A DNA stretch of 53,808 nucleotides from a virus (lineage: Duplodnaviria; Caudoviricetes). The translations under genes and the position numbers were made by a program. Positions within the stretch are counted from its first letter, which is position 1. Each line of letters starts with the position of its first letter. Of the stretch, positions 1 to 53,808 are shown piece by piece. Under the pieces are notes generated by a model that was not told where the DNA came from, did not search any database, and saw only the letters and a list, made by a program, of their open reading frames with translations. Location: positions 1-53,808 of IMG/VR virus record IMGVR_UViG_3300020294_000007; one strand, given 5' to 3'.

Positions 1-201
1 AAACGTAAAGAACGACAACAAAGAATGAAGGATCGCCTTACTGTTCTTTTTATTATTTGTTCTTTAGGGTTTATAGGGTGGGCAAGTTGGTATGTCTATG
101 AAGCTATACAGGAAAGGAGATTAGACTCGGCCAAGCAAAGACTAGAGCAAGCTAAAGAACGCCAGCGTAATATAAGAAAGTGTGGTCGATACAAATGCTG
201 A
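1..201 (+). CDS. Partial (5'-truncated) membrane protein
   Basis: Open frame 1 from the window edge to TGA at 199-201: KRKERQQRMKDRLTVLFIICSLGFIGWASWYVYEAIQERR...; one TM-like stretch; overlaps the next start. Confidence 0.7.
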   Translation, partial: KRKERQQRMKDRLTVLFIICSLGFIGWASWYVYEAIQERRLDSAKQRLEQAKERQRNIRKCGRYKC

Positions 202-410
202 TGGCGTTTCTGCTAGTAGTTGTTGTAGAAGGAGAAAATGTATCGGATAATAGAATGCTGTTTAAAGACATATATCGGTGTAATATATTTGCAACCGCTA
301 TTGAACAAGGTAAATGGAGTCCAAATGATAGGACTTATTACAGGCAACAAAATGTAACTGCTTACTGTGTACCTAAAATGGTTGGTGCTAATACTAAATT
401 GTTTGAATAG
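195..410 (+). CDS. Hypothetical protein with hydrophobic N-terminus
   Basis: ORF track 180..410; ATG at 195 or 201 overlaps the upstream stop; two Cys residues. Confidence 0.65.
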   Translation: MLMAFLLVVVVEGENVSDNRMLFKDIYRCNIFATAIEQGKWSPNDRTYYRQQNVTAYCVPKMVGANTKLFE

Positions 411-418
411 GAGATAAC

Positions 419-826
419 ATGAGCGCAATACTTAGTTCCCTCGTTGGCCCTGTCACTGGGCTACTTGATAAATTTATTGAAGATAAAGACCAGAAGAACG
501 CCCTCGCCCACGAAATAGCAACCATGTCAGAACGACATGCCCAAGAACTTGCAAAGGGTCAGTTAGAAGTCAACAAGGTAGAAGCGGCAAGTAAGAGCAT
601 GTTCGTTGCTGGATGGAGACCTGCCGTGGGATGGACATGTTGTGTTGCCCTGCTCTCAAACTACATACTCATACCTATGGCTAACTTTGGTTTGTTGCTG
701 GCTGAAATGAATGTTGAGGTTCCTAGCCTTGATATGTCAGCCATGATGCCTGTGTTGCTGGGTATGCTAGGACTCGGTGCTATGAGAACTGTAGAGAAGA
801 CTCAAAAAGTAAGTAGAGAGAAATGA
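419..826 (+). CDS. Holin (3-TM, GTA-holin-like family)
   Basis: GGAG RBS; motifs LLDKFIEDKD, FVAGWRPAVGW, LLGMLGLGAMRT.EK typical of this holin family; near the lysozyme gene. Confidence 0.85.
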   Translation: MSAILSSLVGPVTGLLDKFIEDKDQKNALAHEIATMSERHAQELAKGQLEVNKVEAASKSMFVAGWRPAVGWTCCVALLSNYILIPMANFGLLLAEMNVEVPSLDMSAMMPVLLGMLGLGAMRTVEKTQKVSREK

Positions 827-1143
827 ACAAAGAGTTAGAGCCGGGTAGTGAATACGAGAAGTACGATGCTGACGGTGATGGCGTGGTAACGGATGCGGAG
901 CTTGCTACCACAGAGAGGTTACAGGCACTTGAGATTGCTAATGAGAAGGCTGATGCACAGAAGAACATGTGTTGGTTTGCTTTGTTTGGTATGTTGCTAT
1001 ACCCCTCTGGTATTGTGATTACATCTTTTCTAAACTTAGACCAAGCGGCTTCTATACTAGGAGACATAGCCTCCGTGTATTTTATCTCTGTGTCAGGCTT
1101 GATAGCGGCTTTCTTTGGGTTTCAGAGTTTTAACAAAAAATGA
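823..1143 (+). CDS. Membrane protein with N-terminal EF-hand-like loop
   Basis: DADGDGVVTDAE loop followed by two hydrophobic helices; ATGA overlap with the holin stop. Confidence 0.75.
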   Translation: MNKELEPGSEYEKYDADGDGVVTDAELATTERLQALEIANEKADAQKNMCWFALFGMLLYPSGIVITSFLNLDQAASILGDIASVYFISVSGLIAAFFGFQSFNKK

Positions 1144-1202
1144 TTGAACTAGCGGTAGGTATTATTATTGGTTACGTACTAGGGAAGTATGTATGGCGGT
1201 AG
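1140..1202 (+). CDS. 20-aa hydrophobic micropeptide (MIELAVGIIIGYVLGKYVWR)
   Basis: Not in the ORF track; ATGA overlap with the upstream stop, fills the gap to the lysozyme gene, single TM-like helix. Confidence 0.5.
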   Translation: MIELAVGIIIGYVLGKYVWR

Positions 1203-1678
1203 ATGTTAAGCAGTTATACAAAGAAATAGCCAGTGACGAAGGAAAAGTGCTTCATGTGTATAGGTGTACGGAAGGACATCCTACAGTAGGCATAGGCCAT
1301 AAAATTTTACACACTGACCCAGAGGCTAGTCTTCCAGTTAGAGACGCTTATGACGGTGCCCCACAAGAAGACAGCATTACAGAGCATCGGTGTTATGAGT
1401 TATTTCAAGAAGATGTACATATTGCCATAGACGGGTGCCAAAAAATATATTCTAATTGGGAGGAGCTTCCTCAAGAAGCCCAGCATGTGCTGGTAAATAT
1501 GTGTTTTCAGCTTGGTCAGGGGAACTTAACCAAATTCAAGCATATGAATAAAGCGGTAGAAGCACAGGCTTGGGGACAGGTAGCACTTGAGATGGTTGAT
1601 TCGAGGTGGGCTATGACTCAAACCCCCGAAAGGGCGCACAGGCTAAAAATACGGATGTTAGCATTAGCGGATACGTAA
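1193..1678 (+). CDS. Endolysin, T4-lysozyme-like (GH24)
   Basis: Catalytic-region pattern DEG...Y.CTEGHPTVGIGH; later LVNMCFQLG and DSRWA.QTPERA motifs. Confidence 0.9.
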   Translation: MAVDVKQLYKEIASDEGKVLHVYRCTEGHPTVGIGHKILHTDPEASLPVRDAYDGAPQEDSITEHRCYELFQEDVHIAIDGCQKIYSNWEELPQEAQHVLVNMCFQLGQGNLTKFKHMNKAVEAQAWGQVALEMVDSRWAMTQTPERAHRLKIRMLALADT

Positions 1679-3565
1679 ATGACAATACAGAAATTAGCTC
1701 TGGAACCCGGTGTCAACAGAGAGAAAACTAGTTACAGTAACGAAAACTCTTGGTTCGAGTGTGACAAGGTACGTTTCAGACAAGGGTACGCTGAACGCAT
1801 AGGTGGCTGGACTCGGATATCAGCAGATAGCTTTCTTGGTGTATGCAGGTCGCTCTTTAACTGGATCTCTCTAGCAGGTGCAAACTACTTAGGGGTAGGC
1901 ACTAACCTTAAATTCTATATAGGACAGGGTGGCGCATACTACGATGTCACTCCGTTACGTGCTACCACCGCTGCAGGAGACGTTACCTTTGCCGCTAGTA
2001 ATGGGTCTTCTACTCTTACCGTGTCTGACACGGATCATGGCGCGGCAGCAGGTGACTTCGTGGAGTTTTCCGGGGCGGCTACTTTAGGTGGGTTAATAAC
2101 TGCTGATGTGCTTAATCAAGACTATGAGATAGCCACTGTAGTAGGGGCAAACAGCTACACTGTTACCGCTAAAGATACGTCAGGTAGCACCGTGACGGCT
2201 AACTCAAGCGACTCTGGCAATGGTGGTGGGTCTACCGTAGGTAAATACCAAATAACTCCGGGTTCTGCCACTGCCATACCATTAATAGGTTGGTCAGGTG
2301 GTTCATGGGGTGGCGGTACATGGGGTAATGGTGAATCGTCCAACACTCAGATAAGGCTGTGGAGTCAGTCTGGGTTTGGTGAAGACCTTGTTTTTGCTCC
2401 TCGTGGTGGAGCCTTGTACTACTGGGATTCTTCTGCGGGTACAACAAATAGAGCCGTGTTGGTGTCTAGTTTAGCTGATGCGTCAAATGTACCTACCGTA
2501 GTCAATACCGTACTTGTATCAGATGTCAGCCGTTTTGTATTTTGTTTTGGTGCTAATCCACAGGGTTCTTCTACACAAGATCCCATGTTAATTCGATGGT
2601 CTGACCAAGAAAGTCTCGTTCAATGGACTCCTGCGGCCACTAACCAAGCGGGTAGTCTACGTCTATCAAAGGGCAGTTCTATCATCACTGCTCAACAAGC
2701 ACGGCAAGAGGTGCTGGTGTGGACAGACTCTTCCTTGTATAACCTGCAATACGTGGGTGCGCCTATTGTGTGGAGTTCACAGATTGTAGGTGAGAACATA
2801 TCTATCGCTTCTCAAAACTCTGTTGCTTATGCTGACGGTGCTTCTTACTGGATGGGCAGGGACAAGTTTTACATATACGATGGCAGAACCAGACAGCTAC
2901 GGTGCGATCTGAGAAGGCATATATTTGATAACATTAATACAGAACAGATAGATCAAGTCTTTGCAGGTACAATAGAAGCCTTTCACGAGGTATGGTGGTT
3001 CTACTGCTCGTCAAGTAGTTCTACTGTAGATAAGTACGTGGTGTACAACTACCAACAGGATGTATGGTACTACGGCACTTTAACCAGAACCGCATGGCTA
3101 GACTCAGGATTACGTCAGTTTCCTCTGGCAGCTACTTATAACAACAATTTGGTCGAGCATGAGAACGGTGTTGACGATAACGAAACTGCTACTCCTGCAG
3201 CTATCTCAGCCAACATATCTTCTGCCCAGTTTGATATTGATGACGGTGACAGGTTTGCGTTTGTTAAGCGTATACTGCCTGATATTACGTTTGATGGGTC
3301 TACGGTGGATAACCCTACGGCCACATTAAGTCTTTCACCTTTTAATAACTCAGGCTCTGGTATCAATAGTCCTACGTCAGAGGGCGGCAGTAACAGTGGT
3401 TCGGTTACACGCACGGCCACAGCCCCTGTTGAGAAGTACACAGAACAATTAAATGTAAGGATCAGAGGCAGACAGATGACATTTAAAATAGAGTCTACGG
3501 CACAGGGTGTAATCTGGCAGTTAGGCTCCCCTAGAATAGATATTCGTGCAGATGGAAGACGATAA
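1679..3565 (+). CDS. Tail/DNA-stabilisation protein (tail tubular B / P22 gp10-like)
   Basis: 628 aa, beta-rich; motifs IRWSDQE, YWMG...FYIYDG, EVWWFY; position directly before the internal virion genes. Confidence 0.7.
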   Translation: MTIQKLALEPGVNREKTSYSNENSWFECDKVRFRQGYAERIGGWTRISADSFLGVCRSLFNWISLAGANYLGVGTNLKFYIGQGGAYYDVTPLRATTAAGDVTFAASNGSSTLTVSDTDHGAAAGDFVEFSGAATLGGLITADVLNQDYEIATVVGANSYTVTAKDTSGSTVTANSSDSGNGGGSTVGKYQITPGSATAIPLIGWSGGSWGGGTWGNGESSNTQIRLWSQSGFGEDLVFAPRGGALYYWDSSAGTTNRAVLVSSLADASNVPTVVNTVLVSDVSRFVFCFGANPQGSSTQDPMLIRWSDQESLVQWTPAATNQAGSLRLSKGSSIITAQQARQEVLVWTDSSLYNLQYVGAPIVWSSQIVGENISIASQNSVAYADGASYWMGRDKFYIYDGRTRQLRCDLRRHIFDNINTEQIDQVFAGTIEAFHEVWWFYCSSSSSTVDKYVVYNYQQDVWYYGTLTRTAWLDSGLRQFPLAATYNNNLVEHENGVDDNETATPAAISANISSAQFDIDDGDRFAFVKRILPDITFDGSTVDNPTATLSLSPFNNSGSGINSPTSEGGSNSGSVTRTATAPVEKYTEQLNVRIRGRQMTFKIESTAQGVIWQLGSPRIDIRADGRR

Positions 3566-3759
3566 TGCCCATAGATATAACTGACTACAATATTACGTTT
3601 AGAGCACCTGCACTACCGCTTCCCCCTTCGGAGTACGATCAGCGATATTTCGATGATATAAACAACGTACTCCGACTTTATTTCAATCAGTTAGACCAAG
3701 CCTTTCGTAGTGACAGACTAGTAGGTCAAGCTGAAGCAAATGCGTGGTTTCTTAGTTAA
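3565..3759 (+). CDS. Hypothetical virion-associated protein
   Basis: ORF coupled by TAATG overlaps; LPLPP.EYD...LRLYFNQLD. Confidence 0.7.
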   Translation: MPIDITDYNITFRAPALPLPPSEYDQRYFDDINNVLRLYFNQLDQAFRSDRLVGQAEANAWFLS

Positions 3760-4082
3760 TGTCTAATACCTACGTCAATGCGAAGGTAGACCTGACTACC
3801 ACTAATATAACCACGTTATACACCTGTGCGGCTTTGACCACGGGTATAGTAAAATCCATCATAGTGTCAGAAGACTCTAACAATGCAGATACTATAACTT
3901 TGACCATAACAGATGCCTCTAGCGCAGTATTTAGTATATATAAGACCAAGGCTGTCAGTGCTAACGGCACAGTAGAACTACTTACTGCCCCTCTTGTGGT
4001 ACAGGCAAGCGAGATATTGAAGGTAACTGCAGCCACAGCCAATAGACTGCACGTTGTAGCAAGCATACTGGAGATAACGTAA
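3759..4082 (+). CDS. Hypothetical structural protein
   Basis: Thr-rich beta-type sequence, translationally coupled on both sides. Confidence 0.7.
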   Translation: MSNTYVNAKVDLTTTNITTLYTCAALTTGIVKSIIVSEDSNNADTITLTITDASSAVFSIYKTKAVSANGTVELLTAPLVVQASEILKVTAATANRLHVVASILEIT

Positions 4083-6628
4083 TGTCTATCGCTCCCTGTC
4101 CCGACATAGAAATAAACGGTAAATATTACCCTGCACGTAGAAACGAAAAGGGCATATGCGTACCTGATTTTGAGTTAAACCCACAAGATCCTATCTACAC
4201 GGGGCAATTTCCTCCATATGGCCCCTATGCGCCTCCGGGTGATCCTAGAGGAGGGTTTCCGGGTACTGCTGACCCAAATACAAATCAAACAGGACTTCCT
4301 ACAGGTACGATACCTTCGTCAGTGCCGGGGGAGGATACACCTGATGGAGAAAGAACTCCGCAAAATAACTACGGATGTCCAGTAGGTTATTTTCGTGATC
4401 CGGTATCGGATGCGTGCGTGCCTGTAGCAGGAGTCCCTAGAGCAGGAACCCCCAGTGGCGATAAGTATGACCCGTTAGGACAACAACCCGGCTCTTTTGA
4501 GATGGAGGACATATCAGACGCAAACACTCGTCAAGACATATACCGAGACATGCAGGAGGGCAATTTAAACCCTTGGACTCTAAGTGATGCAAAAATACGA
4601 TTTTTGGTGAGAAAAGACCTTGCTCCCGAAGATGTAGATGCAGAGAGAGCACGACTCGCTGAATTTTTTAATACTAATGACAACACTGATTACAACAAAC
4701 CAGCAGAAGATCCTGCCGCAGATTCTGTTGAAGATGATGACGATGCTGTTGATGATGAACAAGCTACTCAAGATACTATCCAAGATATAAGAGACGGAGA
4801 GCTAAATCCTTATGCAATGACCGATGAGGAGCTTGCCGACATAGGACTGACTCGCGCTCAAGCAGAGGACATATATGGAGGAGAGCTTACCGAAGAAGAA
4901 CAGGATAGGTTTATAGAGGGCCTTATTGGGGATTACAACAGTGATGAGACTCGAAAAAGAAATGTAGATGGCGTTGTTGACGTATTTGAAGGAGTGTTTG
5001 GCGAAGATCAATACGACATAACTAAAGACCCTAACGTTGAAGCATTTCCCGAGGGGCAAAGTCCAACGGAAATAAAGCAGGGTAGATGGCTTCCTGTTAT
5101 GGAAATAGATCCTCGCACGGGGGAACCTTACCCCGAGGGGCTGGGATCACAGTATCAGGCAAAAGACAAAAATGGCAACCCTCTATGGAGAAGAGAAGCG
5201 AGTGACATCTCCCCTGCAATAGATCCAACTAGACCGTGGGCGGATGCACAGGAGCCTCCTCCGTGGTTAAAAAGCATAGAAGAAGCATTAGGTATACCGC
5301 CAAAGTGGGTTAGAGACTCTGATCCTGATTGGATGATAAACAGGAACCCAAACTTTCCTCCCCCTCTGACAGATGAGAACGGTAATATATTGCCGGGGGT
5401 AACAATTACTTATAACGTAAAAGAGAAAAAATGGACAGCTAAAGTTCTTATAGCGGTGCCGGGACTGCCTAAGTGGATTCAAGGAGAAGGTTTTGAGGTA
5501 GAACTAGGAAGAGACGGTGAGTTTGTATTAGGAGAAAAATTACAAGACAAATTTAAAGAGATAGGCGAAAAGATAAAAAACATACCCAAAGAGGTAGCAG
5601 ATGGCATCCAAAAAACTATAGACGGTATTACAGCACAAGGCAATAGTGTTAGAGACGTAGATATAGATAAGGATGGTAACGTAACAGGAACCATACTTGA
5701 TTCCGCAGGGAATGTGCTTGATAAGTTATTTATACCCGCAAACGCACTGTTGGAAGGAGGGGTAGATAGTCCGGGGCTGCTAGATTTTATACTTAAAAAC
5801 CGTCTTCTTGCGGGCGCTCTTGATTTTCTTGGAAGTAATTACGTTGACTTTTTAAAAGTAAAAAAGAAAAAAGATAGCGCAGACGGTAGTCCTCCTAATA
5901 AGCCTCCAGAATCTTCAGGAGGCGGATCTCCTATAAGAGGTGCCGATGATCCTAATGAAGAAAAAGATCCTTTAGACGATGAGGAATCAAAAGCTAATGA
6001 AGGACCCCCTGATGGTGAAAGACCCCCTGAAGAAGGACCCCCTGATGGTGAAAGACCCCCTGATGGTGAAAGACCCCCTACTCGTGAAGAAGAACCCGCA
6101 CTTGCAAAAGGTACATTAGACGAACTAGAAAGGACATCTGATGGGGTAGTAACAAGCACAGATAGACCTACTACTGGGCGTGATGGGGTAGTAACAAGCA
6201 CAGATAGACCTGCTACTGGGCGTGATGGAGTAGTAACAAGCACAGATAGACCTACTACTAGTGGCGATGGAGTTGTTATGAGTGGGGATAACCCTGTTGC
6301 TACAAGCAGTCAACCACTTATGAACGCCTTTATGGGACTAGGGGCACCCGGTGATTCACTCTTTGGAGACACAACAAAAGAAGGGGAAGATTTAGAATAT
6401 TTCTTTGATATAGGTGGAGACACTATATTTGCAGGTAAAAACTACTCAAATGCTGAAAAAAGAGGTATAGGTGCCCTTGCAAAGCAGAGCAAAGAGTTAG
6501 AAAATCTACAACGTATGGTTACACCCATAACAGGTGTGCGCTTACCCGACAGATCTAAAGCTGCACGAGGCGGCATGGTAAAAAATACTTTCATGAATAA
6601 GCTCAACGATATAATGAGGTATAGATAG
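4082..6628 (+). CDS. Acidic Pro-rich putative internal virion (ejection) protein
   Basis: 848-aa ORF with low-complexity repeats; C-terminal AARGGMV motif; module position. Confidence 0.6.
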   Translation: MSIAPCPDIEINGKYYPARRNEKGICVPDFELNPQDPIYTGQFPPYGPYAPPGDPRGGFPGTADPNTNQTGLPTGTIPSSVPGEDTPDGERTPQNNYGCPVGYFRDPVSDACVPVAGVPRAGTPSGDKYDPLGQQPGSFEMEDISDANTRQDIYRDMQEGNLNPWTLSDAKIRFLVRKDLAPEDVDAERARLAEFFNTNDNTDYNKPAEDPAADSVEDDDDAVDDEQATQDTIQDIRDGELNPYAMTDEELADIGLTRAQAEDIYGGELTEEEQDRFIEGLIGDYNSDETRKRNVDGVVDVFEGVFGEDQYDITKDPNVEAFPEGQSPTEIKQGRWLPVMEIDPRTGEPYPEGLGSQYQAKDKNGNPLWRREASDISPAIDPTRPWADAQEPPPWLKSIEEALGIPPKWVRDSDPDWMINRNPNFPPPLTDENGNILPGVTITYNVKEKKWTAKVLIAVPGLPKWIQGEGFEVELGRDGEFVLGEKLQDKFKEIGEKIKNIPKEVADGIQKTIDGITAQGNSVRDVDIDKDGNVTGTILDSAGNVLDKLFIPANALLEGGVDSPGLLDFILKNRLLAGALDFLGSNYVDFLKVKKKKDSADGSPPNKPPESSGGGSPIRGADDPNEEKDPLDDEESKANEGPPDGERPPEEGPPDGERPPDGERPPTREEEPALAKGTLDELERTSDGVVTSTDRPTTGRDGVVTSTDRPATGRDGVVTSTDRPTTSGDGVVMSGDNPVATSSQPLMNAFMGLGAPGDSLFGDTTKEGEDLEYFFDIGGDTIFAGKNYSNAEKRGIGALAKQSKELENLQRMVTPITGVRLPDRSKAARGGMVKNTFMNKLNDIMRYR
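5999..6079 (+). repeat. Coding tandem repeat (PPDGER x3)
   Basis: Repeated CCCCCTGATGGTGAAAGA units. Confidence 0.9.
6140..6276 (+). repeat. 42-bp coding tandem repeat x3 plus a partial copy (DGVVTSTDRPxTxx)
   Basis: Units start at 6140, 6182, 6224 and 6266 (partial). Confidence 0.9.
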
Positions 6629-8187
6629 TGGCAAATGGGCAGGGGGATGGAGTTGATACCCCTCTTAATGAAATAACTGTTACTCCAGAAGACGGTGTTA
6701 GTGGAGGCTTCGGTGGGTTTATCGCGGATAATCTCGGCCCTCTTCTAGGATTAGGTGCTTTGGGGTTAGGTATAGCTGGAAGCAGAAGCGATAGAGGACA
6801 GTACAACCAGCCCAGAGGCTATCAGGGAGAGATACCTGATTACGAGTTCGTACGAGAACAGGTGCAAGACACCTTCATGCCTGACAGAAGACCCGGCTCC
6901 AGAGGACAGAGATATTTTTCTGACTATCAATATGTACCCCCCGACCAAGCCGCACAAACTAGACAAACTGCATTTGACCAAGCCTTAGACCTAAGAAAAG
7001 AAAATTTAGCCCGAGCAGGACAGCCTTTCTTTGACCCTGCTAAAACTGAACCTTCAGGTATACAAACCATAGTGCCCGGTTTAGATTACAGCAGCAGAGA
7101 CCCGGCACCGGGGATAGACAGAAGTGGCAGTACCCCAACTAGTTATATAGGTATTAGTGGTAGGCAATACAGTGCAGAAGATATAACGGACGTAAACCAA
7201 TTTCAGTTTTACCCTGATGGTACTGCATATGCTCCGGGGTACGGTTTTTTAAACCTCAATATAGCAGATGAGCTTATGAATTATGCGTCAGTGGTAAGTC
7301 CCGATGCGTTCTCTGCTACAGACACACCTCCAGAAGGGGAAACACCTCCAGAAGGAGAAACACCTCCAACAGAAGATGAAGGAGAAACACCTCCAACAGA
7401 AGGAACACCTCCAGAAGATGAAGCACCCCCTGCAGATTTAGTACAAGACCAATTTGGATTATCTTCTAATAATGCAACGAGTGTATTAGATAACATGATA
7501 TTTGGGTTTGATGTTAAAACTCCTGCGGATTTTCCTGATATAAAAGTTGGTAGTGGTGATTGGCGCAGGATAGCACAAATATTAAATTACAAAGATGCAA
7601 ACGGTAATCTGATAACCCCAGATGGTTACGTAGCATCTATGAACGATACTTATAAGTTTTCTTTTGATGTAGGCACTGGAGAAAAGGACTTTTACACCCC
7701 TGTGGAGTTCCGTAGCGGAGACAGAAAATTAAGTGCGGAGCAAAGAGGTGCAGTAGAGAAAGCCGCTCGTGATGTTATAGGAGGAGCGACAGCAATACCA
7801 GAAAGTATGGCTCAGTCTACTAGTGAATTAGAGTATTTAAATTATATATTAAGTCTTGCTGGTAAAAAATTTACTCCTAACGAAACAGCCAAAGCTGGGG
7901 GGTTGATGGCACTTAGAGGTGGGGGCTACTTAGACGGTACAACGGATGGTATGGCAGACATGATAAATACTTCAATAGAAGGTAGTCAGCCCGCAGCTTT
8001 AAGTGATGGTGAGTTTGTACTGCCCGCAGATGTGGTGAGTCATTTAGGTAATGGCAACTCCGATGCTGGGGCAGATGTATTGTACGGTATGATGGCAAAC
8101 ATTAGAAAGGCGCGAACGGGTAACACAAAACAAGGGACACAGATAGACCCTAATCAGTTCATGCCCAAACAGAAAGGAATGGCGTAA
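6628..8187 (+). CDS. Putative internal virion protein
   Basis: 519 aa; C-terminal GGG.LDG..DGMAD...AALSDGEFVLPADVV motif of the type seen in tape-measure and ejection proteins. Confidence 0.65.
   Translation: MANGQGDGVDTPLNEITVTPEDGVSGGFGGFIADNLGPLLGLGALGLGIAGSRSDRGQYNQPRGYQGEIPDYEFVREQVQDTFMPDRRPGSRGQRYFSDYQYVPPDQAAQTRQTAFDQALDLRKENLARAGQPFFDPAKTEPSGIQTIVPGLDYSSRDPAPGIDRSGSTPTSYIGISGRQYSAEDITDVNQFQFYPDGTAYAPGYGFLNLNIADELMNYASVVSPDAFSATDTPPEGETPPEGETPPTEDEGETPPTEGTPPEDEAPPADLVQDQFGLSSNNATSVLDNMIFGFDVKTPADFPDIKVGSGDWRRIAQILNYKDANGNLITPDGYVASMNDTYKFSFDVGTGEKDFYTPVEFRSGDRKLSAEQRGAVEKAARDVIGGATAIPESMAQSTSELEYLNYILSLAGKKFTPNETAKAGGLMALRGGGYLDGTTDGMADMINTSIEGSQPAALSDGEFVLPADVVSHLGNGNSDAGADVLYGMMANIRKARTGNTKQGTQIDPNQFMPKQKGMA
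7324..7431 (+). repeat. Coding repeat (TPPEGE-like units)
   Basis: ACACCTCCA recurs 5 times. Confidence 0.85.
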
Positions 8188-9074
8188 TGACCAGACGATT
8201 TCAAAACGGAGGCTCTACGGGTGTAGGTAATTTAGGGTATGAGTCTGCGCTGTCTACTTATGTAGGGCCTTATGTTACAGACATGTTGGGTAGAGGACGG
8301 GCGGTTGCATCTCAGCCTTATCAAGCCTACACAGGAGAGCTAACTGCAGGGCCTAGCGACTTACAGACTCAAGCTTTTACTGGAGCTTCTGGGCTTACAT
8401 CCCCAACAGATATGGGCACAACGGGGTTTAATGCAAATTCGTTTATATCTAATACAGGGCAGACCACAGATTTAGGGGGAGGGCTAACTGCATTGCCGGG
8501 AGTTGCTGGGCAATACATGAATCCGTTCTTAGAAAGTGCGCTACAACCTCAGATAGACGCTGCACGTAGAGAGTCTCAAATAAGTCGTATGGCTGATAAT
8601 GCTAGATTATCGAAAGCAGGTGCTTTTGGAGGCACTCGACAAGCAGTAATGGATGCTGAAAGAGACAGAAGTTTACTACAAGGTATAGCTGGACTGCGAG
8701 GCAAAGCATATGAAGCAGCTTTTGATAAAGGTCGTAGCCAATTTAATACCGAACAAGAACGAGCACAGAAACAACAAGAATTAATTAACAGGTATGGGTT
8801 TGACATACTAGGTGAGCAATCACGGTTAGGACAAACCCAAAGAGGTATCACTTCAGAAGGTATAGCAGCCGATGCCGCACAGTTTAAAGAAGAACGAGAC
8901 TTCCCATACAAGCAGGTACAGTACCTACAGTCTCTGTTACAAGAGTTACCACTGGCTGCTCAAACCAACTTCCAAGTAGCTCCTAATGCGATAACTCAAG
9001 CTACTTCTGGTGCCACTGGCATATTGGGATTGTTGGGACAGCTAATCCCTGATTTACTTGTTGGAGGGGAGTAA
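8187..9074 (+). CDS. Putative DNA ejection/pilot protein
   Basis: Gln/Gly/Ala-rich; YMNPF, AGAFGG.RQAV motifs; hydrophobic C-terminus. Confidence 0.65.
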   Translation: MTRRFQNGGSTGVGNLGYESALSTYVGPYVTDMLGRGRAVASQPYQAYTGELTAGPSDLQTQAFTGASGLTSPTDMGTTGFNANSFISNTGQTTDLGGGLTALPGVAGQYMNPFLESALQPQIDAARRESQISRMADNARLSKAGAFGGTRQAVMDAERDRSLLQGIAGLRGKAYEAAFDKGRSQFNTEQERAQKQQELINRYGFDILGEQSRLGQTQRGITSEGIAADAAQFKEERDFPYKQVQYLQSLLQELPLAAQTNFQVAPNAITQATSGATGILGLLGQLIPDLLVGGE

Positions 9075-9076
9075 AC

Positions 9077-10681
9077 ATGGAGAGCACACTAAACGTATTA
9101 GACGGTATAAGAGACATAGAGAAAGCCATTGGTCCTAATGTCCCTGCGCTAGAAGCAAGAGCAAAAACTTCTATAAGCGACAAACTAGCTGTAGGGCTGG
9201 TCTTGGAACAAACTAAAGGTATTTTAAATGCGTTATCCAATGACATAAAAGCTAAGACCACTATAGTGCCCGAAGATGTTTTAACGCAGACAGCGAAAGA
9301 AGTTGAAAACATGATTGTACCCGGAGGCATACCATCTTTAACTCCTGAAACAATGACAGCATCAACCGTAGGCGGTATCGGTAACCAAAATTTGATGCGC
9401 CAACGTGCGGCTCTTAACAAGTTAGGACAACCACAAGGACAGCCACAAGGACAACCTACCCGGAGACCAGCACAAGGAGTTACTGGCTTGCCTACTAGTC
9501 TAGGTGGTATAGCTACAGGAGCCAGAGGCGGTATCGTGGCTTTTGCAGGAGGTGGGTTAGGAGAGGAGGAACCTCTTGAGTCCATAACTGCCACAGGGAA
9601 AAGAATACCTTCCGCAGGATATGGTTTTGAACCTGAAGGCAGAGACTTTGCAGGGACAGATGATTTTACCGTACCCATGGTCAGAAGAGCAAAAGACGAT
9701 CCTAATTACAGTAGTACAAGGCGTAGAGATGCGGTAGAAGAAGTAGAAGAAGTAGAAGAAGTAGAAGAAGATAAAGAAGATCCTATAGTAAGTGCAGCCA
9801 TAGACATAAATAAAAAGGCAAAAACGAGTGAGAATGTAGAAAACCTTCTTGAAACTGAAACTCCTGAGGCTGAAGAAGAACCGAGTGAAGGTGATACACC
9901 TACAGGAGAGTTTAAAAAATTACTGTTTGGTGACGGTGAAGATGATATAGGGTTATTTGGAAAACTAGAAAAATTAAACACAAAATATGATGATGATACT
10001 GCTGAACTACTGAAGAGAAGAAAAATTAGTTTCTTTGGAGGTCCGGGGGTTGACCCTGAAATGCTCTCCAGAATTAGTGCTGCTATGGCAGATAAGAAGA
10101 GTTTTGCAGGAGGTGTAAGTGCAGGGGGCGTAGCTGCGGCTCAGTTTAATAAGGAACAAAGAGAATTAGCGCAAGAACGGCTAGATAAAAAACGTGACGC
10201 ACAAGCCGATATAGTCACTAGAGAGATAGAGATTGCTAAAGAAATTTACGGAGAATCATCTACTGAGGCAAGAGAGCTACGCAATTATAAACTAGCCATA
10301 GAAAAATTTGGATTTGAAGTAGTTAAAGCTAAAGCTTCTGCTGAAGTAAGTATGCAACAGGTAGCGAATCAATTACTTAGAATTACAACCGATGAAACCA
10401 TACGAAAAGCTGCAAACGACATAGCCAAAGAAACAAATAGAATATCGAGAGTTAAAGCTAGAGATGCAAATGCAGATGCTATGAATGACGCATTGTTTAA
10501 TTATGCAAAAGTCCTTAACGATCAAGTTGCTATCATACGAGATCAGATAATAAAAGATGAAGCTAGCACAGCAGGAAAGGATAAAGTAAGGCTAGAAACT
10601 CTTTTGAAACAAGCACAGGCAACAGCCGATGCTGTAAACGAAGCTATAGCAACTAGAGTTCCTGCTCTACTTGGACCTTAA
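9077..10681 (+). CDS. Putative internal virion protein
   Basis: 534 aa, helical C-half; ARGGIVAFAGGG motif; GGAG RBS. Confidence 0.6.
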   Translation: MESTLNVLDGIRDIEKAIGPNVPALEARAKTSISDKLAVGLVLEQTKGILNALSNDIKAKTTIVPEDVLTQTAKEVENMIVPGGIPSLTPETMTASTVGGIGNQNLMRQRAALNKLGQPQGQPQGQPTRRPAQGVTGLPTSLGGIATGARGGIVAFAGGGLGEEEPLESITATGKRIPSAGYGFEPEGRDFAGTDDFTVPMVRRAKDDPNYSSTRRRDAVEEVEEVEEVEEDKEDPIVSAAIDINKKAKTSENVENLLETETPEAEEEPSEGDTPTGEFKKLLFGDGEDDIGLFGKLEKLNTKYDDDTAELLKRRKISFFGGPGVDPEMLSRISAAMADKKSFAGGVSAGGVAAAQFNKEQRELAQERLDKKRDAQADIVTREIEIAKEIYGESSTEARELRNYKLAIEKFGFEVVKAKASAEVSMQQVANQLLRITTDETIRKAANDIAKETNRISRVKARDANADAMNDALFNYAKVLNDQVAIIRDQIIKDEASTAGKDKVRLETLLKQAQATADAVNEAIATRVPALLGP

Positions 10682-10686
10682 CTATA

Positions 10687-13600
10687 ATGTCAGAAGCAGA
10701 GCAGTGGCTGGATTGGTTAGAGAATAATGAAGATTCTCCAGACTTCAATGAAGTAAGCACAGCCTTTCTACGAAAACGTGCTGGTGATAGAGAATTTGCA
10801 AACGAAGTCAATGCTATATTAGGTGAGCCTAAACCTGAACCTGAAAGAAGGCCCCGAAGAAGACCTGAAATAGTACCTGATCCTGAACCTGAAGCAAGAA
10901 CGCAAGCTTCAGTGGTACAACCTTTTGGTACTCAACCTACAGAACGTCTCGAAGAACCTACACTTACGTCTACCCCTGCTAGTCTCCCTGCTACAGATGA
11001 AGATGAGTTAAACGCTTTTGAACGGGGGCTAAAGTCCGGTAAAGATTACGGAGACCTAATGTTTGGTTCTGCTCTTGAAGGGGTGGGTAAAAAACTAGGT
11101 ATAGAAAGTCTTGTAGACTACGGGTTAGAGGTTCAACAATCTAACCAGACAGAGCTAGATAAAATACAAGGAGCCATGCTCACATTAGATGATGTAAATG
11201 ATGTGGGTAGCTTTGGAAGTTGGGCAGCACAGACCGTAGGACAAACTTTACCACTTACTGCAACTAGTATTGGTGCCGCAATTCTTGGTGCAAAAGCTGC
11301 TCCTATCTTAGGTGTAAGTGCTGGTATAGCTGGACTCGCTACAGCAGCAGGATCTCAAATACCTTTCTTCTATGGAGGCAACAGAGAAGCACAGAAAGAA
11401 GCCATATCCCAAGGATTAAGAACAGAAATGAGCGAAGGCGCGGCTCTTTTAACTGCTATCCCTCAAGCTACTCTCGATGTCTTTGCTGAAAAGCTCCAGT
11501 TAAGAGGGGCCGCTGATATTTTAGGTAATTTAATTAAAAGAGATGGAGGGCTTCTTACCAGAATAGGTAAAGGCGGGGTAAGGAGTTTAGGTAAAGGTGT
11601 AGTATCAGAAGTGCCTACTGAAGTGGGGCAGTTAGTGCTAGAAAAGGTCCAAGCAGGAGGGCTACAGAGTTTAAATAGTGATGAATTTGTAGATGAAGTT
11701 ATAGAAACAGCCGCAGCCGCAGCCCTAGTGGGTGAAAGTATTGGTGTTACCACAGGAGCCTTAGGTCTGGATAGGTCTCGATATGAGGCGGGTATAGACG
11801 AAGATGCGCGACTAGCTAGAATGTCAGAAGAAGAGAGAAATCTGTTAGATGACGAAATAGAAGAAGACATGTTAGCAGATGACGCGGTAGATGCAGCGTC
11901 TGAAGAAGAAATAGATGCAGAAAGAGAACGACAAAGAGCAGAGGAAAAAGAACGAAAGGAAGCCGAAGAAACCAAAGTTGCAGCCGAAATCACCGATGAA
12001 CAGGTAGCACAGGTAACAGGCGAAGAGGTAGCAGGTGGAGAAGGAATTGAGGGCACAGTTACAAAAAGCGGAGAAGGACCTGAAGGAGAAGCTGAGAGAA
12101 CAGACGATCAAAAAGTGGGAGAGGGTAGTGAGGAAGAAGTTAAGAAAGAAGATGACCTCGGATTGGAAGAAGCTAAAAAAGAACTAACTCAATTAAGACA
12201 AGAATGGAACGAGCTTACCGATAACGGTACTAAATCTCCTAATGATTATACTGATGAAGAAGCAGACAGAATAGAAACGATAGAAGGTAGAGTATACGAA
12301 ATAGACGCTTTTTATAACCGTGAAAACCTGCAAAAAGAAAAAGAAGTTACGAGTATAGTTGATGCGATTGAAGCTAAAAGCACAGATACTGGCACTGGTA
12401 CTGGTACTGTGGCTGCTGATGAAACTGGCGCTGGCCCTAAGGTGGATACAGAAAAACAAGATGCTCCTCCTGTTGATGCTTCTACCGATGCTCCTGCTAC
12501 TACCCCTCTTGTTGACGCAGAGTTAGCTAACAGACGAAAGAGTTTAAATGCGCGGCTAAATAAAGCTGAGAAGCTAGGCGCTGAGTCTGCAATAAGGCAA
12601 AGAACCGTAAAGGTAACACAAGAGTTTCTAGCTTCAGATGCCTCTAAAAATTTAACTGACAAACAGAGAGCAACACTTCAGGGTAAGCTAGAAAAACTAG
12701 TCAGTAAACCTACTAAGGGTCCCTCTGTTGCTTTTGAAAAAGATGCTCCTAAAAAGACGGATGAAACAAGAGAAACAGTCACTGAGGTGCTCGAAAAAGC
12801 ACAAAAACCCGTTAAAGGTGAGGCAGCAGCAAACTTTGCAGAAGCATCTCGTATTGCTGGAGAACGAAAGTCTGAAATTGCTCTGTCAGATATAGAGAAA
12901 AAGAAGTATGAAGAGGGCCTTGAGTTTGAGAAAGACGTTGCGGGAAACATAAAATTTCCAGAGGGGACATCTTTAAAAGAAAAAAGGATGCTAATTCAGG
13001 AAACTGAACAACAAATAAAACAGTCAAAAAAAGATCTTGCAAAAGTAAAAGCTAGTGAAGAAGCGGGTTTAGCTACTCCGGCTCCGCTTTTGAAAAAAAC
13101 TACAGAAAAAGATTTTGCAACAGATTCAGATAGAGTAGCTGCAACTAACCTACTAAAAACACAGATAAGTAAAAAAACAAAAAAGGGAAATGAAGAAAAG
13201 GCAAGAAACTATTTTGCAGGTATGGAGAGGGTAGAGGACGGTTTAGCTTTTCTAGCTTTTGATGTGGCTACAGACGCACCGGAATTTACCAGAAGTAGGA
13301 GTTTAACAGGTCAAGAAAATGCTTTGTTTAATAAGACAGGTGGTAGAAACGCCACAGAAGCAGATGCTTGGGTACGAGAAAATTTTGATAAATCAACGGT
13401 AGATAAATACGAAAGTCTTAAAGCAAATTACAAAGCAAGACTACAAAGAGGCACCCTAGCAGAAAAAGCCGAAAGTAGTTCTAAACTAAAAAGTTATTTT
13501 GCATACAAGGGCAAGGACAGAAAAGATCCTACAAACATAGTGCGCTCGTTAATTCAAGGAGAAGGCTATGTGATGAGCGCAGCAGATTTAGCCAAGGGTC

Positions 13601-16600
13601 CAGTGGACCGTCCAGTTACAGAACGAAGAGAAGCATTAACGGTAGACGATAAAAAATTACTAGCTGCCTTAGAAGCTGAACGAAAAAGAATAGAAGCTTT
13701 TAGAGAAAATGCAGACGTAGATAAAGAAGAAGTAAAAGCTGCTCTTAAAGCCATACTTGAAGCTAAAAAAAGAGTTAGAGCTATAAAAAAGAATTTACGC
13801 CCTGCGTCCAGAAAAATAGAAAAAAGAACAAGTGAAGCAGAAGAAGCCGCCCTTGGACCTACAAAAACTAGAGTTCCTTATGGTGGAACACCGGGAGGCA
13901 AACCATTTATAGCTTACATACCCCCTCCTGAACTTAAAAAAGCCCCAACACCACTTGGTCCTGAACGTAAACTTGTTTTGGGAGACGCAATATCCACAGG
14001 TGTTGGTGATATTACTATTGTTCCTGCTACTTTAGCCCTACCTGCAAATCTAGTTTCTGCATTAAATGCAACATTGAATCCGAGAATAATACAAGCGTTG
14101 CGGCAAGGAGATCTGCGGTTAGCACTGGGGCTGTTAGAAGGGTATGCCGATAACGTGTCCAAAGACAGTAAAGACTATTTTAAATTTATACAGGCTATCG
14201 CTGAAACGTTTCCTACAATGCTGGGCAACACAAAAGTTGAAATAGTAAATAACCTGAAGAATGAGGCTGGAGTAAGTGTAGCCGGGTTGTTTGATCCTAC
14301 AACTAATACTGTAAAACTAGATTCTGAACGAGGACTAAATACTCACGTATTACTGCACGAACTTACCCATGCGCTAACCAGTGCGACACTGGGAAATAAA
14401 TCTAATCCTGTTACTAAAGCACTGAAAAAGTTGTTTGAAGAAACTCGTGGTCTGTTAGACACCACCTACGGCACCTCAAGTTTAGATGAGTTTGTAGCTG
14501 AAGCCTTTAGTAATATGGAGTTTAGAAGCAAACTAGCTGCCCTATACCCCAAGAACAGCGCATCCAGTGCGTTTACCAAGTTTAAGAATCAAGTGCTTAG
14601 AATGTTAAACACTGTTTTAACGAAGGTAAATATAAAGGCCATAGAGCTAGACCCAGAAGTGGATGCCTCAGAAACTATTTTATCTAACGTAGGACGTTTA
14701 GCCAGTGCCATATTAGCTCCAGCCCCAGAAAGCAGGAACGCCACCGAGTTAGCCGCTGACCCCGAAAAGATAGTGGATAACTTAGAAAGTATTCAAGACC
14801 AGCTAATAAACAACAAAGGCATTACCCAAGCAGGTATTAGAGATAGGTTAAGGGAACTAACAAAGTCTTCAAGTGACCAAGTGTTTAACTTGTTAATGAG
14901 GTTTGTAGACAGCGCAGACGCGGCTTACATGGGTAGGTTTTTTGGGGAAGACGTAGCATTAAAAGCAAGAGAATTGTTTGAAACTTTATTAGAACAAAGA
15001 GGTGCTTTAGATAAAAAAGATAAACGAATAAAAAAGATAAACGCAGAGCACAGTAAATGGTACAGCAAAGTAGGGTATAAAGGTAAGCGTCTATTAGACA
15101 GGCTCATATACGACATTAATTTTGGAGCTACCATAACCGGAGTTGACCCTTTGTTTTCAAAAGACCAAGCTCTCGCTGCCTATGCAAATGACCCAACTGA
15201 AATAACCATAACAGAAGGTAAAGACGCTGCAGGGAAAGATATCGTAAAGACCGTTGACAAAATGTACATATGGAATAAACAACGTAGGTACGTAAACGAA
15301 TTAACTAAATTAAAAGCCGATAACCTTGACGGTATGAAAGTGTATACCGAGATGCGTGACTTTTATAAGCAACAATACTTAGACGCTGAAAAATCTATTA
15401 ATGTAAATTTAGACAATATATTAGGCGAAGATACCGCTTCAGAAGTAAAAAAAGATTTAATGAGTAAGTTGTTCGATAGAAAGTTGTTAGACGTATACTT
15501 TCCGTTAGCTAGAGAAGGTAAATATAAAGTGGTTTGGCACTCTATGCAACGAGAAGCAGAGGGTAAAGATCCTGTAATGATGGTAATGGTGGACACTGAA
15601 TCCCAAGCTAAAAGACTAGTTAAACAATTAAAAGCAGATAAAGCCAATGTTGACTCAACTAAAAACCCCTTTAAGGGTAGTGGGGTAGCAGGGCCACAGT
15701 ATTTTGAAGGAGAGTTTGATAGTAAATCCTTTGAAGATAATAGCCCCGCTAACTCAACAATGACTAAAATATTAAATAAAGTTGATGAGTTACCTAAAAC
15801 TGACGAAACTGAGACTTTAAAAGAAAACATCATGCAGTTGTATTTGCAGACGTTGCCTGAGACTTCATTTGCTCAAGCATTTCAAGCAAGAAAGGGCACA
15901 CCGGGGTATATAATAGACGCTAAGTACGCCTTCAATAGAAAAGCCTACGACATAGCAAGGCAGTCCACACGTATAGAATACGCACGAAAACTTAGAAATA
16001 TAGAAACTGATATAGGTAATCTAAAATATAGTGCTGATAGAGATGTAACTCAAAGCAAGTTTGGATTATTTAAACAAAGACTAATTGAAGACGCACAAAG
16101 TGGGTATAATCCTCCTTCGGGGTTTGGGACTCGCGTTTCAACATTATTGAATCAATTTGCATTTTTACAAACTATTTCATATAACGTGTCTTCTGCTGCG
16201 ATACAGACATTTCAAGTACCCTTTATAGTCTATACAGCGTTAGCGTCCAAGTACGGGTGGGGGAATGCCACTAAAGCAATATTACATGACGCTTCTGGGC
16301 TAGTGCTAACTTCATTTGATTTCGGGGATTCTAAAATACCTGAAGCAGGTATAGATACTTACTTTGATGTAACGCTGGATGCTAATAATAACGAAATATA
16401 TACATTAAAAGAAAAACATAAAAAAGGATTAAGTCCTTCAAAACTAAAAAAACTAGAAGACTTAGCCCCACTAGTAAAAGTAGCAGTAGACGGCAACCAA
16501 CTTAACAGAACTTTCTTTGCTGATGCTATGGGATTAGATGAAAGCGGTAGACCCATCGATGGAACTACAGGAAAACCCCAAGAACTTTGGCGTAATTTTA

Positions 16601-17838
16601 TGGGTCTTGGGGCTACAGTTTTTAACAGCGCAGACAGGTTTAACAGACAGGTTAGCATGGTAGCTTTTTATCAATTAGAGTTGAATAAGCTTAGAAAGGG
16701 CAAAAAGAACGCCAAACTAACCGAAGAACAAATGATACAAGCAGCAAGAGATGCTGTGTACGCGGCCACAGAAACTAATGGGGGCACGTTCATAGAAACA
16801 GGAGCACCCATATCAAAAGGCAATATTGGTCGAGTAGCTACTATGTACAAGACCTACGGTTTTAAAATGTATTTTCTGTTGTTTAAAAATTTCTTCAATA
16901 TGATTGGTAGATTTATACCGCCTGACGCTCCCAATAAAAAAGAAATACAAAAACAAGCAGCTACTATGTTTATGGGTAATACGCTTATGACTGCGGCTGT
17001 ATTGGGGGTACAAAGCACTTTTATATACGGGGCAGTTAAAGCTTTTGCGGCCTTACAAGATTTAATATCTGGAGAAGATGAAAATATAGATGAAAAATTA
17101 AGACAGGCTATGACAGAAGGTTTTTACAAAGGTGGATTAGTAGCATTGTCTGGAATAGATGTAACGAATCGAGCGCAGTTTAATGAACTGCTTCTCCAAA
17201 CTAATAAATACAATACCGTTGTAGATCCCGAACGATTTATATTTGAGCTTTTTGGAGGTCCGGCAGCAGGTACAGCCATAGACTTTTATGAAGGTCTGAG
17301 AGACGTAATAAAGCCTACTGGGAATAAAGTAGATTTAGAGCGTGGTATAGAAAAAATGCTACCCCCTGCATTTTCTAACATGTTTAAAGCCAGAGGGCGT
17401 TTAGCCAACGAAGGCTACCTTACTAGATCAGGTAACCCCGTGTATGAGGATGTATCTCAAGGCGAGTTAATCTTTCAGTTTTTTGGTTTCGCTCCTGCAG
17501 AGTATGTACGTAGGACAGAAGAAGCTTTAACTAGAAGAAAGATAGCTAAAAATATAATAACTAGACGAAGTGCATTAACGAAACAGTTAAACAACGCTTA
17601 CAGCCAAAATGATATGGCAGAGATACTTAAAGTAACCAGACGTATAACAAAATTTAACAAAGATGTAGGCCCCAAATATCCTGATGCAGTAATACTTCCT
17701 TCAGAAGAAGAAAATTCCAGAAAGTCTTTTTACAATGCTAAAACCAACGTTTATAACGGAGTTAGTCTGCCTCCTAAATTTGGTAGTGACATAGCCACTC
17801 AAATTAGATTTATGCAAGAAGCAGAAACAGAAGATTAA
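10687..17838 (+). CDS. Giant polyvalent-type virion/ejection protein with zincin metallopeptidase motif
   Basis: 2383 aa; LHELTHA...DEFVAEAF (HExxH plus downstream E); YFPLAREGKY resembles the PLxRFG domain signature; last gene of the structural arm. Confidence 0.7.
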   Translation: MSEAEQWLDWLENNEDSPDFNEVSTAFLRKRAGDREFANEVNAILGEPKPEPERRPRRRPEIVPDPEPEARTQASVVQPFGTQPTERLEEPTLTSTPASLPATDEDELNAFERGLKSGKDYGDLMFGSALEGVGKKLGIESLVDYGLEVQQSNQTELDKIQGAMLTLDDVNDVGSFGSWAAQTVGQTLPLTATSIGAAILGAKAAPILGVSAGIAGLATAAGSQIPFFYGGNREAQKEAISQGLRTEMSEGAALLTAIPQATLDVFAEKLQLRGAADILGNLIKRDGGLLTRIGKGGVRSLGKGVVSEVPTEVGQLVLEKVQAGGLQSLNSDEFVDEVIETAAAAALVGESIGVTTGALGLDRSRYEAGIDEDARLARMSEEERNLLDDEIEEDMLADDAVDAASEEEIDAERERQRAEEKERKEAEETKVAAEITDEQVAQVTGEEVAGGEGIEGTVTKSGEGPEGEAERTDDQKVGEGSEEEVKKEDDLGLEEAKKELTQLRQEWNELTDNGTKSPNDYTDEEADRIETIEGRVYEIDAFYNRENLQKEKEVTSIVDAIEAKSTDTGTGTGTVAADETGAGPKVDTEKQDAPPVDASTDAPATTPLVDAELANRRKSLNARLNKAEKLGAESAIRQRTVKVTQEFLASDASKNLTDKQRATLQGKLEKLVSKPTKGPSVAFEKDAPKKTDETRETVTEVLEKAQKPVKGEAAANFAEASRIAGERKSEIALSDIEKKKYEEGLEFEKDVAGNIKFPEGTSLKEKRMLIQETEQQIKQSKKDLAKVKASEEAGLATPAPLLKKTTEKDFATDSDRVAATNLLKTQISKKTKKGNEEKARNYFAGMERVEDGLAFLAFDVATDAPEFTRSRSLTGQENALFNKTGGRNATEADAWVRENFDKSTVDKYESLKANYKARLQRGTLAEKAESSSKLKSYFAYKGKDRKDPTNIVRSLIQGEGYVMSAADLAKGPVDRPVTERREALTVDDKKLLAALEAERKRIEAFRENADVDKEEVKAALKAILEAKKRVRAIKKNLRPASRKIEKRTSEAEEAALGPTKTRVPYGGTPGGKPFIAYIPPPELKKAPTPLGPERKLVLGDAISTGVGDITIVPATLALPANLVSALNATLNPRIIQALRQGDLRLALGLLEGYADNVSKDSKDYFKFIQAIAETFPTMLGNTKVEIVNNLKNEAGVSVAGLFDPTTNTVKLDSERGLNTHVLLHELTHALTSATLGNKSNPVTKALKKLFEETRGLLDTTYGTSSLDEFVAEAFSNMEFRSKLAALYPKNSASSAFTKFKNQVLRMLNTVLTKVNIKAIELDPEVDASETILSNVGRLASAILAPAPESRNATELAADPEKIVDNLESIQDQLINNKGITQAGIRDRLRELTKSSSDQVFNLLMRFVDSADAAYMGRFFGEDVALKARELFETLLEQRGALDKKDKRIKKINAEHSKWYSKVGYKGKRLLDRLIYDINFGATITGVDPLFSKDQALAAYANDPTEITITEGKDAAGKDIVKTVDKMYIWNKQRRYVNELTKLKADNLDGMKVYTEMRDFYKQQYLDAEKSINVNLDNILGEDTASEVKKDLMSKLFDRKLLDVYFPLAREGKYKVVWHSMQREAEGKDPVMMVMVDTESQAKRLVKQLKADKANVDSTKNPFKGSGVAGPQYFEGEFDSKSFEDNSPANSTMTKILNKVDELPKTDETETLKENIMQLYLQTLPETSFAQAFQARKGTPGYIIDAKYAFNRKAYDIARQSTRIEYARKLRNIETDIGNLKYSADRDVTQSKFGLFKQRLIEDAQSGYNPPSGFGTRVSTLLNQFAFLQTISYNVSSAAIQTFQVPFIVYTALASKYGWGNATKAILHDASGLVLTSFDFGDSKIPEAGIDTYFDVTLDANNNEIYTLKEKHKKGLSPSKLKKLEDLAPLVKVAVDGNQLNRTFFADAMGLDESGRPIDGTTGKPQELWRNFMGLGATVFNSADRFNRQVSMVAFYQLELNKLRKGKKNAKLTEEQMIQAARDAVYAATETNGGTFIETGAPISKGNIGRVATMYKTYGFKMYFLLFKNFFNMIGRFIPPDAPNKKEIQKQAATMFMGNTLMTAAVLGVQSTFIYGAVKAFAALQDLISGEDENIDEKLRQAMTEGFYKGGLVALSGIDVTNRAQFNELLLQTNKYNTVVDPERFIFELFGGPAAGTAIDFYEGLRDVIKPTGNKVDLERGIEKMLPPAFSNMFKARGRLANEGYLTRSGNPVYEDVSQGELIFQFFGFAPAEYVRRTEEALTRRKIAKNIITRRSALTKQLNNAYSQNDMAEILKVTRRITKFNKDVGPKYPDAVILPSEEENSRKSFYNAKTNVYNGVSLPPKFGSDIATQIRFMQEAETED

Positions 17839-17917
17839 GGGAAGATTTTAGTAAAAGGCTTCTTCTGATAGAATCTTCCACGAAGTGTATAAGGTAGAAA
17901 AACTAGATATTACAATT

Positions 17918-17941
17918 AAAAACCCCCCAGTGAAGGGGGGT
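17918..17941 (-). terminator. Intrinsic terminator between convergent arms
   Basis: ACCCCCC-AGTGAA-GGGGGGT hairpin with a T-run on the - strand. Confidence 0.7.
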
Positions 17942-17986
17942 ATACGTAGGAGAACGACAGATTGTTGGACTGTCGAGCAGATCCTA

Positions 17987-18223
17987 TCACAAAGTTCTCC
18001 ATGCTCGCACCCCCCAAAGCCTGTTTTCTACCCTTATATCTAAGATATAACTCCATTTTTTAGTATTAAGCACCGATTCAAGCTGTTTTTTCGCTTTCGT
18101 GGTGTCTACACAAGGTATAAATACGGAAGACCCTACCTCCATAGCATCCCAATCCACGGTTATTCTCACCCCATCAGGGTGCAGATCATAGGTTCTTACT
18201 ATCTCCAGACTCTTCATCTTCAT
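17987..18223 (-). CDS. Hypothetical protein
   Basis: ORF overlapping the primase 3' end; W..MEVGSSVFIPC and GVRAWR motifs. Confidence 0.7.
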   Translation of the reverse strand: MKMKSLEIVRTYDLHPDGVRITVDWDAMEVGSSVFIPCVDTTKAKKQLESVLNTKKWSYILDIRVENRLWGVRAWRTL

Positions 18224-20966
18224 CCGTAGAGAACTTCATAACGATAACGTCAGCAGGAGGTAAGTTTAACTTAGTGCCCTTACCCAATCTCACCTTGGTT
18301 CTTTTGCCTTCGCAATGTTCTTTTATCTGTTTTAGCAAATGAGCATAGTTTATCTGCAAATCTCCGCACCAGCTTTTAAGTATCTTTGGAACGACATAGA
18401 ACTTCTGTGTATCGGTTTCGTACCTAGCGACTAGTTTACCTCTTGCCAAGGCATCAGGTATAACCAAAGAATCCAAACCGTTATCGTGCATCTTGCGATT
18501 GTCGTGCGTGCTTTCTATTTGCAGAATGTTGCTAATGTGTTCCGTAAAGAAGTCATTCATTATGTCAAATACAGAAGCATCACTGGTTTCAGTATTACGT
18601 TTGTTTTGTGGCAACAGGGTATCTATCACCCACTTAAATACCTTTTTGGTATCAAAAGTAATTAACTCTGCTCGTTTAGCCACCATAAGTCCTGTGATAG
18701 TGGCTGTTATATGGGCTGACCAAAAACGATTTGTAGTATCTAGTTTCCCTATTCTGTCCACACTCTCTTTAACTTTCTCCAACAGCACACGTATCTCATC
18801 TCTGTTCCGCATTATGTACTGCACATAAGGTATAGCCGCTGTGCCGTATTGCTGATACTTAACTCCATTCTCAAACGCATAGGGGTCTTTTACATCATTA
18901 AACAAGTGGCTTACGTTCGGCACGTAACACTCCAACATACGCTGTGCTTCTGCTTTGCTCATAGCTTTTGCCATACTAACTCGTTCTATGATGCTGGCGT
19001 TACCTGTGGTGTTTGCAAGGAGACTCCAAGGCTCGCCCCTGTACCTCTCTATATTGCCGCTAGATGTAAGACGATTGCGTTGTTGCCCTGCGGCAAATTG
19101 GTATATTAGATTAGAAGCTTGTAATGGAGTCAGATTAGTTATCTCGTCTACACCCCAGAGTATGCTGTGGTATACCTGACCTCTGTTCATCTTACTTGCA
19201 AAGGTATCGTCTTTATTTAGTAGTAGCTCATTTGGATTGCCGTATATGCCTAATCCGGCTATGACTGCTGTAGTCTTTGCTACGCCCGAATCTACGCTGT
19301 GAAGGTGCATACCCGCACAACTAGCGTTTAACATCTCCATCAACGCACTACCGAACCCCGTGCCGACCACATATTGATACAACTCAAAGCCATCTCTGTC
19401 CCAAAAAGACATCAATTCTTTCCATTCTTCTAGTGTTCCTTTGGGTTCAAACGCAGGAAACAAACCCACGGTCTGGTCGGACGGGGGATTAAACTCTATG
19501 GCATCAGCGGTTATCTTCTTATTACCTAGTATGAACGTTGTCATACTACCGTCAGTCCAACCAAACTGTCTGTGTGCTTTCTCAGCTACACTGTTAGCTT
19601 GTAGTTCGTTAATCCATGTAGTTGTATAAGTCATCAATTCTTCCATCTTGGTAACTGCCACTCCCTGAGATGCTATATGCTTTCTAAACTCTTCTCTCGA
19701 AGTGATTGCGCTTAACGGTATTGTAAACTCACGTATACCATCTTTGGGTAGATGTAGCCGCATGACTGCGCTCTCCCCTGCTTCAGGATCACGCACTCTT
19801 TTAACTACGTACAAGTCGTTATGATAAATAAGTTTCTCGTCTACTTCACCATCTAATGATGTGGACCTATGGTATACACCTCCGTTGGCCCCCCTGAAGT
19901 AGGGTTGTGGATAACTTGGCAGTTCATTTTCATCTTCATTACTAGTTTCAGCTTCTTTATACCTATTACCCAGCACAATCGGAGACTTTATCTTTCCCCA
20001 ATTAGGACAATTAGGGCATATATCAGGTTTGTTTTCGTCAAATGTTACGCAGGTGTAAGGACCTTTTATGAGGTCATACTTTCGATTCGTTTCATCTACA
20101 TCGTACTCAGGATGCCTCTCAGATAGCCTGTGTGCGGCTTTCTCTCCGTCTACACAAAACCTAGCAATAGATAGCCCTGCTCTCCACATGGGTTCGCTAG
20201 TGTTCTCCTGATCTGTCATTATCAATTTAAGTTGTTCACACCCTTTCCCTGCCTTTGTCTTAACCCTTATAGCTTCAAAAGAAGACTCTCTGTTACCCAT
20301 AAGTTTATCCATGACAGCGTTCTTCATAAGAGGTCTATTTGTCGTACTAGTATCTCTTCCAAAGATCTCTACAAACATATCGAACTCTAAAGGTTCAAGT
20401 GCAAGAGAGCCTATCGGTTTAACTGGGATAGGGGGGTCGGCTTTGTGGTTGTGTGTTGTAGGTACACGCAAGACTCTAGCAGTATCAGAAGTCACCGCAG
20501 GATCTGCATATATTTTGTACTTTGATAGTTTACTTTTAAAGCTTCTCGCTACAGACATCCAATCTTCAGGTTCTTTCTCCTCCGTCAAAGGCCAGTACAC
20601 ATGCACACCTCTACCCGAATTTATCATGGTCGGTCTTGGTACCCCTGTTTCTTTGCAGAAATTTCTCAAGGCTACCAATGCTTGTTCTTGTGTTTCAAAA
20701 TCCTTACTAGGGCCGCAATCCAGATCGAGAAAGAAAGATCGAATCTTTGCTACGTTGTCCTGTTTCCTAGATTTTGACGATTGAAAAGATGATAGAGCAA
20801 AAAAAGTATCCCAACCTTTGCTATCTAGTTCCCGTGCGTAGTCTATTAGTTCTTGTGTATCTTCAAAGAACCTTTGGTTTCTTTTCTTTAGTTTTGAGTG
20901 AGACGCAAAAAGACAATAGACCCCTTCCGCACAGAGAACGCTATCTAAAAATAATTTAGTTTCCAT
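18186..20966 (-). CDS. Primase-helicase (AEP-type primase plus DUF927-like helicase region)
   Basis: FFLDLD and INSGRGVHVYW AEP motifs, RVLRVP; Cys cluster (C..CPNCP); SGVAKTT Walker A-like and VDEIT Walker B-like motifs. Confidence 0.8.
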   Translation of the reverse strand: METKLFLDSVLCAEGVYCLFASHSKLKKRNQRFFEDTQELIDYARELDSKGWDTFFALSSFQSSKSRKQDNVAKIRSFFLDLDCGPSKDFETQEQALVALRNFCKETGVPRPTMINSGRGVHVYWPLTEEKEPEDWMSVARSFKSKLSKYKIYADPAVTSDTARVLRVPTTHNHKADPPIPVKPIGSLALEPLEFDMFVEIFGRDTSTTNRPLMKNAVMDKLMGNRESSFEAIRVKTKAGKGCEQLKLIMTDQENTSEPMWRAGLSIARFCVDGEKAAHRLSERHPEYDVDETNRKYDLIKGPYTCVTFDENKPDICPNCPNWGKIKSPIVLGNRYKEAETSNEDENELPSYPQPYFRGANGGVYHRSTSLDGEVDEKLIYHNDLYVVKRVRDPEAGESAVMRLHLPKDGIREFTIPLSAITSREEFRKHIASQGVAVTKMEELMTYTTTWINELQANSVAEKAHRQFGWTDGSMTTFILGNKKITADAIEFNPPSDQTVGLFPAFEPKGTLEEWKELMSFWDRDGFELYQYVVGTGFGSALMEMLNASCAGMHLHSVDSGVAKTTAVIAGLGIYGNPNELLLNKDDTFASKMNRGQVYHSILWGVDEITNLTPLQASNLIYQFAAGQQRNRLTSSGNIERYRGEPWSLLANTTGNASIIERVSMAKAMSKAEAQRMLECYVPNVSHLFNDVKDPYAFENGVKYQQYGTAAIPYVQYIMRNRDEIRVLLEKVKESVDRIGKLDTTNRFWSAHITATITGLMVAKRAELITFDTKKVFKWVIDTLLPQNKRNTETSDASVFDIMNDFFTEHISNILQIESTHDNRKMHDNGLDSLVIPDALARGKLVARYETDTQKFYVVPKILKSWCGDLQINYAHLLKQIKEHCEGKRTKVRLGKGTKLNLPPADVIVMKFSTDEDEESGDSKNL

Positions 20967-21031
20967 AGTGATCCCAAAAAGCAGTCACAACTAGGGCTGA
21001 ACATCAGTCCAACCCCGTTGCATATTAAAGG

Positions 21032-22372
21032 TTAGTCCCAATCGTCTACGATATCTTCCAGATCTTTATCTTCTGGGGGATTGCCCTTCTTCTTGACTAT
21101 CTTCTTGGGTTCTTCAGGTTCCTCAAAGTCATCATTGCTGGCTTCTGCTTGCACAGGCTCTGAGGTTACAGCAGTAAAACTGCTACCTGCTTCTGATTCA
21201 TCTGAACCGTAACCTTCCATAGGCGTAAAACTAGTCTCTCTTTCCATGCGTGGTTCAAGCTTAATAACCTGCACAGCTTGAGGCCGTAAAGAAACGCCAC
21301 ATCCCATAGCCTTATTAGCCCAAGCATAAAAAGTGACTTCGATATTAATCGTGCTGCCAGTAGTCAACTCAAAGTCATCAGCGCATGGCTGTAAGTTAGC
21401 CTTCAACATAAGAGGTTTTTTAGTGGGAGTATCGTACTTTGCCTTGAGTTTGCATTTCTTACGATAAATACGATCCTCTTTTGCCGCACCTTCCTCTGAA
21501 ACAATCTCATAGCCGTCCTCGAACTCAGGCCATTCGTTTTTCGGATTCTTCTTGTCGTTCTCGGCTTTCTTCTCATCGTACCAAGCCTTCATCGCTTTAC
21601 GTAATTTTCCAGCTTCAGCATGAGGTATGTTTATACCTACTTCGTATGCCGCCCCCTCTGCATCTACCGAACAAGGCTGATGACCTTTCCCTTCTACATA
21701 CTGGTAAGGGCGATCTAATTTAGGCCATTGAGCCGTCACATTTTGTATCATATATTTCATTTCTTCGTTCTCCTCAGAACTAGTTGTATTAAAACCTTCA
21801 GAATAGTCAGTTGTTATAGCTCGTATGGTGTCTGTATGATCTACCATGTCTGCTACTTGTTTCTCTTCTTCTTTACCCAAAGGTCGTTTAGGCGCAAAGA
21901 ACAACTTAGGCACCCTGCTACTTTCATCAAAATAAATCTTTGTGTATACAGATGACACAGAAGTTCCTCGTTTTTGTAGGAACCTAGCGTACTCCTGTAG
22001 TGGCATCTCGTTATTAGTTGCCTTACCAAAAATAGAATTGGCAGGTACTTGTAACTGATGTACCTCACATAGCTTATCTTCAAATACCAAAGCTATTTTC
22101 TGCGAAAATCTACACGCCCGTCCTTCACTTCCCCGAATATTGCGCTGACAATCCAAACATCGTGCTGACTGTTTGTTTTCAGATAATACCCCTGAAGCAG
22201 GTTGTTGCGTGTCTGTGGACCAGCATATCGGTTTTTGTGCTTTGTCGGCATTGTATTCGGCTTGGTAGTAAGCCCTAGATACAGAGGCTGCATTGATAAT
22301 CACTGCCTCTATCGTGCTACCTAACGAACCGTCATCTGCATTAAAGTTATTGTCCCGTATGCTAAGTCTCAT
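21032..22372 (-). CDS. Two-domain ssDNA-binding/annealing-like protein
   Basis: N-domain with Cys (CWS, CLDC..N, ACRF); C-domain OB-like (GVSLRPQAVQVIKL) with acidic tail ending DDWD. Confidence 0.6.
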   Translation of the reverse strand: MRLSIRDNNFNADDGSLGSTIEAVIINAASVSRAYYQAEYNADKAQKPICWSTDTQQPASGVLSENKQSARCLDCQRNIRGSEGRACRFSQKIALVFEDKLCEVHQLQVPANSIFGKATNNEMPLQEYARFLQKRGTSVSSVYTKIYFDESSRVPKLFFAPKRPLGKEEEKQVADMVDHTDTIRAITTDYSEGFNTTSSEENEEMKYMIQNVTAQWPKLDRPYQYVEGKGHQPCSVDAEGAAYEVGINIPHAEAGKLRKAMKAWYDEKKAENDKKNPKNEWPEFEDGYEIVSEEGAAKEDRIYRKKCKLKAKYDTPTKKPLMLKANLQPCADDFELTTGSTINIEVTFYAWANKAMGCGVSLRPQAVQVIKLEPRMERETSFTPMEGYGSDESEAGSSFTAVTSEPVQAEASNDDFEEPEEPKKIVKKKGNPPEDKDLEDIVDDWD

Positions 22373-22633
22373 TTAGAAATCATCGTCCAGACTAACCTCT
22401 GTATCTTTCTCAGCAAGTTCTTCCTGCCAAGGTTTATCCTCTTCAGACTTATCTTCTTCAAACTTACCCCCTCTCAAATGCTTCTCGATAGCGGATATGT
22501 CAAACCTATAAGTTAAGTCTGCTTTTATGTAACAATCTCTAGCAATAGTACCTTTCTTAACCCAGAGTCTTACAGTAGATTCTGAGATACCAAAATACTT
22601 TGCTACTTCTTGCACGTTTGAATAACTAGCCAT
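22373..22633 (-). CDS. Excisionase/MerR-like HTH DNA-binding protein
   Basis: NVQEVAKYFGISESTVRLWVKKG...YRF motif. Confidence 0.8.
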   Translation of the reverse strand: MASYSNVQEVAKYFGISESTVRLWVKKGTIARDCYIKADLTYRFDISAIEKHLRGGKFEEDKSEEDKPWQEELAEKDTEVSLDDDF

Positions 22634-22635
22634 TA

Positions 22636-23079
22636 TTATGTTCCCTTTGCTTTTCTAACACTAAGTGTATAGTTTGAGTCAGCTTGCAAGGCAGGGATCA
22701 CAACGTCCTTATTATCAGGATCTTCTAAGTATTCTCTTAGGTTAGTAGCACTGGTCCTTTTCTGTATAAGCTCTGGAAGATTATTCTCAGCACAATACTT
22801 AAAGAACTCGTCCCACTTACCTTCAGGAACAAAATAACGAGTGTTCACCTTTCTATAGAAAGTATGCCCACCGTCAGTCTTAACACTTTTAACCCCTTGC
22901 GACACACAATATTCATCCAGAGCTTTTGCCACTTTATCTTTCTGGGCTTCTAACTTTTTGACTTCTATTTCATGTGCTGCTTTGAGCCGTGATATTTCTG
23001 CTCTTATCTTGATAAAGACGTTGCAGAGTTGCGTCAGCCTTGCAGGAGAGATATCTCTCTCTTGATTTACTGCTTCCAT
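22636..23079 (-). CDS. Hypothetical phage protein (coiled-coil N-terminus)
   Basis: Start moved to ATG 23079 (MEAVNQ), preceded by AAGGAG. Confidence 0.7.
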   Translation of the reverse strand: MEAVNQERDISPARLTQLCNVFIKIRAEISRLKAAHEIEVKKLEAQKDKVAKALDEYCVSQGVKSVKTDGGHTFYRKVNTRYFVPEGKWDEFFKYCAENNLPELIQKRTSATNLREYLEDPDNKDVVIPALQADSNYTLSVRKAKGT

Positions 23080-23120
23080 TTTGTTCTCCTTACGCACCAG
23101 TAAAATCACTGGGTGGAACG

Positions 23121-23149
23121 AATCTACTCTCTTTTCGTTAGCTAGTCAA
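23121..23149 (-). promoter_or_regulatory. Sigma70-like promoter
   Basis: - strand TTGACT-N17-TAGATT upstream of the 23079 start. Confidence 0.6.
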
Positions 23150-24677
23150 GCAATTCGTTATATAATTCTAGTATTTGTGAGTGAATATTTATTCTGTTAT
23201 TTAGTAGTGAGTAAACTCTACCTTCTATCGGTGAACTTTGTAACTGTACCACCGTACACTTGTGAGTTTGTCCTGATCTATGAATTCTGGCGTTGGCCTG
23301 TGCATAAGTCTCCAGAGAACTAGTTGGTCCCCACCATACAATAGTGTTAGCAGCCGTCAGTGTTACACCGTGGGCCGCAGACTGTGGTTGGATAATCAAT
23401 ACTCTGGGGTCATCTTGCTCCTGAAATCGTTTAAATATCTCTGTGCGTTTTGATACGGGTACGTCCCCACGGATTATGTCTGTGGTAACTCCGTCTTTTT
23501 GCAACTTGTCAGATATGATATCTATCGTATGTCTGAACGGCACAAAAATAAGTATTTTCTGGCTTGACTCATCAATTACCTCTTTCAAGGCTTTATACTT
23601 GTGCTTTATATCAAACTCTAAAGCCTCACCGTCCTCGGTGTAGATTGCTCCTGCTGATACTTGTAACAGCTTATTCATGTTGACAGCGGCATTCGGGGCG
23701 GTTATTTGCTCGTCAGTTGTCTGCATAACCATGAATCTTTTTAACTGGTCGTAGTATTTCTTTTGTTGTTTGGTCATCTCTACGACACGTTTAGTGTATA
23801 CAAGATCGGGCAAATCCAAACACTGATCTTTGGTAAACCGTATCGCAGGTTGTAGTGCCTTGTGTACCGTGTCTATGGCATCTTCTTTTGGTAGCCATTT
23901 AAACTGCGTGATCTTTATCATCACTTTGTCTCTGAAAGAGCTAAAGAACTTAGGCACTCCGTCAGGGTTAACTAGTTTGGCTAGTCCGTAAGCATCCAAA
24001 GGAGACTGTGCCGCAGGAGTTCCGGTCATCATCCAAAGCCAAGTGTTTGGAGCAACTAGTTTATTTAACATCTTCCATCTGCGGGTCTGTGGATTCTTAT
24101 AATGTGTGGCCTCGTCAGCTATGATTAGGTCGAACCCACCGTTGGCTATCTCATCGGCTACTATCTCTACACCATCATAATTAATGATGACGTATTCAGC
24201 GCCTTGGTTGATGATCTTTTTGCGTTTCTCTGATGAACCGTAGGCTATGTCTACTGTGCGGTGCATGGCAAACGTAAATAAGTCTGCTCTCCAAGCACTA
24301 TCCATGATAGACAAAGGACATATCACAAGCACTCTGTTTATTTTGCCCTCTTTCATAAGGTAATCACTGGCCCAGATAGCACTAGCGGTCTTACCTGTGC
24401 CTTGCTCATTAAAGCAAAAAGCACGTTTGTTCAGAGTTAAAAATGCAGAGGTGGTCTTCTGGTGGTCAAAGGGTTTTAGTTTACCCGTCCACTTGTACTT
24501 AGATTCAATCGGAGAAGGCACGTTTATCTTCAGGTTTTTTAGTACGTGTACCTCGTCCAGCCCCCAATTAACTAGAACTCGATTATCCTCAAGCTCCTTA
24601 CTTTTAGGTATTACGCTAGTAACTTTCTCTGGGTCACGTAATCTAAGAAGCACTGCCCTGTCTTTTACAATACGCAT
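23142..24677 (-). CDS. SNF2-family helicase
   Basis: EQGTGKT, IIADEATH, MTGTP, HGVTLT and QANARIHRSGQ motifs. Confidence 0.9.
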   Translation of the reverse strand: MRIVKDRAVLLRLRDPEKVTSVIPKSKELEDNRVLVNWGLDEVHVLKNLKINVPSPIESKYKWTGKLKPFDHQKTTSAFLTLNKRAFCFNEQGTGKTASAIWASDYLMKEGKINRVLVICPLSIMDSAWRADLFTFAMHRTVDIAYGSSEKRKKIINQGAEYVIINYDGVEIVADEIANGGFDLIIADEATHYKNPQTRRWKMLNKLVAPNTWLWMMTGTPAAQSPLDAYGLAKLVNPDGVPKFFSSFRDKVMIKITQFKWLPKEDAIDTVHKALQPAIRFTKDQCLDLPDLVYTKRVVEMTKQQKKYYDQLKRFMVMQTTDEQITAPNAAVNMNKLLQVSAGAIYTEDGEALEFDIKHKYKALKEVIDESSQKILIFVPFRHTIDIISDKLQKDGVTTDIIRGDVPVSKRTEIFKRFQEQDDPRVLIIQPQSAAHGVTLTAANTIVWWGPTSSLETYAQANARIHRSGQTHKCTVVQLQSSPIEGRVYSLLNNRINIHSQILELYNELLD

Positions 24678-24678
24678 A

Positions 24679-24957
24679 CTACTTCTTCTTTTGGTAATTA
24701 CGGCTACGGTTTTTGCTCTTACTTTCTATACGCACACCGTCTTTGTTCTTGCCGCCTTTACTTAGGGCTTTCTTGTGGGAAACGTCTTTGCCTTCTCTTT
24801 TGTCGGCTTTTCCGTTCTTGTTCTTGTCCACGCCTTTCTTATCAATTTTACGCCTCGCTCTCTGGCGTTCCATACGATCCGCATGTTCACCTCTTTCTTT
24901 TTGTTGTTGGTATTCCTTTTTATAGGGTCGTGGTTTCTTCTTAATTAATCTAGGCAT
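24679..24957 (-). CDS. Small basic HNH-like protein
   Basis: GKDVSHKKALSKGG.N...NRSRN resembles a minimal HNH fold. Confidence 0.55.
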   Translation of the reverse strand: MPRLIKKKPRPYKKEYQQQKERGEHADRMERQRARRKIDKKGVDKNKNGKADKREGKDVSHKKALSKGGKNKDGVRIESKSKNRSRNYQKKK

Positions 24958-25640
24958 TAGTTCCTCCCGTTATGAGCACATTCAAGGACCGCGCAATGAT
25001 TCTTGCACAATCCACTAGGTCTGGGGTTCCACACATCGTTATCTAAAGCTTCCTGCATCAGAGAAAAAGAATCTGTCCATTTAGCCCACAACAATGTCTG
25101 ATCCGTCTGTTTATACTTATCTTTAATTAACTCGTTACATACTACAAACAACAGTCCAGCACGTACTTCTTTGATAGCTGGGAAGTGTTTAAAAGTGGCA
25201 AGCGCCATGAGTTCTAGTTGCCCTTTGTCTGCATACCTAGTTGACTTACCTGTCTTATAATCAACTACCCATGCAATGTGGCTGTCTGTGTCGAGTATTA
25301 CTAGGTCAGCTATCCCCCGCCACCATACGTCATCAGAGTAAAAACCACACGGGTCGAGGTTCTCTGTTAGCCCCATCTTGAACTCGCAGAGCTTTTCACC
25401 TCGTTTAGACAGTAGAGAATCTAGTGCAGGTTTTACATACTCAAAAGACTTAGGCAGTGGCTCTTTGTCACGCACGTACTTCTCAGCCGCTTCGTGCATA
25501 AGTGTGCCGTACCGCATGGCTTCAGTCTCTTTGTCCGCATACTGTTTCAACACTTTCATGTGGTAAAACTGCTTGGGACATTGTTCAAACGCTTTGGCCT
25601 TACTGAAAGACCAAGGAACAATACTACTCGCATTCTCCAT
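24957..25640 (-). CDS. PD-(D/E)XK exonuclease (Cas4/RecB-like)
   Basis: WSFS...CP; GIADL..VVDYKTGK; C-terminal C..HC....C completing a 4-Cys set. Confidence 0.85.
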   Translation of the reverse strand: MENASSIVPWSFSKAKAFEQCPKQFYHMKVLKQYADKETEAMRYGTLMHEAAEKYVRDKEPLPKSFEYVKPALDSLLSKRGEKLCEFKMGLTENLDPCGFYSDDVWWRGIADLVILDTDSHIAWVVDYKTGKSTRYADKGQLELMALATFKHFPAIKEVRAGLLFVVCNELIKDKYKQTDQTLLWAKWTDSFSLMQEALDNDVWNPRPSGLCKNHCAVLECAHNGRN

Positions 25641-27456
25641 AACTTCTTCCTACGCCTGACTCACAATCAATCGGCAAACCTTCTGCCCAATCGGGAGTCC
25701 ATCGCATACATTTCTCAATGTACGCCTGTGCATCCGAAACCTCTGTCTCGGGTACACAACAAACAACCGAGTCGTGAACAGTCATCACAACACGATACTT
25801 CTTTGTTATTTTTAACATCTGTTCCGCAATAATACAACGTGCTATTGCTTGGCATACGTTCTCTACTACTTTACCGCCATATATCTTATTGCGTCCGTTT
25901 CTAACTTTATAAGTAAACTGTACGTCCTCTTCGTTGGTTTCAAACGACAAGTCTTCATACCTAAGTAACAAACCTGAAGGTAACCTTATACCTTTCTCCG
26001 CAGCCACTATGTCTAATACACCTTCTTTACCCAGACTAGTTTGTCTACAGTTCTTTTTAGTTAGTTCTGTCAATAAGTTTTGAGCTTCACGCCACAAGTG
26101 ATTTATTTTCCAGTTGGTATCTCTGTATATTTTTATAACCCTTCTAGCCTCTTTTAACTGCATGTCAAATCCAGAAAGCTGTAACTGAGCTTTGAACCTG
26201 ACCGCCCCCATGCCATATCCTGCACCGAGTATGGTGGTCTTACCAACGAACCTTTGGTCTTTTGTCACCTTATCTTCATCTATATCATAAATATCAGAAG
26301 CCATCTTCTTATATACATCTTCACCCTTTGCGAATGCTTCAACTAGGTCATCTTGTTCTGCTAACCACGCAAGTACCCTCGCTTCTATCTGCGCTGAGTC
26401 TGCATCAATTATCATGTATCCTTCTGGCGCAATGATACTGTTCTTCAACTTCTTTCCGTTAGGGCCACGGCTAGGTAAGTTCTGTATGTTGATCTTGTCA
26501 GCACCGCCCCAACGCCCTGTGTGCGCGGCATAATACTGAATAGGTACAGGGAGCAATCCCCGTTTAGCTATGTCAATGAACCTTTGAGTGCGGGTTTCTT
26601 CCAACGTACTCTTGTTACCTAGTCTGGCAGTTACCAAACTTTGTACTCGTACATCTTCGTGAGTTTCTAACGCTTTGAATCCTTCATCGGTCTTGGCAAG
26701 AGCTAGAGTCTCTTTACCTGTAGTAAGACTTACCTTGGTGGGAGGTTCTACCCCAAGTTCGGTAAGTAGTTCTGCAAACTTTAAGTTGCTCATCAAGTCG
26801 TCCTTACTTACTCCGGCTTCTTCTAGCAACCTATCCTTATTCTCTTTAGTGTCATCCAGATGTACTTCTAGTAATCCTAAATCCAAATCTAGTTCTGGTT
26901 CTACAAACATACGTAGGGTCAGGTCTATAATTTTAAGTTCTTGTTTAGGAAAACCTTTGCCCATAATTCTGAATAATTTATAGGTCAACTCCACATCATT
27001 TATGCAGTAGTCTCCGTACTTACTTAACTGGGCACTACTAAAGTCATCTCTGTTCATACCCTTTGCCGCTATGACTTCTGTGCCCTTCGCTCCTAGTTTG
27101 TATCTCTCTGTTAGAGCTTTTAGTGACCCCCCTGCGTTTGTACCATGCACCGCCCTAGCCATACATAAAGTGTCAGCCCACGCTTTAGGTTTAATACCGT
27201 ATCGCCAACTGAGTATGGCCCCGTCAAACATAGTGTTATGAGCAAGCACCATGCTGTTGCTCCAATCAAACTCGTTTAGGTATGCCGCCATTTGTTTGTT
27301 TGTGCCACTCGCCCACTCTACGGCTTCGTTGTTAACTTTGATCGCTACGCCAATGACTTCAAATCTAGTATCTCGGACGTACTCTTCAGTGGTAAGCTTC
27401 GAGAGCGAATACTCTTGGTCGTAGTATGTCTCAAAGTCAATCGTTATCAGATCCAT
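25624..27456 (-). CDS. polA: DNA polymerase family A with 3'-5' exonuclease
   Basis: IDFET (ExoI), AHNTMFD, HTGRW, NIQNLP, DSAQIEAR (motif A), KTTILGAGYG (motif B), VHDS (motif C). Confidence 0.93.
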   Translation of the reverse strand: MDLITIDFETYYDQEYSLSKLTTEEYVRDTRFEVIGVAIKVNNEAVEWASGTNKQMAAYLNEFDWSNSMVLAHNTMFDGAILSWRYGIKPKAWADTLCMARAVHGTNAGGSLKALTERYKLGAKGTEVIAAKGMNRDDFSSAQLSKYGDYCINDVELTYKLFRIMGKGFPKQELKIIDLTLRMFVEPELDLDLGLLEVHLDDTKENKDRLLEEAGVSKDDLMSNLKFAELLTELGVEPPTKVSLTTGKETLALAKTDEGFKALETHEDVRVQSLVTARLGNKSTLEETRTQRFIDIAKRGLLPVPIQYYAAHTGRWGGADKINIQNLPSRGPNGKKLKNSIIAPEGYMIIDADSAQIEARVLAWLAEQDDLVEAFAKGEDVYKKMASDIYDIDEDKVTKDQRFVGKTTILGAGYGMGAVRFKAQLQLSGFDMQLKEARRVIKIYRDTNWKINHLWREAQNLLTELTKKNCRQTSLGKEGVLDIVAAEKGIRLPSGLLLRYEDLSFETNEEDVQFTYKVRNGRNKIYGGKVVENVCQAIARCIIAEQMLKITKKYRVVMTVHDSVVCCVPETEVSDAQAYIEKCMRWTPDWAEGLPIDCESGVGRSYGECE

Positions 27457-27667
27457 CTATCTCCTCTCTTAATCTCTTCATAAACCAAATACATTTATCT
27501 ATATCTTGTACTGGTTTGCCTTTGTGGGGGTACCGCCACAAGTATTTCATTGCTGTACCTTTTAAATAGCCTTCAAACTGTTCTGGAGTCATGGATGCCT
27601 TGATCGCATCGATGCACTCAATGTCTCCGACTGTGTAGTGTGGAGGGTGATTAACTGGATCAGTCAT
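27437..27667 (-). CDS. DUF3310-like protein
   Basis: DPVNHPPHY...IECIDAI...KYLWRY..KG...D..K..W. Confidence 0.85.
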   Translation of the reverse strand: MTDPVNHPPHYTVGDIECIDAIKASMTPEQFEGYLKGTAMKYLWRYPHKGKPVQDIDKCIWFMKRLREEIDGSDND

Positions 27668-27974
27668 AATCTAGTTCCAACTGTGCCGCAAACCCTTTGG
27701 TTAACACTGGAATGACTTGATCTATGTTCTTCTCATCAACGACCATAGCTATACCGCCACTCTTCATAATGTCGTGCAAGTTCTTCTGTTGGAGAGGGGT
27801 AGGCTTGTTGCCCTTGGCTTTACACTCAATACCAAAGAATTTACTTTCAAAGCATCCCACTATGTCAGGCACGCCACTCTTTCCGTATCCATGAGTCATG
27901 GGGTAAAAGTAGTAAGCACCTAGCTTCTTGAGTTGTTCAACAACTTTCTTCTTTACCTTTGCCTCGGGTGTCAT
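27660..27974 (-). CDS. VRR-NUC nuclease
   Basis: MTPEAKVK...GVPDIVGC...FFGIECKA...PTPLQ; start moved to 27974, GAGGAG RBS. Confidence 0.85.
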   Translation of the reverse strand: MTPEAKVKKKVVEQLKKLGAYYFYPMTHGYGKSGVPDIVGCFESKFFGIECKAKGNKPTPLQQKNLHDIMKSGGIAMVVDEKNIDQVIPVLTKGFAAQLELDYD

Positions 27975-28077
27975 GCAAGATTTCTCCTCTCGTTTCAAAA
28001 AACTCCATCAGCTTATCCAGAACTTCTCTGTCATCTGGCTCTACTGTATCTAGTTCTATGGTGATATTAACTTTCAC
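27937..28077 (-). CDS. 46-aa hypothetical protein (MKVNITIELDT...)
   Basis: Not in the track; GTGA overlap with the SNase stop, fills the intergenic gap. Confidence 0.5.
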   Translation of the reverse strand: MKVNITIELDTVEPDDREVLDKLMEFFETRGEILHDTRGKGKEESC

Positions 28078-28487
28078 TTGAACTCTTTGCGCTTGCCACC
28101 ATCGTACCAATGTGCGTGGCCTTCCTCGACCAACTGCTCGTTGATATTAATCTCACCGTTGAACAATGTACCTATCCAACGTCCGAACTTACCCTTACCG
28201 GACAGGCATACAGTAAGCGGTGCCAATACTAGTTCTGACAACCTAGCTTTAGCCGCCAGCCCTTTGACCTTCTCCTCTGCGTTAGAAGTTCTACTTTCCC
28301 ATGCGTTGATGCCCTCCATGCGTATTCTCATGTTAGACAGCAAATCGAGATCAAGTGGCTTGACTCGTATCTGAACGTCCACGGTGTCACCGTCCACTAC
28401 CTTTAACACCTCCGTTACCGGGAAGCATTCAGCATTAACTTGTAAACTAGTACCCAACAGTAATGCGCCTAATAATTTTTTATTCAT
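28074..28487 (-). CDS. SNase-like (thermonuclease) nuclease with predicted signal peptide
   Basis: KVVDGDTV, RIRMEGINAWE, GKFGRWIG, INEQLVEEGHA; N-terminus MNKKLLGALLLGTSLQVNA. Confidence 0.85.
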   Translation of the reverse strand: MNKKLLGALLLGTSLQVNAECFPVTEVLKVVDGDTVDVQIRVKPLDLDLLSNMRIRMEGINAWESRTSNAEEKVKGLAAKARLSELVLAPLTVCLSGKGKFGRWIGTLFNGEININEQLVEEGHAHWYDGGKRKEFK

Positions 28488-28719
28488 ATAAACCCTCTTC
28501 GTTATTGATATTGTCGTACAATGTCTGTCGATAAACTCTTTGACAGCGACTAATAAAGTCAGTGTCTTCCCAGTTAGTGTTCCCTCTCACCCAACAGTCT
28601 CTTGCAACATGCATTTCTTCTACCAACCCTTCATCGTTAGCTGATATGTAAGCTTCTTTTTCATCTCGAAATGCAAACCTCCCAAGATGGTAGGCTCTTT
28701 GCCACAGTTGTTTATTCAC
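28480..28719 (-). CDS. Hypothetical protein
   Basis: Overlapping ORF in the operon, GGAGG upstream. Confidence 0.65.
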   Translation of the reverse strand: MNKQLWQRAYHLGRFAFRDEKEAYISANDEGLVEEMHVARDCWVRGNTNWEDTDFISRCQRVYRQTLYDNINNEEGLYE

Positions 28720-28897
28720 TTACAACCCTCCTCCAATATGTATTAAACAGCTTTTGATCTGCATGGCCTTGTGCATATTCTCTAAATCTAGTCTCTCGAC
28801 CTAGCTTTGAACGACACTCACCGCAGTAATTTTTATTCTGTCCTGTAAACTTTTCGGGGTCTTGCTCCCCACATAATTCGCAATAATGTTTCTTCAT
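28712..28897 (-). CDS. Small Zn-ribbon-like protein
   Basis: CELC and CGEC; GGGAG RBS. Confidence 0.65.
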   Translation of the reverse strand: MKKHYCELCGEQDPEKFTGQNKNYCGECRSKLGRETRFREYAQGHADQKLFNTYWRRVVSE

Positions 28898-28973
28898 CTG
28901 TCTCCCTAAGAGCTAAGTGCTACTAAACTGTAACCACACTTCAAAGTGTGACCACTGGTATCAACTTGCGGCA

Positions 28974-29293
28974 GGGGCAGGGCAACAAGCATGGCATGTT
29001 CCGAGCATCTGATGGAGCCGCCCTATTACTAAAGCGGCATACCCCCATTCAAAACCTCACTAGGGAAAATCCCTAGTTTCAATGTGGTGGTTGGTAATAT
29101 TAAGCCTCCATGAATAGGGAAAACTTGCAAAAACCCTTCGCCCGCGACTTGGCATACTACCTTTGGCTTCGAGGCCACCACTCCCCGAAAAGGATCAGCG
29201 GGCGAGATGTGGTGAATGTGTTGATGCGCTTAATACTTCAGGGGGGACGCATCAACACTCGCAGACTTCACCAAGCCTGTTCAACATGCCCCC
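28974..29293 (-). ncRNA. Candidate ~320-nt structured non-coding RNA
   Basis: Intergenic; 5' and 3' ends pair; several 8-11 bp internal stems, a GUAA-capped hairpin, and G-U pairs that form on the - strand. Confidence 0.55.
29060..29076. repeat. Dyad copy 1 CTAGGGA-AAA-TCCCTAG
   Basis: Read directly from sequence. Confidence 0.95.
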
Positions 29294-29521
29294 CTAGGGA
29301 CTAACAATATAAAATAAATTGTTTGTTAATTTATAACCTAGTCCTTCTATCTTTTCACCCTCGTTGAGAGATAAGACAGAAATACTTTCTCGTATGTTCT
29401 TAGGTAGGGAATCGAATGATGGGTATTCTTTGGTAACCGTTGGATTACAATCTAGATTGTCAACAGTTATGCAATCCTTTTTCGGATCAGCGTATACACG
29501 ATAATAGGTAGACAAACCCAT
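29294..29521 (-). CDS. Hypothetical protein
   Basis: AGGAG RBS; resembles the C-terminal part of the 29582..30640 product. Confidence 0.7.
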   Translation of the reverse strand: MGLSTYYRVYADPKKDCITVDNLDCNPTVTKEYPSFDSLPKNIRESISVLSLNEGEKIEGLGYKLTNNLFYIVSP

Positions 29522-29581
29522 AGTAATATTCGTAACTCCTACGTAACGAAGTTAAACCCTATCACTATGGGTTGTGCTTGT

Positions 29582-30640
29582 CTAGTTATATAGGTAAAAA
29601 AGATGTGGATTTAATTTAAAGCCTGTACCGACTTGCCCTGCCTTTAGTTCTTGGTCAGACACCATTTGTAGTATCGACATTTTCTGCGCCAGTTCAGTAG
29701 GGAAGTTTTCTTCTCCGTACACAAGGTGTTTGTCTATCTCTGCGTAAGAGTAATCCTTTGACTGCGATACATCAGCAACGTGTAATCTAGTTTCGTTTTC
29801 GATGTATACAACAGTAAACTTATTGCCCGAAGCTATGCCTTTACGATCAGCTTCATAATCTGTCAACGCCTTGAAGTCCTTGTACCAAGCCTCGGTGACA
29901 GGCATATAGTATTTGCCGTCTATCTTCTCGATAGAACGCATACCATGCTCAAAGTCTATGTGCTTCTGGATATCACGTTTTAGTCTACCTACTTGATCGT
30001 TATGCTCGTATTTAAACGAGTCTGCTTCTGATGATGCACTTCGGAAAGTATGGGCCACTACTTTTTCAAACGTATTTGGTACAACCCTTCTGCGTAGAGT
30101 ATGAAGTATCTTACTCTCATCCATAGTCTTGAAAACATGTACGTTATGAGGGGCACGTTCCTTCTGTATGTTCGGAGTGTATAAGCCAAGGTATTGTTTA
30201 TCGGAATCTAAATGTCTTGCTATCTCTAAACGTGCAGATGCGTAGGGGCCACTAAAGTGTATAAGCATAGCCGACATATTTTTACTCATACTCACTGTTG
30301 CATCCGAGAACACAGGGTCTCTCAACACCTCAAAAACTAGTGCAGGTAATGGTACGTAAGAGGTCCAAGCATCAGATGTGGTTCTGGCTCCCTGTGCCTC
30401 TAGCCTCCAAGGATTAATATCCTCATTACGCCCGAGACGAGTTATACCATCACTACCTAAGGTCCAATCCCAGAATCGTTGAATCATAGCAGTCCAATTC
30501 GGTGCAGTCCTCGCATCTTCTGGAGTCATCGTAAAGCACTCATCATCTTTGGGTGAATACAAATCCCACATCCTATTGTTGTACTCGCAATATACTTTTT
30601 GCATTTTAGTCATCCTTACTAGTTTTAAATTTAGTGACAA
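29582..30640 (-). CDS. Hypothetical early protein
   Basis: 352-aa ORF; true start may be ATG 30613. Confidence 0.7.
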   Translation of the reverse strand: MSLNLKLVRMTKMQKVYCEYNNRMWDLYSPKDDECFTMTPEDARTAPNWTAMIQRFWDWTLGSDGITRLGRNEDINPWRLEAQGARTTSDAWTSYVPLPALVFEVLRDPVFSDATVSMSKNMSAMLIHFSGPYASARLEIARHLDSDKQYLGLYTPNIQKERAPHNVHVFKTMDESKILHTLRRRVVPNTFEKVVAHTFRSASSEADSFKYEHNDQVGRLKRDIQKHIDFEHGMRSIEKIDGKYYMPVTEAWYKDFKALTDYEADRKGIASGNKFTVVYIENETRLHVADVSQSKDYSYAEIDKHLVYGEENFPTELAQKMSILQMVSDQELKAGQVGTGFKLNPHLFYLYN

Positions 30641-30824
30641 TATTAAAAATTACAGTTGGCAACACTTCACATTCTGTTTCCCAATCCTTGTTATTAGTAG
30701 TGAACCAATCGCCATTATGATCTTTAACGTACATTAGTAGCCTCCCTCCCTTAGGGTCTTGAGCTTTAAAACCCTCGCCACCAAAGACATCTCCATAAGA
30801 AATAACGTCAATAGTTTTATTCAT
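30606..30824 (-). CDS. Hypothetical protein
   Basis: AGGAGG RBS. Confidence 0.7.
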   Translation of the reverse strand: MNKTIDVISYGDVFGGEGFKAQDPKGGRLLMYVKDHNGDWFTTNNKDWETECEVLPTVIFNIVTKFKTSKDD

Positions 30825-30876
30825 GCTACTTTTTCCTCCTTTATTGTGGGTTTAAGACGTACCTAAAACCCGTTAG

Positions 30877-30907
30877 TTCAAATACTAGTTAGGGAAATTC
30901 CCTAGTG
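30877..30907. repeat. Dyad copy 2 with extended arm TTCAAATACTAGTTAGGGAAATTCCCTAGTG
   Basis: Abuts the stop of 30908..32020. Confidence 0.95.
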
Positions 30908-32020
30908 TCATTTTGGTTTACCGACAACTTCCTCGACCAAGTAGTTGAGTCCAAGCCACTCGTTCATAAAACGATTGAACTGAGACCGTATCTTCTGCGC
31001 TTGCTTCTTGTCAGCATCGTAAGCCATGTTCTTCACTCTGCGTAACAAAGAGTTGCGCTCCATGAAAAAGTACAAGAGAGCCAGCCTATGTTCATTACTA
31101 GTATTAGTAACAACATCGGTAGCTTTTTCTTGATTGTATATGTGCAATGCCGAATCGAAGTGTCCATAAGCATCTCGCTCGCCTTTGATATACTCTTCGA
31201 GATCTGCCACGTACTCTCGACATACTTTCCAATCATCAGACACAAAGGGTGCGTAGGTCACTAGATACTGCCAGTAGTTTTCAATCGCATCTTTGTACTC
31301 TTTCTTCCTTTCAATGTTTGTGCGCTTGCGTGTCGCATACTCTGTTCCGCCCCCACTCACGTACTTGAGCGCATCGTACTCTTTCTGTGTCGGGCTACTA
31401 CCACTAGTTCTGGTACGCTCGAACACAAGCGTCATCGAATCTCTTGAACCCTTTGAGTGCTCTTTGGGTCTCGGTATATAGATAGACTCAAAGGGTTTCT
31501 TGTGAACAACATTGGGATAATCATCAGTTGCCACGCCCACATCTACGTACAGTTTGCCCTGTCGAGACTCGCTCACACGTAACGGATCAGGTACGCAAAA
31601 ACGTAGCGTAGCGGTTCGCCAGTTAACGTAATGCTCGACAGAGTGATAGCGAATACCTACCGATTCTACGTTACGCTCGGGATCATACCGCCAAACGATA
31701 GGAGCAAGGAACACCATGTCATCTATCATCTCTTTGGTAAAATCTAGTTCTGAAGTCCTATTCTCTGCTTCAGTGTGGAAGTACCCATGCGGATCGCCAA
31801 GCCCCCCATCAAGGAGCACGTAGGTGTTCTCGTCTACCTTGCGTACCTTGTGTACCTTGTTGCTACGGTTAAAGATAGGACGTATGTTTCTCGACTTACC
31901 AAGCCCACCTCTTTCATGGATTGGTTTGATCTGTTCATACATCTCTTGCATACCCGTGAATGAATTGAATTTTTGGCTTAGAGCATTGCTCGAAGTCCAT
32001 TGAAGTTCATGTGTTGCCAT
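30908..32020 (-). CDS. Hypothetical early protein
   Basis: 370-aa ORF, AAGGAG RBS. Confidence 0.75.
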   Translation of the reverse strand: MATHELQWTSSNALSQKFNSFTGMQEMYEQIKPIHERGGLGKSRNIRPIFNRSNKVHKVRKVDENTYVLLDGGLGDPHGYFHTEAENRTSELDFTKEMIDDMVFLAPIVWRYDPERNVESVGIRYHSVEHYVNWRTATLRFCVPDPLRVSESRQGKLYVDVGVATDDYPNVVHKKPFESIYIPRPKEHSKGSRDSMTLVFERTRTSGSSPTQKEYDALKYVSGGGTEYATRKRTNIERKKEYKDAIENYWQYLVTYAPFVSDDWKVCREYVADLEEYIKGERDAYGHFDSALHIYNQEKATDVVTNTSNEHRLALLYFFMERNSLLRRVKNMAYDADKKQAQKIRSQFNRFMNEWLGLNYLVEEVVGKPK

Positions 32021-32021
32021 A

Positions 32022-32186
32022 CTAGTTCTCCTTACAATCTAGTTTTAAGTTTTTGTAGTTAGGGTAGATGCCCTCGCATACGTCACGCTTGTACGCTTGT
32101 TCAGCTACCAATTCGTCTTGGTAGTCCATGTTGTTGACAATAAGAAATGCCACCAGAACCCCCAAAAATATAATCAACTTGTCCAC
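32022..32186 (-). CDS. 54-aa membrane-anchored protein (MDKLIIFLGVLVAFLIV...)
   Basis: Not in the track; GGAGG RBS, GTG start, N-terminal TM segment, two Cys. Confidence 0.65.
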   Translation of the reverse strand: MDKLIIFLGVLVAFLIVNNMDYQDELVAEQAYKRDVCEGIYPNYKNLKLDCKEN

Positions 32187-32212
32187 CCTACATCCTCCGT
32201 TGTTTAGTGTGT

Positions 32213-32241
32213 TTCAAATACTAGTTAGGGAATTTCCCTAG
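32213..32241. repeat. Dyad copy 3 with extended arm
   Basis: TTCAAATACTAGTTAGGGAATTTCCCTAG; contains the TAG stop of 32238..33458. Confidence 0.95.
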
Positions 32242-33458
32242 TCGTCAATGTAAACCGACTTACCGATTGTGGGTCTGGCACTCGGGTTACCTGCGATACA
32301 CCACAACACAGGGCAGTCCCAGTTCCCCCAGCCACCGTACAGTTCACCGTCCGTCAGGACCGCACAAGCTGTAGGTCTGATACCGTTCGCTTGTAGGTAA
32401 GTGGGCACACAACGTACATCAGTACCACCCGCACCTTTGGGCTTGATCTGTTGCATTACCAGATCTACATTGTCTAGCTCGTCCTGCAAGAATGTCTGAT
32501 GTCCTGCGACCTCGGTGTCCCACCACACAATGTGTAGTTTTGTCGGGCGTAGTGTCATCAGTATCTTCTTGAACTCACTGAGCCATTGACCTAGTAAGTG
32601 ATAGCACGACCCAGACATGTCAGGAGCCAAGACTAGTTCGTCTAACCTCTCGCTCAGACTGGTCGGCATGTACACACCTTGACCCAAGTGTCTGCGATTG
32701 GGCTTGGCCCAAGTACAGAAGTCTTTACCCGCCATCACTTGTCGCGTCCAGTCCTGCGCTACCTTCTCCCACGGAACCTTGGGTGTAACTAGTTCCTGTA
32801 GTGATCGGTTAGTCTGAAGGCCCAGTTTTCCTGCGGTCATCATACCCTGCCGTACCGCACTCTCTAGCTCGCGTGCGATCTCTTCCTGCTCCACAGAATC
32901 TAGTTCTTGAGCGCCTTCGTGGTCGTGGTCATCGAAACCCTCTCCGAAACCCTCGCCTTCTTCTTGTCGCTTGCGTATGTCCCAGAAGATCTTGGGTATG
33001 TCCCAGCCCTTGTACTGCGGATCTGCGTAGCCGCCTTCGGGCATGACTGCAAACCCATCGGGCCACCGCATACGTGCATTGGCTACGTTAGCCATGATCC
33101 ACTCGTTCTCTGCGATAAGCTGTAGATTGATCCAATGGTCACTAGCAATACCTGCCGCCTTTGCATCCATTTTGAATAGATAATCTAGTAGGAATAAGTG
33201 CTTACCTAGCTTGTGATAGTTCTCATGCAGTATCAGGAATCGATACTCTGCGTCACTCATTGCTGAGATAAACTCCTCACCGTAGACAACATCTCTACCA
33301 TTGGTACACGCGGTAAAGGGCAATGGCTCGGGGACCACAGAACTAGTCCCCAACATCAGCACACCTGCTAGTGGTACATAGATATCTACACTAGTGATAT
33401 CACTCACGCATTTCTGTAGGCGTTGGCCTACTGTTAGTTGTTGATTAAGACTCAGCAT
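32238..33458 (-). CDS. Metallopeptidase-VWA protein (DUF2201-like)
   Basis: TACTNG, LHENYH (HExxH), MIDAS DMSGS...GGTD...LTDG. Confidence 0.85.
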   Translation of the reverse strand: MLSLNQQLTVGQRLQKCVSDITSVDIYVPLAGVLMLGTSSVVPEPLPFTACTNGRDVVYGEEFISAMSDAEYRFLILHENYHKLGKHLFLLDYLFKMDAKAAGIASDHWINLQLIAENEWIMANVANARMRWPDGFAVMPEGGYADPQYKGWDIPKIFWDIRKRQEEGEGFGEGFDDHDHEGAQELDSVEQEEIARELESAVRQGMMTAGKLGLQTNRSLQELVTPKVPWEKVAQDWTRQVMAGKDFCTWAKPNRRHLGQGVYMPTSLSERLDELVLAPDMSGSCYHLLGQWLSEFKKILMTLRPTKLHIVWWDTEVAGHQTFLQDELDNVDLVMQQIKPKGAGGTDVRCVPTYLQANGIRPTACAVLTDGELYGGWGNWDCPVLWCIAGNPSARPTIGKSVYIDD

Positions 33459-33587
33459 CTAGTTAACCTCCTCTGGATCTTCATCTACCGAAAAATGAAT
33501 TTTTATGGTTTCTACCTCGTCTTCAAGTCCGATCCAATCGTCACTTGGACAAGTGTTCATCCACTCCCAAAATTCTGATCTTGTCAT
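33459..33587 (-). CDS. 42-aa acidic protein (MTRSEFWEWMNTCP...)
   Basis: Not in the track; GAGG RBS, fills the gap between the AAA and VWA genes. Confidence 0.6.
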   Translation of the reverse strand: MTRSEFWEWMNTCPSDDWIGLEDEVETIKIHFSVDEDPEEVN

Positions 33588-33591
33588 CTAG

Positions 33592-34686
33592 TTAGCCTCG
33601 CTTGTCTGCTGTAAACATGTGTTTGTGTTGATCTGCGAACTCCATGAACTTGGCGTTGTTCATCACCACCGCTTGCTTCGGGTGCTTGGGTGAACGTATG
33701 CCGTTCAGGAAGTACGACTTAGCTTCTTCGGGTAGCCGCCATGAGTAGGCCACCCACGCATCGACCCAATCACGCTCGATGTTCTGCAACGTGCGATAGA
33801 CCGTCATCAGTGTGGCACTCGCGCCTGTCGGAATACGTGCTGTAGTGGGTGAGTCCTTGATGTCCTTGATAGACGGAAGGTCACTCATCAACTTGCTGTA
33901 GTTGAATAGCTCCGAGCCACCCATCGGGCCAAGCGTACCGACCAATGCCGCCTCCATAGACTGTGAATCTAGTTGGTCAGCTTTGTGCATCCAGTGGGAT
34001 GCGAACTCAAGAGAACGTGGTGTGACGAACGCATCTTGTTGTCGCTCTGGATGGTAGATGTACTGGTTGTCATCAGGTGATACGTCCTCGAAAGATTGGA
34101 ATAGCTGTGGGTTCTCCGCAACCCAAGAAGATACTGCGTAGTGAATCCCTGCGCCCTGCGCCCACTCTACCCACTCGATGTGCGTTGGTTTGCGTAGTCG
34201 TATTCGGGTCATCCTGTTGCGTTGATGCGGTAGCAATACATCACCTAGTCCCTCACCATCTAGGTTCGATGTGAGAAACACGATAGAGTCAGGGTGTAGC
34301 TCCTTGTCTCCGATCTTGTGTTCGTAAACTAGTCTTAGCAATGCGTTCTTGACTGACACGTTAGACTTCTTGTACTCGTCAACCATGATAACCAACGGCT
34401 TCTCCAAGTGAATGCCAAGCTCTGCGTTAGTCGCACAAGTGAAGTAGTCTTGTCCGTCTACCTCCTTGAACTTGGGTATCCAGATGTCGCCAACGTCCTT
34501 GGTCGTGCAATCGAAGTAGCACATAACGTGCGTATCCTTCAGTGTCTCACCTAGTGTGTCTAACAGAGCCGACTTGCCTGTGCCCATGTCGCCCTCTACC
34601 ATCACACTACCTTGTCTACCAAAGGCCAATATCATCTTAGCCGCTTGGTCGTGACTTACTGCATAAGTTCTTTGTTGTACCTGCAT
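33592..34686 (-). CDS. MoxR-like AAA+ ATPase
   Basis: Walker A GDMGTGKS, Walker B IMVDE, TSN, NR, TPRS motifs; next to the VWA gene. Confidence 0.85.
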   Translation of the reverse strand: MQVQQRTYAVSHDQAAKMILAFGRQGSVMVEGDMGTGKSALLDTLGETLKDTHVMCYFDCTTKDVGDIWIPKFKEVDGQDYFTCATNAELGIHLEKPLVIMVDEYKKSNVSVKNALLRLVYEHKIGDKELHPDSIVFLTSNLDGEGLGDVLLPHQRNRMTRIRLRKPTHIEWVEWAQGAGIHYAVSSWVAENPQLFQSFEDVSPDDNQYIYHPERQQDAFVTPRSLEFASHWMHKADQLDSQSMEAALVGTLGPMGGSELFNYSKLMSDLPSIKDIKDSPTTARIPTGASATLMTVYRTLQNIERDWVDAWVAYSWRLPEEAKSYFLNGIRSPKHPKQAVVMNNAKFMEFADQHKHMFTADKRG

Positions 34687-34703
34687 TTCTGTTCTCCTAA
34701 ATA

Positions 34704-34734
34704 TTCAAATACTAGTTAGGGAAATTCCCTAGTG
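34704..34734. repeat. Dyad copy 4 with extended arm
   Basis: 31 bp identical to copy 2; abuts the stop of 34735..35754. Confidence 0.95.
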
Positions 34735-35754
34735 TTATTGTGGAAGTACATTAAGTACTTTGTTTATAGCGTCAATTAGTTCGGAACGTAACCGACTGCT
34801 ATCTCGTAGCGCATCTACTGTCATGCGCTGTAATCTCTCTTCTAGTGCCGATCTGCATAGCTCTAAGTTCGGGTCATCACCGAAACTGAAGTGCTTGAGC
34901 ATCTGCACTACTTCTAGGGTCCTGTCGATCAAGGTATTGTGAAACCCTGTAGGTGTTTGTTTGTCCCCGTAATCTAGCTTGGACTTTGTTTCTGTAAGTC
35001 TAGTTCTCACATCAGAGTAAACACGTACCATCATGTCTCGGTTCTGATCGTGGTAGTAGTCCTTGTAGCTCTGCTTGAGATACTCTTTCATCTCTTCCCC
35101 GACTTGTAGCCGAAAGTCGCTGTCGTCCTCTGGCTTGGGTAGCGGTATGAACGCAAGCTTGAAACTGAACTTCTCTCGTAGCGATCCAAGACTAGGATAG
35201 TCATCTCGATTGAACAGTCTGCCCAGACCGCTGGACGATGACTGCGCTTTCTCTTCTGCCATGTCTACTGCGGCAGAGTAGCCGTCCAGTAGGTTCTGCA
35301 CCTCGGTGTAATACTCTGCCTTGAACGCCTCCAGTGCTTGTCTAGCATCTAGTAGTGACGTTGCGGGTATGATGCGCGGTCCACGATCTAGCCAAGGTTT
35401 AGAGACTCTGTTGAGATAATCTCTCGCATCGGACTTGATCGATTTGATGCGCTTGAGGTGTGGATTGTCTGACAGTAGGTACTTGTCAACACCGATCTTC
35501 CTCGCATCTGCATCTACTTGGTGGGCGTAGTTCTGTGTGGCTCGTTTGTCTTTCTTCCTGCCCTCCCACATGCAGATGTTTACGTGGCATAGCCGTGCAT
35601 GAGTGTGCATAGATACATCAACTAGTTCTGGCTCTTGTTGGTTGGTAGGTCGTGTTGGTTCTGGAACTGCCGTTACCTCGGCTTGTGCCTGTGGTACACT
35701 AACTACTGGTGCGCTTACATCGTGTTTCTTTTGTAGGTCATCTAGTAAACCCAT
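34735..35754 (-). CDS. Hypothetical early protein (possibly DUF3150-like)
   Basis: WEGRKKD, PW.D.G.RI, LFNRDDYPS...KF motifs. Confidence 0.6.
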   Translation of the reverse strand: MGLLDDLQKKHDVSAPVVSVPQAQAEVTAVPEPTRPTNQQEPELVDVSMHTHARLCHVNICMWEGRKKDKRATQNYAHQVDADARKIGVDKYLLSDNPHLKRIKSIKSDARDYLNRVSKPWLDRGPRIIPATSLLDARQALEAFKAEYYTEVQNLLDGYSAAVDMAEEKAQSSSSGLGRLFNRDDYPSLGSLREKFSFKLAFIPLPKPEDDSDFRLQVGEEMKEYLKQSYKDYYHDQNRDMMVRVYSDVRTRLTETKSKLDYGDKQTPTGFHNTLIDRTLEVVQMLKHFSFGDDPNLELCRSALEERLQRMTVDALRDSSRLRSELIDAINKVLNVLPQ

Positions 35755-35767
35755 AGTCGTTCTCCAT

Positions 35768-35803
35768 GTTGTCGCTAGGGAAATTCCCTAACTAGTTTTT
35801 GAA
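35768..35803. repeat. Dyad copy 5, extended arm in inverted orientation
   Basis: GTTGTCG-CTAGGGAAATTCCCTAACTAGTTTTTGAA. Confidence 0.95.
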
Positions 35804-35842
35804 ACAGTATTGTTTTTCAAGCGAAACTCCACTCGAAATACT

Positions 35843-35871
35843 ATTATCTCATATGTTAGTATTGAAGTCAA
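35843..35871 (-). promoter_or_regulatory. Sigma70-like early promoter
   Basis: - strand TTGACT-N17-GATAAT with a TG extension. Confidence 0.6.
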
Positions 35872-35904
35872 ACCTTTAACTTGAGTGGGTAAACGTGCTT
35901 GAAC

Positions 35905-36282
35905 GTATAATGTTCTTAGTAAACGTCTATTGTTCTTACAATGTAGTGACCTAACTAATTGATAAAAAAGGAATGTTCTAATGTTCGGTTTTTGACGAAG
36001 AGAAGAGAGAGAAAATGTGAAACTAGATTTGAGTAGAAAATAGAACAATAGGAAGAGAGGTCTGAAGTAAGTATCCTCTCTTTTTTAAAAAGCGAACATT
36101 ATAAATTAAGATTATTAGTTTATATATATATAAGTACATTTAATAAAGTTTAATTAATAAGAATACTAACACTTGATAACGCTTGGGTAGGTTTACAATG
36201 TTCGTTTTTCATTTTCAAAAAGCGAACAATGCAGTATTTTAGCGAACATTAGGGGGATTTTGCGAACATTACACCGAACATT
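35905..36282. other. Putative replication origin (iterons plus AT-rich core)
   Basis: About 11 GAACA(T/A)T motifs in both orientations around a very AT-rich stretch at 36100-36170. Confidence 0.55.
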
Positions 36283-36283
36283 A

Positions 36284-36300
36284 CTAGGGAGATTCCCTAG
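36284..36300. repeat. Dyad copy 6 CTAGGGA-GAT-TCCCTAG
   Basis: Read directly from sequence. Confidence 0.95.
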
Positions 36301-36306
36301 TTGCGT

Positions 36307-36461
36307 CTTGAAGCTATGTGCATCTACGATCACTGGTTTCATTTTGAAGGCTAGGGAGATTCCCTAACTAGTTCTTGAGATGGTGGGGATAGTTTGAAGG
36401 CTACCAAGTTTTTGGTAGGAGGAAGACTTGAAGCTATGTGCATCTACGATCACTGGTTTCA
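36307..36461. repeat. 35-bp exact direct repeat x2
   Basis: CTTGAAGCTATGTGCATCTACGATCACTGGTTTCA at 36307-36341 and 36427-36461. Confidence 0.95.
36351..36378. repeat. Dyad copy 7 with inverted extended arm
   Basis: CTAGGGAGATTCCCTAACTAGTTCTTGA. Confidence 0.95.
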
Positions 36462-36477
36462 AAGGGGCCGTAGCCCC
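36461..36477 (-). terminator. Hairpin with C(UACG)G loop after the 36484 gene
   Basis: - strand GGGGC-TACG-GCCCC-TTT. Confidence 0.55.
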
Positions 36478-36483
36478 ATGAAA

Positions 36484-36729
36484 CTAACCATCGTTTTCTG
36501 TGATGTTTGGGAGATCGAAGTTAAAACTCTCTTGCCCAGATGGGAGACTAACTACTCGGGTTCCCTGTATTGCAAACTCCTCTAATCTTTCCAGTAGATC
36601 TTTCCGTTGTTGTTTTGTTATTCCGACTCGTTCTCTTGCAATCAACGTATAGAGTATTGATGTAGGAACAGCGGTGTAACCAATGTAACCGTGATAGGTT
36701 TTGAATTGAAATGTTGTTTGGTCATTCAT
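36484..36729 (-). CDS. Hypothetical protein
   Basis: GAGGA RBS. Confidence 0.7.
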   Translation of the reverse strand: MNDQTTFQFKTYHGYIGYTAVPTSILYTLIARERVGITKQQRKDLLERLEEFAIQGTRVVSLPSGQESFNFDLPNITENDG

Positions 36730-36745
36730 TTTTAGATCCTCTAAT

Positions 36746-36773
36746 AAAAAAAGAAGGGACCCCGTAGGGTCCC
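36746..36773 (-). terminator. Intrinsic terminator
   Basis: - strand GGGACCC-TACG-GGGTCCC-TTCTTTTTTT. Confidence 0.8.
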
Positions 36774-36782
36774 AAGATGTGA

Positions 36783-36799
36783 CTAGGGAAATTCCCTAG
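36783..36799. repeat. Dyad copy 8 CTAGGGA-AAT-TCCCTAG
   Basis: Lies 4 nt after the stop of the 36804 gene. Confidence 0.95.
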
Positions 36800-36803
36800 C
36801 AAG

Positions 36804-37436
36804 TTACTCAGAGATCAGAGTCTTTGTTTTCTCTAACTCTTTAGCAAGTTGCATGCCCACGTTGAGCCAATCGCGTAGTTCACTGTTCTGATCCGCGCAT
36901 AGGCTCTCAGCATACTTGAACTTATTGCTAGTTTGCGCCGCCTTTCTAGCCTTTTCCGCCTCGGCTATAGCCTTGAGCAATCGCTCATGTGGTGGATTGG
37001 CTACTCGCGCGCCGCCCTGCTTGATTGACTCGGCTTTGTTAAACCTAGTCTTCATAGCATTACGGAAGTCTTTCATGGCGGTCCCTTTCTGATCCTGCCA
37101 GTACTTGCAATTAGCTTTGGTAAAGGCCAGTTTGCCTTCGCCTTCACCGTTTAGCCTAGGATCGTCTTGCTTAAGGTAGGCCATAATGAAACCCTCTTTC
37201 GGGAATTTCTGTTTACAGATAGTATCCTTAAGCCTGCCTAGAAAGGCCTCAGACAAGATCGCGTCTTTGCCTTTGTTCTTGGCGGTGCTGACTAGTAGAT
37301 CCTCTAGTCCTGCTCCCATGTCTACTAACTGCTGATATAGCTGATCCGCTACTTCGCTAGCCTTCGCGCCGAACTCAGTGAATTGGCGGGTGAGTGACAA
37401 GAACAAGTCTTGTCCTTTCTTTGTAAATGAACTCAT
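36804..37436 (-). CDS. First gene of the early arm, hypothetical protein
   Basis: Start moved to ATG 37436 (MSSFTKK) with an AAGGA RBS; has its own promoter and terminator. Confidence 0.7.
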   Translation of the reverse strand: MSSFTKKGQDLFLSLTRQFTEFGAKASEVADQLYQQLVDMGAGLEDLLVSTAKNKGKDAILSEAFLGRLKDTICKQKFPKEGFIMAYLKQDDPRLNGEGEGKLAFTKANCKYWQDQKGTAMKDFRNAMKTRFNKAESIKQGGARVANPPHERLLKAIAEAEKARKAAQTSNKFKYAESLCADQNSELRDWLNVGMQLAKELEKTKTLISE

Positions 37437-37490
37437 AATGAGTATCCTTTGTTGGTTTACTGCCTCGGCCCCTTGCCGAAACATGACTAA

Positions 37491-37518
37491 ACTTTAGCAT
37501 ACTTTTCGGATCTCGCAA
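37491..37518 (-). promoter_or_regulatory. Sigma70-like promoter (extended -10)
   Basis: TTGCGA-N16-TAAAGT with TGn before the -10. Confidence 0.5.
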
Positions 37519-37535
37519 TACAATGCTTCCCTTGA

Positions 37536-37559
37536 CTAGGGAATTTCCCTAGCGACAAC
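37536..37559. repeat. Dyad copy 9 CTAGGGA-ATT-TCCCTAG plus CGACAAC
   Basis: Shares a 23-bp inverted identity with copy 5. Confidence 0.95.
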
Positions 37560-37705
37560 CCTACCCACCCCCTATGCCCCCAATTCCAAGATTAGTTACA
37601 TACCAACTTATATATTACTAATCTGCACGAACGATCTGTAAAATTTTGAGTTTTGCTATACCCCCTCTCTTCTGAGCGCACCCCCCTTGTTTATTTAAGT
37701 CCCCC

Positions 37706-37733
37706 TTGTAAAAAAATTTTTTTCATGTATAAA
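37706..37733 (+). promoter_or_regulatory. Possible promoter of the packaging/structural arm
   Basis: TTGTAA-N16-TATAAA upstream of terS. Confidence 0.4.
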
Positions 37734-37764
37734 TCGGTTTTACGGCTTAGACCTGCGATTACAT

Positions 37765-38346
37765 ATGGCGTTACACATAAAACCCGAGTCTGGGGTAGAA
37801 GTGGCTGAATCCGATCCCGTTGTTGATTTGAAAGACAGGGCAGAGGCCGCATCCAACACAATCGAGAAGCTTGCCGAACACGGTTTAGAGATAACCCCTA
37901 ACAAAGAAGATAAGGACAACGCTGCAAAACTAGTTGCTGCATATGCAGAAGATCCTGAAGGTACGTCTAAGAAAGTGACCACCAAGAAAGCAGCCACCCT
38001 TACCCCCGCTTCTTTGCTACTCACGGACAACATACTTAGAGAGTTTGGGCAGTCCGTTGTAGAAAGTTCCTTACATATCAGACACTTAGTAACCAACAAA
38101 CTAGTGCTGGAGTCTGAGAACCCTGACCCCCGTATACGTATGAGGGCTTTGGAACTACTGGGTAAGATATCAGATGTGGGTCTCTTCTCTGAGAAATCAG
38201 AGGTGACGATTACGCATCAGTCTACGGATGACCTGCGTGAGAAGCTGAAAGGTAAGCTGGAAAAGCTTGTTGCAGGAGAAGTGGTGGAAGCACCCGTCAT
38301 TGTAAATGTGAAGGAGGAACTAGGGCTGGAAGACTACGATGACTGA
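37765..38346 (+). CDS. terS: Probable terminase small subunit
   Basis: Directly upstream of and overlapping terL; RMRALELLGKISDVGLF motif. Confidence 0.65.
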   Translation: MALHIKPESGVEVAESDPVVDLKDRAEAASNTIEKLAEHGLEITPNKEDKDNAAKLVAAYAEDPEGTSKKVTTKKAATLTPASLLLTDNILREFGQSVVESSLHIRHLVTNKLVLESENPDPRIRMRALELLGKISDVGLFSEKSEVTITHQSTDDLREKLKGKLEKLVAGEVVEAPVIVNVKEELGLEDYDD

Positions 38347-39889
38347 GGCCGCGTTAGACTTCTCCGAGGAAGATATCCAGAAGATGCTGGACAACATTGA
38401 CTCTTTCTCCCCTGACGAAGTAGTAGAGATAGACCGTATTGTGGACGAGTTAGCCTCTCGGAAACAAAACGAATTGGCCTACAATGATTTGATAGAGTTC
38501 TGCAAGCGTATGCAGCCAGATTACATTGTAGGCAAACACCACCGCATACTATCAAAGATGCTCATGGACATTGAGCAGGGCAACAAAGACCGAATATGCG
38601 TCAACATACCGCCAAGACACGGCAAGTCTCAGTTAGTATCTATTTACTTCCCAGCGTGGTTTTTGGGTAGGAACCCGAATAAGAAAGTAATGATGGTGTC
38701 GCACACGACTGATCTGGCGGTGGACTTTGGTAGAAAGGTACGGAACCTGATTGCTACGGATGAGTACAAGAGTATTTTTCCTACGGTTGCACTATCAATA
38801 GATTCTAAGTCGGCAGGTAGATGGAATACAAACGTGGGCGGTGAATATTACGCCTGTGGTATTGGCTCGTCTATCGCAGGTAGAGGTGCAGACTTACTGT
38901 TGGTGGACGACCCTCACTCTGAGCAGGATGTGATTAACGGTAACTTTGAGGTATTTGAGAAAGCCTACGAGTGGTTCACCTTTGGAGCACGGACTCGTCT
39001 GATGCCGGGTGGTCGTGTGGCAATCATACAGACTAGATGGCATATGGATGACCTGACGGGCAGAGTAACACGGGACATGGTGAACAATGATCGCTCTGAC
39101 CAATATGAAGTGGTGGAGTTCCCTGCTATATTAGATACGGCAGATAAAGATAACAAACCTATACAGAAACCCCTGTGGCCTGAGTTTTTTGACTTAGATG
39201 CGTTACTACGTACCAAGGCATCTATGCCGACCTTCCAATGGAACGCACAGTACCAGCAGGAACCTACCGCAGAAGAAGCGGCTTTGGTCAAACGAGAGTG
39301 GTGGCAGTCATGGGAGCAGGAACGGCCTCCTGAATGCGAGTACATTATTATGTCACTGGACGCAGCAGCAGAAACGCACAACCGTGCTGACTATACTGCG
39401 CTGACTACGTGGGGGGTATTTTTTAATGAGAGTGAAAATGCGTACCACATCATCCTGCTGAATAGTATAAAGAAGCGTCTGGAGTTTCCTGAACTGAAAG
39501 ACTTGGCGATGGAGGAGTATAATGACTGGGAGCCTGACTCGTTTATCGTGGAGAAGAAGAGCGCAGGGACAGCCCTGTACCAAGAGATGAGACGCATGGG
39601 ACTGCCCGTGCAGGAGTACACGCCACACAGGGGGTCGGGGGACAAGTTAGCGCGATTGAATTCAGTTGCAGATATCGTAGCATCAGGTATGGTGTGGATG
39701 CCGATAACTAGGTGGGCAGAAGAAGTAATAGAAGAGATTGCAGGGTTTCCATTTATGAGCCATGATGACCTCGTGGACAGCACGGTTATGGCGTTGATGA
39801 GATTCAGACAAGGTGGGTTTATCCGTCTACCAACGGATGAGCCAGAAGAAACACGCTACTTCAAACAAAGGCGGGGTGGATACTACTAA
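38339..39889 (+). CDS. terL: Terminase large subunit
   Basis: PPRHGKS Walker A, LLLVDDPH Walker B, QTRWH..DL, YQQEP, nuclease SLD and HDDLVDS motifs. Confidence 0.95.
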   Translation: MTEAALDFSEEDIQKMLDNIDSFSPDEVVEIDRIVDELASRKQNELAYNDLIEFCKRMQPDYIVGKHHRILSKMLMDIEQGNKDRICVNIPPRHGKSQLVSIYFPAWFLGRNPNKKVMMVSHTTDLAVDFGRKVRNLIATDEYKSIFPTVALSIDSKSAGRWNTNVGGEYYACGIGSSIAGRGADLLLVDDPHSEQDVINGNFEVFEKAYEWFTFGARTRLMPGGRVAIIQTRWHMDDLTGRVTRDMVNNDRSDQYEVVEFPAILDTADKDNKPIQKPLWPEFFDLDALLRTKASMPTFQWNAQYQQEPTAEEAALVKREWWQSWEQERPPECEYIIMSLDAAAETHNRADYTALTTWGVFFNESENAYHIILLNSIKKRLEFPELKDLAMEEYNDWEPDSFIVEKKSAGTALYQEMRRMGLPVQEYTPHRGSGDKLARLNSVADIVASGMVWMPITRWAEEVIEEIAGFPFMSHDDLVDSTVMALMRFRQGGFIRLPTDEPEETRYFKQRRGGYY

Positions 39890-42312
39890 TGGCTATTGAA
39901 AAAGGATTATATGCGGCACCGGAAGGACTCGAAGAAGAACAGGGTGAAGGACTAGAAATAGAGATAGTTGACCCTGAAATGGTGACGCTGGATGACGGCA
40001 GTATGGAGATAACCATAGTACCTGATGCCAATATAGGGGACATGACCGACTTTGATGCGAACTTGGCAGAGTTTTTAGAAGACAATGCACTGTCTTTGAT
40101 CGCAGATGATGTCATGGGGCTGGTTGCATCGGACATGGATGCACGAAAAGAGTGGGCAGACACCTTCGTAGAGGGGCTTGACCTGCTTGGCCTCAAGATA
40201 GAGGAACGATCTGAACCATTTCAGAGCGCATGTGGTGTATTTTCTACCGTTTTATCCGAAGCTGCCATACGTTTTCAGGCAGAAACCATGAGTGAAACCT
40301 TTCCTGCGGCTGGCCCTGTGCGAACAAAGGTCATAGGAGAGGAAGATAAGGACAAATTAGAGGCAGCAGACCGTGTAAAAGCGGATATGAACTACGAATT
40401 GACCGAAAAAATGGTCGAATATAGGTCAGAACACGAAAGATTGCTCTATAGTTTGGGTTTAGCAGGGTCTGCGTTCAAAAAAGTCTACTTTGACCCCAAT
40501 TTAGGGCGACAAGTTGCTATGTATATACCCGCAGAAGACGTAATTGTGCCCTACGGAGCGTCAAACATAGAAACCGCAGAGCGTGTGACCCACATAATGC
40601 GGAAAACTAAGAACGAATTGCGTAAATTACAGGCCAGTGGCTTCTATAAGGATGTAGAACTGGGAGATCCCATCCCTTATCACTCTGATATAGAGGAGAG
40701 AAAGGCAAAAGACAGTGGATACTCTATGTCTGATGACGATAGGTACGCAGTCTATGAGATACATGCTGATATGGTCATAGATGGTATAGACGATGAGGAC
40801 GATATCGCTAAACCTTACGTAGTGACCATAGAAAGAGGCAACAATGCGGTGCTTGCCATCAGAAGGAATTGGAATCCTGATGACCCACTCCAGTTAAAGC
40901 GCCAACACTTCGTACATTACGTATATGTCCCCGGATTTGGCTTCTATGGCCTTGGGCTTATACATATCGTAGGGGGGTACGCTAAAGCAGGTACGTCCAT
41001 TATACGACAGTTGGTGGACGCAGGTACGCTTGCTAACTTACCAGCAGGGTTGAAGACTCGTGGGCTACGTGTCACAGGAGATGACACCCCGATAGAACCG
41101 GGGGAGTTTAAGGACGTAGATGTACCGTCTGGTAGCATCAAAGATAACATTATGCCGCTGCCCTACAAGGAACCTAGCCAAACATTACTAGCCTTACTAG
41201 ATAAAATAACTAACGAGGGCCGTAGATTAGGGGCGATTAGTGACATGAATATTTCTGATATGTCAGCTAATGCACCCGTAGGTACTACCTTGGCGTTATT
41301 AGAAAGAACTCTGAAGCCTATGGCGGCAGTTCAGTCTCGTGTTCACTACGCCATGAAACAAGAGTTTAAACTACTGAAAGCAATCATGTCTCAGTACGCC
41401 CCTGCGGAATACGGGTATCAACCTAACCGTGGAGAGGTAAGCGCCAGAGAAGCAGATTACATGTTGGTGGATGTTATACCCGTCAGTGACCCCAATAGTT
41501 CTACAATGGCGCAAAGAGTCGTTCAATACCAAGCAGTATTACAGATGGCACAATCTGCCCCACAGATATATAATCTTCCGCAGCTACACAGGCAGATGAT
41601 AGAAGTTTTAGGTATAAAGAACGCAGATAAACTTGTTCCGATAGAGGATGATGCTAAACCTACTGATCCTATTAGTGAGAATATGAACGCACTTATGGGT
41701 AAACCATTAAAAGCTTTTATATATCAAGACCACGCGGCACATATTGCAGCTCATGAAGCGTTTATGAAAGATCCTATGATTGCCCAAGCCATAGGCAAAA
41801 ATCCACAGGCCCAGCGAATCATGGCAGGATTACAGGCGCACATAGCAGAACATTATGCGTTCTTGTATAGACAACAGATAGAGAAGCGGTTGGGAGCTTC
41901 GTTACCCGCACCTAATTCTGAACTTCCTGAGAATTTAGAAGTCGCATTGTCAAGTCTAGTTGCTAAGGCAGCAGAACAAGTTACTCAAGGCAATCAGCAG
42001 AAAGCGGCACAGATGGAAGCGCAACAGAAAGCGCAAGATCCGGTTGTTCAGATGAAGCAAGCAGAGTTGCAGCTTGAAGCTCAGAAGGTACAGCAGAAAG
42101 GCGATAAGGATGCTGCAGAGCTTGGGTTAAAAGAACGAGAGCAGACACGCAAAGAGAAGAAGGATGCGGCAGATCTGGCTATGGACAATCAAGAATTAGC
42201 GTTAGAGATTGATAAAGCAAAGGTAGATATGACCCTAGACATACAAGAAGCACAGCGAAATGTTAACGATAGTATTACGGATATAGTTAACAGAGGGGCT
42301 GATAGAGAATAA
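39889..42312 (+). CDS. Portal protein
   Basis: 807 aa after terL; GSAFKKVYFD, GFGFYGLGL; Gln-rich coiled-coil C-terminus. Confidence 0.85.
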   Translation: MAIEKGLYAAPEGLEEEQGEGLEIEIVDPEMVTLDDGSMEITIVPDANIGDMTDFDANLAEFLEDNALSLIADDVMGLVASDMDARKEWADTFVEGLDLLGLKIEERSEPFQSACGVFSTVLSEAAIRFQAETMSETFPAAGPVRTKVIGEEDKDKLEAADRVKADMNYELTEKMVEYRSEHERLLYSLGLAGSAFKKVYFDPNLGRQVAMYIPAEDVIVPYGASNIETAERVTHIMRKTKNELRKLQASGFYKDVELGDPIPYHSDIEERKAKDSGYSMSDDDRYAVYEIHADMVIDGIDDEDDIAKPYVVTIERGNNAVLAIRRNWNPDDPLQLKRQHFVHYVYVPGFGFYGLGLIHIVGGYAKAGTSIIRQLVDAGTLANLPAGLKTRGLRVTGDDTPIEPGEFKDVDVPSGSIKDNIMPLPYKEPSQTLLALLDKITNEGRRLGAISDMNISDMSANAPVGTTLALLERTLKPMAAVQSRVHYAMKQEFKLLKAIMSQYAPAEYGYQPNRGEVSAREADYMLVDVIPVSDPNSSTMAQRVVQYQAVLQMAQSAPQIYNLPQLHRQMIEVLGIKNADKLVPIEDDAKPTDPISENMNALMGKPLKAFIYQDHAAHIAAHEAFMKDPMIAQAIGKNPQAQRIMAGLQAHIAEHYAFLYRQQIEKRLGASLPAPNSELPENLEVALSSLVAKAAEQVTQGNQQKAAQMEAQQKAQDPVVQMKQAELQLEAQKVQQKGDKDAAELGLKEREQTRKEKKDAADLAMDNQELALEIDKAKVDMTLDIQEAQRNVNDSITDIVNRGADRE

Positions 42313-42509
42313 TGGCAGATAACATATTTACTGTACTAAATAAAAAGTTTGTAGAAGATAGAGCTTCTGCTATAGAATCTCTTACATCTGGAGCAGCCAA
42401 AGACTTTGCCCAGTACAAAGAGACAACAGGTTACATTCGAGGTCTGGAAACCTGTATGCGAACTGTGAATGACCTCTCGCGCAACTACATGGACGGTGAT
42501 GATGAGTGA
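42312..42509 (+). CDS. Hypothetical protein
   Basis: Coupled ORF; Y...GYIRGL. Confidence 0.7.
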   Translation: MADNIFTVLNKKFVEDRASAIESLTSGAAKDFAQYKETTGYIRGLETCMRTVNDLSRNYMDGDDE

Positions 42510-42873
42510 AGCTGAAAATATAAGTGAAGAACAGTTAGAAGCAATGATCCCCTTGCCTGTGGGCTATAGAGTGCTTATAGCACTGCCGCAGGTAGAAGAG
42601 ACGTTTGACGGTACCGAACTTCTTAAATCGTCACAGACGAGGAATGAAGAACACGTTATGTCAATAATAGGGTTAGTCGTAGACATGGGCGAACAAGCGT
42701 ATGCCGATAAAGAACGTTTTCCTACGGGTGCATGGTGCAAACAAGGCGATTATGTCATGTTTCGCGCTAATTCAGGCACACGTTTTAGGATAGGTAATAC
42801 TGAATATCGTCTTATGAACGATGACTCTATAGAAGCTGTCGTACCTGACCCAACTGGAATATCACGAGTATAA
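42502..42873 (+). CDS. groES: GroES/Cpn10-like co-chaperonin
   Basis: PVGYRVLI, G.VVDMG, WCKQGDYVMF...G, EYRLMNDDSIEAVV. Confidence 0.8.
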   Translation: MSEAENISEEQLEAMIPLPVGYRVLIALPQVEETFDGTELLKSSQTRNEEHVMSIIGLVVDMGEQAYADKERFPTGAWCKQGDYVMFRANSGTRFRIGNTEYRLMNDDSIEAVVPDPTGISRV

Positions 42874-42882
42874 GGACTTATT

Positions 42883-43941
42883 ATGCCATTTCAAAAAGTA
42901 GAATTTGAGTTTCCTGATCCCGATGCTGTCGAAGAGGATACAGAAATAGAAATAGAACCTTCTAGTGAGATAGAGGTAGAAATACCGGGCAAAGAAAAGC
43001 CTGTTGTTGAGGAAGCGGTTGAACCTGAACCCGAACTCGAACCTGAATTGGAGATAGTTGATGACGTACCTAAAAAGGACAGGAATCGTACTCCGTCTGA
43101 ACCACCTGAAGATGTCACTGAAGAAGAGTTGGAAAACTATTCAGACAAAGTTCGTAACAGGATACGACACTTTAGTAAAGGGTATCACGATGAACGGAGG
43201 GCTAAAGAAACTGCTGAAAGGCAAACTCAAGAGTTGGAAAGTCTGGCTCAAAGACTCTTGGATGAAAATAAAGAGTTAAAAGGTAACCTGTCGAAAAACA
43301 AAGACGTTCTTTATAAACAAGCAGAACGAGCCGTAGAGAGTGATTTAGCTAACGCCACCAGAGAATACAAAGCAGCATACGAAGAAGGCGATGCAGATAA
43401 ACTGCTAAAAGCACAACAAGCTCTTACGAAAGCGGAAATAGCTTCTCAAAGATTATCTAAATTAAGTAGTGAAGAGGCTTTACAACCTAATCAAAATACA
43501 TTACAAACTAGTCCTGAGAATGTAAAAGATTTATTGCCTGAATCTGCAAAAGTACAAGTTGACCCAAGGGCACTTGACTGGCAACAAAAAAACAAATGGT
43601 TCGGTAGTTTAGAACATGAACCAGAAACTGCTTTTGCTTTAGGGCTACACAAACAAATCACTGAGGTGGAAAAAGTATCTGCTGAAAGCGATGAATACTA
43701 TGAGAAGTTATCTTCTCGTATGCAAGCAAAGTTTCCCGAACTATTCGAGGGGACCAATGAACAGGAGGTAAGTACACCTAAATCAAAACCAGCTAATGTG
43801 GTTGCCCCCGCAACGCGGAGCACAGCACCTAAAAAAATTAGGTTAACGCAAACACAAGTGGCTTTGGCAAAAAGATTGGGGCTTACTCCCGCACAGTACG
43901 CCAAACAGGTTGCATTAGATATGAGGAACAATAATGGCTGA
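42883..43941 (+). CDS. Capsid scaffolding protein (probable)
   Basis: Acidic N-terminus, coiled coil, basic C-terminal helix pair LT..QVALAKRLGLT..QYA; upstream of the capsid gene. Confidence 0.7.
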   Translation: MPFQKVEFEFPDPDAVEEDTEIEIEPSSEIEVEIPGKEKPVVEEAVEPEPELEPELEIVDDVPKKDRNRTPSEPPEDVTEEELENYSDKVRNRIRHFSKGYHDERRAKETAERQTQELESLAQRLLDENKELKGNLSKNKDVLYKQAERAVESDLANATREYKAAYEEGDADKLLKAQQALTKAEIASQRLSKLSSEEALQPNQNTLQTSPENVKDLLPESAKVQVDPRALDWQQKNKWFGSLEHEPETAFALGLHKQITEVEKVSAESDEYYEKLSSRMQAKFPELFEGTNEQEVSTPKSKPANVVAPATRSTAPKKIRLTQTQVALAKRLGLTPAQYAKQVALDMRNNNG

Positions 43942-44383
43942 GAACAGATTAGATCGTCAGTTAGAAACAAGGGAAAAAACAACCAGAACGAGGCATTGGC
44001 AGCGACCAGAAGTTTTACCTTCTCCCACGCCTGAAGATGGTTATGTTTTCCGTTGGATACGAGTAGCATCTCGTGGTACAACTGATGCCACAAATGTTTC
44101 CTCTAAATTACGAGAAGGTTGGGAACCAGTAAAAGCGGCAGATCATCCAGAAATTACATTAGTCAGCGTAGAGAACGAACGGTTCTCCGACAATATAGTG
44201 ATGGGCGGTTTAATGCTTTGCAAGGCTCCAGAAGAGATGATAGAGGAGCGTAGTGAATATTACGAAACTCAAACTAAATCTCAGATGCAGTCCGTGGATA
44301 ACAACCTCATGAGAGAAAGTGACGCTCGTATGCCTATCTTTAATGAGAGGAAAACGAAAGTTACTTTTGGAAACGGAACTTAA
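43934..44383 (+). CDS. Conserved head-module protein
   Basis: GYVFRWIR, REGWEPV, GGLMLCK motifs. Confidence 0.7.
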   Translation: MAENRLDRQLETREKTTRTRHWQRPEVLPSPTPEDGYVFRWIRVASRGTTDATNVSSKLREGWEPVKAADHPEITLVSVENERFSDNIVMGGLMLCKAPEEMIEERSEYYETQTKSQMQSVDNNLMRESDARMPIFNERKTKVTFGNGT

Positions 44384-44402
44384 TTATAGGAGTGTATAAG
44401 CG

Positions 44403-44996
44403 ATGGCTTATCCAACTATTGCTGCCCCTTATGGGCTAATTCCGGTAAAACTGTTAAGCGGTGTTCCTTTTGTTGGTACGACTCGGCATTATTCTATTGC
44501 TAGTGGTTATGCTACTGATATTTTTTACGGGGACGCTGTTAAACTTGTTACCGGAGGCACTGTCGAGCGTGATACGTTTGATGCTGCCATGACACCTATC
44601 GGTGTCTTCTTAGGGTGTTCATTTACTGACCCCGGTACAAGTCAGCCTACGTTCAAGCAGTATTACCCTGCTAGTACGGCAGCGTCTGATATACAAGCTT
44701 ACGTTGTAGATGCCACAGATGTACTGTTCAAAGTAGCAGTTGTATCTTCAGGCGAAACGATTGGCGATCTGGCAATTACTGATATAGGTGCTAATGTAGC
44801 TGGTGTGGATAACACTGGTAGTACCATTACTGGTAATTCTAAGAGTGCTATATCTGACACTTCTGCAACAACTAGTTCGCTACCTTTTCGCATTGTCGAT
44901 CTCGTGCAAGAGACTAAAAACTCTTCAGGTGGCTTCACAGAGGCTCTTGTCAAGTGGAACGCTGGACATGCCTTCGATAATACAACCGGAATATAG
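44403..44996 (+). CDS. Putative capsid decoration/minor head protein
   Basis: Beta-rich, immediately before the MCP gene, AGGAG RBS. Confidence 0.55.
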   Translation: MAYPTIAAPYGLIPVKLLSGVPFVGTTRHYSIASGYATDIFYGDAVKLVTGGTVERDTFDAAMTPIGVFLGCSFTDPGTSQPTFKQYYPASTAASDIQAYVVDATDVLFKVAVVSSGETIGDLAITDIGANVAGVDNTGSTITGNSKSAISDTSATTSSLPFRIVDLVQETKNSSGGFTEALVKWNAGHAFDNTTGI

Positions 44997-45008
44997 GAGT
45001 AGCGTAAA

Positions 45009-45917
45009 ATGGCAATATCACGCGCCCAATTACTGAAGGAACTCCTACCCGGACTGAACGCTTTGTTCGGATTGGAGTACGCCAAGTATGGCGAAGAACA
45101 CGCAGAGATTTTTGAAACAGAATCTTCTGATCGTTCTTTTGAAGAAGAAACCAAGCTGTCTGGTTTTTCTGCGGCACCTGTTAAAGACGAAGGCTCTGCC
45201 ATCGAATATGACAATGCTCAAGAGACTTTCACAGCTAGGTACACACACGAAACCATTGCAATGGGTTTCTCAGTGACGGAGGAAGCTATAGAGGACAACC
45301 TTTACGACTCCCTCTCCGCTAGATACACCAAGGCATTGGCTCGTGCAATGGCTTATACCAAGCAAGTAAAAGCTGCTGCTGTATTGAACAATGCTTTTGC
45401 TGCTGGTACTACTTATGGTGACGGACAGACTTTATGTTCTACTGCTCACCCATTAGTATCAGGTGGTACTAACTCAAACCGCCCCGGCACCAATGCCGAC
45501 TTGAATGAGACTTCTTTGGAAGCCGCTGTCATTCAAATCGCTGGTTGGACGGACGAGCGTGGTTTGTTGATTGCCGCTAGGCCAACTAAGCTAATCATTC
45601 CATCTGACTTGCAGTTTGTGGCAACACGATTGTTAGAAACAGAAGGAAGAGTTGGAACCGCAGATAACGACATCAATGCGCTTCGCAACAATGGTGCTAT
45701 CCCCGGTGGATACTCAGTTAATCACTATCTGACAGACACAGATGCGTGGTTCTTAATGACTGACGTACCTAACGGACTTAAGCACTTTGTGCGAACTCCG
45801 ATGTCTACATCTATGGATGCTGACTTTGATACGGGTAACAGCCGTTATAAAGCGAGGGAAAGATATTCATTTGGAGTATCAGATCCGCTTGGCATTTTCG
45901 GTTCACCCGGAGCATAA
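45009..45917 (+). CDS. Major capsid protein (HK97 fold, Mu gpT-like)
   Basis: MAISRAQLLKEL.PGL, ITEEA-like VTEEAIEDNLY, KARERYSFG.SD; strong RBS; followed by a terminator. Confidence 0.85.
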   Translation: MAISRAQLLKELLPGLNALFGLEYAKYGEEHAEIFETESSDRSFEEETKLSGFSAAPVKDEGSAIEYDNAQETFTARYTHETIAMGFSVTEEAIEDNLYDSLSARYTKALARAMAYTKQVKAAAVLNNAFAAGTTYGDGQTLCSTAHPLVSGGTNSNRPGTNADLNETSLEAAVIQIAGWTDERGLLIAARPTKLIIPSDLQFVATRLLETEGRVGTADNDINALRNNGAIPGGYSVNHYLTDTDAWFLMTDVPNGLKHFVRTPMSTSMDADFDTGNSRYKARERYSFGVSDPLGIFGSPGA

Positions 45918-45921
45918 TATT

Positions 45922-45947
45922 AGGGGGGTGTAAAAGCCCCCCTTTTT
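45922..45947 (+). terminator. Intrinsic terminator after the MCP gene
   Basis: AGGGGGG-TGTAAAAG-CCCCCCT-TTTT. Confidence 0.85.
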
Positions 45948-45997
45948 GTTCTATCCTGACAGTCTTATGACTGACACTAGCCGCGACAGGAGGATAC

Positions 45998-46618
45998 ATG
46001 GCTAAAACTACTTTTAACGGCCCCGTTCGTTCCGAAAAGGGGTTTCAAATGGTTTCAAAGAACGCTACTACTGGTACGGTTACCGTAACTAGTGGTGATA
46101 AGTGGGCTGTTGAAGCTACTGGAAGTGCAGGTATTGAAGGCACTGCTGCTGTTTACGTCACTCAAGTTAATCGCTTAAAAAGTGATGTAGATACAAACGT
46201 CAACATTGTTAAGTCAACCATTATGATTGATCTAACAGGTTTAAAAGACGGTGGTACTGCAGGTGACATCATTGGTAAAGACGGTGCTGGTGTTGCGTTT
46301 ATCGGACAAGTAACCACTGCTAATCAAGGTACAGTGTTTGGCGTTACCATGACTTGTTTAGAAACTCCTGCTGGTGGAAGTACAGACATTGACTTGTATT
46401 CTGCTACAGAAGGTACAGGTGTTAATGACACTGCTATTGGTGATTTGACAGAAACTCAAGTTATTAATGCTGGTGCTGCCTCTGCTGGAACGCTGGTTGC
46501 TGGTGGAGACATTGCAGCAGACCAATACTTATACCTTGTGAGTCAAGGCACTGGCGATGCAACATATACTGCTGGGCGGTTTATGATTGAAGTTGTCGGC
46601 TATGATGTAGCATCTTAA
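45998..46618 (+). CDS. Structural protein (hypothetical)
   Basis: MAKTTFNGPVRS start; Thr/Gly-rich; AGGAGG RBS. Confidence 0.7.
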   Translation: MAKTTFNGPVRSEKGFQMVSKNATTGTVTVTSGDKWAVEATGSAGIEGTAAVYVTQVNRLKSDVDTNVNIVKSTIMIDLTGLKDGGTAGDIIGKDGAGVAFIGQVTTANQGTVFGVTMTCLETPAGGSTDIDLYSATEGTGVNDTAIGDLTETQVINAGAASAGTLVAGGDIAADQYLYLVSQGTGDATYTAGRFMIEVVGYDVAS

Positions 46619-46634
46619 TTGGAGGTAAATTACT

Positions 46635-47258
46635 ATGGCCTTAAAAGGTTCAGGTAGTGATGTAACATCCAGTTTTATAACTGCTGCTGCCGCAGATCCA
46701 GACGGTGTTTCGACTGCTGCTGCAGTAGGTAATAACGCTGCGTTGACGCTAGGAGGTGCTTTAGCCTCTGGGGGGTCTGTTACTTTTGACTCTCCAAGAA
46801 ACGTCACCATTCTTAGTGGTGGAGATGACAGTGCTATATCTTTTACTGTTGTTGGTACAGATGAATCAGGCACTGCAGCCACAGAGTCTATAACTGGCGC
46901 TGATACTGGCACGGCCACAGGCACGAAGTTTTTTACTACTATCACCTCTATAACCGCAGTAGGTGACCCTGCTGGTAATGTTAGCGCAGGTTCTGGCACG
47001 AGTTGTTGCGGAGTTATCTCTGTAGCACGTTGTAGGTTACGTGGTATTTATGTGGTCAACGGTAGTTCAGCCGCTACCATTGTGTTCAGAGAAGGTTCTG
47101 GCACAGGGACTATAAAAATGCAGTTTGCTACGGTTGCAGGGGCGAGCACTAACTCGTATCCTGACGTTCCTGATGACGGTCTTTTATTCGCAGGAGGAGG
47201 ATTTGTTACCTTTACTGCAGTAACGGATCTTACAGCGATGACTACATTTTTCTCCTAG
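46635..47258 (+). CDS. Structural protein (hypothetical)
   Basis: Ala/Gly/Thr-rich; GGAGG RBS. Confidence 0.7.
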   Translation: MALKGSGSDVTSSFITAAAADPDGVSTAAAVGNNAALTLGGALASGGSVTFDSPRNVTILSGGDDSAISFTVVGTDESGTAATESITGADTGTATGTKFFTTITSITAVGDPAGNVSAGSGTSCCGVISVARCRLRGIYVVNGSSAATIVFREGSGTGTIKMQFATVAGASTNSYPDVPDDGLLFAGGGFVTFTAVTDLTAMTTFFS

Positions 47259-47259
47259 T

Positions 47260-47571
47260 ATGCGTACTTACTATAAGAAAGGCGGCAGAGTAAAAGGGAA
47301 AGGCATGAAAGGCATGTCGATTGGTAGTGGAGATAAACGCCCTACTAAATCGGGTGCTGGTATGACTGCTAAAGGGGTTGCTAAGTATCGTAGAAACAAC
47401 CCCGGCAGCAAGTTAAAAACAGCCGTTACGGAGAAAGACCCTAAAGGTAAAAGAGCGTCTAGGCGTAAGTCTTATTGCGCTCGTTCTGCAGGGCAGATGA
47501 AGAAGTTTCCGAAAGCGGCTAAAGATCCAAATTCTAGGCTAAGACAGGCTAGAAGAAGGTGGAGATGTTAA
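47260..47571 (+). CDS. Small basic protein (possibly DUF6321-like)
   Basis: GMTAKGVAKYRR.NPGSKL, RRKSYCARS, RRRWRC. Confidence 0.7.
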   Translation: MRTYYKKGGRVKGKGMKGMSIGSGDKRPTKSGAGMTAKGVAKYRRNNPGSKLKTAVTEKDPKGKRASRRKSYCARSAGQMKKFPKAAKDPNSRLRQARRRWRC

Positions 47572-48267
47572 GTGGCTTTTTTACAGTCAAACGTACCGTA
47601 CTTCAAAGCTTGGGTGCGAAGAGAGTATACGAAGAACATGGAGATGTATCATGGTGAGTTCTTACACGCTATGGTCGTTGCTGTTACGAGTATGCCTAAT
47701 AGATGCCTTAGTTTTCAGGTCATATTTACCGGGTGCGAGTCTGATGACACTGATGAACCAAACGTACATGGTGGGGCTATGTGGGCAAGGATGCCGATAA
47801 CAGCACTAGTTGCTGATGTGCCGTTAGAAGAATGGCCTACAGAGATGCCTCCTTATGTAGCGCAACCTTGGGATTGTATGTCACACGAACACGCGGTCTA
47901 CAAGATAAACAGAGCTACTCCTGCGCCTTGGATAGCTAAAGTAGACGGAGAGTTCTACCCCGCAAAATACTATTTTACTGTGGACTATACCGACAGTGAG
48001 ATAGCAGATGACCCTGCTCAACACAAACAAAGCCACGTAGTAGAACTGTTAAATGCAGGGGAATACACAGGTAACATTGTTGCCCTGCCTAATAATAGGG
48101 TACGTGTAACTCACCCTGCTTGGTTTGAGACAGGAGAAGGCGCACCAGATTTTAAACCCAATCAACATATCTACAATTCCAAAGAAGATGTAGAGTATGT
48201 TTGGGACACAGCGAGAGTATTTAACAATTTATATAGCGAGGACGGAGATGGCGAAGAAGTTTCCTGA
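47572..48267 (+). CDS. Conserved hypothetical protein
   Basis: GGAMWARMPITAL, QPWDC, QHKQSHV, ALPNNRVRV. Confidence 0.75.
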   Translation: MAFLQSNVPYFKAWVRREYTKNMEMYHGEFLHAMVVAVTSMPNRCLSFQVIFTGCESDDTDEPNVHGGAMWARMPITALVADVPLEEWPTEMPPYVAQPWDCMSHEHAVYKINRATPAPWIAKVDGEFYPAKYYFTVDYTDSEIADDPAQHKQSHVVELLNAGEYTGNIVALPNNRVRVTHPAWFETGEGAPDFKPNQHIYNSKEDVEYVWDTARVFNNLYSEDGDGEEVS

Positions 48268-48580
48268 TTTAACTGGGGATGGCAAAGTAACTCAAAAAGA
48301 CATTTTAAAGGGTAGAGGTGTTCTCAACACGGGAGGTAAAGTGAAAAAGAAAAAAGGCTATGCTATGGGCGGCCCCATGAAAAAGAAGGGTTATGCTATG
48401 GGCGGCCCCATGAAAAAGAAGGGCTACGCTATGGGTGGTGGCCCCATGAAAAAGAAGGGCTACGCTATGGGTGGCCCCATGAAGAAAAAAGGATATAAGA
48501 AAGGCGGTAAAGTTCGTGGAACAGGTATAGCCATCAAAGGGTTTAGACCTGCTAAAATGGTTAAGATGAAAGGCTCTTAG
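48248..48580 (+). CDS. Lys/Gly-rich repeat protein with EF-hand-like loop
   Basis: Start at ATG 48248 (GGAG-containing upstream); FPDLTGDGKVTQKD; (KKKGYAMGG[G]PM) x4. Confidence 0.75.
   Translation: MAKKFPDLTGDGKVTQKDILKGRGVLNTGGKVKKKKGYAMGGPMKKKGYAMGGPMKKKGYAMGGGPMKKKGYAMGGPMKKKGYKKGGKVRGTGIAIKGFRPAKMVKMKGS
48347..48507 (+). repeat. 33/36-bp coding tandem repeat
   Basis: GCTATGGG.GG.CCCATGAA.AA.AA units x4 with synonymous variation. Confidence 0.9.
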
Positions 48581-48581
48581 T

Positions 48582-48737
48582 ATGCGAAGATACTACAAAA
48601 GCGGAGGCAAGATTTGCTCTAAAGGTAAAGCTTGGGCAAAACGCACGTTCGATACTTACCCTTCTGCGTATGCAAACATGGCGGCTAGTAAGTATTGTAA
48701 AGACCCTAACTATGGTAAGAAATCTAAGAGTAAGTAG
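48582..48737 (+). CDS. 51-aa basic protein (MRRYYKSGGKICSKG...YPSAYANM...)
   Basis: Not in the track; fills the gap between neighbouring ORFs exactly. Confidence 0.7.
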   Translation: MRRYYKSGGKICSKGKAWAKRTFDTYPSAYANMAASKYCKDPNYGKKSKSK

Positions 48738-49073
48738 ATGGGCGAGTTAAAGAAATGGCGTGACCAAGATTGGGTACGTATAGGCACTGACGGCAAGATA
48801 AAAGGTAAGTGCGGGACTTCTAAAGATAAGAAGAACCCTGATCGGTGTTTGCCGCGCAGTAAAGCAAATAGCTTATCGCGTAAGCAGAGGGCCACTACCG
48901 CTAAGAAAAAGAAACGAGAAGGAAGTAAGGGTAGAACCGTTGTGAAGAATACGAAAGAAGCAGAGGTCAAGTTTAGAGGTGGGGGTCTGGCTAGGAAACG
49001 TAGACACCATAAAGGGTGCGGTGCCGTCATGGACAGTCGCAGAAAGAAAACATTATATGTAGGGAGTAATTAG
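48738..49073 (+). CDS. Small basic protein (possibly DUF5872-like)
   Basis: LKKW..QDWV, CG, CLP.SKA motifs. Confidence 0.7.
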   Translation: MGELKKWRDQDWVRIGTDGKIKGKCGTSKDKKNPDRCLPRSKANSLSRKQRATTAKKKKREGSKGRTVVKNTKEAEVKFRGGGLARKRRHHKGCGAVMDSRRKKTLYVGSN

Positions 49074-49075
49074 AC

Positions 49076-49969
49076 ATGGCAAGGGAGTTTAACCCAGTAA
49101 ACACTGTGAAAGCAGCACCGAAAAATAAAAGCTTTCTTGACAGAATGAAAGACAAAATTGCAAAAAATCAAGAGAGAAGGAAAGGAAGAAAGAAAAAATT
49201 TAATGAAGAACTTGCTGAAATAAACACAAAAACTCTCAAAAGAAAAAAAGAAGCTGGGCCAACTTCACGTATACAAGAGGGTTTGAAAAAACTATTACCT
49301 CCTGTTTCTAAACCTAAAAAAGAAGAGAGTAATAAGAAGCCTAATAACAGAACTCAGGCACAATTTAAAAAAGATTACGAAAATAGAGTAAGTCCTAAAC
49401 GTAAAGGTGATGGAGGCAGGGGTAATATTGCAAGACGGTATAAAGATAGTGCCGCTGCTACAGATGCACCAACTACTTCAGAAGTAATGGCTGCAAGAAA
49501 GAAAAAAGAAGCTGGAGATGGAGGCAGGGGTAATATTGCAAGACGGTATAAAGATAGTGCTGCTGCTACAGGCGCACCAACTACTTCAGAAGTTATGGCT
49601 ACAAAAAAGAAAAAAACTGAAGATAGCAGTAAAACATCTAAAGCAAAACCTGCACCTAAAGCTTCAACTACTCCTAAAGTTGCTAGGAGTGTTGCAGAGG
49701 CAAAAAGAATGGGTGTTGATACTTTTACAAATAAAGCGGGTAAAGAATTAGCTGCTGTAACTAAAGAAGAGTTAGAAGCATCGGGTATGAGTCTGCGAGA
49801 CTACTTGAATAAACAACAGGGTAAAACTCGCAGGGGTATGAAGAAAGGCGGTGCGGTTAAAAAGCCGTTTAAAACAGGAGACTTAGTAAAGGCAAAGCCT
49901 AAAGCTAAGAAAAAAATACGTGGGGCAGGTAAAGAAATAAAAGGGCTTCGTCCTTGTAAAATGAGGTAA
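49076..49969 (+). CDS. Lys-rich histone-like protein with internal duplication
   Basis: 297 aa, highly basic. Confidence 0.7.
   Translation: MAREFNPVNTVKAAPKNKSFLDRMKDKIAKNQERRKGRKKKFNEELAEINTKTLKRKKEAGPTSRIQEGLKKLLPPVSKPKKEESNKKPNNRTQAQFKKDYENRVSPKRKGDGGRGNIARRYKDSAAATDAPTTSEVMAARKKKEAGDGGRGNIARRYKDSAAATGAPTTSEVMATKKKKTEDSSKTSKAKPAPKASTTPKVARSVAEAKRMGVDTFTNKAGKELAAVTKEELEASGMSLRDYLNKQQGKTRRGMKKGGAVKKPFKTGDLVKAKPKAKKKIRGAGKEIKGLRPCKMR
49409..49618 (+). repeat. 108-bp-period coding duplication
   Basis: DGGRGNIARRYKDSAAAT.APTTSEVMA repeated at 49409 and 49517. Confidence 0.9.
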
Positions 49970-49974
49970 TACTT

Positions 49975-50331
49975 ATGAAAAAACTTGAGGTGTTCCAAAA
50001 TGGCGTGTTTTCTGCTACAGGGCTACCTGTATACCAGATAGGCACTAAAAATGAGGATGGTACCTATGATATTACTGTGTACGATCTCATGGATGAAGGA
50101 CAAGCTAAAGCAAAGTTACAGGAACTACAACCTGAAACTAAGGTAGAGGCAAAACCAAAAGCCAAACCTAAAGCTGAACCAACGGTAAAGTTACCTTCTA
50201 AATCTGATCTTAGCAGTATGACTAAGCTTGAGATAGAAGAGGAGATGCGGTTTCACGGGTTAGAGTTAGATCGCAGGAAGTCTAAAAACGATTTGGTTAA
50301 AGAAGCTGTTGCTTATCTAAAAGGTAAATAA
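49975..50331 (+). CDS. Hypothetical protein with C-terminal Rho-N/SAP-like helix pair
   Basis: LSSMTKLEIEEEMR.HGLELDRRKSKNDLV. Confidence 0.65.
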   Translation: MKKLEVFQNGVFSATGLPVYQIGTKNEDGTYDITVYDLMDEGQAKAKLQELQPETKVEAKPKAKPKAEPTVKLPSKSDLSSMTKLEIEEEMRFHGLELDRRKSKNDLVKEAVAYLKGK

Positions 50332-50333
50332 CT

Positions 50334-51023
50334 ATGGCAACGTCAAATACGACAGCGTTTGACATGGATTTTACGGAGATCGCTGAAGAGGCGTGGGAAC
50401 GGGCTGGGCGAGAAATGCGCTCTGGTTACGATCTACGCACGGCTCGTAGATCTATGAACCTAATGACAATAGAATGGCAGAACCGTGGGATTAACTTGTG
50501 GACGATAGAAGAAGGCACTGTAACGCTCACTAAAAGCACTTCTCAGTACACGCTACCTGCAGACACAATAGATCTATTGGAACAAGTTATAAGAACTAAT
50601 TCTGGTAATACTTCTACACAATCTGACCTTACGTTAAATAGAATAGGGGTCAGTACTTTTGCCACCATACCTAATAAATTAACTGAGGGCAGACCTATAC
50701 AAGTGTGGATAGACAGGCAAAGAGATGCGCCTGTGTTAAATCTGTGGCCCGTTCCAGATAAAAACGATACTTATATTATAGCGTATTGGCGTATTAGACG
50801 TATTCAAGATGCAGGTAGTGGGGTACAAACAGCAGACATGAATTACAGGTTTTTACCTTGTTTGGTAGCAGGGTTGGCTTACAACATCGCTCTAAAGGTA
50901 CCTGAGTTAATGGAAAGAGTGCCCATGTTAAAAACGGTGTATGAGGAAGCATTTGCCCTAGCAGCCGCAGAAGATAGAGAAAAAACTTCAGATTACTATA
51001 GACCGCGCATAGGAGTTATATAG
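50334..51023 (+). CDS. Head-tail connector/adaptor-like protein
   Basis: EEAWERAG...TARRS.NL...W.NRG.NLW, GRP, LWPVPD motifs. Confidence 0.65.
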   Translation: MATSNTTAFDMDFTEIAEEAWERAGREMRSGYDLRTARRSMNLMTIEWQNRGINLWTIEEGTVTLTKSTSQYTLPADTIDLLEQVIRTNSGNTSTQSDLTLNRIGVSTFATIPNKLTEGRPIQVWIDRQRDAPVLNLWPVPDKNDTYIIAYWRIRRIQDAGSGVQTADMNYRFLPCLVAGLAYNIALKVPELMERVPMLKTVYEEAFALAAAEDREKTSDYYRPRIGVI

Positions 51024-51373
51024 TGGCTAGGTATGCTTCTGCAAAAATAGCGGTAGCAGAGTGTGACATTTGCGGGTTTCGTTATAAACTTAAAGAATTA
51101 AAGAATCTTATAGAAAAAGGGCGCGATACAAATATAAAAGCTTGCCCTGAATGTTGGAACCCAGATCAGCCACAACTTAGGCTAGGTGAGTTTCCAGTAG
51201 ATGATCCGCAAGCTATACGTGATCCAAGACCTGATTTTGCAGGGCTTGAGAGTAGTAGAAAGATACAGTGGGGTTGGAATCCTGTGGGTAACGGTAACAA
51301 TCCTTTTGATTTAACAGACAATGATTTGGTAGGAACCGGAAGTGTAGGTTCTGTAACAATAACGACAACATAA
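51023..51373 (+). CDS. CxxC Zn-finger protein
   Basis: CDICG...CPECW.PDQPQL...DPQAIRDPRPD. Confidence 0.75.
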   Translation: MARYASAKIAVAECDICGFRYKLKELKNLIEKGRDTNIKACPECWNPDQPQLRLGEFPVDDPQAIRDPRPDFAGLESSRKIQWGWNPVGNGNNPFDLTDNDLVGTGSVGSVTITTT

Positions 51374-51383
51374 GGATGTAATT

Positions 51384-51509
51384 ATGTTATTTGACGAACC
51401 AAAGAACAAAAAGAAAAAGAAAAAGAAAGCGGCTAACTCTAAAGGCGTAAAGATACGTGGCACAGGAGCAGCCACTAAAGGTTTGTATGCAAGAGGCCCG
51501 ATGGCATAA
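51384..51509 (+). CDS. 41-aa basic peptide (…KIRGTGAATKGLYARGPMA)
   Basis: Not in the track; AAGGA RBS; shares a C-terminal motif with the 48248 and 49076 products. Confidence 0.65.
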   Translation: MLFDEPKNKKKKKKKAANSKGVKIRGTGAATKGLYARGPMA

Positions 51510-51512
51510 CTT

Positions 51513-52139
51513 ATGAACTATACTGAGCTAAAGGCAAATATTCAGGACATATGTGAGACTACGTTTACGGACGATCAGTTAAAGCTATTTACTGAACAAG
51601 CGGAGCAGAAGATATATAACACTGTCCAGTTCCCTGCGTTGCGTAAAAACCAGACGGGTAATATGAGCAATGGCAACAAATACCTGACTCTACCTACTGA
51701 TTTTTTGTGGTCGTATTCTTTAGCTATCATAAGTTCAAGTGAGTACATCTACCTTTTAAACAAAGACGTTAATTTTATGCGGGAAGCTTACCCTAACCCA
51801 TCTACAACGGGTGTTCCTAAACATTATGCGTTTTTTACAGATGAGTCTTTAATTATTGGCCCAACTCCTAATGCAGCATTTGAGGTGGAGTTTCACTACG
51901 GTTATTACCCAGAATCAATAGTTACTGCCAGCACATCTTGGTTAGGGGATGACTTTGATAGCGCATTGTTAAATGGAGCCTTAGTGGAAGCCATACGTTT
52001 TATGAAAGGCGAAGCTGATATGGTTGCTCTTTACCAAAAAATGTACATGGAAGCGATTACTTTACTGGGTGCCCTTGGGGACAACAAGTTACGGGAAGAC
52101 GCTTATCGCTCTGGTCAATATAGAATGAGTGTAGGTTAA
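51513..52139 (+). CDS. Tail adaptor (tail tubular A-like) protein
   Basis: MNYTELKA.IQD, GVPKHYA, IGPTP, ALLNGALVEA..FMKG. Confidence 0.65.
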   Translation: MNYTELKANIQDICETTFTDDQLKLFTEQAEQKIYNTVQFPALRKNQTGNMSNGNKYLTLPTDFLWSYSLAIISSSEYIYLLNKDVNFMREAYPNPSTTGVPKHYAFFTDESLIIGPTPNAAFEVEFHYGYYPESIVTASTSWLGDDFDSALLNGALVEAIRFMKGEADMVALYQKMYMEAITLLGALGDNKLREDAYRSGQYRMSVG

Positions 52140-52140
52140 T

Positions 52141-52431
52141 ATGTTTGATGTAGAAGTAACAGCTTCTGTAGGAGGCTTTGAAGTACAGACTACTAATGAG
52201 AGAGGACATACTCCAGAAGAGTTAGCGGCAAACGCTGTGGCTAAGATTATCAATATCGCTGATAGTGCTGACCCTGTGCTAAGACAACAGGCAGAAGCGT
52301 TTAGAGAAAGAATGTTCTATGTAATCGTACATGCTTTGAATCAAGCTGTTAAAAGTGATAGAACTACACTCTATAATGAGTTTAAGAAGCAGGGCCACGC
52401 TGATGTGGCTGAAACACTGAGGAAACTATAA
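52141..52431 (+). CDS. Hypothetical protein
   Basis: TT.ERGHTPEE, QQAEAFR motifs. Confidence 0.7.
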   Translation: MFDVEVTASVGGFEVQTTNERGHTPEELAANAVAKIINIADSADPVLRQQAEAFRERMFYVIVHALNQAVKSDRTTLYNEFKKQGHADVAETLRKL

Positions 52432-52901
52432 TGGCTATATCGCAAGCATTATGTACATCATTCAAGCAAGAGATACTACAGGGTATACATAATTTTACTA
52501 ATGGTTCTGGTGGAGGCACCACTACTTCTACTGGCACGGGTAATACTTTTAAAATAGCCTTGTTTACTAGTAGTGCTAGTCTTGGCGCGGGTACAACTGC
52601 TTACGCTGACAGTAATCAGGTATCTGGAACAGGATATTCAGCAGGAGGTAATACGCTAACCAACGTAACTCCTACAGTTTCAAGCACCACCGCTCTAACA
52701 GATTTTGCAGATACCACATGGAGTAGCTCCACTATAACGGCCAGAGGCGCACTTATATATAACTCTTCGACCACAGCAGGTTCCGCAAACAGGGCAGTGG
52801 CAGTATTAGATTTTGGTTCTGATAAAACAACTAGTGCTGGAGATTTTACAATAACCTTTCCAACTGCAGATGCAAGTAGTGCGATAATTAGGATTGCCTA
52901 A
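52431..52901 (+). CDS. Tail-associated structural protein
   Basis: CTSFKQE, FKIALFT, GYSAGG, ARGALIYN, VLDFGSDK. Confidence 0.7.
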   Translation: MAISQALCTSFKQEILQGIHNFTNGSGGGTTTSTGTGNTFKIALFTSSASLGAGTTAYADSNQVSGTGYSAGGNTLTNVTPTVSSTTALTDFADTTWSSSTITARGALIYNSSTTAGSANRAVAVLDFGSDKTTSAGDFTITFPTADASSAIIRIA

Positions 52902-53320
52902 TGTCTAATGTAAACATAATCTTTGAGGGGTATAACAATGTACTCCAAGGTTATAACGAAGGCGGCTACAATCAAGACGTAGCTTTTACCGGATTAACTA
53001 GTGGTCTGGGGTCTGTAACTACTGTACAAGGCGTTGCAGTAACCGTATCTGTTTCTGGTAATGCAGGTACTTCAGCATTAGGTAGCGTCACTGCCACAGG
53101 TGGGATAGGTATAGCTGTCACTGGCGTTTCAGGCAGTGCTACGGTAGGAAATACAACAGAAACGGCTGGTGGGGGTATATCATTAGGCGTTACAGGTGTA
53201 GAGGGTACGTCAGCAGTCAGTTCTGTGAGTATATGGTCTGAGGTAGATCCTAGCCAAACACCTAACTACCAAGCTATATCAACCACACAAACACCAAATT
53301 GGACGGACATAGCGGCATAA
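52901..53320 (+). CDS. Gly/Ser/Thr/Val-rich structural protein
   Basis: Repeating V.G.S.T...G.V pattern. Confidence 0.65.
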   Translation: MSNVNIIFEGYNNVLQGYNEGGYNQDVAFTGLTSGLGSVTTVQGVAVTVSVSGNAGTSALGSVTATGGIGIAVTGVSGSATVGNTTETAGGGISLGVTGVEGTSAVSSVSIWSEVDPSQTPNYQAISTTQTPNWTDIAA

Positions 53321-53323
53321 ATT

Positions 53324-53808
53324 ATGGCAACGTATGTAAATAATTTAGTAATAGCAGAACCCGCAGACGGGGAAACTGGTTGGGGTACACTTACCAATGC
53401 TAGTTTAGAACTCATAGGCGAAGCGTTAGGTATAGGCACAGAAGCCATAGTTACTAATGCAGACACGCACGATACAGTGATTGCCCAAGGAGCTACTGAC
53501 CCCGGCAGAGCCATGCACCTTCAGTACACAGGTACATTAGATTCTGCTTGTACGATTACTATTTCGCCCGATACTGTTAAACGAGTACAGATTATTGAGA
53601 ATGCGACTAGCGGTGGGCAATCAATTATTATTAAGCAAGGTTCTGGTGCTACGATCACTATCCTTAACGGTACAAAAAAGATTGTATATCTTGACGGAGC
53701 AGGGACAGGCGCGGCAGTTGTGGATGTTACAGCAGCGGCTTTTGGCGCACAGGCTTTTTATGTCCCATCTGGGACTACAGGAAACAGACCAACAGGTGTC
53801 GCAGGAGC
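53324..53808 (+). CDS. Partial tail-fibre-like protein (3'-truncated)
   Basis: MATYVNNL...GWGTLTN.SL; open to the window end. Confidence 0.65.
   Translation, partial: MATYVNNLVIAEPADGETGWGTLTNASLELIGEALGIGTEAIVTNADTHDTVIAQGATDPGRAMHLQYTGTLDSACTITISPDTVKRVQIIENATSGGQSIIIKQGSGATITILNGTKKIVYLDGAGTGAAVVDVTAAAFGAQAFYVPSGTTGNRPTGVAG

Follow-up and report, generated by a model that had tools for sequence, protein, structure and literature searches.

The window, that is, the whole stretch of 53,808 nucleotides that was analysed, is an IMG/VR virus contig (53.8 kb) of an estimated completeness of 88%, and even its closest cultured relatives have a family-A DNA polymerase that is just about 34% identical at the amino-acid level. 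A 396-nt gap on the minus strand extends from the stop of a 75-aa ORF (29294) to the start of a 61-aa ORF (28897), both located on the minus strand. The latter opens the replication block, which comprises, in this order, genes for an SNase-like nuclease, VRR-NUC, PolA, PD-(D/E)XK, an SNF2 helicase, a Gp2.5-like SSB and a primase-helicase. The GC content of the gap is 0.49-0.53, versus 0.34-0.42 in the flanks. Neither a tRNA nor a tmRNA was called by ARAGORN anywhere in the window, and the promoter and terminator scan of the gap revealed no terminator-like site and no sigma-70 promoter within 28600-29700. For a neighbouring 352-aa protein, no relatives were found in IMG/VR. The features of the gap and its borders are as follows, with the type of evidence given in brackets.

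29294-29521, minus strand: 75-aa ORF on one side of the gap
29192-29293, minus strand: leader after the 75-aa ORF, with the hairpin 29218-29228/29248-29258(60) (unconserved)
29084-29190, minus strand: module A, predicted H-type pseudoknot RNA (R1 covariance model and covariation)
29183-29190 with 29167-29174, minus strand: helix P1 of module A, 8 bp (covariation)
29182, minus strand: L1 of module A, a single A
29175-29181 (GUGGUGG) with 29084-29090 (CCACCAC), minus strand: helix PK of module A (covariation)
29162-29164, minus strand: A-rich linker of module A (structure model)
29154-29161 with 29093-29100, minus strand: helix P2 of module A (covariation)
29151-29153 with 29104-29106, minus strand: helix P3 of module A (structure model)
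29107-29150, minus strand: variable apical part of module A (structure model)
29060-29076, no strand assigned: dyad copy in the A-B spacer (CTAGGGAnnnTCCCTAG; 7-bp stem, 3-nt loop), one of nine copies in 29060-37552
28974-29045, minus strand: module B, predicted 72-nt three-helix junction (R2 covariance model and covariation)
29040-29045 with 28974-28979, minus strand: terminal helix P-a of module B, GGGGUA/UGCCCC (covariation)
29030-29038 with 29017-29025, minus strand: helix P-b of module B, 9 bp, capped by GUAA (GNRA) at 29026-29029 (covariation; a hairpin already seen in an earlier note on this DNA)
29004-29016, minus strand: 13-nt junction strand of module B (near-invariant)
28983-29003, minus strand: hairpin P-c of module B with bulged GG (covariation)
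28980-28982, minus strand: unpaired CCC of module B (conserved)
28898-28973, minus strand: trailer from module B to the start of the 61-aa CxxC ORF (unconserved; no terminator or promoter called; folding z = -0.48)
28712-28897, minus strand: 61-aa CxxC ORF on the other side of the gap, first of the replication block

Structure of the two RNA modules

The search for relatives of PolA in IMG/VR found at least 599, and 80 loci were kept. The gap sequence matched seven of these 80 PolA-linked loci, in two blocks only. Further copies were collected by pattern scans and with the covariance models R1 (module A) and R2 (module B). Chance and coding matches of the loose pattern scans (L094/L095 and most of one scan) were discarded by eye or by covariance model, as were 15 of the 39 contexts of a junction-core scan, which R2 did not accept. 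As judged from this comparison, the minus strand of the gap encodes two RNA modules that fold independently of each other, first A and then B. Phages carry them together or singly, and both predicted folds are kept by compensatory changes.

Model R1 matches positions 29081-29193 of the window with 69 bits (E 7e-13). The hairpin loop of P1 comprises eight nucleotides, one A and GUGGUGG, the latter seven pairing with the 3′ tail of the module and enclosing the P2/P3 domain. Loop 3 consists of an optional hairpin, the A-rich linker, the 8-bp P2, a conserved internal loop (mostly GAAGU opposite CA/GA), P3 and a variable tip. In alignment A3 (MAFFT, 12 sequences), 99.6% of the cells are paired and double changes are seen in 11 of the 23 pairs. 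None of 500 shuffles was as good, a count on an alignment that is not to be read as a probability, and slid partners were paired in 29-52% only (27-55% across the module alignments). Alignment A7, which is mostly independent of A3, contains 18 distinct sequences and was fitted to the model, a procedure that favours the model's structure; 99.8% of its cells are paired, P1 and PK are 100% paired, and double changes occur in 15 of 26 pairs, among them 6/7 in PK, 6/8 in P2 and 2/8 in P1. The pairing of PK is kept despite divergence, as GUCACAG/CUGUGAC in L070 and GUAACUG/CAGUUAC in L096. In 27 of the 28 distinct copies L1 has one nucleotide and L2 none. Module A is thus a predicted H-type pseudoknot, both stems of which are supported.

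Model R2 matches module B of the window with 84.4 bits (E 1e-18). Its 13-nt junction strand is barely variable, reading UCAACCGGAUGCU in general and UCCAUCAGAUGCU in the window. Alignment A6 of 27 distinct variants has 96.3% of its cells paired and double changes in 12 of the 22 pairs; P-a is invariant there because the search pattern had fixed this helix. A scan for the junction core only, followed by R2, gave 24 matches with 17 distinct sequences. In alignment A8 (17 distinct sequences, P-a not fixed), 96.7% of the cells are paired and 15 of 22 pairs show double changes, P-a covarying in three of six pairs by G-C to U-A or A-U replacement. A mutual-information scan added columns 43/66 as a pair, with C-G in 20 variants and U-A in the other seven. 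The minimum free energy (MFE) fold of the window's copy is identical to the covariation fold. U-rich flanks are present on both sides of B, and a T-run follows 12 of the 27 variants; the copy in the window is followed by TGCCGCAAGT and lacks a T-run. Two further pairings were tried and rejected. A mini-hairpin in the junction of B would engage columns 36/43, which do not covary, and it is 43/66 that covary; pairing of the junction strand (CGGAUGC) with GCAUCCG of module A is possible in the L083 type, absent in the window type and irrelevant for solo copies of B.

Compensatory changes were found in every helix of both modules. The assignment to the minus strand made in the earlier note was right, because on the plus strand the conserved G-U pairs, among them the U-G of P-a that all 27 of 27 variants have, would read A-C. 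Its expectation of an undescribed ncRNA also agrees with the strong compensatory variation and with the database searches. No Rfam 15 family reached its gathering threshold anywhere in the window, just two chance-level matches (E ~7) were obtained within 28600-29700, the modules in 11 homologous loci had no Rfam match at E<=1, and no riboswitch model of Rfam matched the window or the modules. Resemblances to tRNA, tmRNA, RNase P RNA, T-box, HDV-like, pistol, hammerhead and c-di-GMP-I RNAs were dropped after hand mapping and the lack of Rfam matches; the earlier note had likewise recognised no tRNA, tmRNA or RNase P RNA. A small protein-coding ORF was rejected as well. No conserved ORF covers either module: ORFs of 50 and 64 aa match the near-identical L225 only, and short ORFs over B match on both strands, confined to the 72 nt.

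The earlier note had interpreted positions 28974-29293 as one large structured ncRNA of about 320 nt, with paired ends and an internal pseudoknot. The complementary segments listed there exist, including 29218-28/29248-58 (11/12 bp), 29138-45/29198-205, the terminal pairing and the GUAA hairpin 29017-38 in the MFE fold, and inspection by eye located the complementarity of the 9-bp stem and of the 9-bp pseudoknot. The minus strand of the 320 nt is more stable than its shuffles (z = -2.82; 0/100 equally stable), with z = -2.19 for the plus strand. Folded piecewise, the leader hairpin has z = -2.42 and the dyad hairpin z = -2.56; for the two conserved modules the z-scores, which ignore pseudoknots, are -1.07 and +0.28. 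The energy signal comes mostly from the unconserved leader and dyad hairpins and not from the conserved RNA.

Of the helices proposed, the GUAA hairpin, identical to P-b of module B, is the sole one backed by homologs. Covariation pairs 28974-28979 with 29040-29045 in P-a and places 28984-28990 within P-c, so that the 3′ strands needed for closing the proposed RNA are engaged in other helices, and the 8-bp stem, the 9-bp stem and the suggested pseudoknot cross or overlap P2, PK and P-a. The 11-bp stem is a real local hairpin, but it belongs to the leader (29192-29293), for which no homolog was found among all compared loci except L225. Position 28974 is the exact 3′ end of module B; the other end, 29293, is unconserved. 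The conserved structured RNA is present, but as two separable modules with an unconserved leader and a dyad-bearing spacer. The 5′ third of the proposed RNA has no homolog beyond the near-identical contig, A and B are found apart in other contigs, and the closing-helix positions 29287 and 29288 are changed in a relative from an RNA library, X18, whose module B is not covered. Despite the terminal pairing of the MFE fold and its low z-score, the model of one 320-nt RNA is contradicted by the comparative data and is extremely improbable.

In the X18 contig, which is 94% identical to the window, most changes fall in the loop of the leader hairpin, and one stem change produces a G-U pair. The spacer between A and B differs between contigs, L083 having none and L004 another hairpin; the dyad stands after A in L003 and before A in L070. 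The dyads constitute a 17-nt family, CTAGGGAnnTTCCCTAG, in which 7 bp of stem enclose a loop of 3 nt, and several members have the flank ACTAGTWTTTGAA in common. Nine sites were found over both strands (at 29060, 30889, 32225, 34716, 35775, 36284, 36351, 36783 and 37536), versus 0.12 expected. Most of them lie 20-200 nt upstream of early-gene starts and could be phage promoters, operators or processing hairpins. An RNA-library strain variant alters both arms of a dyad symmetrically (CTAG..CTAG to TTAG..CTAA). The gene-poor 1-kb stretch 35760-36810 contains four dyads, several GCGAACATTA-like repeats and a 35-nt exact direct repeat (36307-36341 = 36427-36461); an origin or a control region may lie here. 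A 2383-aa ORF (10687-17838, plus strand) matches solely giant PHROG families of unknown function; if it were a virion RNA polymerase, for which it is a candidate only, hairpin promoters would suit.

Distribution and genomic contexts of the modules

The presence of the modules is patchy: R1 matched 16 of 90 sources, and R2 matched six of 80 (the window and 79 PolA-linked loci). Where A and B occur together, the order is always A then B, with a variable spacer of 0-45 nt. Solo copies of A were found in L099/L104/L107, where a terminator and the SNF2 gene follow, in L007 and L070, where an RBS and a gene follow, and in L003, where it is the dyad that follows. Solo copies of B are carried by L140, L157, L170 and L180. 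In L140, a sigma-70-like TTGACT-17-GATAAT is located about 90 nt upstream, followed by B, T6, an RBS and ATG, and in L073 module B stands after a different, unrelated 5′ region. Two syntenies are observed, one upstream of the replication block, as in the window, and the other between PolA/PD-(D/E)XK and the SNF2 helicase. The genes downstream of the modules are unrelated across contexts.

No copy was found among GenBank phages (50,697 records), whether the query was the 396-nt gap, a stretch of 7 kb or B as it occurs in L240. Among prokaryotes, represented by one genome per species, an exact pattern for B had no matches and an exact pattern for A had two (L218 and L219), which R1 did not confirm; exact patterns miss diverged copies. 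RNA-library contigs from four marine runs overlap the element. Those of X17 cover 28999-29276 and nothing else of 28700-29600 (901 nt), and those of X16 and X18 cover parts; the uncovered parts of this interval and the small word shares of X16-X20 carry no evidential value. This coverage is a weak hint at expression and uninformative about RNA ends, as it consists of contigs only and DNA carry-over is possible.

The L225 segment 3047-3739 is 98.8% identical to 28908-29600 of the window over the upstream gene and the whole RNA region. The two sequences diverge about 65 nt after B, where L225 has another downstream gene, and the site looks like a recombination junction at the module border. GC-rich and hairpin-rich sequences take the slot of A (L073:5182-5466 type) and the slot of B (L003:3313-3459) and may be further RNA modules. 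A CCCGUCC...GGCGGG hairpin with a T-run is common to L073, L096, L143 and L170.

Several copies of B are located in tRNA arrays. In L253/L245, the order is tRNA-Leu, tRNA-Arg, 4 nt, B (69 nt), 8-9 nt and tRNA-Met; in L240/L237, tRNA-Leu, tRNA-Arg, 4 nt and B are followed by a terminator-like hairpin; and L236/L239 contain a short A, then B, 7 nt and tRNA-Glu. Besides, L096:3388-3457 (minus strand) matches the tRNA model with 50.9 bits. The anticodon loop of this match is shortened, its CCA is encoded, and A begins about 22 nt further downstream; ARAGORN did not call it. Adjacency to tRNAs is a minority context, seen in six of the 63 loci scanned with ARAGORN, in three arrangements, and by Rfam in L096. 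Only in L253, L245, L240 and L237 does B have the placement of a tRNA-like gene, being tRNA-sized, closed by a terminal helix and situated on the same strand a few nucleotides away from a tRNA; the window is without tRNAs.

Elsewhere B nearly fills intercistronic gaps, with 7/13 nt after the stop and before the start in L221, 18/29 in L228 and 27/27 in L255, distances that rest on crude ORF calls. In L083, L128, L146 and L099, the same terminator hairpin (GCGUGUAGUGGACAYCCACUUCGCGC and a T-run) follows either A alone or B. It sits 10-20 nt before the next gene start, and an RBS and the gene then follow with no space for a promoter. As this terminator abuts the next gene, the latter would therefore be expressed by read-through only.

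Possible role of the modules

A function of the modules must fit tRNA arrays, tight intercistronic gaps and 5′ leaders, which favours small RNAs that are cut out over a gene-specific riboswitch. It seems, tentatively and with a probability of roughly 0.4, that A and B are small RNAs processed from longer transcripts and acting as punctuation elements. Both modules would be transcribed within a polycistronic RNA running from the early to the replication genes and cut out at their borders, as tRNAs are from arrays. Nucleases of the host that process RNA may do the cutting: the flanks, being U-rich, are reminiscent of RNase E sites, and RNase P might accept a terminal helix as large as that of a tRNA. 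The recognition of B by RNase P is conjectural, because B has no T-loop and is recognised neither by ARAGORN nor by the Rfam tRNA model. Candidates for the cutting agent are thus RNase E and RNase P of the host, besides self-cleavage of the RNA. The products would be small stable RNAs of ~72 nt and ~107 nt, and the cuts may in addition act as punctuation where the early genes give way to the replication genes. In module B, the strong conservation of the unpaired core suggests either an active site or a specific partner; the near-invariant unpaired nucleotides (CCC, bulged GG and 13-nt junction strand) may form a surface that binds a protein or RNA partner.

Another explanation is a cis-acting attenuator or antiterminator, riboswitch-like or modifying RNA polymerase, in which the folding of A and/or B sets read-through into the replication genes. 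It agrees with the position of the RNA between the early and replication genes in the window, with the L140 arrangement of a promoter-like sequence, B, T6, RBS and ATG, and with the strong terminators that leave no promoter space in L083, L128, L146 and L099. It keeps some weight because T-runs and terminators follow many copies, namely the T-runs directly after 12 of 27 B variants, which are also compatible with a terminator role, and the terminators after L099-type copies of A. However, B has a tRNA gene on either side in L245/L253 and is the last element of a tRNA operon in L240, some neighbours being tRNAs and the downstream genes unrelated, and in the window B lacks a T-run and no terminator was called. 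A junction of 60 nt with a closing helix of 6 bp also makes a poor intrinsic terminator, and for the window's B this identity was rejected, as TGCCGCAAGT follows it and no terminator-like site was found in 28600-29700. Competition of the 3′ strand of PK with a downstream terminator or RBS was rejected too, with partial complementarity in L099 and L007 and none in L070. The attenuator is on the whole doubtful, and the cis-acting early-to-middle switch suggested in the earlier note fits poorly to a module that occurs inside tRNA arrays and ahead of many unrelated genes. It is about as doubtful that B represents a new class of tRNA-sized non-tRNA RNAs, either a ribozyme trimming tRNA trailers and separating cistrons or a decoy or mimic for a host tRNA-handling or tRNA-targeting defence factor, and that A is a second new class, a pseudoknot teaming with B.

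One or both modules might be new self-cleaving ribozymes that cut the polycistronic or tRNA-array transcript, as functional analogues of theta ribozymes. Most new conserved motifs are not ribozymes, no Rfam ribozyme model matches, and by hand mapping the helix order fits neither the HDV-like, the pistol nor the hammerhead core. The small size of the modules, the near-invariant junction nucleotides, the many unrelated intergenic phage contexts, the presence of two different motifs side by side and the start of B 4 nt after a tRNA 3′ end speak for this explanation, as does the clustering of self-cleaving ribozymes near one another and near phage genes (PMC10085705, in the portion available) and the placement of theta ribozymes at phage tRNAs (PMC10879173, likewise in part). 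It is nevertheless rather unlikely. Selfish or merely recombinogenic DNA modules, shuffling as cassettes at gene borders with an RNA fold incidental to their spread, would account for the patchy distribution, for the variable position relative to PolA, for the divergence of L225 about 65 nt after B following identity with the window through the RNA, and for the other modules in the same slots of L073 and L003. Compensatory changes and strand-specific G-U pairs, however, indicate selection on a folded transcript or single strand and not just on DNA, and no transposase, endonuclease or clear target duplication was seen, which makes such cassettes very unlikely.

Few structured RNAs of unknown function have been described from phages, and more than once such RNAs opened up new biology, for instance ribozymes beside tRNAs and giant RNA assemblies. 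Modules A and B are two compact motifs with clean covariation, strongly conserved unpaired cores and lego-like modularity that recur in uncultured marine phages, and B occupies tRNA gene slots though it is not a tRNA. They bear on how early and replication transcripts are punctuated and on what else phage tRNA arrays contain.

Comparison with known structured RNAs

The identity of B as a tRNA (RF00005), a cloverleaf that has a D-arm, an anticodon loop of 7 nt and a T-loop, was rejected. ARAGORN calls only the flanking true tRNAs in L236-L253, and the Rfam tRNA model scores these at 52-70 bits and B not at all at E<=1. According to covariation, a 9-bp GNRA hairpin and a 13-nt unpaired strand stand where the D and anticodon arms would be. 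HDV-like and theta ribozymes are nested double pseudoknots (P1, P1.1, P2, P3 and P4), in which P1 starts at the cleavage site and J4/2 carries a catalytic C. An HDV-like or theta identity was rejected by hand mapping for both modules, and no HDV-type match was obtained with Rfam: the covarying helices of B are two hairpins closed by a terminal helix; A has 0 nt between the 5′ strand of PK and the 3′ strand of P1, which leaves no P3 hairpin there. In the pistol ribozyme, the loop of the P1 hairpin pairs with the P2-P3 internal loop, the 3′ partner being inside P2. The P1 loop of module A instead finds its 3′ partner outside P2, 2 nt beyond the 3′ strand of that helix, and no pistol match was obtained with Rfam; this identity was rejected, too.

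The autoregulatory mRNA pseudoknot of T4-family gene 32 is of the H-type and has coaxial stems; its loop 1 is a single nucleotide that spans a stem 2 of 7 bp, and loop 2 is missing. Module A resembles it in the 1-nt loop 1, the 7-bp stem 2, the lack of loop 2 and the location among replication genes. It differs in having a P2/P3 domain of 80-150 nt in loop 3 and in standing often beside B or terminators, and it shows no link to an SSB gene; in the window, the gene for the Gp2.5-like SSB lies at a distance of 7 kb. The stable 'species 1 and 2' RNAs of T4 (rnaC/rnaD) are non-tRNA RNAs in the T4 tRNA cluster that are presumably processed with the tRNAs. The placement of B in tRNA arrays is similar to theirs, their sizes being different.

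The GOLLD and ROOL RNAs are often located near tRNA genes. They are 5-10 times larger than A and B, which have no Rfam match. Like A and B, they are phage-borne, richly structured RNAs of unknown function (PMC12286853, in the part available). Theta ribozymes, which are minimal HDV-like ribozymes, lie within ±5 nt of gut-phage tRNAs and also at isolated positions, and a role in cutting tRNA-containing transcripts has been suggested for them in the accessible part of the source (PMC10879173). Like them, B is a small structured RNA a few nucleotides from phage tRNA genes that also occurs solo between genes, but it is a plain three-helix junction and not a nested double pseudoknot, and it is marine and not from the gut. 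In the literature, no description of A or B was found; sequence motifs are not text-searchable, and the catalogue of candidate structured RNAs from IMG/VR by Fremin, Bhatt and Kyrpides (2023, PMC10690425), of which part was available, may include them. As far as that part goes, the catalogue lists 10,006 unnamed motifs, some of them tRNA-like (PMC10690425). Modules A and B share with these motifs the IMG/VR source and the character of covarying intergenic elements of uncultured phages.

Follow-up and report, generated by a model that had tools for sequence, protein, structure and literature searches.

The virion RNA polymerase promoters of phage N4 are small hairpins (5–7 bp stem, 3-nt loop) in the early region, and the host-transcribed polycistronic early operon of phage T7 carries RNase III sites, which are conserved structured sites at gene junctions. 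Cluster A mycobacteriophages (L5, Bxb1) possess stoperators, described as multi-copy sites, mostly off promoters and in transcribed DNA, that block elongation (PMC6550527) and whose consensus differs by lineage and co-varies with the repressor (PMC6550527; PMC9283540). The PeSL cassettes of T4-type phages are described as having a stem-loop that is a terminator and as marking break-points of gene shuffling (PMC2839356; PMC4122927). We analysed a window comprising the entire 53,808-nt record of an uncultured marine phage (CheckV 88%), in which the dyad TAGGGA-N3-TCCCTA occurred nine times against 0.01 expected, with every copy inside the initial 8.5 kb of the early block on the minus strand. 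The nine copies are no product of chance: they are under selection, hold their positions in relatives and keep to the early block, and each lineage replaces them with a dyad of its own.

A nine-copy dyad of the early block

Exact matches to TAGGGANNNTCCCTA numbered nine (Table 1), a count attained in 0 of 100 shuffles. The reversed pattern gave no match in the window, and allowing two mismatches added one site (37886; chance expectation 2.03). The first-pass annotation had reported nine copies with conserved arms and a varying 3-nt centre, and none elsewhere in the window; the exact scan recovered the same copies and the same + strand centres (AAA once, AAT four times, ATT twice and GAT twice). 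Its description of a 17-bp dyad with a 3-nt centre was refined to a 7+1+7 architecture with a one-base centre, (C/T)TAGGGAA-W-TTCCCTA(G/A). The word AGGGAA-N-TTCCCT, palindromic but for the single central base, was present in six of the nine copies, and four extended to CTAGGG...CCCTAG. Folded as RNA, the dyads gave −7 to −12.8 kcal/mol, and stems in the window measured 6–8 bp.

Most dyads were located at stop/Shine-Dalgarno (SD) junctions, with a stop codon on one side and the next SD on the other. Four copies had been placed within 4 nt of a stop codon or overlapping it. This was accurate for 32226 (overlapping) and for 34717 and 30890 (both at 3 nt), whereas 36784 lies at 5 nt and the stop that 35776 overlaps, in the origin-like gap, belongs to a doubtful TTG-start ORF. 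None of the nine overlapped a promoter-like site and two lay ~+45 to +55 downstream of one. The copy at 35776 does stand between a promoter and a ribosome-binding site, as first proposed for one copy, with the sigma70-like promoter (35871–35843) on one side and the DUF3150 GGAG/ATG on the other. The candidate early promoter further upstream has a poor −35 and was not among the sites listed by the promoter scan. Dyads also adjoined the conserved origin-like iterons; exact AATGTTCG words occurred six times in the window, all inside 35980–36282, and the 34-nt direct repeats (36307–36340, 36427–36460) were interleaved with dyads 3 and 4. Intrinsic termination was considered as a role for the dyads and rejected: clade B copies are followed by ACTTCAAAA, and the true terminator is separate, after copy 36784. 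A lax terminator scan lists several dyads because of ACTAGTATTT-type tails.

Table 1 Dyad copies and neighbouring elements in the early block, in window coordinates, with their clade B (L018) counterparts
Feature	Position	Strand	Context	Clade B
Dyad copy 1	37537..37551	.	Leader of first early gene (ATG 37436), ~54 nt downstream of inferred early start site; centre base flips A/T among close relatives	Syntenic copy, L018:7735
Dyad copy 2	36784..36798	.	5 nt past gene 1 stop, 10 nt before intrinsic terminator; missing in L020 as a clean 23-nt indel	None found
Dyad copy 3	36352..36366	.	Origin-like gap; one arm imperfect (GAT centre on +)	L018:9185
Dyad copy 4	36285..36299	.	Directly abuts AATGTTCG iteron array	L018:9255; flank orientation opposite to neighbouring copy
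Dyad copy 5	35776..35790	.	DUF3150 gene 5' UTR: 21 nt before ATG, ~46 nt after sigma70-like promoter	L018:9834, downstream of TTGACC-17-TATAAT
Dyad copy 6	34717..34731	.	3 nt past DUF3150 stop, 30 nt before ATPase ATG; then ACTAGTATTTGAA	L018:10988, overlapping stop
Dyad copy 7	32226..32240	.	Its TAG is the vWFA gene stop codon; then ACTAGTATTTGAA	None found
Dyad copy 8	30890..30904	.	3 nt past stop of 370-aa gene; then ACTAGTATTTGAA	L018:14709
Dyad copy 9 (last)	29061..29075	.	396-nt gap ahead of nuclease and replication genes; inner pair imperfect; strain variant keeps arms, outer C..G pair swapped to T..A	L018:16220
Candidate early promoter TTACAG-18-TAATAT	37612..37641	-	Inferred from block AGATTAGTAATATA	Block AGATTAGTAATATA common to clades A and B
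Sigma70-like promoter TTGACT-17-GATAAT, with TG	35843..35871	-	Upstream of DUF3150 gene; 10/12 matches	TTGACC-17-TATAAT at equivalent place
Intrinsic terminator GGGACCC-tac-GGGGTCCC + T-run	36746..36773	-	After gene 1, separate from dyad 36784	
Non-coding origin-like region	35790..36480	.	AATGTTCG iterons, AT-rich core, two 34-nt direct repeats	
Gene 1	36804..37436	-	210 aa, all-helical, no known family	

Conservation and lineage-specific replacement

Among six clade A sequences (relatives ~93% identical), the dyad arms varied at 0 of 126 columns, compared with 129 of 1748 intergenic columns (7.4%; Fisher p = 1.6e-4). The central base flipped between A and T at two of the nine sites, and the flanks 1–6 nt from the dyad varied at 16 of 108 columns, about twice the intergenic rate (p = 0.009). 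Judged by these alignments, the arms are under purifying selection. The only one of the larger distinct clade A indels to touch a dyad was the 23-nt loss of a copy; the others lay 49 to >1100 nt away.

Clade B proteins shared 23–73% identity with those of the window (DUF3150 protein, 40%). Clade B carried seven dyads, all seven syntenic with window copies, in which both arms had changed together to TTAGGGAC-S-GTCCCTAA. Dyad positions 0 and 7 were changed symmetrically in both arms, even though a one-base centre would leave position 7 unpaired in a hairpin. Both refuting conditions set in the first-pass annotation turned out to favour a real element: copies were not spread through late or replication genes, either in the window or in two complete relatives (10/10 dyads within 8.5 kb and 7/7 within 6.8 kb; one block each), and their positions were kept in clade A and clade B relatives.

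The comparison was extended to 71 IMG/VR loci with the DUF3150/AAA-ATPase/vWFA module. An exact dyad of the locus's own occurred at three or more copies in 41 of the 71 loci and at five or more in 28; overall, ~17 arm types were counted. Across 61 loci, the junction preceding the ATPase gene yielded 30 distinct inverted repeats, ~25 of which corresponded, by reading, to the locus's own recurrent dyad family. Such lineage-specific palindromes at the same junctions point to a putative regulator evolving with its sites. An SD and start codon lay ≤45 nt downstream of 68/156 dyad copies compared with 104/960 random positions. Measured from the end of the dyad, the start codon most often followed at 18–30 nt, and most dyads left only 5–20 nt before the SD.

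Candidate readers of the dyads

We tentatively favour, with somewhat less than even confidence, the interpretation that the dyads are bound by a symmetric phage DNA-binding protein that co-evolves rapidly with them and works from within the early transcription unit, in the manner of stoperators. The dyads would then act in cis and be recognised by a sequence-specific factor that the phage encodes and whose specificity shifts by lineage; most likely this factor is a symmetric (dimeric) protein for which each arm serves as one half-site on duplex DNA. The sites are internal to the early transcription unit, occupying two 5' leaders, stop/SD junctions and the flanks of the origin-like iterons. Since the sites are off promoters, the protein would act on host RNA polymerase already elongating; the bound protein may stand in its way as a roadblock, either shutting off early transcription or partitioning it, and, stoperator fashion, may also shield the origin region. 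We infer that a phage protein binds the dyads, that it binds duplex rather than hairpin and that it acts on elongation. Of the three alternatives first put forward, which also included N4-type hairpins and possible binding sites for an ejected protein in first-injected DNA, operators of a dimeric phage regulator are the best supported, although not as classical operators, since the sites miss promoters and most sit at stop/SD junctions.

None of the candidates examined was identified as the binding protein. The gene 1 product is an unproven, positional candidate, and neither it nor the DUF3150 protein matched a DNA-binding family or fold. The HTH protein at 22373–22633 did not track dyad specificity, its HTH_17 recognition helix being nearly the same in lineages with unrelated dyads. 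A zinc-ribbon family was absent from the window and six other dyad-bearing loci tested, while positive controls matched. A Pfam search of 119 small early ORFs from nine lineages gave almost no matches. The dyad 17-mer was found at 46 loci in 596 Gb of bacterial genomes, each single-copy and unrelated to the window. This makes a host factor unlikely, and copies of host REP/REPIN elements were likewise rejected.

The main rival, which we consider unlikely on balance but a serious contender, holds that the dyads are stem-loops, formed either in the polycistronic transcript of the early genes or in DNA that is extruded or single-stranded, and read by a lineage-specific phage factor or serving as processing, stability or translation signals just upstream of each SD. 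All dyads would be transcribed if the early block is one unit, and the folding energies and SD association given above are consistent with such a role; the tight 18–30 nt spacing to the start codon would be explained more directly at the RNA level. In three lineages the dyad lies inside the first codons of a zinc-ribbon gene. Even within one genome, identical arms can be set apart by different gaps (L040, N2 seven times and N3 twice; L047, N1 eight times and N2 once; L060, N3 four times and N4 twice); across lineages the gap ranges over 0–7 nt, and in several families the centre is unconstrained. Such variable gaps favour a loop and are awkward for a rigid dimer. At inner flank positions 1–3, G.T exceeded A.C (50 vs 32), compared with 48 vs 93 at outer positions 6–8, counts in which within-genome copies are not independent; the inner excess faintly hints at pairing on the coding strand. 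Within the arms, however, variants were uncompensated, which favours half-sites: the variable position of the GTGKCA..TGMCAC family was T:A in 49 copies, G:C in one and mispaired in 17 (G.A 9, T.C 8), and that of the AGTWAC family was paired in 14 and mispaired in 18 of 32. Nor did single-mismatch arm copies show an RNA-strand bias (G.U-type 9, A.C-type 11, other 29). Structure alone leaves both the invariant arms and the identical change of the seven syntenic clade B sites unexplained, the arms are often complementary right up to one central base, where pairing is impossible, and the window stems are short. The RNA contigs were too sparse to show ends. Rather improbable, in our estimation, is a private 'punctuation code' in each lineage, whereby the hairpins at all early gene junctions are read by a phage factor of fast-evolving specificity. 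This could be an RNA-binding protein or a site-specific endoribonuclease that marks or cuts the polycistronic early mRNA just upstream of each SD; Cas6/Csy4 provide the comparison for such cutting or marking of RNA hairpins. The same signal would then flank the replication origin, tying early-mRNA fate to origin activity.

Three further explanations carry little weight against the favoured protein-site reading. Palindromic repeats of a REP/MITE-like kind, selfish or neutral, which recombination would spread and homogenise without any trans factor, would suit the clean 23-nt presence/absence difference, the variable immediate flanks and the extra bases that two flanking copies have in common within one genome. 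We judge them very unlikely given the synteny of all seven clade B sites despite 23–73% protein identity, the invariant arms, the restriction of copies to one block in complete genomes, the lack of multi-copy occurrence in bacterial genomes and the lack of a transposase-like gene among the window ORFs scanned. Still less probable are PeSL-like terminator/promoter cassettes acting chiefly as recombination points for early gene shuffling. The dyads are intergenic, repeated and early-region-restricted, one is present or absent between close relatives, and three window copies have a possible promoter (ATGACA/TTGACG-18/19-TAGTAT) around the dyad, but clade B lacks the TAGTAT and L020 has lost it, the dyad-start distance leaves no room for a promoter between the two, and the larger clade A indels otherwise avoid dyads. 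In PeSLs, which are ~100 bp long, an AT-rich tract and a complete sigma70 promoter separate the stem-loop from the SD (PMC2839356), as opposed to the short dyad-SD intervals here. Another of the original alternatives, in which a virion-packaged RNA polymerase would read the dyads as N4-type promoters once extruded into hairpins (7-bp stem, 3-nt loop), is now extremely improbable. The window stem/loop geometry fits the N4 description, the nearest cultured homologues of the ATPase and vWFA proteins are in N4-like phages (~25–28% identity), and a 2,383-aa protein is encoded beside the tail genes. That protein, however, matched PLxRFG/DarB-like proteins of ~60-kb phages rather than an RNA polymerase and had no PDB sequence match; no PHROG or Pfam RNA-polymerase match was found among the window ORFs scanned, and PF00940 was unmatched in 5/5 records (three ≥93% complete), an absence that is not proven as control genomes gave no match either. 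Sigma70-type, host-type promoters are conserved upstream of dyads, gaps of 0–7 nt occur in relatives, and phage N4 has no recurrent dyad in its first 22 kb.

Significance and comparison with described systems

If one co-evolving factor reads these sites, the family would hold ~17 orthogonal site/factor pairs that share one task and occupy equivalent genomic positions. Such a natural series would lend itself directly to work on the evolution of nucleic-acid recognition specificity and be a possible source of orthogonal regulatory parts. Multi-site control from within the transcription unit would then extend beyond temperate actinobacteriophages to apparently lytic marine phages. The early-block proteins are almost entirely unannotated, and at least one large orphan family would gain a function once the partner is identified.

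The dyads share with N4 promoters the small hairpin geometry and, between the phages, the AAA-ATPase/vWFA gene pair, but here no phage RNA polymerase was detected among the ORFs scanned, host-type promoters lie upstream and copies follow genes too. Like T7 RNase III sites they punctuate an early operon at gene junctions, whereas the T7 sites are long dsRNA cut by a host enzyme and the dyads have 6–8 bp stems and a lineage-specific, strictly conserved sequence. PeSLs are likewise repeated intergenic stem-loop elements between early genes that end near the SD of the next gene; they are ~100 bp with a full sigma70 promoter, a terminator stem-loop and shuffling break-points, and none of these last three was found here. 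The SPBRE of SPbeta is also a repeated phage-genome site, reportedly bound by the master repressor MrpR/YopR, but it belongs to a temperate Bacillus prophage (PMC10516654). Stoperators are asymmetric, oriented with transcription, present at 20–30 sites genome-wide and bound by a temperate phage immunity repressor; the dyads are symmetric with a centre that flips between A and T, and 7–10 copies occupy one 7–8.5 kb early block. The parallel is functional only, because neither a repressor nor an integrase turned up among the window ORFs scanned. Stoperators differ by lineage and the dyad changes likewise, with a putative binding protein, and both consist of many copies of a short site, nine in this window, lying mostly off promoters in transcribed DNA.

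A dyad confined to the upstream early block

A pattern scan of the 53,808-nt window, which is the whole of an IMG/VR record with a CheckV completeness of 88%, found the inverted repeat TAGGGANNNTCCCTA nine times against a chance expectation of 0.01, and all nine positions listed in the first-pass annotation proved exact. Permitting two mismatches gave one extra site, within chance, and the next-best dyad in the window had 2 copies only. In 6/9 copies only the central base is left out of the palindrome, (C/T)TAGGGAA-W-TTCCCTA(G/A), and 4/9 have the extension CTAGGG...CCCTAG. All nine dyads lie between 29061 and 37551, within the upstream 8.5 kb of the minus-strand block only. In this block, gene 1, the first early gene, is followed by an 81-aa gene and then by 690 nt of non-coding DNA; beyond this gap come the genes for a DUF3150 protein, an AAA ATPase and a DUF2201/vWFA protein, several orphan genes and, from ~28500 on, nucleases, DNA polymerase, helicase, Gp2.5-like SSB and primase-helicase. 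In three copies a stop codon stands 3-5 nt before the dyad start, and the TAG of one dyad is itself the vWFA stop codon. One dyad is located in the gene 1 leader, another 21 nt before the DUF3150 ATG and two in the non-coding gap, while the last occupies the gap that precedes the genes for nucleases and replication.

Coordinates of the window features discussed in the text (copies of the dyad are named by start coordinate)
Feature	Coordinates	Strand	Remark
Structural, packaging, lysis genes	1-17838 and 37765-53320	+	
2,383-aa ORF	10687-17838		after tail genes
Early/replication block	~37640 down to 17987	-	
HTH_17 protein	22373-22633		
72-aa ORF	30606-30824		
224-nt segment	30617-30841		begins 49 nt downstream of dyad 30890
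AAA-ATPase gene and the vWFA gene paired with it	33592-34686 and 32238-33458		
ATPase/vWFA junction	33463-33592		dyad-free
Non-coding gap	35790-36480		
AATGTTCG words	35980-36282		6 exact copies
34-nt direct repeats	36307-36340 and 36427-36460		identical
Gene 1	36804-37436	-	210 aa; start set from its homologues
TerL	38339-39889	+	
Portal	39889-42312	+	

No close relative was found among cultured phages by megablast of the region or tblastn of two early proteins, and a profile search of genome contigs with the DUF3150 alignment returned no relative. A motif scan of IMG/VR with the 17-mer returned 15 loci, comprising 4 on contigs of two close relatives and otherwise single matches.

In an alignment of the window with five close relatives (~87-94% DNA identity), none of the 126 dyad-arm columns was variable, compared with 129/1748 intergenic columns (7.4%) and 21% of third codon positions. 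The 1-6 nt flanking the dyad varied at twice the intergenic rate (16/108 columns), and the central base underwent an A/T flip at 2/9 sites. Copy 36784 was missing from one relative through a clean 23-nt indel. A strain variant represented by an RNA-library contig differed at 11 positions over 151 nt, each of them in either the centre or the flanks of copy 29061, whose outer C..G pair had become T..A. The two metatranscriptome runs contained 5-7% of words, and the 10 short contig pieces that they placed in the region cannot reveal RNA ends, their uncovered stretches carrying no meaning. The 224-nt segment with its 72-aa ORF was missing from the relatives L019 and L020, and the ATPase/vWFA junction was an indel hot spot among close relatives (gaps of 409 and 538 alignment columns).

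Turnover of the dyad among relatives

The first-pass annotation had raised the question of whether relatives hold a different dyad at the same positions, and this was the case in clade B (L018 and four other loci), whose orthologues are 23-73% identical to the window proteins and occur in the same gene order. Here the dyad is TTAGGGAC-S-GTCCCTAA, and 7/7 copies are syntenic with window copies. One is in the gene-1 leader and two are in the non-coding gap; the DUF3150 gene has one ahead of it and one at its stop, and the remaining two follow the 370/415-aa and 75/76-aa genes. These were the only copies in the whole 33.8-kb clade B record. Relative to the window, the arms had changed symmetrically at their outermost and innermost positions alike. 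Elsewhere in L018 (8553-8835), a small predicted membrane ORF is flanked by a ~50-nt duplicated segment, identified by reading, that carries an RBS along with the hairpin GGACCCCA-gcaa-TGGGGTCC; this arrangement resembles the insertion of a cassette at another hairpin.

We extended the comparison to 71 IMG/VR loci fetched by the vWFA protein (30-65% identity). An exact 6+6 dyad occurred at least three times in 41/71 loci, which may not be the true fraction as many of the 30 dyad-negative loci end upstream of the vWFA gene, and at least five times in 28/71. Arms differed between lineages and included TAGGGA, CCCGTC, TTAGTC, TTATGC, TTAGTG, TAGTCG, GATGACA, CGGACA, GTGTCA, CTCTTAT, TCGACA, GCGACA, CTTACAT, TCTGTAA and AGTTAC, plus others. 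In each of two complete relatives, a single block held all copies, 10/10 (8.5 kb) and 7/7 (6.8 kb). Across 156 copies from 24 loci, an SD and start codon followed within 45 nt in 68 cases (104/960 random positions in the same blocks), with a modal dyad-to-start distance of 18-30 nt, and in 64 an ORF of 50 codons or more ended within 25 nt upstream (89/960 random positions). The junction upstream of the ATPase gene carried 30 distinct inverted repeats among 61 loci, ~25 of which were, by reading, the locus's own recurrent family; by our estimate, an arm-6 repeat arises by chance in about a fifth of such 100-nt stretches.

The non-coding gap has the appearance of an origin. Every exact AATGTTCG word in the window, 6 in total, falls in a 303-nt stretch of this gap, which also contains an adjoining AT-rich core and the two 34-nt direct repeats; these repeats begin GAAACCAGT and are interleaved with dyads 3 and 4 (copies 36352 and 36285). 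Long stretches of the gap are nearly identical to L018 9085-9770, although the proteins of the two clades are merely 23-73% identical. By reading, one dyad in many lineages abuts the iteron array and another stands beside a conserved ACCAGT box; therefore, the putative reader of the dyad would also act at the edge of the presumed origin.

Duplex site, hairpin and other readings

Gap, pairing and arm-variant evidence is mixed. On balance we tentatively prefer a symmetric protein that binds DNA and tolerates some variation in half-site spacing; a hairpin signal is the main rival and somewhat less probable. The gap between identical arms differs within genomes (N2 x7 and N3 x2 in L040, N1 x8 and N2 x1 in L047, N3 x4 and N4 x2 in L060) and ranges from 0 to 7 nt among lineages, and the centres are free and non-symmetric in several dyad families, all of which would fit either a hairpin or a flexible binder. 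Pointing weakly towards pairing, mismatches in the flanks were G.T 50 vs A.C 32 at inner positions and 48 vs 93 at outer positions; the window copies as RNA also gave folds of -7 to -12.8 kcal/mol. Arm variants at fixed positions were, however, uncompensated (T:A 49, G:C 1, G.A 9 and T.C 8 in GTGKCA..TGMCAC; 14 copies paired and 18 mispaired in AGTWAC..GTWACT), and single-mismatch copies had no strand bias (G.U-type 9, A.C-type 11, other 29); both count for half-sites on duplex DNA, the counts in this comparison not being independent events because copies within one genome have common descent. Moreover, complementarity frequently reaches a lone central base, where pairing is impossible, and that innermost pair still changed from A/T to C/G between clade A (the window and its close relatives) and clade B. 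Structure alone is also no explanation for copies that are all identical within a genome and altered in concert.

The hairpins had alternatively been read as N4-type virion RNA polymerase promoters. This reading was abandoned, as the giant protein matched no RNA polymerase, host-type promoters stood upstream and the first 22 kb of N4 had no recurrent dyad. The 2,383-aa ORF had no PDB sequence match and no Pfam family; its last third resembles PLxRFG/DarB-like antirestriction proteins (20-25% identity) encoded by cultured phages of ~60 kb, for example Parlo, SopranoGao and Itty13. PF00940 was undetected in the window and four relatives (three at least 93% complete), an absence that alone is no proof since control genomes were also negative. 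In both clades the DUF3150 dyad has a sigma70-like promoter upstream of it, TTGACT-17-GATAAT in the window and TTGACC-17-TATAAT in clade B. Among cultured phages, the vWFA gene had its nearest homologues in N4-like phages (~25-28% identity), the N4 equivalent of the ATPase/vWFA pair being gp24/gp25; the DUF3150 gene was unseen in the N4 stretch examined.

Several other candidates were rejected. PeSLs are described in PMC2839356 as requiring a complete promoter from stem-loop to SD and as marking indel joints; here the dyad-to-SD interval is too short for a promoter and larger indels avoid dyads. A sigma70 promoter in which TAGTAT is the -10 and the dyad occupies a spacer of 18-19 bp fits 3 window copies only, failing in L020, in clade B and where the SD begins 5-15 nt past the dyad. 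For intrinsic terminators, a genuine terminator stands separately after copy 36784, and clade B lacks the T-rich tail seen in three window copies. As for host repeats, bacterial genomes totalling 596 Gb contained the 17-mer at 46 loci, each time as a single copy and at no locus related to the window.

Candidate partners and known systems

The HTH_17 protein nominated in the first-pass annotation does not fit as the partner: across its 8 loci, the recognition helix is nearly constant among TAGGGA, CCCGTC, TTATGC and GATGACA lineages. This protein and its homologues in 7 loci have an acidic tail ending in a terminal D-[FLY] motif, which we take to be reminiscent of SSB-type interaction tails. 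The gene 1 product is all-helical and matched no family or fold (AF2 model pLDDT 70, nothing in Foldseek); its Atlas look-alikes were unnamed viral clusters, named ones being at chance level. With 10 representatives its family is small, two more scans of IMG/VR with gene 1 alignments gave no new lineage, and the first early genes of different groups had no detectable homology (hhalign probability 0.4%). The DUF3150 protein has dyads on both flanks in both clades; no match in a PDB profile search had an E below 0.089, and Foldseek with its AF2 model (pLDDT 80) was uninformative, returning helical bundles only (best E 0.13). The ~300-aa 'fam 0' protein had no PDB or Pfam match.

A conserved C4 zinc-ribbon family (CxxC...LGY..C..CGE...PMHKSNY...LNPKRTT) was found in 37 loci, and the lineage dyad lies inside the first codons of its gene in L029 (2327-2533), L039 (2464-2697) and L040 (3654-3881). 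The family was missing from the window, clade B and five other dyad-bearing loci in searches that detected the positive controls. Pfam matches were almost absent from a set of 119 small early ORFs taken from nine lineages, and no family stood out when ORF clusters were profiled phylogenetically against the presence of a dyad, many dyad-negative loci ending short upstream. The partner may be encoded outside the 20-kb loci examined.

A keyword search of the open-access literature returned no paper describing this phage family or lineage-specific early-junction dyads. By analogy, the nearest known system in function would be the stoperator network of Cluster A mycobacteriophages. As described in PMC6550527, however, stoperators are defined by asymmetry, orientation and genome-wide spread, three features that the dyads lack, and the dyads differ further in having no known repressor. 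In phage D29, the protein Gp36 represses genes downstream of intergenic repeats, which are direct repeats (PMC12266134), unlike the dyads.
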